In this document: in pieces, positions 1-32,000 of the stretch
Position numbering within the stretch: the stretch's first letter is position 1
How the letters are laid out: every line of letters starts with the position of its first letter
Source of the DNA: Nostoc sp. PCC 7120 = FACHB-418
GTDB lineage: Bacteria > Cyanobacteriota > Cyanobacteriia > Cyanobacteriales > Nostocaceae
Direction of reading: 5' to 3'
Assembly (NCBI RefSeq): GCF_000009705.1
Contig: NC_003240.1
Coordinates: 120,001 to 152,000 of the forward strand
DNA length: 32,000 bases
Program-made: the position numbers and the translations under genes
Notes under the pieces: model-generated
The model's input: only the letters and a program-made list of their open reading frames with translations
The model's database searches: none
What the model was told of the DNA's origin: nothing

Positions 1-437
1 ATGAGATGGTGTCCACTGATTGTTGTTGCATCTAAACGTACTTGCTCCACCGCTAATTCATAGGCTCGGATGCTCTTTTGCGTCAGAAACCGTTCTATTT
101 GTTCCCAGGTTTCGGGCTTGCTTAATCGCTTCAACAGTATTCCTAAACGGTCATCGGTAAAGTCTGTTTCTCTAATGTTGATTCCGCATACTTGCTCTAT
201 GGTGTAGTGTCGTTGTTCTACCCATTCCCGAACACGTACTTTTCGGTGGTCGCCCTGTGAGATGATATATGATAACCAAATGCAAGCCACCCATCCCCAA
301 TCCAGTCCTTCTTGTTTCCAGTGACGTGGCAAATGTTGGTTGAGGATTTCTGGCAGTCCCATTTTTTTCATCACCTCTAGCAGCACAACCACATCATCGA
401 TTCGTTCTGATATTATTTGTTGGGGTAAATGTGCCAT
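1..437 (-). mobile_element. DDE transposase gene, 5' part (IS4/IS1634-superfamily-like); the ORF runs off the left edge
   Basis: Absent from the track because there is no stop in the window. A reverse-strand ATG at 437-435 opens a frame that stays open to position 1. Translation: MAHLPQQIISERIDDVVVLLEVMKKMGLPEILNQHLPRHWKQEGLDWGWVACIWLSYIISQGDHRKVRVREWVEQ...DFTDDRLGILLKRL...VRLDATTISGHH. The pattern (GL..G...WL.YI.S.GDHRK, DFTDDRLG, LDATT) matches N-termini of cyanobacterial IS4-type transposases as I remember them. The family assignment is from memory only. Confidence 0.55.
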
Positions 438-563
438 TTCTCACACTTACCATTAAACTGTTACACCTTACACAACTTTCTTCCTAGCACAAGGGCGACG
501 GGAAACGATCACCTACGGTGGGCGGAACGCCATCGCCTGCTTTGATACTCTCTCTTATTTCAT

Positions 564-680
564 CTATTTCACCAAACTCATCCTCGATTGCGCGAACGGT
601 GAGCAATGATGCTGGTGTTTTAAATCTTCGGCTAAGGGTTTAGCAATGCGATCGTCATCTTCAACTATTAAAATTCTCAT
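564..680 (-). pseudogene. Truncated OmpR-family response-regulator gene; only about 25 N-terminal receiver codons are intact
   Basis: A reverse-strand ATG at 680-678 gives MRILIVEDDDRIAKPLAEDLKHQHH, a textbook receiver-domain N-terminus with the acidic pocket EDD. Similarity is lost at about nt 605 (CSPFAQSRMSLVK then stop at 566-564). The transposase gene start lies about 130-170 bp beyond the breakpoint. Confidence 0.5.
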
Positions 681-739
681 ATTTCTATACTATTTATTTT
701 GTATTTAACAAAAAATAGTCATCTATCTGCTTAAACGCA

Positions 740-1558
740 TCACTCAATTGGGTAACGCACTTTTTTCTCCTTTCGCACGGAAAAGAATAGGACAACCGCC
801 AGCAGGATAAAGGCGATCACTGAAGCATAGCCCCTTGGCAGTGATAAACCGCCATCTTTTATCGGTTTGGTAAGAAAATCGCCGAAGGTAGCTCCAAAGG
901 GTCGCGTGAAGATGAACGCGAGCCAGAATAGGAGAACATCGTTCAACTTTGTTACGTAGTGAAGGGCGATGACAACACCAATGACGCTGGCTGTCACGAA
1001 TGCGCCCTGGATATAGCTCAGTCCTAAGTTGCTTGTCAGAAAATCACCAAAGGCCGTTCCCAAACTGTTGGAGAACACAATCGCCAGCCAATACGTTGTC
1101 TCTGCGTCTTTCCTCACAATTGGATAAACGCTCAAATCTCGATCCCGGTAATACCAGATGGCAAGAACGCTCAACAGACTGGCTACCAGGATCAGCGATC
1201 CCATTGCGTAGCCTAGCCCAAGCGATCGATCCATCAGGTCTGAAACTTCAGTTCCGGCTGTGGTTGTCGCAATGATGGCTAACCAGTAAAGGGCTGGACG
1301 ATATCTGTCAGATTGAATTTGAAAAAACAGGAGAATCGCCAGAATAGCAAAAGTTACGGCAAAGGCTATGTAATACCCCAGCCCAAGAGACATTGAGATA
1401 AAGTCACCTGCTGTTTCGCCGAGCGTCGTGGCGATGATCTTCATAATCCAAAAGAAAATTGTGACTTTTGCAACTTTGTTCATTATTGCTCCTATTTGCT
1501 GCTGGACTACCAACACGTTATCTGAACTTGCAGGTTCATCGTAGAGAGAAAAAGTCAA
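740..1558 (-). CDS. Polytopic membrane protein with four internal repeats (COG4705-like as I recall it)
   Basis: 272-aa track ORF. A likelier start is M26 (MNKVAKV, nt 1483). The motif recurs four times: LGETAGDFISMSLGLGY / GTEVSDLMDRSLGLGY / LGTAFGDFLTSNLGLSY / FGATFGDFLTKPIKDGGLSL. Each copy sits between hydrophobic helices. Confidence 0.6.
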   Translation of the reverse strand: MTFSLYDEPASSDNVLVVQQQIGAIMNKVAKVTIFFWIMKIIATTLGETAGDFISMSLGLGYYIAFAVTFAILAILLFFQIQSDRYRPALYWLAIIATTTAGTEVSDLMDRSLGLGYAMGSLILVASLLSVLAIWYYRDRDLSVYPIVRKDAETTYWLAIVFSNSLGTAFGDFLTSNLGLSYIQGAFVTASVIGVVIALHYVTKLNDVLLFWLAFIFTRPFGATFGDFLTKPIKDGGLSLPRGYASVIAFILLAVVLFFSVRKEKKVRYPIE

Positions 1559-1592
1559 GAACTTGGAAAGAGATAGCTAGCAATGAAGATTT

Positions 1593-2822
1593 TTACTCTT
1601 TACCTACTGATTTTCGTCTTCCACCTTCAAATACCAGCAGTAATGCGATCGCACTCAAAGCGAAAATACTTCCAGTGATGAAAGTTGCTTTTGGACTGAT
1701 TGTTTGCCACAAAACACCTCCCAACAAACTAGCTGGTAAGAGTGCTACACCAGTAGCTAAATTAATTAACCCAAAAGCAGTACCTCGTAGATGGGACGGA
1801 ACTCTATCTGCTACCAGTGCTAATAATATGCCCTGACTCATCCCCTGATACAGCCCATACAGCCCAAACAGTCCCCACACCTGCCAAGGAGCATTAACAA
1901 ATGCAAAACCTAAATATGCCAACGCATATACACAAAATCCACCCACTAGTAGCCCCAATCTACCAATGCGGTCAGATAGCAATCCTACTGGATAGGCACT
2001 GAGGGAGTAAGCTATATTCATTACAACTAGAGTAAGTGGTACTAGTGAGGCGGATACTCCAGCTTGCTGCGCTTGCAGCAATAAAAAAGCATCGCTAGAG
2101 TTACCGAGATTAAATAGTAATGCAACCACAACTAGCACCCAGTAGCTTTTACCCAAACTTTGCAAAGCAGACCAATGTAGAGGATTATTCTGCCTTCGAT
2201 TATTTCTATTGTCAGGTTCGCGCACGCCAGTTGCCAAAAGGGCTACTGCTAAAATTCCGGGAAGCACTGCTAACCAGAAAACTAGACGAAAGTTCTGTCC
2301 TGAAAAAGACATCAAGATGAATGCAACTAGTGGCCCAGTGAATGCGCCGATGGTGTCTAAAGATTGCCGCAAACCGTAGGCAGCTCCACGATTAACGCTA
2401 TCGGTAACATCTGCTACGATTGCATCGCGGGGAGCTACACGAATTCCCTTACCAACGCGATCGCCAAAACGAGCCATCAATACCCAAGCAGGACTAGTTG
2501 CCAATGCGAACAGGGGTTTAACTAAGGTAGATAATCCATAACCAACAACAGCTAATTTCTTACGCTGTCCTAAATAATCACTTAAGGCTCCTGAAAAAAC
2601 TTTCAGTACAGAAGCAGTTGATTCTGCAATTCCCTCAATCCACCCAACTGTTAGCAAATTTGCTCCTAATGCTGAAACTAAAAATAACGGCAACACCGAA
2701 TGAATCATCTCAGAACTAATATCAGTTAACAAGCTGACAAATCCCAAAACCCAGACATTACGGGGGATGGTTTGAAAAGTTTTTGTTGTCACTGCTGTTA
2801 CCTTTGAGTTGATGACTGGCAA
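1593..2822 (-). CDS. MFS transporter
   Basis: 409 aa with about 12 hydrophobic segments. MFS loop motif GALSDYLGQRKK and GDRVGKGIRVAPRDA. Same strand as, and upstream of, the 740..1558 gene and the response-regulator remnant. Confidence 0.85.
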   Translation of the reverse strand: MPVINSKVTAVTTKTFQTIPRNVWVLGFVSLLTDISSEMIHSVLPLFLVSALGANLLTVGWIEGIAESTASVLKVFSGALSDYLGQRKKLAVVGYGLSTLVKPLFALATSPAWVLMARFGDRVGKGIRVAPRDAIVADVTDSVNRGAAYGLRQSLDTIGAFTGPLVAFILMSFSGQNFRLVFWLAVLPGILAVALLATGVREPDNRNNRRQNNPLHWSALQSLGKSYWVLVVVALLFNLGNSSDAFLLLQAQQAGVSASLVPLTLVVMNIAYSLSAYPVGLLSDRIGRLGLLVGGFCVYALAYLGFAFVNAPWQVWGLFGLYGLYQGMSQGILLALVADRVPSHLRGTAFGLINLATGVALLPASLLGGVLWQTISPKATFITGSIFALSAIALLLVFEGGRRKSVGKE

Positions 2823-2891
2823 TTCGGTGCTAACAGAAAGCTGTAATTGTTAAATCACAGTTAATTGCATTTATCATCATCACACTTGACG

Positions 2892-2909
2892 ATGAAATTA
2901 GAATGAAAT
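2892..2909. promoter_or_regulatory. Direct repeat ATGAAAT-N4-ATGAAAT (11-bp phasing); candidate winged-helix response-regulator box
   Basis: ATGAAAT at 2892-2898 and 2903-2909, about 70 bp upstream of the minus-strand MFS start (2822). Read on the minus strand it is TTTCAT-N5-TTTCAT, followed 16 nt later by GATAAAT (-10-like). The same box recurs at 12084, 13079 and 13141. Confidence 0.45.
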
Positions 2910-3223
2910 TCTATCGACTCCAAGAAATCTCAATTTGGAGCAATTTTTACGGTTGGCGTAGTGCTTGTAGTTGTTCTAATTGTTGTGTTTGTTCTTGCAG
3001 CCGAATAGCAAGGCGATACCTTTGGCGGGCTATGCCTACGCACACTGTTAAAAAATTGCTAAACAGACAATATGCCAATGCGTTAAGCTATTATGCCTTT
3101 TTAGCTTCAGGGTTTCTTTCGCAAGCATGAAGACAAATATCGCACATAGCTTTATTTTTAAGCAATAACAGTAATTTATTAATCTTATCAATAGGCAAAT
3201 CAAAAATTTTGATTTGTGGCTAA

Positions 3224-4606
3224 GTGGATGTTTGCGAGGGTAATTTAATTGTGAGGCTAAGAACCAGGACAGTAATCACAAATCGCTTGAGCAAACTAGC
3301 ACGGACTCGCACAATTTGGGTATTTTTACTCACCATTTTGATTGTGATATCAATAACTATACCCAATTCAGTGAGAGCGCAAGATGAACGAGTAACAGTA
3401 CGTCTAGATGGTCGTGCATTGTTCCGAGTAAGTGCAGTGGATAACACCAAGGCATCAGATCGAGCAAGGCAAATCGAACGACGCATGAATCGGTTATTAG
3501 AAAATCCAACAGCAATTTCTCCACCTCAGATTGAAACTTCCCAAGATAAGCAAAAGCGTGTTATTACTACTGCGGGAGTACCAATTGTTACTCTAACTAC
3601 AACAGATGCTCAAGACAATTTAACAACCGTTGACGCGCTAGCTATCCAATGGTCACAGGCAATTGATGCTGCTCTTAAACGAGCAAGTCAACGCCGCCTT
3701 TCGCCTTGGGGGCGATTTGTAGCAGAAGTACAAGCATCAGTAGAGACTGCTTTTGGGCGACTGATAGAATCTGCCATCACAATTATTCCGCGTGCGATCG
3801 CTGCTATTTTAGTAATTGGTCTTTTCTGGGCAATAGCCACATTCATACGCTGGCTGATGCGAATTATCTTCCGCCACATTGTTGAAGATTTGACTGTTGA
3901 AAACCTAATTAAGCAGGTTGCATATTACGCCGTTTGGACACTCGGCTTGATAGTTGCCCTCGATGCTTTTGGTTTTGATCCCCAGGCTGTGGCTACTGGA
4001 TTAGGATTAACTAGCCTTGCCTTGGGATTTGCCCTCAAGGATATCATCTCCAACTTTATTAGTGGTATGCTAATTCTTGTCTTACGTCCTTTTGAGTTGG
4101 GCGATCAAATTGTTGTTGGCGAAACCGAAGGAAACGTTGAACGTATAGAATTGCGTGCTACCCAACTTCGTACATACGATGGTCGTGTGGTACTGATTCC
4201 TAATGCTGAAGTGTTTACTTCTCGGATCATTAACAACACAGCTGCACCTATCCGCCGTAGTAGTGTCGAACTATTCATTGGTTACGATAGCGACCTGCAA
4301 CAAGTAGTTACTGTATTAAAAAATGCAGCCCAGGCAACACAAGAGGTACTTGATGAGCCGGGGGTTTCTGTGCGGATACGAGAGTTAGGACAAGATGACG
4401 TTGTAGTTGAAACGCGCTTTTGGACAGATTCGCGGCGTTCTGATTTTGTGGCTACGACATCAGCAGTTAGACAGGCGATAGTTGCTGCGTTGAAAAAAGC
4501 GAATATTGGATTACCAGACCCCGATGTAAGAATTTTAGTGCCGCGTCATCCGCAAAGGTGGCAAGCAGCATTCGGTTTAAAGGATAATGACAGTGCTTCA
4601 TCTTAA
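3224..4606 (+). CDS. Mechanosensitive ion channel, MscS family
   Basis: 460 aa. TM helices are followed by the MscS core LALGFALKDIISNFISGMLILVLRPFELGDQIVVGETEGNVERIELRATQLRTYDGRVVLIPNAEVF. The exact start is uncertain. Confidence 0.85.
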   Translation: MDVCEGNLIVRLRTRTVITNRLSKLARTRTIWVFLLTILIVISITIPNSVRAQDERVTVRLDGRALFRVSAVDNTKASDRARQIERRMNRLLENPTAISPPQIETSQDKQKRVITTAGVPIVTLTTTDAQDNLTTVDALAIQWSQAIDAALKRASQRRLSPWGRFVAEVQASVETAFGRLIESAITIIPRAIAAILVIGLFWAIATFIRWLMRIIFRHIVEDLTVENLIKQVAYYAVWTLGLIVALDAFGFDPQAVATGLGLTSLALGFALKDIISNFISGMLILVLRPFELGDQIVVGETEGNVERIELRATQLRTYDGRVVLIPNAEVFTSRIINNTAAPIRRSSVELFIGYDSDLQQVVTVLKNAAQATQEVLDEPGVSVRIRELGQDDVVVETRFWTDSRRSDFVATTSAVRQAIVAALKKANIGLPDPDVRILVPRHPQRWQAAFGLKDNDSASS

Positions 4607-4657
4607 CCCTCTGATAAGTTTTAAGCAATATCTGATCGGAATATTATCAACAACAGT

Positions 4658-6049
4658 TTAATGACTATGACGATGGTGAATGTCCCTAGTGTGAGGGTGA
4701 GTGTGATAAAGAATCCTCGTGTGTTCGTGAAGATGGTTGTGAGGTTCAGCTATAACTATCCCCTCATCGTGGTCATGCTGATGGCATTCATCGTGGATAT
4801 GTTTATGTTTATGCACAGTAACATATTGTAGATGTTCGTGTTCATGTGGATGAGGCGAGAGGGTAATTTGCACTACCACTAGCAGCATCAAGCCCACTAA
4901 GCTACCGTAAATAAACTCACGTTCAGCAAAGTGACTTCCTAACCAACCCGCAAGAGGGTAGGAGATTGCCCACCAAAGATGACTCCAGGCAAAGTGTGCG
5001 CCATAAACTCGCCCTTGTATAGCAGTCGGGATACGGTCTGCAATTAATGTCTGAGTAGGTAAGTTGACTAAATTTTGCCCCGCACCCGCTACCAACCATA
5101 AGACCATCAATACTGTTAAATTTGCGTAGTTGGCAGGTAATAAAGCCAAGGTGATCAAAGTTGCACCAATAAAAACAAACGTTGTACGCGGCAAACTTCT
5201 ATTGAACGTACCATAAATAACTGCACACAGAGTTGCACCAATCCCAAAAGCTGCCATCACCCAGCCGTACTGCACTTCTCCAAACTTAAGTGTACCTTGC
5301 ACATAGCCAACAGTATTGACTAAGATTTGCGCTCCGGCAATTGATGCGACCAACTGCATTGCTAGCGCGTAACGAATAGGTGCATCTGTAAGCAGGCGAG
5401 TTGTACCGTCTTTAATGTCTCCCCATGTTCGGCGTGTTGTTCTGGAAGGCTGTTGATTTTGTGCAACTACGAGCTGACCTGGTAGGGTAAAGATTAACAC
5501 TGCCGCGATCGCAAAGCTGAGAGCATCCAAAAAGAAGACTTGTCTTGCACCAATGAAGGCGGCGACACTTCCAGCGATACCGGGGCCAAGTACACCAAGT
5601 AATTGGTAAGTAGCGGACGAAAGTGCGATCGCGCCTGCATAGTCATTCTCACTCGTGACTAATGGAATCGTGGCTTGGTAAGTTGGGGTGAAGAAAGCAT
5701 TAAAGACGTTGAGTGCAAATATTAATACGTAAACTTGCCAAATCTGCGTCACAAAAGGCAACATACCCACAATTAACATTCTGAATATGTGGGTAACAAC
5801 CATGATTTTCTTGCGGTCGAGTCGGTCTGCGATCGCACCTGCAAGAGGAGACAGCAATACAAAAGCAGTCACACGCAGAGTTAAAGCGACTGAAAGCACA
5901 ACCGCCGCATTCTTTCCAGCTAAGTTAAAAGCCAGAAGGGCTAAACCCACCCAAGTAAGTGCATCACCCAATAAACTAGTGGTTTGAGCAGTATACAGCC
6001 TTGCAAATACCGGATTTCTCAAGCTGCGGAAAAATGTCAAGGTATTCAT
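4658..6049 (-). CDS. MFS exporter with a His-rich C-terminal tail (NreB/NrsD-like; putative Ni/Co/Zn efflux)
   Basis: 463 aa with about 12 TM segments. The last roughly 65 aa are HPHEHEHLQYVTVHKHKHIHDECHQHDHDEGIVIAEPHNHLHEHTRILYHTHPHTRDIHHRHSH. NreB and Synechocystis NrsD are MFS permeases with His-rich tails. Confidence 0.8.
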   Translation of the reverse strand: MNTLTFFRSLRNPVFARLYTAQTTSLLGDALTWVGLALLAFNLAGKNAAVVLSVALTLRVTAFVLLSPLAGAIADRLDRKKIMVVTHIFRMLIVGMLPFVTQIWQVYVLIFALNVFNAFFTPTYQATIPLVTSENDYAGAIALSSATYQLLGVLGPGIAGSVAAFIGARQVFFLDALSFAIAAVLIFTLPGQLVVAQNQQPSRTTRRTWGDIKDGTTRLLTDAPIRYALAMQLVASIAGAQILVNTVGYVQGTLKFGEVQYGWVMAAFGIGATLCAVIYGTFNRSLPRTTFVFIGATLITLALLPANYANLTVLMVLWLVAGAGQNLVNLPTQTLIADRIPTAIQGRVYGAHFAWSHLWWAISYPLAGWLGSHFAEREFIYGSLVGLMLLVVVQITLSPHPHEHEHLQYVTVHKHKHIHDECHQHDHDEGIVIAEPHNHLHEHTRILYHTHPHTRDIHHRHSH

Positions 6050-6100
6050 TTATCAAGGGGCATAGTTATAAAAGTCTTTTATGGTAATATTTTAACACTA

Positions 6101-6117
6101 ATGGGGGGAGGGGGCAT
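6101..6117. promoter_or_regulatory. ATG-G5-A-G5-CAT tract; possible CsoR/RcnR(InrS)-type operator upstream of the His-tailed MFS gene
   Basis: atggggggagggggcat lies 52-68 bp upstream of the minus-strand start at 6049. On the minus strand the C-tract sits immediately upstream of a TAAAAT -10-like hexamer. RcnR/InrS-family sites are G/C tracts flanked by short AT-rich inverted repeats. Confidence 0.3.
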
Positions 6118-6327
6118 ATTTATCAAAGCTGGCAAATAGTCTTGACAAAACCATTTTCACCACTCTGCTATTTTCTAGAAGGGGTGTAGTATTTTTAGCG
6201 TTGCTGTTAGCGCAGCTTGGCGTTAGCCATATCATGGGATGATCTCACCTAATTGGGAACGCATTTTTAATAGTTTCAACCGCCAATTCATTCCGCATTT
6301 ATGCAACGTCGTATTTTTTATTTTTAG

Positions 6328-7026
6328 TCATGGTTGTGGTGTCGCTGTAGCAACCATCATTCCCCACACTACACCAAAATGAAATTTTGTCGCTCGCTCA
6401 ATATCAAACTGTGCAGATTTGAGTAAATTGTGAAATTCAAATTGGGAATAACACTGCTTATAAGCAGGATCAACCAACTTTAATATAAAATCGCAAAGGC
6501 GGCACAATAAATAATCTTTGCACCAATCCAAAATAATTACTTTACCGTCAGGTTTCAATACACGTTTCATCTCTACTAATGCGGCATTTGGGTCATCAAA
6601 ATAATGGAACGAATTGGCAGATACAACCACATCGAAACTATTATTTTCAAATGGCAACGTCGACGCGCTAGCATTATAAAACGAGACATGAGGATACGCT
6701 TGAAGTTTTTGTTGAGCTACAAGCAGCATCTTCTCTGAAATGTCTACTCCAATTATACATTGCGTTGGGTTCTCAGTTAACAATAACCGTTCAAATTCAC
6801 CTGTTCCACAGGCAACATCCAGCACAGTTGTTGATGGAGATATTTGCGCCCAGTCTTTCAGAAATGAAAGCGTATTTGCAACATAACTATTCCAGCGTTG
6901 GTCATATATTGCTGCTAGCTTGTCATACTGCTGGCGAACTTTGGTTTCGGTCATAGTGAATATATGGAACTCTTCATTAACCTGATTACTGACACATTTT
7001 GTACTGAAAGCATCAAGATGACTCAA
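6328..7026 (-). CDS. Class I SAM-dependent methyltransferase
   Basis: Motif I VLDVACGTGEF and a post-I acidic residue (GVDISEKM), then FDVVVSANSFHY. A likelier start is MTETKV (nt 6957). It lies 76-145 bp downstream of the RND gene on the same strand. Confidence 0.8.
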   Translation of the reverse strand: MSHLDAFSTKCVSNQVNEEFHIFTMTETKVRQQYDKLAAIYDQRWNSYVANTLSFLKDWAQISPSTTVLDVACGTGEFERLLLTENPTQCIIGVDISEKMLLVAQQKLQAYPHVSFYNASASTLPFENNSFDVVVSANSFHYFDDPNAALVEMKRVLKPDGKVIILDWCKDYLLCRLCDFILKLVDPAYKQCYSQFEFHNLLKSAQFDIERATKFHFGVVWGMMVATATPQP

Positions 7027-7101
7027 AGTTTACTCAAGGAAAACAATTATATTTAAACCTTTCATCAAGGATTCTAGAAGATAAAATTCCTATGATATTT
7101 A

Positions 7102-10100
7102 TCATTGCTCAAAAACTGCTTTTGGTACTTTGCCATCCTCTACAACTGAGATAGTACGTTTAGGCAACAAGAACTTACCAAACTTAGCATATAAAGCTGG
7201 TAAGACCATCAAAGTTAATGCGGTAGAAGTAAATAAACCACCTAACACCACTACAGCTAAGGGCTGTAATATTTCTTTCCCTGCACCTGTACCAATTACT
7301 AAAGGTATCATTCCTAAAGCTGAAGTGAGAGCCGTCATCAAAATGGCGACCAATCGCTCCATCGAACCCTCAAAAATTACTTGCTGTAAAGGCATTTCTT
7401 GTGCAATCTTGCCGTTGTAGTTATCTACTAGCAGTAGTCCGTTACGTGTTGCTACACCAAATAGAGTAATGAATCCTACTAAAGAAGCGACAGAGATAAT
7501 CCCACCCCCCAAAGCAATAGAAAATATACCTCCCACCAAAGCCAGAGGTAAGTTAATCATGATCATCAGCATGGCAGCAACAGATTTAACTGCGAAGTAC
7601 ATTAAGACTGCAATGATGACCAACGCTAATCCGCCAAAGACTAGCAAATTTTGGGTGGCTCGTTGCTCTGATTCAAACTGACCGCCGTATTGAATAAAGT
7701 AGCCTGTGGGTAATTGTACTGTCTCTCTGACTTTACTTTGAATCTCTTCAACAGCAGAGCCTAAATCTCGACCGGAGACATTCGCAGAAACAACAATCAG
7801 CCGTGAGACATTTTCCCGGTTAATTGTGTTGGGGCCAGTTCCATAGTCAATGCTGGCGACCTGAGCTAGAGGTATTTTTTGACCTGTAGGCGTATCTACC
7901 AACAAATTGCGGATGATGTCTAAATTATTACGTGATTTTAGCTGTAACCAAACCACCAAATCGAATAATTGTTGGTCTTTGAGAACTTGTGATACAACTT
8001 GTCCATTAAGAGCAGTTTCCACCATCTCAGTCAGATTACCAACAGTTAAACCATAACGAGCAGCTGCTTCTCGGTTGAATTGAATTTGTACCTGTCTAAT
8101 GGGAACTTGGGGTTCGAGTTGTAAGTCTACCAGTCCGTTAATTCCAGTCATAGCCGACTGAACTTCAGAGCCAATGTGGCGTAGTTGGGCTAAATCAGGT
8201 CCGAAGATTTTGACTGCGATCGCACTTCTTACTCCCGATAATACCTCATCCATGCGATGCGAAATAAAGCCGCCAATATTAGGAGCAACTCCGGGAATCT
8301 TGGCAAATTCCTCTCGCAACTTCTCAATACTTCCTTCCCGATCTTTTAACCCTTCTGCACTTAATTCCACATCTAAATGTCCCAAATTCACCCCCCCTGC
8401 ATCCGCATCACCAGCAGCGCGTCCAGCTCGTAACTGCACCGTCTTAAATCGCTTGTCGTCTTTAAGCGCATCTTCCAACGCGAACCCGACTTGGTTTGTC
8501 GCCTCCAGAGAACTCCCTGGATAAAGCAAAACTGTGTTCACTAAGGATGGTTCTTGAAACTCTGGCAAAAATACCCTTCCTAAACTCGGCAAAATTACCA
8601 AAGAAGCTACTAAGGATGCACCCGCCACTACCAAAATAATTGTCGGGAAACGGATGGAAAAATTTACCAGAGGTCGATAAATTCGTTGTGATAAAGCACT
8701 TATCCAGGTATCATCGGCTGGTAATTGTCGATTTGCTAGCAAAATCGCACAAAGTGCCGGAGATAATGTCATTGCCACTAATGTAGAAGCAAAAATTGAT
8801 ACCAAATAGGCAACACCCATTGGCGCGAATATCCGACCTTCTACACCTGTAAGGGTGAAAATCGGTGCAAAGACCACGCCAATAATGACGGTGGAGAAAA
8901 TAACACTGACTCTGACTTCTACAGAAGTATCATAAACAACTTTAAAGGGATGCACTGGATTACTTGCTACTTGGTTTTTGCGTAGACCCCGGTAACAGTT
9001 TTCCATATCTACAATTGAGTCATCCACTACCGAACCAATAGCAACAGCTAATCCTCCCAATGTCATCGTGTTGATACCTTGGCCAAATAAGCCCAGAATC
9101 ATCATGCCAATCAAAACTGATAACGGAATGGCGCTGAGGGTGATAATCGCGGTGCGCCAGTTCATCAAAAACATCAACAAGATGATGGAAACAATGATAA
9201 TGCCATCGCGTAGAGAACTGGTAACGTTTTCAATAGCAGCTTCAATAAAGTTTTCTTGACGGAAGGTTTCTGTGACTTTGACATCTTTGGGTAAGCCAAC
9301 TTTAATTTCGGCGATCGCCTTTTCCACAGCTTTAGTAACCGTGGGAGTATCATTCTGTGGCTGCTTGTTGACCATCACCACAATTGCTGGCTGACCATTC
9401 AAACTGCCATCGCCACGTTTTAAAGCTGCGCCAATGCTGACATCTGCTACATCTTGCAACAGTACAGGCGTTCCGTTCCGCGCCGTTATTGCAGATTTAC
9501 CCAATTGCTCAATTGACTCGATGCGCCCCAAGCCACGAATAATTAGCTCTTGATCTGGATTTACTAAAAAGCCACCAGCAGCATTGACATTTGCTCCTTT
9601 AGCCGCAGCTGTGACTTCATCTAAGGTGACATTAAAAGCTTTTAATTTCGCTGGGTCAACCAATATCTGATACTGGCGAATATCACCACCATAAGCAATT
9701 ACTTGGGAAATACCCGGTACAGCTAGCAATCTATTGGTAACATCTTGGTCAACTAAGCGCCGCACTTCCATCAGTGGGGTTGTTTCAGCAGTGAAAGCAT
9801 ATTGTAGGACTGTGCCAATGGGAGAAGAAATAGGCGAAATTTGTGGATTTTCCACGCCCTCTGGTAATTTTTGCTGTACTTGTTGCAATCGTTCTGTTAC
9901 TAGTTGACGAGCTTGATAAACGTCAGTCCCCCATTTAAAAATGACTTTGACGACGGAGATGCTGACAGCAGAGGAAGAACGTACTGTTTCTACCCCTGGT
10001 GTACCATTCACTGCACTTTCAATCGGCAAGGTAATTAGTGTTTCTACTTCTTCTGGTGCTAATCCTGGAGCTTCGGTTTGAATTTCAACTTGAGGCGGAG

Positions 10101-10227
10101 CAAAGTCAGGAAATACATCCAGTGGCATCTGGGTGAGATTATATGTACCCCAAATTGTGACTACAATCGCTCCTAGCACAACTATCCAACGTTGGATAAT
10201 TGACCACTTAAGGATAGCATTTAACAT
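7102..10227 (-). CDS. Heavy-metal efflux RND pump (CusA/CzcA/NrsA family)
   Basis: 1041 aa with two large periplasmic loops and 12 TM segments. The TM4 signature is AIGSVVDDSIVDMEN. That is neither the CzcA-type DFG..DGA..VEN nor the CusA-type AIG..DAA..IEN. Confidence 0.95.
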   Translation of the reverse strand: MLNAILKWSIIQRWIVVLGAIVVTIWGTYNLTQMPLDVFPDFAPPQVEIQTEAPGLAPEEVETLITLPIESAVNGTPGVETVRSSSAVSISVVKVIFKWGTDVYQARQLVTERLQQVQQKLPEGVENPQISPISSPIGTVLQYAFTAETTPLMEVRRLVDQDVTNRLLAVPGISQVIAYGGDIRQYQILVDPAKLKAFNVTLDEVTAAAKGANVNAAGGFLVNPDQELIIRGLGRIESIEQLGKSAITARNGTPVLLQDVADVSIGAALKRGDGSLNGQPAIVVMVNKQPQNDTPTVTKAVEKAIAEIKVGLPKDVKVTETFRQENFIEAAIENVTSSLRDGIIIVSIILLMFLMNWRTAIITLSAIPLSVLIGMMILGLFGQGINTMTLGGLAVAIGSVVDDSIVDMENCYRGLRKNQVASNPVHPFKVVYDTSVEVRVSVIFSTVIIGVVFAPIFTLTGVEGRIFAPMGVAYLVSIFASTLVAMTLSPALCAILLANRQLPADDTWISALSQRIYRPLVNFSIRFPTIILVVAGASLVASLVILPSLGRVFLPEFQEPSLVNTVLLYPGSSLEATNQVGFALEDALKDDKRFKTVQLRAGRAAGDADAGGVNLGHLDVELSAEGLKDREGSIEKLREEFAKIPGVAPNIGGFISHRMDEVLSGVRSAIAVKIFGPDLAQLRHIGSEVQSAMTGINGLVDLQLEPQVPIRQVQIQFNREAAARYGLTVGNLTEMVETALNGQVVSQVLKDQQLFDLVVWLQLKSRNNLDIIRNLLVDTPTGQKIPLAQVASIDYGTGPNTINRENVSRLIVVSANVSGRDLGSAVEEIQSKVRETVQLPTGYFIQYGGQFESEQRATQNLLVFGGLALVIIAVLMYFAVKSVAAMLMIMINLPLALVGGIFSIALGGGIISVASLVGFITLFGVATRNGLLLVDNYNGKIAQEMPLQQVIFEGSMERLVAILMTALTSALGMIPLVIGTGAGKEILQPLAVVVLGGLFTSTALTLMVLPALYAKFGKFLLPKRTISVVEDGKVPKAVFEQ

Positions 10228-10275
10228 ATTTTGTTCAATTAATGTTCAATTAAATTACACCAAGGTTGAGTTCAA

Positions 10276-11961
10276 CTAAGATTGTGGATGCTGAGAGTCT
10301 TTTTGCTCATGCACAACTGTCGATCTAGATAAAACTGGCGACTTAGAGTTGTCGTCATAAATCTCTCTTTCAGACACATGAGCGTCTAACTCTGAGTTAT
10401 TTACTAGTATCAAAGGCGACTTACTGCGACGACCAGCCCAAAAAGTACCTGCCATAAAAGCTACAGTAGCTAGAGTAGCTCCCCCTCCTGCGGCAATCCA
10501 CCAGGGTAGTGGTAAGCTAGGCGTTTTAGTTTCCGTTACCTGTGCAGGAATTTCGGTGTGTTCGTCTGCTGTCGTCTTGGTATCACCCCGCAAAGATTGA
10601 GCGTAAAGTTGCGGCGCGCGCTGGGTAACGATCAAATCACCCTCGAATAAACCAGTTTTTACCTCAACCATGTCTTGCGAAGTTTGACCCAAGGTAACTT
10701 CAACAGGTTGATAAGCGTTACCATTCTGCACATAAACCTGTTTCTTGCCATTTGCTTCTACCACAGATGCACTGTTGATAGCCAAAACATCTGACGAAGT
10801 TTGGTTTGTCAACACTTCCAACTCAGCAAACATTCCAGGTTTGAGAACTCCACTGGAGTTATCTATTTCGGCTTTCACAGGCACAACGCGCGTATCACCT
10901 GCTACCACAGATTCAATTACGGCAATTCGTCCATTAAAGGTGCGATTAGGTACAGAAGCCACTTTCAAGCTGACTCGTTGACCAGTCTTAATTTTGTCTA
11001 AATCTTTTTCATAAATATTCGCTGTGGCAAAAACACGGCTGTCATTCACAATCGTCATTAACTTGCCACCTGCGTCCTGGAATGTTTGACCGAGAGTAAC
11101 TTCTCTGTCAGCAACCTTCCCGGAAATCGGAGCATTTACTGTCACCAGTCCTTGAGCATTAGCCCGGTTTCCCAATTGAGAAAGGCGAGTTTGATATGTG
11201 GTGCTACTAAGTTGGATTTTTGATTGGGCCAGTTCAACAGATGATTGAGCCGTTTTGAGTTTAGCCTCAGCCTCGATCACATCGCGGCGACTGTTAGCTG
11301 TGGTTAGTTTAGCCTTAGCTTCTGCTAACTGGGTTTGGGATTCTAGGGCTGTACGACGTGGCAAAGCACCAGCATCAGCTAACTGTCTATCTTTGTTATA
11401 CTTTTCTTGAGCAAATGCTACTTGGCTTTGGGCTTGAGCTATTTCAGCTGCGGCTATTTGCTGATAGCGATCGTAATTCTGCTGGGCTAGCCTCAAGTCA
11501 GCTTGTGCTTGCCGTAAATCAGCCTGACCTTGTGCTAGTTTTTCTTGGGAGTTAACCCGCAATTCCACCAAGTCAGGGCTGGATACAACAGCTACAGGTT
11601 GGCCTTTCTTGACGTTTGCACCGGGTTCTACTAGTAATTCAACTACTTTTGCCCCTGAAATTGGGGTAGTCACTTCCACTCTTTGGCTGGGTAAAGTTTC
11701 AATTTGTCCAGTAGTTTTAATACCAACTGCTAGTTTTTGGCGTTTAACTGGCTCAACTTTAATTCCTAACCGTTGGGCAGTTTGAGTATCAACTTGAATG
11801 GAACTAGTTGCCGGAGTGGCTTCACTTTCTCCTTGAAATTCATTTCCGTGTCCGCCGTGGGCTAAAACTACTATGGGGCTTGCTAATAACAGCAGGCTGA
11901 CAAGTGTACCAGAAACACAACGTATGATAACAATTGGTTGGAAACGCAAAGAGTTTGGCAT
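10276..11961 (-). CDS. RND periplasmic adaptor (CusB/CzcB/NrsB-like) with a His cluster and an extra C-terminal TM segment
   Basis: 561 aa. Signal/anchor segment, then AHGGHGNEF, a lipoyl-like region, a long coiled-coil hairpin (QADLRQAQADLRLAQQNY...) and beta-barrel regions. C-terminus: LPLPWWIAAGGGATLATVAFMAGTFWAGRR plus a roughly 55-aa tail. Lies 48 bp upstream of the pump gene. Confidence 0.9.
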   Translation of the reverse strand: MPNSLRFQPIVIIRCVSGTLVSLLLLASPIVVLAHGGHGNEFQGESEATPATSSIQVDTQTAQRLGIKVEPVKRQKLAVGIKTTGQIETLPSQRVEVTTPISGAKVVELLVEPGANVKKGQPVAVVSSPDLVELRVNSQEKLAQGQADLRQAQADLRLAQQNYDRYQQIAAAEIAQAQSQVAFAQEKYNKDRQLADAGALPRRTALESQTQLAEAKAKLTTANSRRDVIEAEAKLKTAQSSVELAQSKIQLSSTTYQTRLSQLGNRANAQGLVTVNAPISGKVADREVTLGQTFQDAGGKLMTIVNDSRVFATANIYEKDLDKIKTGQRVSLKVASVPNRTFNGRIAVIESVVAGDTRVVPVKAEIDNSSGVLKPGMFAELEVLTNQTSSDVLAINSASVVEANGKKQVYVQNGNAYQPVEVTLGQTSQDMVEVKTGLFEGDLIVTQRAPQLYAQSLRGDTKTTADEHTEIPAQVTETKTPSLPLPWWIAAGGGATLATVAFMAGTFWAGRRSKSPLILVNNSELDAHVSEREIYDDNSKSPVLSRSTVVHEQKDSQHPQS

Positions 11962-12083
11962 CGCTATCAGAAATCCTTAAGTATGAGGGCAAAGGAAGGC
12001 GATCGGGTATTTATATTTGGTAAAAAAAGCTAGCTTTTTTTAGGAGATTTTTCTGCACCTCATTCTCAGTCTTTCATCTCAAA

Positions 12084-12101
12084 ATGAAATTGGCATGAAA
12101 T
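12084..12101. promoter_or_regulatory. Direct repeat ATGAAAT-N4-ATGAAAT upstream of the RND operon
   Basis: ATGAAAT at 12084-12090 and 12095-12101, about 125 bp upstream of the adaptor start. On the minus strand it reads TTTCAT-N5-TTTCAT, then GAGAAT after 16 nt. A third, inverted half-site TTTCAT lies at 12072-12077. Confidence 0.45.
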
Positions 12102-12196
12102 TGAGAACTGAGAAACTAGCTTTCTTTGACATCTAAAATTCTCAATTGCGTCAGCAAACTTTGTACCCGTTTCTAAGTAGAAATTGAAATTTGAGA

Positions 12197-12925
12197 TTAC
12201 TGGTTATACCAAGTTTTGCGCCACTGTTTCATTTGGTTAATTTCTGTGTCTTGGGCTTTGATAATTTCTTGAGCCAAGTTTTTAATTTCAGGACGTTGAG
12301 ACTTTTGCAAGGCATCTTTCGCCATAACTACAGCTGCTTCATGGTGCGGAATCATCGCGTTAATAAAACGCAGATCAAATTCTGCATCAGCTGCACCCAA
12401 ATCTATATCCATCATCATGGCTTGCATTTGCTCAGAAGACATCTCCATCATGTGACCCATTTTGGCATCATAAGCCATTGGTTTATCTCCCGCTTTGGGA
12501 TACCAGGCTGTACGCCACTGTTTCATTTGCGTAATTTCTTGGTTTTGTGCTTTGATAATTTCGTCTGCTAGGTTTTTAATCTCAGGGCGTTTCGATTTCT
12601 GCTGTGCAACATTCGCCATTTTCACTGCTCCCTGATGGTGCGGAATCATCGCATCTATAAACCGCAAATCATAATTAGCATCGGCTGGGCCTAAATCCAT
12701 TGCCATACCGTGCTTCATACCGCTACCATGATTCATCATACCGTCATGGTTCATGGGTTGCTTATCGCTAGTATCAGTAGCAGTAGTAGGGTTTGGTGTT
12801 TGGCTTTGGTTTTGGGAGGCAGTTGTAGAACAAGCTGTTAAGAGGCCGCTAGGAACAGAGGCGATCGCTACCAAAGTCAATGACAAAAAGCTATTTTTCA
12901 GAGTAGAAAGTTGCATAGGGTTCAT
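12197..12925 (-). CDS. Secreted tandem-DUF305 protein (CopM-like periplasmic metal-binding protein)
   Basis: 242 aa with a signal peptide and lipobox-like LLTAC, plus a Met/His-rich stretch (MNHDGMMNHGSGMKHGMAM). There are two DUF305 units: DLRFIDAMIPHHQGAVKMA... and DLRFINAMIPHHEAAVVMA.... The duplication is also visible in the DNA, with a 294-nt offset. Confidence 0.85.
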   Translation of the reverse strand: MNPMQLSTLKNSFLSLTLVAIASVPSGLLTACSTTASQNQSQTPNPTTATDTSDKQPMNHDGMMNHGSGMKHGMAMDLGPADANYDLRFIDAMIPHHQGAVKMANVAQQKSKRPEIKNLADEIIKAQNQEITQMKQWRTAWYPKAGDKPMAYDAKMGHMMEMSSEQMQAMMMDIDLGAADAEFDLRFINAMIPHHEAAVVMAKDALQKSQRPEIKNLAQEIIKAQDTEINQMKQWRKTWYNQ

Positions 12926-12944
12926 CTAAATATTTCCTGATTTC

Positions 12945-12976
12945 ATTTTCAAATATCCAGTTGGCTGGAGAGTCAA
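12945..12976 (-). promoter_or_regulatory. MerR-type promoter, class A operator, driving the CopM-like gene
   Basis: Minus strand: TTGACT-CTCCAGCCAACTGGATATT-TGAAAAT. This is a -35 hexamer, a 19-nt spacer holding the dyad CTCCAG-N4-CTGGAt, then a -10-like element. It lies about 20 bp upstream of the ATG at 12925. Confidence 0.6.
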
Positions 12977-13078
12977 CCCCTTGGGTTATTTATCTTTGGC
13001 TTGGGTAATAAAATTGCCCAGATAACTAGCTATTCACAAAGCAACTGTTGCACTTACTAGATAGTTTGACAGCCAAAA

Positions 13079-13096
13079 ATGAAATCAGGATGAAAT
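13079..13096. promoter_or_regulatory. Direct repeat ATGAAAT-N4-ATGAAAT
   Basis: ATGAAAT at 13079-13085 and 13090-13096, in the divergent intergenic region between the CopM-like gene (-) and the Csp-like gene (+). Confidence 0.45.
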
Positions 13097-13140
13097 CAAA
13101 GGTTGGTGGTAGTCGTACAGATGTAAGAGTACATATCAAC

Positions 13141-13158
13141 ATGAAATCTGCATGAAAT
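13141..13158. promoter_or_regulatory. Direct repeat ATGAAAT-N4-ATGAAAT
   Basis: ATGAAAT at 13141-13147 and 13152-13158, 62 bp from the previous box and about 130 bp upstream of the ATG at 13290. Confidence 0.45.
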
Positions 13159-13289
13159 ACCCATACCTCAGTAGTTAGAAATATTTATTACCTCATTGGT
13201 ATGACGCGATCGCCTTCGCAAATCTTTAAGGTGAGTCTAAAGGCGTTATTGCCTTTGGTAAACCTAAAAAATTTCAAGAGGGTGAATAC

Positions 13290-13658
13290 ATGTCTATACA
13301 AGAACTCACTTTGAGTCAAGTGAACCAGCAGATGCAACAATGTATTCAAAACTGCTTAGACTGCCATAGCATTTGTTTAAATACCGTGACTTACTGCCTA
13401 CAAAAGGGTGGTCATCATGCCAAACCTGCTCATATTCGATTAATGCTTGATTGCGCTGAAATTTGCAATACAAGTGCTAATTTCATGCTTCGAGCTTCTG
13501 ACTTACATTCTCGTACATGCGGCGTTTGTGCTGAACTGTGTCAACGGTGTGCAGATGAGTGCGATGCTTACGGTGACGATGCTCAAATGAAAGCCTGCGC
13601 TCAGATGTGCCGTCGATGCGCGGATTCTTGCCGACAAATGGCAATGGCAACTGCATAA
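13290..13658 (+). CDS. Cys-rich four-helix-bundle copper-storage-type protein (Csp/DUF326-like); no signal peptide
   Basis: 122 aa with 16 Cys, mostly in CxxxC / CxxC heptad-like spacing: CIQNCLDCHSIC, CAEIC, CGVCAELCQRCADEC, CAQMCRRCADSC. There is no N-terminal hydrophobic leader. Confidence 0.8.
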   Translation: MSIQELTLSQVNQQMQQCIQNCLDCHSICLNTVTYCLQKGGHHAKPAHIRLMLDCAEICNTSANFMLRASDLHSRTCGVCAELCQRCADECDAYGDDAQMKACAQMCRRCADSCRQMAMATA

Positions 13659-13882
13659 GTCATCGTAAAAGCTAGCTGGCTGCCGTGTAGTATTTGCCGC
13701 AAACTGTGCTTAAAAATGCGGCAGTCAGCAAAGATAACCTTAGCACTGCAAACAGTAACTTCAGACTGATGCTGCTGGTATTCATAGCAATTTTATCGCA
13801 TATTCACCATCTAAATCTCTAAGTGTAAGCACTCACAAAGCTGCATCTAATATGTGCTTAAAAAAATTCTTCAGATGGCCTC

Positions 13883-13914
13883 TTGACTCTCCAGTGAACT
13901 GGAGCATTCAAGAT
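13883..13914 (+). promoter_or_regulatory. MerR-type promoter, class A operator, driving the ATPase operon
   Basis: TTGACT-CTCCAGTGAACTGGAGCAT-TCAAGAT. The dyad CTCCAG-N4-CTGGAG is perfect and the spacer is 19-20 bp. It lies 50 bp upstream of the ATG at 13964. Confidence 0.65.
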
Positions 13915-13963
13915 GAAATCAGTTAGTTATTAGTTAACGCTATTTAGTAACTGGAGCAGTCAG

Positions 13964-16225
13964 ATGGAGAATACCACACTCAAACTGCGTGGCATGAGTT
14001 GTGCCTCTTGTGCCAGCAGCATTGAAGACGCGATTAATTCTGTCCCTGGTGTTAATGAATGTATCGTGAATTTTGGAGCAGAACAGGCAACAATTGAGTA
14101 TGACCCCAGAAGAACTGATTTAGAAGCCATTCAAGAGGCGGTAGATGCAGCAGGTTATTCTGCCTATCCACTCCAAAAACAAAACCTGATGGCGGGAGAC
14201 GATGATGCAGAGAAAAGACATCGCTTAAGAGAATCCCGCGATTTAATGCGAAAGGTGGCGGTAGGAGGCATCATTAGCACTGTGTTAGTTATAGGTTCAT
14301 TGCCTATGATGACAGGGTTGCACTTACCCTTTATCCCAGTATGGCTGCATAATCCTTGGGTACAGTTGATACTCACTACCCCAGTCCAGTTCTGGTGTGG
14401 TTACTCCTTCTACATTAATGGATGGAAAGCCTTAAAACGTCATGCTGCCACAATGGATACCCTAATCGCTTTGGGTACAAGTGCGGCGTATTTTTATTCG
14501 CTATTTCCCACTTTATTCCCCAGCTTTTTTATCAATCAGGGGTTAACGCCAGATGTATATTATGAAACTGCTGCGGTCGTTATTACCCTAATTCTGCTAG
14601 GAAGACTATTTGAAAATCGCGCTAAAGGACAAACTTCAGAAGCTATCCGTAAGCTGATTGGGTTACAAGCTAAAACAGCGCGTTTGATTCGCAATGGACG
14701 AGAAGTAGATGTGCCAATCGAAGAAGTACAGATTGGTGATGTGATACTGGTTCGTCCTGGTGAGAAAATTCCCGTTGATGGCGAAGTAGTTGACGGGACA
14801 TCGACAATTGATGAAGGGATGGTAACAGGGGAAAGCGTGCCTGTCAAAAAGCAACCAGGCGATGAAGTGATTGGAGCTACTATTAACAAAACTGGGAGTT
14901 TTAAGTTTCGGGCAACACGAGTCGGAAGTGATACTGTGCTGGCGCAGATTGTCCAATTAGTACAGCAAGCACAGGGTTCTAAAGCCCCAATTCAGAGATT
15001 AGCAGACCAAGTAACTGGATGGTTTGTACCTGCGGTAATTGCGATCGCACTGCTCACTTTCATCATTTGGTTTAATTTTACAGGTAACGTGACTTTGGCA
15101 CTGATTACCACTGTTGGGGTACTAATTATCGCCTGTCCTTGTGCGCTGGGTTTAGCCACACCGACATCTGTAATGGTAGGAACGGGTAAAGGTGCAGAAA
15201 ATGGCATTTTGATTAAAGGTGCTGAAAGCTTGGAACTGGCGCACAAAATTCAAACAATCGTGCTGGACAAAACTGGAACCATCACTCAGGGTAAACCAAC
15301 AGTCACCGATTTTGTCACCGTCAACGGTACTGCTAATGGTAACGAAATCAGGTTGGTGCAACTTGCGGCATCTGTAGAACGCAATTCCGAACATCCATTG
15401 GCAGAAGCGGTTGTCAGATACGCCCAATCTCAAGAAGTGACGTTAGCAGATGTCAAGGAGTTTGAAGCTGTAGCAGGTAGTGGTGTGCAAGGTATAGTTT
15501 CTGATTCTCTCGTGCAAATTGGAACGCAACGCTGGATGTCAGAATTAGGCATTGACACCCAAGCCTTGCAACAGGATAAAGAGCGTTTGGAATATCTGGG
15601 TAAAACTGCAATTTGGATTGCGGTTGACAGACAAATTCAGGGATTAATGGGGATTTCTGATGCCATCAAACCTACCTCCATACAAGCAATTAGTGCTTTG
15701 CAAAAACTGGGTTTAGAGGTGGTGATGCTCACAGGTGATAATCGCCGCACCGCCGAAACCATTGCCCGTGAAGTTGGTATCAAGCGTGTTTTGGCAGAAG
15801 TTCGGCCCGACCAAAAAGCCGCTACAGTGCAGAAACTACAATCAGAAGGAAAGATTGTAGCAATGGTTGGAGATGGTATCAATGATGCACCAGCACTAGC
15901 TCAAGCCGATGTCGGAATGGCAATTGGCACTGGTACAGATGTAGCGATCGCCGCGAGTGACATCACGCTTATCTCCGGTGACTTGCGAAGCATTGTCACA
16001 GCCATTCAACTCAGCCGCGCCACAATTCGTAACATTCGTCAAAACCTATTCTTCGCCTTCATCTACAACGTTGCTGGCATTCCGATTGCTGCGGGTATTT
16101 TGTTCCCCATCTTCGGTTGGTTACTTAACCCCATTATTGCAGGTGCAGCAATGGCATTTAGTTCGGTTTCAGTGGTTACGAATGCCCTACGTCTGCGTAA
16201 ATTTCAAGCTAAACCAGTAGCATAA
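13964..16225 (+). CDS. Cu(I)-translocating P1B-1-type ATPase
   Basis: 753 aa. N-terminal HMA domain [10 protein letters not shown], then [25 protein letters not shown] and GDGINDAP. The Cu(I) signatures are N-x6-YN-x4-P ([14 protein letters not shown]) and P-x6-M-x2-SS-x5-N ([18 protein letters not shown]). Confidence 0.95.
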
Positions 16226-16236
16226 GGAGGTAGCAA

Positions 16237-17148
16237 ATGTTGAGTAAAATAATTCTTAGCAGTATAGCAGGCTTGGGATTGGCATTCAGTGTTGCCTCAA
16301 ATAAAGTAAAAGTAGTTGCACAGATGAATCATCAAATGCCAGCTACCGAGAGATCGCAGACAACTCAGTTCCGCCGCATTGAGCAACCACTGTGGGTAAA
16401 AGGTGCAGTTACAACAGTCGGCTTGGGGTTAATCGGACTAGAAATCTGGTGGTTTCTCCTCAGTAAACCAAAGTCTCAAAAAGCCGAAGCCCGTGATGGT
16501 ATTCAAGAAGTTGGCATTACTGTAGATGGAGGCTATGAACCTAGTCGAATTCTAGTCAATGCAGGTCAAAGAGTCCGCCTTAATTTCCTACGTCGCGATC
16601 CTAGTAGTTGTCTTGAAGAAATACGCCTACCTGATTTCCATATTGCCAAAAACCTACCACTCAACGAAGTTACACCCATTGAGTTCACATCCGACAAACC
16701 AGGTACTTATACCTTCAACTGCGGTATGAATATGTTCCGAGGAGTTATAGAAGTTCAACCTACTGACTCGACTGCAAAAGCAACCTCAGTAACTACTTCT
16801 CAATCTACTCACCAGATTCAACCAGAGCTTTCTTTGCCTACAGAGTCAGCAACAAAAGCAGTGAAAACACCAGAAGGTACTCAAGAAGCGACTATTACGG
16901 TTGAAAAGGGTTACAAACCGGAACGAGTAATTGTAGAGGTGGGACAACCAGTGAGATTGGATTTCCAACGTCACAATCTGAGCAAGTGCTTTGATAAATT
17001 GCTAATACCAGACTTTGACTTAGCTGTTAACCTTGCTCCTAACCAAACCACTTCAGTGGAATTTACACCTAAGTATCCTGGTGAATATCAGTTCACTTGC
17101 GGTATGAAAATGTATCGTGGTGTTGTGGAAGTAAAGCCTGCCACATAA
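16237..17148 (+). CDS. Membrane-anchored protein with two cupredoxin-like domains
   Basis: 303 aa with a signal/TM segment. Two paralogous units are ITVDGGYEPSRILVNAGQRVRLNF...SSC...FNCGMNMFRGVIEVQP and ITVEKGYKPERVIVEVGQPVRLDF...SKC...FTCGMKMYRGVVEVKP. The start is 12 bp after the ATPase stop, with a GGAGG upstream. Confidence 0.8.
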   Translation: MLSKIILSSIAGLGLAFSVASNKVKVVAQMNHQMPATERSQTTQFRRIEQPLWVKGAVTTVGLGLIGLEIWWFLLSKPKSQKAEARDGIQEVGITVDGGYEPSRILVNAGQRVRLNFLRRDPSSCLEEIRLPDFHIAKNLPLNEVTPIEFTSDKPGTYTFNCGMNMFRGVIEVQPTDSTAKATSVTTSQSTHQIQPELSLPTESATKAVKTPEGTQEATITVEKGYKPERVIVEVGQPVRLDFQRHNLSKCFDKLLIPDFDLAVNLAPNQTTSVEFTPKYPGEYQFTCGMKMYRGVVEVKPAT

Positions 17149-17187
17149 TCCAGTAGCAAATAATTAGCAAGATGATCCTGTTCTCAC

Positions 17188-17219
17188 TTGACTCTCCAGC
17201 TAACTGGAGAGTTTAAGAT
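17188..17219 (+). promoter_or_regulatory. MerR-type promoter, class A operator, in front of the MerR-family gene itself
   Basis: TTGACT-CTCCAGCTAACTGGAGAGT-TTAAGAT. The dyad arms extend to 9 bp (GACTCTCCAG/CTGGAGAGTt). It lies 39 bp upstream of the ATG at 17258. Confidence 0.65.
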
Positions 17220-17257
17220 AAGGTAAATAAACTTATTTAACATGAGAGCAGCTAAAT

Positions 17258-17671
17258 ATGCTAGTCCAAGAAGAGCCAAAACTCATTGGTAATGTTGCCA
17301 AGTCTAGCGGTGTACCTATTAAAACTATTCGCTACTATGAAGAACTTGGTCTACTCAAATCATCAGCAAGAACAGAAGGCGGATTTAGATTATTTAACTC
17401 TGATGTTTTGGAGCGACTGCACTTTATTAAACGCGCTCAAAGCTTAGGATTAAGCTTGTCAGAAATTAAGGAATTTTTAAATGTTCATGATGGAGGGGAA
17501 TTACCTTGTGAGCATATAAAAATTAAACTAGAAGATAAGATTAAAGCTATTGATGAACAAATTCATCAATTACTGATTTTGAGACAAGAATTATCAGGAT
17601 TAGTTTCTGGTTGGGAAACCATACCTGAAAATCCTGAAAAAACAATTTGTCCTATTATTGAAAGAAATTAA
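17258..17671 (+). CDS. MerR-family heavy-metal-responsive transcriptional regulator (CueR/HmrR-like)
   Basis: 137 aa. HTH region IGNVAKSSGVPIKTIRYYEELGLL...GFRLF, then RLHFIKRAQSLGLSLSEIKEFL, a dimerisation helix and candidate ligand residues (LPCEH, TICP). Confidence 0.9.
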   Translation: MLVQEEPKLIGNVAKSSGVPIKTIRYYEELGLLKSSARTEGGFRLFNSDVLERLHFIKRAQSLGLSLSEIKEFLNVHDGGELPCEHIKIKLEDKIKAIDEQIHQLLILRQELSGLVSGWETIPENPEKTICPIIERN

Positions 17672-17698
17672 ACAATCAAGCTGTTCATTTATTTTTTT

Positions 17699-17738
17699 AT
17701 CAGTATATCAACGCATTAAGCTAAGTTGATGTACTGAT
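17699..17738 (+). terminator. Hairpin terminator after the MerR-family gene
   Basis: atcagtatatcaac / gttgatgtactgat form a 14-bp stem with 1 mismatch and a 12-nt loop, followed by ttcttatt. Confidence 0.5.
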
Positions 17739-17793
17739 TTCTTATTGAGAGAAATCAATTGATAAAGAAATTAGTTATTTTTAATTTTACCTA

Positions 17794-17825
17794 TTGACTC
17801 TCCCGTAAGCTGGAGAAATTAAACT
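17794..17825 (+). promoter_or_regulatory. MerR-type promoter, class A operator (degenerate), driving the CopZ-like operon
   Basis: TTGACT-CTCCCGTAAGCTGGAGAAA-TTAAACT, about 80 bp upstream of the ATG at 17907. Confidence 0.6.
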
Positions 17826-17906
17826 AATTTTAGTCGAGTAGATTAAGCGTATATCTATTCAACGATTTTCAGAAAATTAGTTATCCTCAGTAAGAAATTT
17901 AACACT

Positions 17907-18101
17907 ATGACGCTGCAACTAACAGTTCCCAAACTCGCTTGCTCTGCTTGCGCGAATACTATCACGAAAGCAATTCAATCAATTGATTCTACAGCCACAG
18001 TGCAAGCTGATCCAAAAACAAAACTTGTCAGTATAGAAACTCAAGCACCTGAGACTAAGATTAAAGAAGTAATAGCTGCTATAGGCTATCCATCTGTTTA
18101 G
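17907..18101 (+). CDS. Heavy-metal-associated (HMA) domain metallochaperone, CopZ-like
   Basis: 64 aa with a beta-alpha-beta-beta-alpha-beta length and the CxxC motif (KLACSACANTITKAI). Confidence 0.85.
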   Translation: MTLQLTVPKLACSACANTITKAIQSIDSTATVQADPKTKLVSIETQAPETKIKEVIAAIGYPSV

Positions 18102-18207
18102 GTTTTTGAGTTTATTCTACTATCAGTAGTTAGCATTGGATGAACTGCTGATAGTCAAATATTCCTTTCAGAAAAGTCCTTCTGCTTTTAGAAGAGAGGT
18201 GACTTAT

Positions 18208-18402
18208 ATGAGTTTACTTTTTCTGATTCCACTGACGATTGGTTTAGCAGTTAGTTATTTGTTTAAAAATTCTACTGATGACATAGCAGAATTAACAAGT
18301 TTATCTACAGTTGCTTGCTTAATTGTCAGTTTAATATTAGCACCTTGGCAACTAAAAGTTGTGGTTCTAATGCTTGCCATATTAACTCCCCAGACGAATT
18401 GA
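18208..18402 (+). CDS. Small two-TM membrane protein (hypothetical)
   Basis: The track ORF is 18136..18402. The internal ATG at 18208 is preceded by gaagagagg and gives MSLLFLIPLTIGLAVSYLF... with a second hydrophobic helix. No recognisable family. Confidence 0.35.
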   Translation: MSLLFLIPLTIGLAVSYLFKNSTDDIAELTSLSTVACLIVSLILAPWQLKVVVLMLAILTPQTN

Positions 18403-18445
18403 GACTTTTGAATAACTTCAATCATTAAAAAATGGAGCAAAATCA

Positions 18446-19324
18446 ATGAATAGATTTCTGAATACAATTGCTATCACTACTACTTTGATACTAATTCAAA
18501 GTTGCTCTTTATTAATTAGAGACAAAGGAAAACCAATATCTGCTGCCACAGATCAGCATGAAGAACATTCTATGGGTAATATAAATCACAGGGAACATTC
18601 AACAAGTGGCATAGGTGATGGGAAGAAAGCATTTACCCAGGCAAAACTTAAAGTCCCAAGCATTATTACCCCTAATAAAAATATTCCGATAGTAATTGGT
18701 GTTCAAGATTCGGATGGGAAAGCAGTCAAAAACTTTGATACTTTCCAAGAAAAGCTCATGCACCTCATCCTTGTCAGTGATGATCTTCAGTTTTTTAGTC
18801 ATCTTCATCCCACATATAAAGAAAATGGGCAGTTTGAAGTTGCAGCCCGTTTTCCGAAAGCAGGCAATTACACATTTTTTAGTGACTACAAACCTGCTGG
18901 TCAAACAGAACAAATCTCAGTGTTGAAAACACAAGTTCCTGGAAACAGTATTGCAGCCCCAGAAATTAACCTAAATCGCAGTAAAACGTTCAATGATATT
19001 AAAGTCAATCTTGCTGTTTCTGAACCTACTGTGAAAGCGGGTAAAGAAGTCAGCTTAATGTTGAAATTACAAGATGCTTCTAATAATCAACCGCTTACAG
19101 ACTTGCAGCCATACTTAGGAGAAAAAGGCCATTTAGTTATCCTGCGACAGTCAACCTCATTAACAGCAGCAGATTACATCCATGCTCACGCACTAAAAGA
19201 TGCTCCTGCTGGACAAGTTCATTTTATGACTAACTTTCCGCAACCAGGAAAGTATAAGCTTTGGGGTCAGTTTAATCGCAATGGCAAAATCATCACTGCT
19301 GATTTTTGGATCGATGCTGTTTAA
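18446..19324 (+). CDS. Lipoprotein with two paralogous beta-rich His-motif domains; putative periplasmic metal-binding protein of unknown family
   Basis: 292 aa. Lipobox LIQSC and a His-rich linker (HEEHSMGNINHREH). Unit 1 is HLILVSDDLQFFSHLHP...GQFEVAARFPKAGNYTFFSDYKP. Unit 2 is HLVILRQST...YIHAHAL...GQVHFMTNFPQPGKYKLWGQFN. Confidence 0.7.
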   Translation: MNRFLNTIAITTTLILIQSCSLLIRDKGKPISAATDQHEEHSMGNINHREHSTSGIGDGKKAFTQAKLKVPSIITPNKNIPIVIGVQDSDGKAVKNFDTFQEKLMHLILVSDDLQFFSHLHPTYKENGQFEVAARFPKAGNYTFFSDYKPAGQTEQISVLKTQVPGNSIAAPEINLNRSKTFNDIKVNLAVSEPTVKAGKEVSLMLKLQDASNNQPLTDLQPYLGEKGHLVILRQSTSLTAADYIHAHALKDAPAGQVHFMTNFPQPGKYKLWGQFNRNGKIITADFWIDAV

Positions 19325-19406
19325 TTTAGCTGATGTTTTATTAGTAAAACGAGAAATGCAAAACTGTTGTGTTTCTAACTTTATATGTACATAGTACCTT
19401 ATGTGA

Positions 19407-19432
19407 ATTTACCACCCATTTGGGTGGTAAAT
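19407..19432. terminator. Bidirectional hairpin between convergent genes
   Basis: atttaccaccc-attt-gggtggtaaat is a perfect 11-bp stem with a 4-nt loop. It lies between the stop at 19324 (+) and the stop at 19451 (-). Confidence 0.6.
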
Positions 19433-19450
19433 CTCTGCTTATTACTACTT

Positions 19451-19714
19451 CTAATTTAAGGGTTGACCTACACCAGCTGCTCGCAACTGTTCTAGATTTG
19501 GTTTACCAGTTAAGACAAGTCTTCCATTAATCGCAATCGCTGGTACTGCATTTACTCCATACTGCTGGGCTTTTTCTTGCTCTTGTCGCAGGTTATAAAC
19601 TGATACTTCACAATCAGGACAAGTCAGTTCTTGCACCATTTGCACCGTCTCATCACAAAGAGGACAGTCAGCTGTAAAAATCTCAATTTGACGTTTTGTC
19701 ATGATGTCTACCAA
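19451..19714 (-). CDS. Small thioredoxin-fold protein (glutaredoxin/thioredoxin-like, CPLC + CPDC)
   Basis: 87 aa: IEIFTADCPLCDETVQMVQELTCPDCEVSVYNL...AVPAIAINGRLVLTGKP. This is the typical length and layout of single-domain thioredoxin-like proteins. Confidence 0.8.
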   Translation of the reverse strand: MVDIMTKRQIEIFTADCPLCDETVQMVQELTCPDCEVSVYNLRQEQEKAQQYGVNAVPAIAINGRLVLTGKPNLEQLRAAGVGQPLN

Positions 19715-19733
19715 AAATTCTTTCTACTCATTC

Positions 19734-19765
19734 ATTCTGATGCCTCTAGTTGGCTATAGAGTCAA
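19734..19765 (-). promoter_or_regulatory. MerR-type promoter, class B operator, driving the thioredoxin-fold gene
   Basis: Minus strand: TTGACT-CTATAGCCAACTAGAGGCA-TCAGAAT (dyad CTCTAt-N6-cTAGAG). It lies about 20 bp upstream of the ATG at 19714. Confidence 0.55.
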
Positions 19766-19890
19766 CCCCATAGGTAAATATTATTTTTCAAATAACCTTT
19801 ATTAAAATTTATTGGATATATAATTCCCTAAAAGTTGCAAGCCTGCATTGCCAAGTTTTAAGCTAATATTTTTACCTACAATTATTGTAA

Positions 19891-20202
19891 TTAAACATCA
19901 ACAGGCTGCAATTCATCAAAAAAGCCCAATCTTTACAGTTTTCCCTGTCTGAAATTCAACAGGTGCTAGGCATTCGTTCCCAAGGCGACCCTGCTTGTCC
20001 CCTCGTTCGGGATTTACTCAAACAGAAAATTGCTCATCTTGAGGAGCAGATTTATCGCATGAAGCAACTGAAGGACGAGCTAGAAGCATATCAACAGCGT
20101 TGGGCAAACCGACCCTTGGATAATCCGTGTAATCAAGAGCTTTGTAGCTTGATTGAGGAAGTTGCTTGCTCTGATATGCACGTTCACAATTTACGAAGCT
20201 AG
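19891..20202 (+). pseudogene. MerR-family regulator remnant lacking the N-terminal HTH
   Basis: The track ORF starts at GTG 19963, but the frame is open from 19891 after a TAA at 19888. Translation: LNINRLQFIKKAQSLQFSLSEIQQVLGIRSQGDPACPLVRDLL...QIYRMKQLKDELEAYQQRW...PCNQELCSLIEEVACSD. This covers the MerR helix 4/5, dimerisation helix and Cys-rich metal loop. There is no room or sequence upstream for the roughly 40-aa HTH. Confidence 0.5.
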
Positions 20203-20214
20203 TAAATTGATTAC

Positions 20215-20246
20215 TTGACTCTATACCCGAATAGAGACTTTAGAAT
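20215..20246 (+). promoter_or_regulatory. MerR-type promoter, class B operator, driving the small secreted-protein gene
   Basis: TTGACT-CTATACCCGAATAGAGACT-TTAGAAT (dyad CTCTAT-N6-ATAGAG). It lies about 40 bp upstream of the ATG at 20285. Confidence 0.55.
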
Positions 20247-20284
20247 GGCCTTAGTTTCCCAGAAACTACTAATTTAACAGAATA

Positions 20285-20593
20285 ATGGAAAGTAAAAAAA
20301 TGAACATTAGTACAGGCGTTAAGATAGTATTGAGCGGAGCTGTAGCTAGTTTTGCGTTGCTTACGTTAACCCCTACTGCTTCCTTTGCAAACACATCCAG
20401 GGAAGTTGTGACTCCTAATCAATCCGTCAGGGCTATAAACGAAGCAAAACTAATCCAAGTGCTGACGAGTCAAAGAACAACGCCAACAAATCGAATGCCA
20501 CAGCAGCCAGAACAAACGGGATGTAAGTGTTGCCAAGCAATGATGAATCATAAGCCAGGAATGACGAACAACCAAGACAGCCCATCAAAATAG
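20285..20593 (+). CDS. Small secreted Cys/Met-motif protein (hypothetical)
   Basis: 102 aa with a signal-like segment (VKIVLSGAVASFALLTLTPTASFA). The C-terminal part is TGCKCCQAMMNHKPGM. An alternative start is the ATG at 20300. Confidence 0.5.
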   Translation: MESKKMNISTGVKIVLSGAVASFALLTLTPTASFANTSREVVTPNQSVRAINEAKLIQVLTSQRTTPTNRMPQQPEQTGCKCCQAMMNHKPGMTNNQDSPSK

Positions 20594-20769
20594 AGCTTGA
20601 TAAATCCCTCGGCGAGACACACATTTGAATTTGAAATGTTAAAAAAACTAAAAGTTTTTAGAGAAGTCTCGCCGAAAAATACTGATAAACTAATTCCTAA
20701 AAGCGTACTTGGCAACAGCGTAAACGTTTATCAGCAAAATAATTAGAAGTCATTTAATTATACAGAACA

Positions 20770-20797
20770 TCTCACTTGTAAAAGTGGGATTTTTTTA
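20770..20797 (+). terminator. Intrinsic terminator
   Basis: ucucacuu-guaa-aaguggga forms an 8-bp stem including one G-U pair, with a GUAA tetraloop. A U7 run follows at 20790-20796. Confidence 0.55.
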
Positions 20798-20844
20798 CTA
20801 ATGCTGACGCAGCTAAGAGTGAAAAACCTATCTAGGAGACAACT

Positions 20845-21288
20845 ATGGCTGCTAATAAATCCACTAAACTCAAAGTTACTACAATCGATGATTCGACAAT
20901 GGAGCAATTCAAAGTTGAATCATTTGATGTGCGTAAGTACAACGCCATTTTCTATTCAATTCGTGATCTTTACGGACGCGAATCACAACGGCAATTGGGA
21001 TCTGATAATTTCGACTGGAAGGCTTTTAAGACTCAGTTTGAAATTTGTTTTGGTCGTCCTGAAGATTATCGTTACACCACAGAACAATTGTTGACTTTCG
21101 CAAAACACAAATTCAACATGAGTTTGGAAGACTTGTTAGCTTATAACCGTAAATCATGGGAACTCCGCAAAAGACGAGAACAACAATATGCAGAAATGGA
21201 GCAAATTAACTCTGTAATTCAACACTTTCCAGAAATTACCAATTCTCATGTTGATTGTTCCCAAATGCTAGACCAACAGCTATACTAA
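20845..21288 (+). CDS. Hypothetical protein (plasmid backbone)
   Basis: 147 aa with a GGAGA 8 nt upstream of the ATG. No motif I can assign. Confidence 0.55.
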   Translation: MAANKSTKLKVTTIDDSTMEQFKVESFDVRKYNAIFYSIRDLYGRESQRQLGSDNFDWKAFKTQFEICFGRPEDYRYTTEQLLTFAKHKFNMSLEDLLAYNRKSWELRKRREQQYAEMEQINSVIQHFPEITNSHVDCSQMLDQQLY

Positions 21289-21381
21289 ACTTTAAAAGAG
21301 TCAGTTAAAAAGTACTGTTTTATGCAGCACCTTATTCTAACTGATTCTTTTTTTTACTAAACTGATTTTTGTCTGAACCTA

Positions 21382-22626
21382 TCAAACATTCTCGTTTACA
21401 GCAATAAAGGTACTAGGCCGCTCACAAGGAGTAAAGTTATACTTACGTTTGACTTCTTCACCTGTATTATTTGTATTACCTTCAACAGATTTAGTTAGCG
21501 GTACAACCTCAGAGCGTATGTAACCAGTCAACTTATCAAACTGAATAATCATGTGCTGGTGGAAAGCCCAAACATCCGCCATCCGATTGTCCATACCAGA
21601 AGATATTTCATCAGGTATAAAAATATTACCGTGCCAGGATACTTTAATCCCCTCTTTCTGGAAGTAAGCATCTATTTCTGGACGAATGTAATCCGCAGTT
21701 CCTCCGCAGAATACCAGTTCTTCAATGTCCTCATCCATCTTTGATCGCAACCACCTAGCGATCGCACGCCAATATTCGTCTCTAGCAAGCAATAAAGTCT
21801 TGGACATCGACTCGCCATCAAGTTGAATCTCATCGTCTTTGCGCTTGCGTGAAAGTTTCTGTATCACCAAGGGGTCACAACTAACTCCAGCTTCTACCAA
21901 CACTTGGATAACATTGGGGTTATCAGAGCTTAGTCCCGATGTCTTGGAAATAAAATTACTCACTAACCAAGACATACCAAAATTGCTGGTTATTCCTGTG
22001 CCAATTGAACCACTCCGAAAAGTGAAAATACTTGCGTTACGATAACCAAGCATCACATACATCGAAACAGGTACACGATCGCCAAGCGTTCGCCTACGGT
22101 GGAAAAATATTCCGCTACCTTCAGAAGCTGCATCATAACGAAGCATTTTCACCCGCATCTTACCTGCTGGTGTATCAAACCCCCGAAACGTATCCTTCAA
22201 CCGAACCTGTAACTGTTCCTTGTCTTGCACTTCACCCGGCGGCAGCAGGACACTCAAGTAAGCTGCAACATCATTACCCAGGTTCAACTTCTCCTTAGCC
22301 AGCCAAAATGCTCCGCAAATTTTGGGGATTGCCAATTCGTACTTTAGCTCCTTCAGTTGCGATATACCCCCAAACCGACGACGAGCAAGTTCTCCCAAGG
22401 CGAAATACTCATTGCCTATCCCTACCCAAGCACGAGATTCAGGACTACCTTCAGGTTGGACGCTTTCAACTGAGGCTTTAGCAACATCCGCTATTTCTGA
22501 GTCTAAAAGTAAAACAACTGGCTTTCCTTCTGGATACTCCTGAACGATAGCCTTGGTTTTACTTGCACCCATATCAATCGTAATTACTATCTTTTTTACG
22601 TCTATTTTCTCCTTAGTTTTGGGCAT
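21382..22626 (-). CDS. Actin-fold plasmid-segregation ATPase (ParM/StbA/Alp-like)
   Basis: 414 aa. Phosphate-1 motif VITIDMGASKTKAIV, a central VMLGYRNASIFTF (phosphate-2-like) and an adenosine motif LVFCGGTADYIRPEI. Confidence 0.8.
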   Translation of the reverse strand: MPKTKEKIDVKKIVITIDMGASKTKAIVQEYPEGKPVVLLLDSEIADVAKASVESVQPEGSPESRAWVGIGNEYFALGELARRRFGGISQLKELKYELAIPKICGAFWLAKEKLNLGNDVAAYLSVLLPPGEVQDKEQLQVRLKDTFRGFDTPAGKMRVKMLRYDAASEGSGIFFHRRRTLGDRVPVSMYVMLGYRNASIFTFRSGSIGTGITSNFGMSWLVSNFISKTSGLSSDNPNVIQVLVEAGVSCDPLVIQKLSRKRKDDEIQLDGESMSKTLLLARDEYWRAIARWLRSKMDEDIEELVFCGGTADYIRPEIDAYFQKEGIKVSWHGNIFIPDEISSGMDNRMADVWAFHQHMIIQFDKLTGYIRSEVVPLTKSVEGNTNNTGEEVKRKYNFTPCERPSTFIAVNENV

Positions 22627-22980
22627 ATCTTTATTTTTTATTAATTTTTACTATAGTTCCTAATTTAACCGAAATGGTAAATATACTGTGGTGAAAAACA
22701 CTTTCTTTACAGGGGTTAACAGGTTTTTTACATACAAAGTGCGTAGAAAAAACCATTACAGTTATGTTCATCAGTAGTGCTACAACTTTCATACTCAACT
22801 CTATTGAGTAAGGAGTCCACAGCAAATTACCAATAAACAACCAAGTCCAAATCGTTGAGGGACTAACTGAAGTCCCTCCACAGCACTAATACAAATCAAA
22901 ATTATATTTTCTAAGTAAACCAAAGTATCAAATATTTCTTTATAATCGTTGACACAAACACTTCCTAAATCATGGCTAAA

Positions 22981-23185
22981 TTACCCCAATCACACCCCAA
23001 TTATGTATCAAATAAAAGTTAAATTATTAAAACTAATTAGCCTTTTCTCTGTAATTAAAATAATGTGATTGTCATCATTAAACCCCGTATTACCTCAACT
23101 ATCCCCACAATTACCTCATTAAGAAGTCTCGCAATTGAGCAGTGTTGTGTAATGACAAGGTATGTCAAATGGGGTCAATTATACC
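22981..23185. repeat. Non-coding module A with CCCCAAT-type iteron-like motifs
   Basis: ttaccccaatca (22981-22992), caccccaattatg (22993-23005), ccccgtattacctcaactatccccacaattacctca (23082-23117), agaagtctcgcaattgagc, aaggtatgtcaaatggggtcaatt (23157-23180). Each block has a counterpart in module B. Confidence 0.45.
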
Positions 23186-23381
23186 ATTTGCTTTACAGTG
23201 AGATTTTTAATTGCAGCTTTTATAGATGAGATATATGAAGCGATTATTCTAAGCGATCGCATTCCAGGAGACATTGCCGACAGCAACAGACATGACAAGG
23301 ATAGGAATTACACAAGTATCACAAGCAAAAGCAGAGAATATGCTTTTCTCTAACACCTAATACCCATTCCTCATAATCTCC

Positions 23382-23984
23382 TCATTCCAGACGAAATCCT
23401 GCATCAACTTCTATTTCTGCCTTGACAATTGGGTCATCCTCGTCATCATTAAAGAACCCATCATCTTCAGAATCTTCTTCCAAAATATTTGATCCGGCTG
23501 GTTCTGAGGTAACAGGTAACGAGACAGGACTTGGCTCAGTGGAATCAAAAAAAGAAACCGAAGGGGAAACCAAATTAGCTGAAACAGAAGTGATTCCCAC
23601 TCCATTAGTTCCAGATGTTGGTTGTAACCCAATTGCACCCTGCGAAAAAACTCCACTATGAGGATTAACAAGAACTACTTGGGGCAACCCCTCCATCCCA
23701 AACGTCCGTTTCATCTTAATTATCTGGGCTTCAAGTTGCGCGATCGCATCATAGAGGGCTGAGTTCAATTCCATACCAGATACTCCGGCAGTCGATAGTG
23801 CAAACGGTAGGTAATACGCCCGCAGCGCCTCACATACTAGCTCAGTTTGCCCTCGCTTCTTCGACTGGAGATAGCTAATCACTATCCCATCTTCTGTATC
23901 CTTATTCCGCATGATTCGCGCCAACTCAACCGAATCAGTAGGCTTACTCGCTCTTGCCATAATATCTCTTCTATTAACGTGCAA
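23382..23984 (-). CDS. Hypothetical protein with a strongly acidic C-terminal tail; candidate DNA-binding partition adaptor or regulator
   Basis: 200 aa. A likelier start is MARASKPT (nt 23960). The N-terminal part is helical, there is a Ser/Pro/Gly-rich linker, and the tail is EEDSEDDGFFNDDEDDPIVKAEIEVD. Same strand as, and upstream of, the ParM-like gene. Confidence 0.6.
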   Translation of the reverse strand: MHVNRRDIMARASKPTDSVELARIMRNKDTEDGIVISYLQSKKRGQTELVCEALRAYYLPFALSTAGVSGMELNSALYDAIAQLEAQIIKMKRTFGMEGLPQVVLVNPHSGVFSQGAIGLQPTSGTNGVGITSVSANLVSPSVSFFDSTEPSPVSLPVTSEPAGSNILEEDSEDDGFFNDDEDDPIVKAEIEVDAGFRLE

Positions 23985-24048
23985 ACCAAACTTCTCAGTA
24001 AGCTATTTGTCAATACTCTTACCTTAACCATACGGTAGGATAACTCAC

Positions 24049-24366
24049 CCCCGTATTTACTCCTAACTACCCCAATTCACACACTAATTACCCCAATCAA
24101 TTGAAAATCAGGTCTAATTTTTGACAATGAAAATAGATTATTAACTGACAAATAAACTCAGAAGACTTGCATAATTGAGGTATTCTGAGGGCAAATTTAC
24201 CCAATTATGTCAACATTATGTCGAAGGTTAATCAGCTTGGCACAAAACTCTACAGCCTGCTCTACATATGAATTTACCTCAGTTCAATTTCACAACAGGC
24301 AATTGCTGTCGCCATACAGTCCTGTAACTAAAACAAGGTATGTTCAATAGGGTCATTGTTATTCCT
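24049..24366. repeat. Non-coding module B, paralogous to module A
   Basis: ccccgtatttactcctaactaccccaattcacaca (24049-24083), ttaccccaatca (24088-24099, identical 12-mer to 22981-22992), agaagacttgcataattgagg (24160-24180), tttacccaattatg (24196-24209), aaggtatgttcaatagggtcatt (24336-24358). Confidence 0.45.
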
Positions 24367-24619
24367 ATTCTATTGTCAATAAACTAAATTAATTGAGAAT
24401 ATACTCAACACATCATTTAGTATGTAGTTATAAATACTAAGTTTGTTTTATATTTACTGTCCATAGTTAAATGAATTGACACAAATAACACTTTTTAATA
24501 ATTATATTTACTTACATATTAACCCATGATAGTACATGGCATCCACTAGGCGATCGCAAGCTGACGACATAATCATACAATCTCTACAATCCAGAACTTG
24601 CAGCATTAACAGTAAAGTT

Positions 24620-24773
24620 TACGGCTTCAGTGCCAATGACAACAAGAACTATAAGATACTAAATTTGTATCCACATCACAAGTTACAGTACTCTCACTGA
24701 CGGCATCTTACTTCAGTGTAATTTATACCAAAAATAGCAAAAGTATTATCCGCACTTGAAGCCGTACACGGCT
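24620..24773 (+). other. Candidate oriT region
   Basis: Long-range inverted repeat tacggcttcagtgc (24620-24633) / gcacttgaagccgta (24752-24766), plus a local hairpin agccgt-ac-acggct (24760-24773). It lies immediately upstream of the MobC-like/relaxase genes. The nic site is not identifiable by eye. Confidence 0.35.
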
Positions 24774-24839
24774 GTCAGATTTCTCGCTATCCACCGATAC
24801 CGCAGTACAGTCTCCAACTATGACATTTACGCCGAAACA

Positions 24840-25208
24840 ATGAAACAAGGTATGATAAATGACCCCGTAAAGCGAACTAAATCAATCAAGGTATACCTCT
24901 TTGAGGAAGAAAAAACTACCATTGAGGAAAAAGCCAACGCTACAGGAGTCACTGCATCTGAGTACTTACGTTCCTGTGGGTTAAGACGGGTACTAACGAC
25001 AAAACCGCCCACCGACTTGATAACTATCCGCGCTACTGCTGGAAACCTTAAAAGCGAACTGATGATGTTATCTCACTTAGCGAAGGAAACAAACAATCAG
25101 CAAATTTTGGATACTGTTAATAAGGCGATCGCACTCGTAGATCAGACTATCGCAGCTGCATTTAACCTAAACGTTCCAGACAAATCACCCTCAAGCCAAG
25201 AGACATAA
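24840..25208 (+). CDS. MobC-like ribbon-helix-helix relaxosome accessory protein
   Basis: The track ORF starts at TTG 24756. The ATG at 24840 (MKQGMINDPVKR) is more plausible. KSIKVYLFEEEKTTIEEKANATGVTASEYLRSCGLRR matches the MobC-family pattern (R/K...i.v.l...E...i...A...g.S.SeYlR). Confidence 0.75.
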   Translation: MKQGMINDPVKRTKSIKVYLFEEEKTTIEEKANATGVTASEYLRSCGLRRVLTTKPPTDLITIRATAGNLKSELMMLSHLAKETNNQQILDTVNKAIALVDQTIAAAFNLNVPDKSPSSQET

Positions 25209-25250
25209 GGCATTACAGGTTCTATAGCCCCCACTTTCAACTATCTCAAT

Positions 25251-26756
25251 TTGATTCCCGTTATCTACAAAAAACCCAATTTTCTCGACACGCTCAAGTA
25301 TGTCTTGGGGAAAGATGATGCTGCGATTGTCGATACTAATATGATGGGAACAAAGCCAGATGAATTCAACCAGCAATTTCTCACCATCAAGTACACCAAC
25401 AAAGCAGTTAAACGGCAGTGCGCTCACCTCATCATCTCAATAGCACATCGCCCGAACTACCACGAGCATTTATCTGATAGTCAGTACAGTTATGTAGCAA
25501 GAGAATATCTCAAGGATATGGGATACTTGCCCAAGGAAGAATCATCTGTAGCAGCTACCAGTCAGTTCGTTGCAGTACGCCACCACGATCGCAACCACGA
25601 ACACCTGCATATAATCGTCGCCCGGATTCGGTTAGATGGCAGCTTAGTTAATGATTCCTATGATTATTTCAACTCCCAAGTCTCAACTAGACGCATCGCG
25701 GCGGAACTGGGATTAGAAGTAACTCCGACAACAAATGAAGCTGTCGCTTCTAAGTTAGAGCAAGAGTACGGAATAATTACACTCACCAGCCCCAACCGAT
25801 CAAAAAGCATTAGAGCAGTCAACAGTAAGCACAAAACCCCAACAAGTAAGGAAATTATTCGCCAAGCAATAGGAGAAGCCATTAAGGACAGTCCCACCGT
25901 CTCTACGTTTATTCAACGCCTGGAGGAAAATAACATTGGAGTATTGCCTAAGATGCAGGGGGAAGAACTACTAGGCTTTACCTACATTCATAATGATGTC
26001 AAAATTGCTGGTTATCAAGTATACAAACCTTATAGCTGGAACAAACTGCGGTCTGAATATGGAATCACGTACGACCCATATAAAGATAAAGAAGTAATTC
26101 AACAAGCTAAAGCCAAAGCAATTGCTCGCATAAATAGCATAATTTTAAGTAATAATGATTACTTATATAGTGATAAACCTACTAATAGCAGTACAAGTGA
26201 TAGTAATAGTGATACTGATAGTAACTCTAAAAAACTTGTTACTACATATACACTAAATAGTAATTATCTCAGTGAGATTTCGATAATACAACCAAAATCA
26301 GAAGATAACCTCACTTCGGAAGCAAATAAGACCAAGAAAAAAGTTCAGCCGCATCCAAAGAAACAGCACCCACAACAGGATATTTCAGAAGAAAACGGTC
26401 TTACTGCTAAACAATTCCTGGAAGAGCAATCTTCCCCTGTTCCTCCTTCTCTTAACCTTCTGCCTTCTACTCTCAAACATTTGCCTTCTATAATCACTGA
26501 CTATATGCTTGTTACCAATAACTTCCGTATCAAAGGACGGGAGTTGAGTGCCAGTTTACATAGCAATACTCTGAGTGTTTACCGTCATGGAGATAATACT
26601 CCTGTGATGCAAACCTGCTACAGTCAGAGAACCTGGTACGAAGAGATACCAACTCGACTAACAACAAACGAAATTGAGCAGATTGAAAGTTTGCGTTTCT
26701 TTACGCAACAAGTATTAATGAATAAACAGCGATCGCAAAGAGGTATTGAGCAGTAG
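25251..26756 (+). CDS. Mobilisation relaxase (MobA/VirD2 family)
   Basis: 501 aa with a TTG start. The N-terminus is MIPVIYKKPNFLDTLKYVLGKDD (catalytic Tyr region). The His-triad motif is VRHHDRNHEHLHIIVARI. A Ser/Asn/Asp low-complexity linker (NSSTSDSNSDTDSNS) and a roughly 170-aa C-terminal region of unknown function follow. Confidence 0.9.
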   Translation: MIPVIYKKPNFLDTLKYVLGKDDAAIVDTNMMGTKPDEFNQQFLTIKYTNKAVKRQCAHLIISIAHRPNYHEHLSDSQYSYVAREYLKDMGYLPKEESSVAATSQFVAVRHHDRNHEHLHIIVARIRLDGSLVNDSYDYFNSQVSTRRIAAELGLEVTPTTNEAVASKLEQEYGIITLTSPNRSKSIRAVNSKHKTPTSKEIIRQAIGEAIKDSPTVSTFIQRLEENNIGVLPKMQGEELLGFTYIHNDVKIAGYQVYKPYSWNKLRSEYGITYDPYKDKEVIQQAKAKAIARINSIILSNNDYLYSDKPTNSSTSDSNSDTDSNSKKLVTTYTLNSNYLSEISIIQPKSEDNLTSEANKTKKKVQPHPKKQHPQQDISEENGLTAKQFLEEQSSPVPPSLNLLPSTLKHLPSIITDYMLVTNNFRIKGRELSASLHSNTLSVYRHGDNTPVMQTCYSQRTWYEEIPTRLTTNEIEQIESLRFFTQQVLMNKQRSQRGIEQ

Positions 26757-26814
26757 TAAATTTGCTAGTAGAGAGAATTTAATCTACTGAGAATTCCTAT
26801 TGTTGATATATGAA

Positions 26815-26846
26815 ATACGAAGTGTTCAAATTTGAATACTTCGTAT
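26815..26846. terminator. 32-nt palindrome between convergent genes (bidirectional terminator candidate)
   Basis: atacgaagtgttcaaa/tttgaatacttcgtat has 16-bp arms with 1 mismatch. It lies between the relaxase stop (26756) and the methyltransferase stop (26950). Confidence 0.5.
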
Positions 26847-26949
26847 AAAGCATTAATACATCTAGGTTATAGCTAGAACAGAGGGCGACCCTAAAATTTT
26901 GGCTTAAGCTGTAAGTATTTGTTAGATGGCATTCATTTTTGACAGTTGG

Positions 26950-27525
26950 TCATGGGGCGATCGCCAATGCACAAAAATCGCGATCCGTCTCGACTAGGCG
27001 CGCTTGAGTGAAACCAGCAGTCGTAAGTATCTGAGTCAATCCAGTACTTGATTGCCCTGAATAAGAAGTAAAACCAAGTGCTATTTGACCACCAACCTTC
27101 ATAACTCGCCGCACTTCCCGCAGCCCAACTAAGGCATCTGGCCAGACTTGCATAGAGTTAACCGCCAGCACTTTATCGAATTTGTTGTCTTCAAAGGGCA
27201 AACTTTCCACCGAACCTTGCCGTAAATCAACCAGACCCATCTCAATCTCTGCCATGTTTCTAGCTGTAGCTTGCTCAACCATTTCTTGAGAGTAATCGAT
27301 GCCTGCGATATATCCTGCTGATGCTAAAGAGGATAAACGCTGAATACCCACTCCTGAGCCGAATCCAACTTCCAACACTTGGTCATTTGGCTGAATATCG
27401 AGTAGGTCGATCACCGAATAGGTAAACGCTTGGTTCATGGATGCCATAATCATGCCACCCAACCTACCTAGCATACCCTTCGGGCGACCAAACATCTGCA
27501 TGAATATACTGTCTACAATGCTCAT
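26950..27525 (-). CDS. Class I SAM-dependent methyltransferase
   Basis: 191 aa. Motif I VLEVGFGSGVG, then GIDYSQEM and FDKVLAVNSMQVWPD. Confidence 0.8.
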   Translation of the reverse strand: MSIVDSIFMQMFGRPKGMLGRLGGMIMASMNQAFTYSVIDLLDIQPNDQVLEVGFGSGVGIQRLSSLASAGYIAGIDYSQEMVEQATARNMAEIEMGLVDLRQGSVESLPFEDNKFDKVLAVNSMQVWPDALVGLREVRRVMKVGGQIALGFTSYSGQSSTGLTQILTTAGFTQARLVETDRDFCALAIAP

Positions 27526-27919
27526 CAGTGTTAATCGCCTCCCTACTGTGATGCCTCTATGCTATCTAGTATTGAGTTTTTAACACATTGTCATTCTGCT
27601 TAAAACTACAAACACAACCATAATCACAAACATTACAAAAGTTACTACGGATTTATAACTAAGTAAAAAGGAGCCAATAAGTTTGTATATTTTTTGTCAT
27701 ACTTAAACTTTGAGATCACGCTGAATAAGTATTTATCAATAAAAAGCTAAGTAAAATTTTTATAAAATTGTATTTTAAAATACCCATAAATTGCTAGTCT
27801 AAATTAGAAATATGTTGAATAGATTACTGATAAAGAGACAGTAAAATTAAACTCTACGGATACTTTAGTGCCAAAAAGTGAAAATTTATCTTTAATTTTA
27901 TAAGTTTAATTGTTCATAT

Positions 27920-30900
27920 ATGACAATTCAAGCTAAACATTTTGACACTAGATTAAATCAATGGATTCATACAGATGGTAATACAAATAATCCAGATTCG
28001 CTGTTAAAAGAAGAACTTAATAATACTCTACTAGAACATTTCTTTCCTGGGGTAAACTTTTCGTTCGGGCATATGGACGAAAAGTCTACTGTGGAACAAT
28101 TAATTAATCATCCTGAAGGTCATAAATTATTATTATCGTCAAAAACTCGGTTGTTATATGGCCCCGAAGAATGTCTAGATACAATTAGGCAATTATGCCC
28201 TGATAACAAAGATAGAGGTGCTTACGGGTCTATCTTTCTTGGTTCATGTAGAAATGCTGTCAATAAAGAGTTAAACATCCTAATAGTTGATGATCATAAT
28301 GGTGAAAATGGCGGCGTTATTAGTAACGACCAGGCGTATCGGCTAACAGGAGACTGTTACGGACAAATATCAAAAGACTTGTATCACGAATTAACCAAGC
28401 ATCAAAAAGGTGATAAATATCGAGTAATTCAGCACCGCTTCGGTTGGACTGAACGAGACGGAGATGATAATAAATACCGTTTTGGTAAAGGTACATTACG
28501 CCCTGCTAACCTTGAGCAAATCCTCAATTATCAAAACTCGAATAACTCAACTAAAATTGACCTAATTCTTCCCTTATCTGCGTTCAAGGGAACTGATAAA
28601 GATAATCCTAATAGCCCGACTAAGCCTCAAATTAAACCTGGATTGTACCGACAAAATATCTGGCTAGGTGAAAAATCACAATCTGAACTCGGCAAGACAG
28701 CTATCTCACAGTTACTCGCTTCATTCCCTAACGGACTGAAAGACTTTACTGAACAGCTAGAACTTGAGGCCAAAAAGCTTAAGGAAGCACAGGACGACCC
28801 TCGGCAACTTGCACAACTTTACTGCGAAAAGTACGAGAAGCGGAAAGCTTTTTTAGAAGAACAAGCAACCACACTAGAAGAACAAGCAGCAGAAGATCCA
28901 ACAGTAGCAGAAGAGTTAGAAACTTTGCGATCGCGCATTGCTACTGACTCGTTTATTTACAAACTCATCAAAGCTGACCTGCAAGGAGAAGGGCAACTTC
29001 TCGAAACTGAGAAAGTACAGCGCGAACTTGCCCGGTTCGTCCAAAACGAGTGGAAAGAAATCGCCATCGGCAAGACGTTAACGTTTGAGCGAGCAATGGT
29101 CATTCCCTCCAAAGACCTGCAAAATGGGGAAATTTCCATACCGCATTATCAAGACGGAGAAGAAGTTCTCAACTTCCGCTCCCCTTTCCTCAACTCAAAT
29201 GGTCTGTGCGTCTCAACTAACAAAATTGTAGAAGATATCCTTGGTCCTGATGGCCAACCTCTCGCTGGTGCGATCGCTGTATCGGACGAAACAAGCGATC
29301 GCATTTACAACCGCCTCAATGAGCAAATTAAATCTATCCTGCCAGAAGCTCAAGGAAAAAATCTTCAATTAGAAGGTATTGAAAATTACTTAGACCAAAA
29401 TATTAGTAAGCTCGAAACTAGAGATAAAATCGAGTTTACTAACAAATTTAACCAGTATATTTTAGAACTAAAATCAGTTGGTTATAAATTAGAGATTCTC
29501 CCTCAAGAGTCCGAACAAGAGCGTCAAGCACGCGACTACGATGGTGATTGTATCGGCTTCGAGCGGGCAACCAAGTATCCTAACCTCACCACCGAAGCAA
29601 AGGAGCGTAACCTTCCTGAAAACGCCTACGCTCCAACTGTCAAACTTAAAAAACAATCTTTTTACCAAGAAGATGGCAGTCAGCCAGAATTTGAGGAAAT
29701 CGCCATCCACATGAGCGATGGCATTAGTGTGGGTGTTATCAACAATCACCTTACCGCAATTGAGGCGTTAGAGTCAGAAATTACGATTCTAAAAAATTTT
29801 GTTAGCGAGAAAGACTCAATTGAGTACGTACAGCAGGTAGCCAAACATTACGAAGATTTATTCAAAACAGAAGTCTGGGCAAAATCCAAGGGTATTGAAG
29901 GGAAGGAGATTCCAAGCAAGTATCGCAGTTACATGGAAGAGTTCATCAAAACCGTTCGACAAGAACCCACCAATACACTAGTAGCGATGAATATTAATAC
30001 CCAAATGTACCGTGAAATGATTGCCGAAGCAGCATTTCAAAATCAAATTGCAGTTGACCTTTTCAAGAGTGCCAAAAAACCTGAAATTGAAATTATTCGC
30101 AACAACAGTCGGATTCTTCACCGTGAAGTCAACTATATTAAGGATAAGAAGAAAGATGTCTATATTGACAATACAATTCAACCGACAGGATATTCTCCTG
30201 TTGAATTACTAATTGCTCAAACCAATCAGTATTTTGAAAAAGCTCGCCTCGAATCGCGTGAAATCGTTCAATTTCAAGCTTTATTTGAAGAGGTTGAATT
30301 TTCTAACGAACAGCGATTAAAAGCTACCCTCATCAAAAAAGAATTCGACAAATCATTCAACCGAGCAAGTGAGCTATCTAAACAAAAAGAAACTGAAAAA
30401 GGGCCATCTGTAAAAATTACCCTTGCTAATGGTAATCAAGTAAGTATAACTAATCTTCTACAGTATGATAATGAATTTATCTGGAAAGCTAATACAATTA
30501 CGATAAAACTATCAGAAATATCCGAAGATAAGCGCAATAATAACCGTCCGCATAAATATTTAGTTTATGCTCAAATTAACGATGAAACTGAGAATGGTAA
30601 ACCCAAGTTTAGAAAATTAGGGACACTGGCGAGGGAGCAAGAAAATAAACTCGAAGAGATAGTAATTACACTTGGGGAGGAAGTAAAATCTAACAAAATA
30701 TCATTCCAACCTGAACTAAGCGAAGGTCAAATTAAACTTCTTTACCAAAAAGCTTACCAGATAGCAGAGGAATTTTATAATTCGCTCCCAGAAGACCAAA
30801 AGCTAACAATGGCAGCTGCCACCTGGACGGTATCCACTACTCGTGAGAGTAATAATGATAAAAGTAGCGATCGCCAAAATAAAGTTTCTAATTTCGCCTT

Positions 30901-32000
30901 TGCTGCCTTTCCTCAAGAGATTATCAGTCAGTTAGATACACTCAAGTTTACCGAGTTTAGTATCACTGGGTTTGACCGGAATAGTGAGTTTTTTAATGAA
31001 AATCAACCTCAGAGTATTCGATTTAATCTAGCTGAAGATGGAAAAAGCGTAATTGAAATCCAGAATCAAGAGGGTAATTACGAATCATTCGGAAATATTG
31101 AACAAAGTAACGCCCGGCTACCAATTGGTACTATTGCTATTGGCAGTATTGAAAAAGGTGAAGTATACACCACCTCTGTTACAACCAAAGTACCTGGACT
31201 ACCAGAACTAACTTTCAAAGTAGGCGAAGTTAATAAGTTTGGAAATTCCCAAAGGTTTAATAATGAACCTGTAATGTTAACAATCGAAAAGGTTGACCTG
31301 ATTCGGGAAGACTATACTATCTATCTTCAAAATGGCAATAAACCTGAAAAACTAGGCAATATTGATAAAGAATCAATCAAAGAAGGTATTACCCAAGGCT
31401 GGCTAGCAGAAAAGCCTGGGAATGGGCAACAGTTACATCTTAAAATTCAAACTATCATCACTGGACAAAATGCCTATGCTATAGCAGAGACATCTCAGAG
31501 CAATCTGTTACGAATTAATATTACGAATCCAAAATACAAGAAACAGGAGATTAACAACCAAGCATTTCAAGAAACTTTAGTTCGTGCATTTGATAAAAAG
31601 CACATTTATATTGCTAAAATTGGCGACCAATCACTCGGTATTATTGGTCAGCATAATGAACGTCTTGAAGCTGATTTAAATAAAGGAAATATACAAAAAC
31701 AGTGGCAAAGGAAAGAAACTAGCACTGTACAAAAATTAATTGATGCAGGTATTATTCGCCCAAACCAACAACGAACCACTATCCCTGTACAGATTACCAG
31801 TAATGAAAGTACTTGTAAAATAATAATTGATCCAGAAACAGTACAATATCCCGACAAATGGGTTAAACGCAGTCAGCTTATAAGTAATGAAAAGCCTGTC
31901 AGAGACGAGCAGCAAGAAAAACGCAACCAAATACTCGATAAAATTAACGAACGCCCTACAATCATGTTCCAAGATAAAGAGCAAAAATTAGTAGGGCTTT
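27920..32000 (+). CDS. Very large protein (>1360 aa, 3' end outside the window) with an N-terminal RdRP-like / two-double-psi-beta-barrel polymerase-like region
   Basis: Absent from the track. ATG at 27920 with an in-frame TAA at 27893 upstream. I translated the whole frame by hand and found no stop up to 32000. All track ORFs in this span are short and antisense or out of frame. Motifs in order: GDCYGQIS, RVIQHRFGW...YRFGKGTLRP, EVLNFRSPFLNSNG, RDYDGDCIGF. The CDS call is secure; the functional call is motif-based inference. Confidence 0.8.
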   Translation, partial: MTIQAKHFDTRLNQWIHTDGNTNNPDSLLKEELNNTLLEHFFPGVNFSFGHMDEKSTVEQLINHPEGHKLLLSSKTRLLYGPEECLDTIRQLCPDNKDRGAYGSIFLGSCRNAVNKELNILIVDDHNGENGGVISNDQAYRLTGDCYGQISKDLYHELTKHQKGDKYRVIQHRFGWTERDGDDNKYRFGKGTLRPANLEQILNYQNSNNSTKIDLILPLSAFKGTDKDNPNSPTKPQIKPGLYRQNIWLGEKSQSELGKTAISQLLASFPNGLKDFTEQLELEAKKLKEAQDDPRQLAQLYCEKYEKRKAFLEEQATTLEEQAAEDPTVAEELETLRSRIATDSFIYKLIKADLQGEGQLLETEKVQRELARFVQNEWKEIAIGKTLTFERAMVIPSKDLQNGEISIPHYQDGEEVLNFRSPFLNSNGLCVSTNKIVEDILGPDGQPLAGAIAVSDETSDRIYNRLNEQIKSILPEAQGKNLQLEGIENYLDQNISKLETRDKIEFTNKFNQYILELKSVGYKLEILPQESEQERQARDYDGDCIGFERATKYPNLTTEAKERNLPENAYAPTVKLKKQSFYQEDGSQPEFEEIAIHMSDGISVGVINNHLTAIEALESEITILKNFVSEKDSIEYVQQVAKHYEDLFKTEVWAKSKGIEGKEIPSKYRSYMEEFIKTVRQEPTNTLVAMNINTQMYREMIAEAAFQNQIAVDLFKSAKKPEIEIIRNNSRILHREVNYIKDKKKDVYIDNTIQPTGYSPVELLIAQTNQYFEKARLESREIVQFQALFEEVEFSNEQRLKATLIKKEFDKSFNRASELSKQKETEKGPSVKITLANGNQVSITNLLQYDNEFIWKANTITIKLSEISEDKRNNNRPHKYLVYAQINDETENGKPKFRKLGTLAREQENKLEEIVITLGEEVKSNKISFQPELSEGQIKLLYQKAYQIAEEFYNSLPEDQKLTMAAATWTVSTTRESNNDKSSDRQNKVSNFAFAAFPQEIISQLDTLKFTEFSITGFDRNSEFFNENQPQSIRFNLAEDGKSVIEIQNQEGNYESFGNIEQSNARLPIGTIAIGSIEKGEVYTTSVTTKVPGLPELTFKVGEVNKFGNSQRFNNEPVMLTIEKVDLIREDYTIYLQNGNKPEKLGNIDKESIKEGITQGWLAEKPGNGQQLHLKIQTIITGQNAYAIAETSQSNLLRINITNPKYKKQEINNQAFQETLVRAFDKKHIYIAKIGDQSLGIIGQHNERLEADLNKGNIQKQWQRKETSTVQKLIDAGIIRPNQQRTTIPVQITSNESTCKIIIDPETVQYPDKWVKRSQLISNEKPVRDEQQEKRNQILDKINERPTIMFQDKEQKLVGL

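Follow-up and report, generated by a model that had tools for sequence, protein, structure and literature searches.

A giant gene beside the relaxase of a Nostoc plasmid encodes a predicted single-chain two-barrel polymerase from an uncharacterised cyanobacterial family

The window analysed here, a 32,000-nucleotide stretch of contig NC_003240.1 of Nostoc sp. PCC 7120, lies on a plasmid with a Nostocales backbone: the replicon has 14 matching plasmids in PLSDB, 10 of them typed as conjugative (MOBP/MPF_T), which bears out the cyanobacterial plasmid backbone recognised in the first-pass annotation. Genes for a NikA-like accessory protein (24756-25208, +; Pfam NikA-like, 1.2e-14) and a MOBP relaxase (25251-26756, +; Pfam Relaxase, 1.3e-21) lie upstream of, and co-oriented with, a giant gene on the forward strand, and together (24756..26756) are conserved neighbours of it. 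Across 80 related loci, a relaxase occurs within 10 kb upstream of the giant gene in 59 (29-96% identity, two relaxase families); by family, a MOBP relaxase is found at that distance in 47/80 and a Mob_Pre relaxase in 13/80, and in the MOBP clade the giant gene sits downstream of the relaxase, with no obvious leading-region position. A SAM-dependent methyltransferase gene (26950..27525, −; Pfam Methyltransf_11, 4e-19) intervenes, but this slot holds variable cargo, with other genes there in related plasmids, and the methyltransferase does not belong to the conserved unit. The same backbone block includes a ParM/StbA-like partition ATPase (21382..22626, −; weak ALP_N match), which orthologous plasmids annotate as ParM/StbA and which has a homologue in 42/80 loci. 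The giant gene is thus linked to a relaxase and ParM block, some 110 kb from the dnaN/dnaX/ParAB block; a syntenic plasmid encodes PrimPol as a separate gene and has dnaN, dnaX, holA and ssb of its own, and the same plasmid also encodes two sigma-70-family factors.

The giant frame opens at ATG 27920 (+), which is the first start because the closest upstream in-frame stop is at 27893-27895, and retranslation of 27920-32000 reproduced the stop-free frame noted earlier, with 1360 codons running through the window end at 32000. At this composition of 38% GC, such a run has a probability of ~2e-42. Its absence from the program-made ORF list follows from its running past the window end, which cuts the gene (27920..32000) after the first 1360 of ~2581 codons; the full-length gene encodes 2581 aa in 96%-identical plasmids, and its orthologue is WP_011316719.1, annotated "hypothetical protein". 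Since the start and the N-terminal pattern M-x-[IL]-x-x-K-HFDTRL are kept in 79/80 related loci and dN/dS is 0.11-0.17 (against five orthologues, 95-96% identical), we take the frame, on this comparative evidence, to be a real gene under purifying selection. Just upstream lies a conserved AT-rich stretch (27603..27919, +), the leader or promoter region of the gene, which starts where collinear homology to the orthologous plasmids L001 and L004 begins (blastn of the window); TAAAAT at 27852-27857 is near-invariant in an alignment of 10 upstream regions, and no canonical sigma-70 promoter was found on the plus strand.

The motifs claimed in the first-pass annotation were all recovered by translation at the positions it gave, in the order YGSIFLGSCRNAV (aa 102-114), GDCYGQIS (nt 28349-28372), RVIQHRFGW...GKGTLRP (aa 168-195), IDLILPLSAFKG (aa 213-224), GEEVLNFRSPFLNSNG (aa 413-428) and, after a spacer of 108 aa, ARDYDGDCIGFE (aa 537-548, with D539/D541/D543 at nt 29534-29548). 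PMC2919709 names eight residues as universal to two-barrel RNA polymerases, and all eight have collinear counterparts here that are 94-100% conserved over 259 relatives. These are D145 (195/197), R173 (203/204), K190 (210/210), R420 (229/229), P422 (227/227), D539 (205/218), D541 (207/217) and D543 (208/216), so that the motif conservation in homologues proposed as a check was indeed found, with the Asp triad substituted in ~5% of relatives.

Structurally, the AlphaFold (AF2) model, which covers aa 1-860 (pLDDT 87.8, pTM 0.81), predicts two double-psi beta-barrels in one chain, each delimited from AF2 strands, Foldseek and conservation. The first, beta-subunit-like barrel (aa 112-254; 28253..28681, +) would provide D145 (nt 28352-28354, in GDCYGQIS), Q171/R173 and K190-G191 (nt 28487-28492). 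A helical linker or insert in the AF2 secondary structure (aa 263-383; 28706..29068, +), partly a lower-confidence charged coiled coil with pLDDT 55-70 near aa 310-340, separates it from the second, beta′-like barrel (aa 388-549; 29081..29566, +). The latter would provide R420 (nt 29177-29179) and P422 (nt 29183-29185) of the NFRSPF motif and, after an inserted helical hairpin peculiar to the family (aa 459-535; 29294-29524, +), the predicted Mg-binding D539-Y-D541-G-D543, which predicted strand order and Foldseek alignments place on a double-psi beta-barrel loop. A helical domain follows the catalytic loop (aa 554-825; 29579..30394, +; AF2 and conservation) and carries the strongly conserved NQIAVDLFKS (nt 30041-30070; K716 in 205/205, D713 in 198/205).

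The six best PDB matches of this model in Foldseek are QDE-1 and RDR2 only (E 8e-8 to 7e-7, probability 1.0), in alignments spanning ~900 columns, though TM-scores are low (0.3-0.44); the next are the largest subunits of Pol IV, Pol II and bacterial RNA polymerase (beta′), and PolD is absent from the PDB matches. Among viral structures (BFVD), the top match is a phage protein annotated "RNA dependent RNA polymerase" (E 2.7e-11), with crAss-like phage proteins ranking lower. The earlier reading of a plasmid-borne single-chain two-barrel polymerase is thus upheld by structure and motif conservation, but the profile match that was to accompany it did not appear: the giant protein has zero matches among Pfam (including PF05183, even at E≤1), NCBIfam, PHROGs, PADLOC and PDB sequences, and hhalign of its family against a YonO profile is not significant (E=0.13), even if the best local alignment sits exactly on the RSP strand of the second barrel. 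Judging by the model, the N-terminus is very probably a two-barrel polymerase homologue, and we regard aa 1-860 as a nucleotide polymerase of the RdRP/YonO class, with both barrels in a single chain and a catalytic competence predicted from fold and residue conservation.

Compared with its closest structural matches, the eukaryotic RdRPs QDE-1 and RDR2 (PF05183), the giant protein shares the single chain holding both barrels, the R-x-P and DYDGD motifs, the order D...(Q-x-R)...K-G...R-x-P...D-x-D-G-D, and a first-barrel Asp (G144-D145) with no extra acidic residue before it, as also in YonO. It differs in its lack of detectable profile similarity, in a 12-aa hairpin between Q-x-R and K-G, in the ~75-aa helical hairpin that widens the R-x-P to DYDGD spacing to 119 from 45 in QDE-1, and in being bacterial, plasmid-borne and extended by a fused region of ~1700 residues, without RNAi partners. 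YonO is likewise a bacterial single-chain two-barrel enzyme carried by a mobile element, with RSP and DxDGD motifs in common (ILRSPHLF and FDNDGD in YonO); however, YonO is an 839-aa phage-borne protein with a C-terminal Cys cluster, whose relatives match PF05183 in part whereas the giant-protein family never does, and the 2581-aa protein belongs to conjugative plasmids, has a relaxase neighbour and ends in a modular C-terminus. A two-barrel module within a very large mobile-element protein recalls crAss-like phage gp66 and the Thermus phage P23-45 RNA polymerase, the latter being the N-terminal part of a 5002-aa giant tape-measure protein, a virion enzyme that transcribes pre-early genes according to bioRxiv 10.1101/2022.12.01.518664. 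Those are capsid-injected phage structural proteins, while the giant protein resides on a virion-less T4SS conjugative plasmid and matches them in structure more weakly than it matches QDE-1/RDR2.

Beyond the polymerase, a conserved middle region (aa 861-1360; 30500..31999, +) with invariant RPH, AAATW and KKVSNFAFAAF motifs is found in 75/80 related loci, to ~30% identity, at a dN/dS of 0.16-0.24; it has no PDB or Pfam match, and BLAST shows no internal repeat. From sequence comparison, aa 1-1360 is the conserved core of the protein. In full, ~1700 aa follow the polymerase, correcting the earlier figure of more than 750, and this C-terminal half differs among relatives, which bear NADAR (2.9e-46), cpYpsA/YAcAr SLOG, DUF4326, RNase H (fused in at least four members), SF1 helicase and, tentatively, AlkB-like modules; PrimPol+PriCT-2 is fused N-terminally in one relative (P0098), the single PrimPol fusion seen. 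Such partners point towards DNA and RNA:DNA hybrids.

This architecture resembles polyvalent proteins and transferred primases (RP4 TraC1, R64 Sog): a giant multi-domain conjugative-element protein downstream of a relaxase, with a nucleic-acid-synthesising module joined to nucleic-acid-modifying ones and with homologues that swap C-terminal enzymatic modules, one having PrimPol+PriCT-2. The catalogue of Iyer et al. 2017 (PMC5512222) lists conjugative elements with Toprim and PrimPol primases, finds RNA polymerases of the N4 type (T7-like) only, in phages only, and reports polyvalent proteins to be scarce in cyanobacteria; in contrast to the giant protein, it holds no two-barrel RNA polymerase module, and the hallmark domains ArdC-N, MPTase, SNF2 and methylase were looked for in the giant protein and not found.

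Evolutionarily, the family comprises 367 clusters and 269 genome loci, every named one cyanobacterial; the order Pleurocapsales is represented by Hydrococcus, whose copy is 93% identical, and in strains with multiple plasmids each plasmid has its own copy. Truncation affects about 10 of 71 copies, some of them beside IS elements, and the gene is therefore dispensable in at least some hosts. The first-pass annotation knew of no characterised cyanobacterial example; none has been described, yet two papers, from 2010 (PMC2919709) and 2017 (PMC5467207), set YonO-like proteins of cyanobacteria apart as a family without describing them, and the 2010 family may or may not be this one. The giant protein thus belongs to an uncharacterised cyanobacterial family.

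What such a polymerase does on a plasmid admits several answers. A resident plasmid-specific transcriptase, recognising promoters on dsDNA and serving a plasmid gene set (e.g. transfer genes) independently of host RNA polymerase, would resemble YonO on the SPbeta late genes and would exclude priming and delivery to recipients. Among bacterial relatives only YonO has been characterised, as a DNA-dependent RNA polymerase that initiates at promoters (PMC5467207), priming is already covered by the plasmid PrimPol and replisome genes, and a self-encoded polymerase suits a plasmid of hosts as distant as Hydrococcus. We nevertheless consider this role unlikely, because the two sigma factors imply reliance on host core RNA polymerase, a weak test found no repeated word of at least 12 nt except HIP1 as a plasmid-wide promoter, and the partners RNase H, helicase, PrimPol, AlkB-like and NADAR are enzymes of DNA/hybrid processing rather than transcription factors. 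Those same fusions, recurring to RNase H, SF1 helicase and PrimPol, would fit a vegetative replication initiator modelled on ColE1, T7 or mitochondria and unrelated to conjugation, whose origin transcript or R-loop is processed by RNase H or helicase to a leading-strand primer, as would a largely plasmid-encoded replisome and the retention of an own copy by every plasmid of a multi-plasmid strain; linkage to the relaxase/ParM block and not to the distant dnaN/dnaX/ParAB block, and truncated copies persisting on replicons apparently maintained, make it distinctly unlikely.

An RNA-templated polymerase, producing dsRNA or antisense RNA as in eukaryotic RNAi, whether to regulate plasmid copy number, to exert antisense control or to serve as the core enzyme of an RNA-based conflict system, is suggested by the closest solved structures being cellular RdRPs and was speculated upon for YonO-like proteins (PMC2919709), but we hold it to be improbable: QDE-1 copies DNA as well as RNA templates according to PMC9508822 and YonO is DNA-dependent, no Dicer, Argonaute or RNase III is fused or conserved in the neighbourhood, PADLOC defence models give zero matches, and the fused RNase H targets RNA:DNA hybrids, not dsRNA. 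Least probable is a fold that has decayed or been put to non-polymerase use, be it structural barrels, DNA synthesis (cf. archaeal PolD) or synthesis of a nucleotide signal; the missing profile match to characterised polymerase families and the occasional loss of a triad Asp would agree with it, but the near-absolute conservation of catalytic positions, the low dN/dS of the gene and the absence of PolD among the structural matches argue against it.

We therefore tentatively favour, at a little under even chances, a role in which the giant protein works on plasmid DNA as the plasmid is transferred or becomes established, and infer a polyvalent-type conjugative-plasmid protein with an active DNA-templated RNA polymerase module. 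Counting against this role are the position of the gene downstream of the relaxase in the MOBP clade, outside any obvious leading region, the truncated copies and the occasional substitutions in the Asp triad. Since the gene adjoins the plasmid DNA-transfer genes, its product most likely makes RNA on that DNA at the transfer or establishment stage. The conjugative primases TraC1 and Sog travel along with the transferred DNA (PMC5512222), and the giant protein may similarly be delivered to the recipient by the type IV secretion system, where the polymerase would most likely copy the plasmid's own DNA into RNA, with the entering single strand as the probable template. The "primer-synthesising enzyme" first envisaged is weakened by the separate PrimPol gene of the syntenic plasmid, so the protein would be no simple primase replacement, nor needed as the only primase; its RNA product could start complementary-strand synthesis as a primer or R-loop, supply early transcripts, or do both, while the variable AlkB-like, NADAR, SLOG, RNase H, SF1 helicase and sometimes PrimPol modules would process or protect the nucleic acid.

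The giant reading frame opens at ATG 27920 (+) and, as the first-pass annotation had read it, continues without a stop to the end of the window, giving 1360 codons at 27920-32000 by translation, a run expected by chance with a probability of ~2e-42 at 38% GC; it is absent from the mechanical ORF list solely because the frame leaves the window. An in-frame stop lies at 27893-27895, 8 codons before ATG 27920, which is thus the first possible start, and 79 of 80 related loci share the N-terminus M-x-[IL]-x-x-K-HFDTRL at this start. The full ORF was recovered, as had been proposed, from related plasmids: 7746 nt encoding 2581 aa (WP_011316719.1, hereafter the orthologue), annotated 'hypothetical protein'. 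Against five orthologues of 95-96% identity, aa 1-860 had a dN/dS of 0.11-0.17 and aa 861-1360 one of 0.16-0.24. We found no sigma-70-like promoter on the + strand upstream of the gene, and an Rfam scan of the window gave no match. Within a drifting AT-rich leader, ~63 nt 5' of the start, the hexamer TAAAAT at 27852-27857 is near-invariant and, from its sequence, is a possible -10 element of the giant gene, with no canonical -35 seen at sigma-70 spacing from it.

Structurally, an AlphaFold2 model of aa 1-860, built from a 34-sequence alignment (pLDDT 87.8, pTM 0.81), had as its six best Foldseek matches in the PDB four QDE-1 and two RDR2 entries (E 8e-8 to 7e-7, probability 1.0, 870-980 aligned columns), followed by Pol IV NRPD1, Pol II Rpb1 and bacterial beta'. 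The top BFVD match was a phage protein annotated as an RNA-dependent RNA polymerase (E 2.7e-11); crAss-like phage proteins ranked below it. TM-scores in these Foldseek comparisons were modest (0.3-0.44), in line with large flexible multi-domain proteins. The predicted strands form two six-stranded barrels, the first at aa 112-254 with D145, Q171, R173 and K190-G191, and the second at aa 388-549 with R420-S-P422 and then D539-Y-D-G-D543, these last two motifs being separated in the model by a helical hairpin insert at aa 459-535. The double-psi beta-barrel (DPBB) fold first proposed from motifs is therefore upheld as a prediction, read from these strands and from the alignments to two-barrel polymerases, and the motifs themselves all lie at the residue and nucleotide positions originally assigned, including D539/D541/D543 at nt 29534-29548.

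Two-barrel polymerases have eight universally invariant residues (PMC2919709): the three aspartates of DxDxD, the R and P of R-x-P and, in the other barrel, one Asp with two basic residues. Collinear counterparts of all eight are present here and are 94-100% conserved among 259 relatives: D145 (195/197), R173 (203/204), K190 (210/210), R420 (229/229), P422 (227/227), D539 (205/218), D541 (207/217) and D543 (208/216). From motif order, R173 would be the equivalent of QDE-1 R738. The conservation anticipated for D539/D541/D543, K190 and R420 was thus near-invariance; of the wider motif set, the catalytic residues stood and R187 proved weaker (154/198). No acidic residue precedes the first-barrel Asp (T-G144-D145-C), as in RdRPs and YonO, and the RdRP/YonO class is marked by lack of a fifth carboxylate (the Rpb2 E836 equivalent) at this point (PMC2919709). 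Both barrels lie in one chain, here a single ORF, which is also a mark of this class. These data show aa 1-860 to be a conserved, selected module with intact catalytic residues and, as modelled, the architecture of a two-barrel polymerase.

Sequence profiles placed the protein elsewhere than in any named family. The likeness to the Pfam RdRP family suggested by the first-pass annotation was not recovered by profile, neither the 1360-aa product nor the full-length orthologue matching PF05183 at E<=1, and PF05183 was found in 0 of the precomputed domain sets of 119 homologues; several YonO relatives do have it. Pfam returned only sub-threshold NAPRTase_N, DUF1616 and SUKH_5 for product and orthologue, NCBIfam and PHROGs had no match to either, PDB sequences searched by phmmer and profile hmmsearch yielded only a spurious FliS match (E 0.02), and tblastn against 50,697 phage genomes gave none. 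YonO shares the RSP and DxDGD motifs with the giant protein; hhalign of the family profile against the single YonO sequence was not significant (E 0.24), and with 20 aligned YonO sequences as the target (E 0.13, probability 0.4%) the top alignment fell on the homologous RSP strand, which at that E is not evidence. By these PF05183 and hhalign negatives, the giant protein belongs to neither the Pfam RdRP nor the YonO sequence family. Given the structural matches, the conservation of catalytic residues and the missing profile matches, we therefore file the giant protein as a distinct family of its own within the RdRP/YonO class of the two-barrel superfamily.

Beyond the polymerase module, aa 861-1360 (window 30500-31999) have homologues in 75 of 80 loci, at identities as low as ~30%, with the invariant motifs RPH, AAATW, KKVSNFAFAAF and YP..W.K, and therefore the window holds the family's conserved core. 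This region matched no known structure or family, had no detectable relative outside the family and contained no internal repeat by self-BLAST. The C-terminal half is built differently: relatives carry interchangeable modules in differing combinations (cpYpsA and YAcAr SLOG, NADAR (E 2.9e-46), DUF4326, RNase H, SF1 helicase and DUF488), and Pfam found no match in the C-terminal half of the orthologue itself, where NADAR and SLOG are assigned by motifs and by alignment with Pfam-positive relatives, the NADAR-positive members aligning over SAEHAF...RGG..WLENC...ALSEAY. For the last 943 aa AlphaFold2 gave a poor model (pLDDT 57), and AlkB-family dioxygenases took all thirteen top places among its PDB matches (E 0.03-0.3, probability at most 0.98), in keeping with which HxD...H...RxxxNxW-like motifs can be read in the C-terminal sequence, and we tentatively propose an AlkB-like domain there. 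N-terminal fusions also occur: the Prochloraceae homologue P0098 (1304 aa) is the sole member with PrimPol (aa 73-212) and PriCT-2 (aa 277-346) ahead of the polymerase, one member, P0150 (1743 aa), has an RNase H-like RVT_3 domain at aa 20-85, and several others bear 200-400 aa extensions without a Pfam match.

The family is large. At E<=1e-3 an exhaustive profile search gave 367 clusters (50% identity), of which 156 also passed E<=1e-30; the longest sequence has 3686 aa, and the best 150 of the 367 are all close family members. A scan of species-representative genomes gave 269 loci. Among the best 80 of these 269, the hosts are cyanobacterial wherever an organism is named (two are labelled only 'uncultured bacterium') and mostly Nostocales, and the complete records are all plasmids. 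Members are all annotated 'hypothetical', and no curated profile detects the family. The median ORF is 2581 aa and 61 of 71 complete ORFs reach at least 1600 aa; about 10 of the 71 fall below 1400 aa, several beside IS transposases, and therefore the giant gene has been repeatedly inactivated. Copies of a second clade (55-58% identity; loci L005 10001-15014, L006 10001-13012 and L007 8443-16247) are shortened to 882-1440 aa and flanked by the transposase genes DDE_3, HTH_28 and DDE_Tnp_1. A full-length copy of 93-95% identity lies on scaffold 1 of Hydrococcus rivularis NIES-593, of the Pleurocapsales (L014, 10001-17749), accompanied by a matching ParM, NikA and relaxase block, which indicates either recent inter-order plasmid transfer or assembly contamination.

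The 4.1 kb of the giant gene in the window is 95-96% identical to nine Nostocales plasmids of 215-300 kb, mostly typed conjugative, MOBP and MPF_T, from Microchaete, Tolypothrix, Nostoc, Trichormus variabilis ATCC 29413 (plasmid C), Scytonema and Aulosira. With ~26-62 kb of the Tolypothrix PCC 7712 plasmid the window shares synteny, in the order copper/heavy-metal island, ParM-like gene, NikA-like gene, MOBP relaxase, variable slot and giant gene, in agreement with the partition and mobilisation genes initially noted beside it. Upstream of the giant gene, homology to the related plasmids begins at 27603. The variable cargo slot (26757-27602) holds a SAM methyltransferase at 26950-27525 (-), and on other plasmids Tn7-like genes, a TauE exporter or small ORFs; the methyltransferase has a weak PADLOC 'mad2' match, which probably reflects the generic methyltransferase fold only, and a 32-nt near-perfect palindrome (26815-26846) lies close to the slot edge. 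Of the 80 loci, 47 have a co-oriented MOBP relaxase <=10 kb upstream, 13 have a Mob_Pre relaxase over the same upstream span, mostly on the opposite strand, and one has both, which makes 59 with a relaxase of either family; a ParM-like gene is present in 42. Since the relaxase linkage spans the deepest splits of the family and involves two relaxase families, the gene is tied to the DNA-transfer module and is not cargo.

The ParM/StbA-like gene (21382-22626, -) has only a sub-threshold Pfam match to ALP_N (E 3e-4) and the adjoining 199-aa ORF (23382-23984, -) no family match, so the partition system of these plasmids is poorly covered by current profiles. The copper/heavy-metal resistance island (7102-19324), syntenic with ~32-45 kb of the Tolypothrix plasmid, comprises an RND pump (7102-10227, -), a membrane-fusion protein (10276-11961, -), DUF305 (12197-12925, -), a DUF326 copper-binding protein (13290-13658), a P-type ATPase with an HMA domain (13964-16225), cupredoxin proteins (16237-17148 and 18446-19324) and a MerR-type regulator (17258-17671). 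That 215-kb Tolypothrix plasmid (NZ_CP063786.1; loci L088-L092) supplies much of its replication machinery itself, with dnaN, dnaX, holA, a 3'-5' exonuclease protein, ssb and a stand-alone PrimPol; two sigma-70-family factors are encoded as well. It further carries an IscB RNA-guided nuclease, a solo SLOG protein, some phage-like genes and caspase-family proteins of 1350-1700 aa.

Across the family, the module is joined to enzymes acting on DNA, RNA:DNA hybrids and modified nucleotides. Functionally, we infer that the polymerase makes RNA with plasmid DNA as its template. That RNase H, helicase and PrimPol recur as partners speaks for DNA as the template and for a product in the form of an RNA:DNA hybrid; YonO uses DNA templates (PMC5467207) and QDE-1 accepts them (PMC9508822). 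An RNA-templated RdRP would sit with the structural proximity to QDE-1 and RDR2 and not with these DNA-directed partners, and we regard it as distinctly improbable. We tentatively favour action on plasmid DNA in transfer or establishment, a plausible reading to which the relaxase linkage points; most economically, RNA would be synthesized on the transferred single strand during establishment, yielding primers, R-loops or early transcripts. This transfer/establishment reading is weakened because the syntenic plasmid has its own PrimPol, dnaN, dnaX, holA, ssb and two sigma factors, so there is more than one candidate primase, and transcription of the host type is catered for as well. In view of the separate PrimPol, we reject the idea that the polymerase replaces a conjugative primase. 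Vegetative origin priming would suit a plasmid with replication genes of its own, among them that same PrimPol, and seems improbable.

A resident plasmid transcriptase would share YonO's use of DNA templates; only HIP1 emerged from a plasmid-wide search for a repeated promoter word, and we consider this role unlikely. Some other or lost function, for which the missing profile matches might speak and the low dN/dS does not, is very improbable. The conflict-system core floated in the first-pass annotation, like any defence-system core, is rejected: no PADLOC model was matched by the window product or the C-terminal half, and there are no conserved partner genes. The conserved flanking small ORFs had no Pfam match. 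Returning to transfer, the protein may enter recipients along with the DNA, by analogy with phage virion RNAPs and with the primases TraC1 and Sog, which travel with it (PMC5512222); the N-terminus of the P23-45 tape-measure protein is described as a two-barrel virion RNAP (bioRxiv 10.1101/2022.12.01.518664). In its fullest form, which we rate as possible and nonetheless doubtful, a polyvalent protein headed by a two-barrel RNAP would be carried by the T4SS with the strand and make RNA on the incoming ssDNA without host RNAP or sigma, this recipient-made RNA serving as primers and/or first transcripts, while repair or de-modification of the transferred strand would fall to the attached AlkB-like, NADAR, SLOG and RNase H modules.

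The giant protein has the attributes of a polyvalent protein, with several unrelated enzymatic domains (the AlkB-like part tentative) in architectures shuffled among homologues, on a conjugative element (MOBP/MPF_T) and linked to transfer genes (relaxase in 59/80). Such mix-and-match architectures on conjugative elements were catalogued by Iyer et al. 2017 (PMC5512222), who note few polyvalent proteins in cyanobacteria and list, for conjugative elements, primases of the Toprim and PrimPol types, the RNAPs of their catalogue being solely of the N4 type, in phages. Unlike the conjugative primases (Toprim TraC1/Sog or PrimPol), the giant protein lacks their catalytic domains, Pfam detecting no Toprim or archaeo-eukaryotic primase domain in product or orthologue, and PrimPol occurs only in the P0098 fusion and as the separate gene of the syntenic plasmid. 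'YonO-like proteins' of cyanobacterial genomes were named in 2010 as one of five tentative families (PMC2919709), a mention repeated in the 2017 YonO paper (PMC5467207), both giving no architecture, context or function, and these may be the same family; our literature searches found no later descriptions. The fold class and the existence of cyanobacterial relatives are thus already known, and what appears new is the family's size, plasmid and relaxase linkage, giant modular architecture and structural proximity to eukaryotic RdRPs.

The setting, a fixed place beside a conjugative relaxase together with fusion to modules for nucleic-acid repair and de-modification, appears new for such enzymes. 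To our knowledge, single-chain two-barrel RNAPs are the least understood branch of the superfamily that contains all cellular RNAPs, and we know of studies only of YonO, a few phage virion enzymes and the eukaryotic RNAi polymerases. If only a plasmid transcriptase, the giant protein would still provide the first non-phage context of a YonO-class enzyme. If carried through the T4SS, it would be a conjugative counterpart of the phage virion RNAPs and, judging by the model, a bacterial enzyme structurally nearer to the eukaryotic RNAi polymerases than any yet characterised. If it acts on transferred DNA, it would give conjugative elements a third way of resuming synthesis in a new host, alongside the Toprim and PrimPol primases, and would offer a tractable bacterial model of QDE-1-type ssDNA-templated RNA synthesis, relevant to engineering gene transfer into filamentous cyanobacteria.
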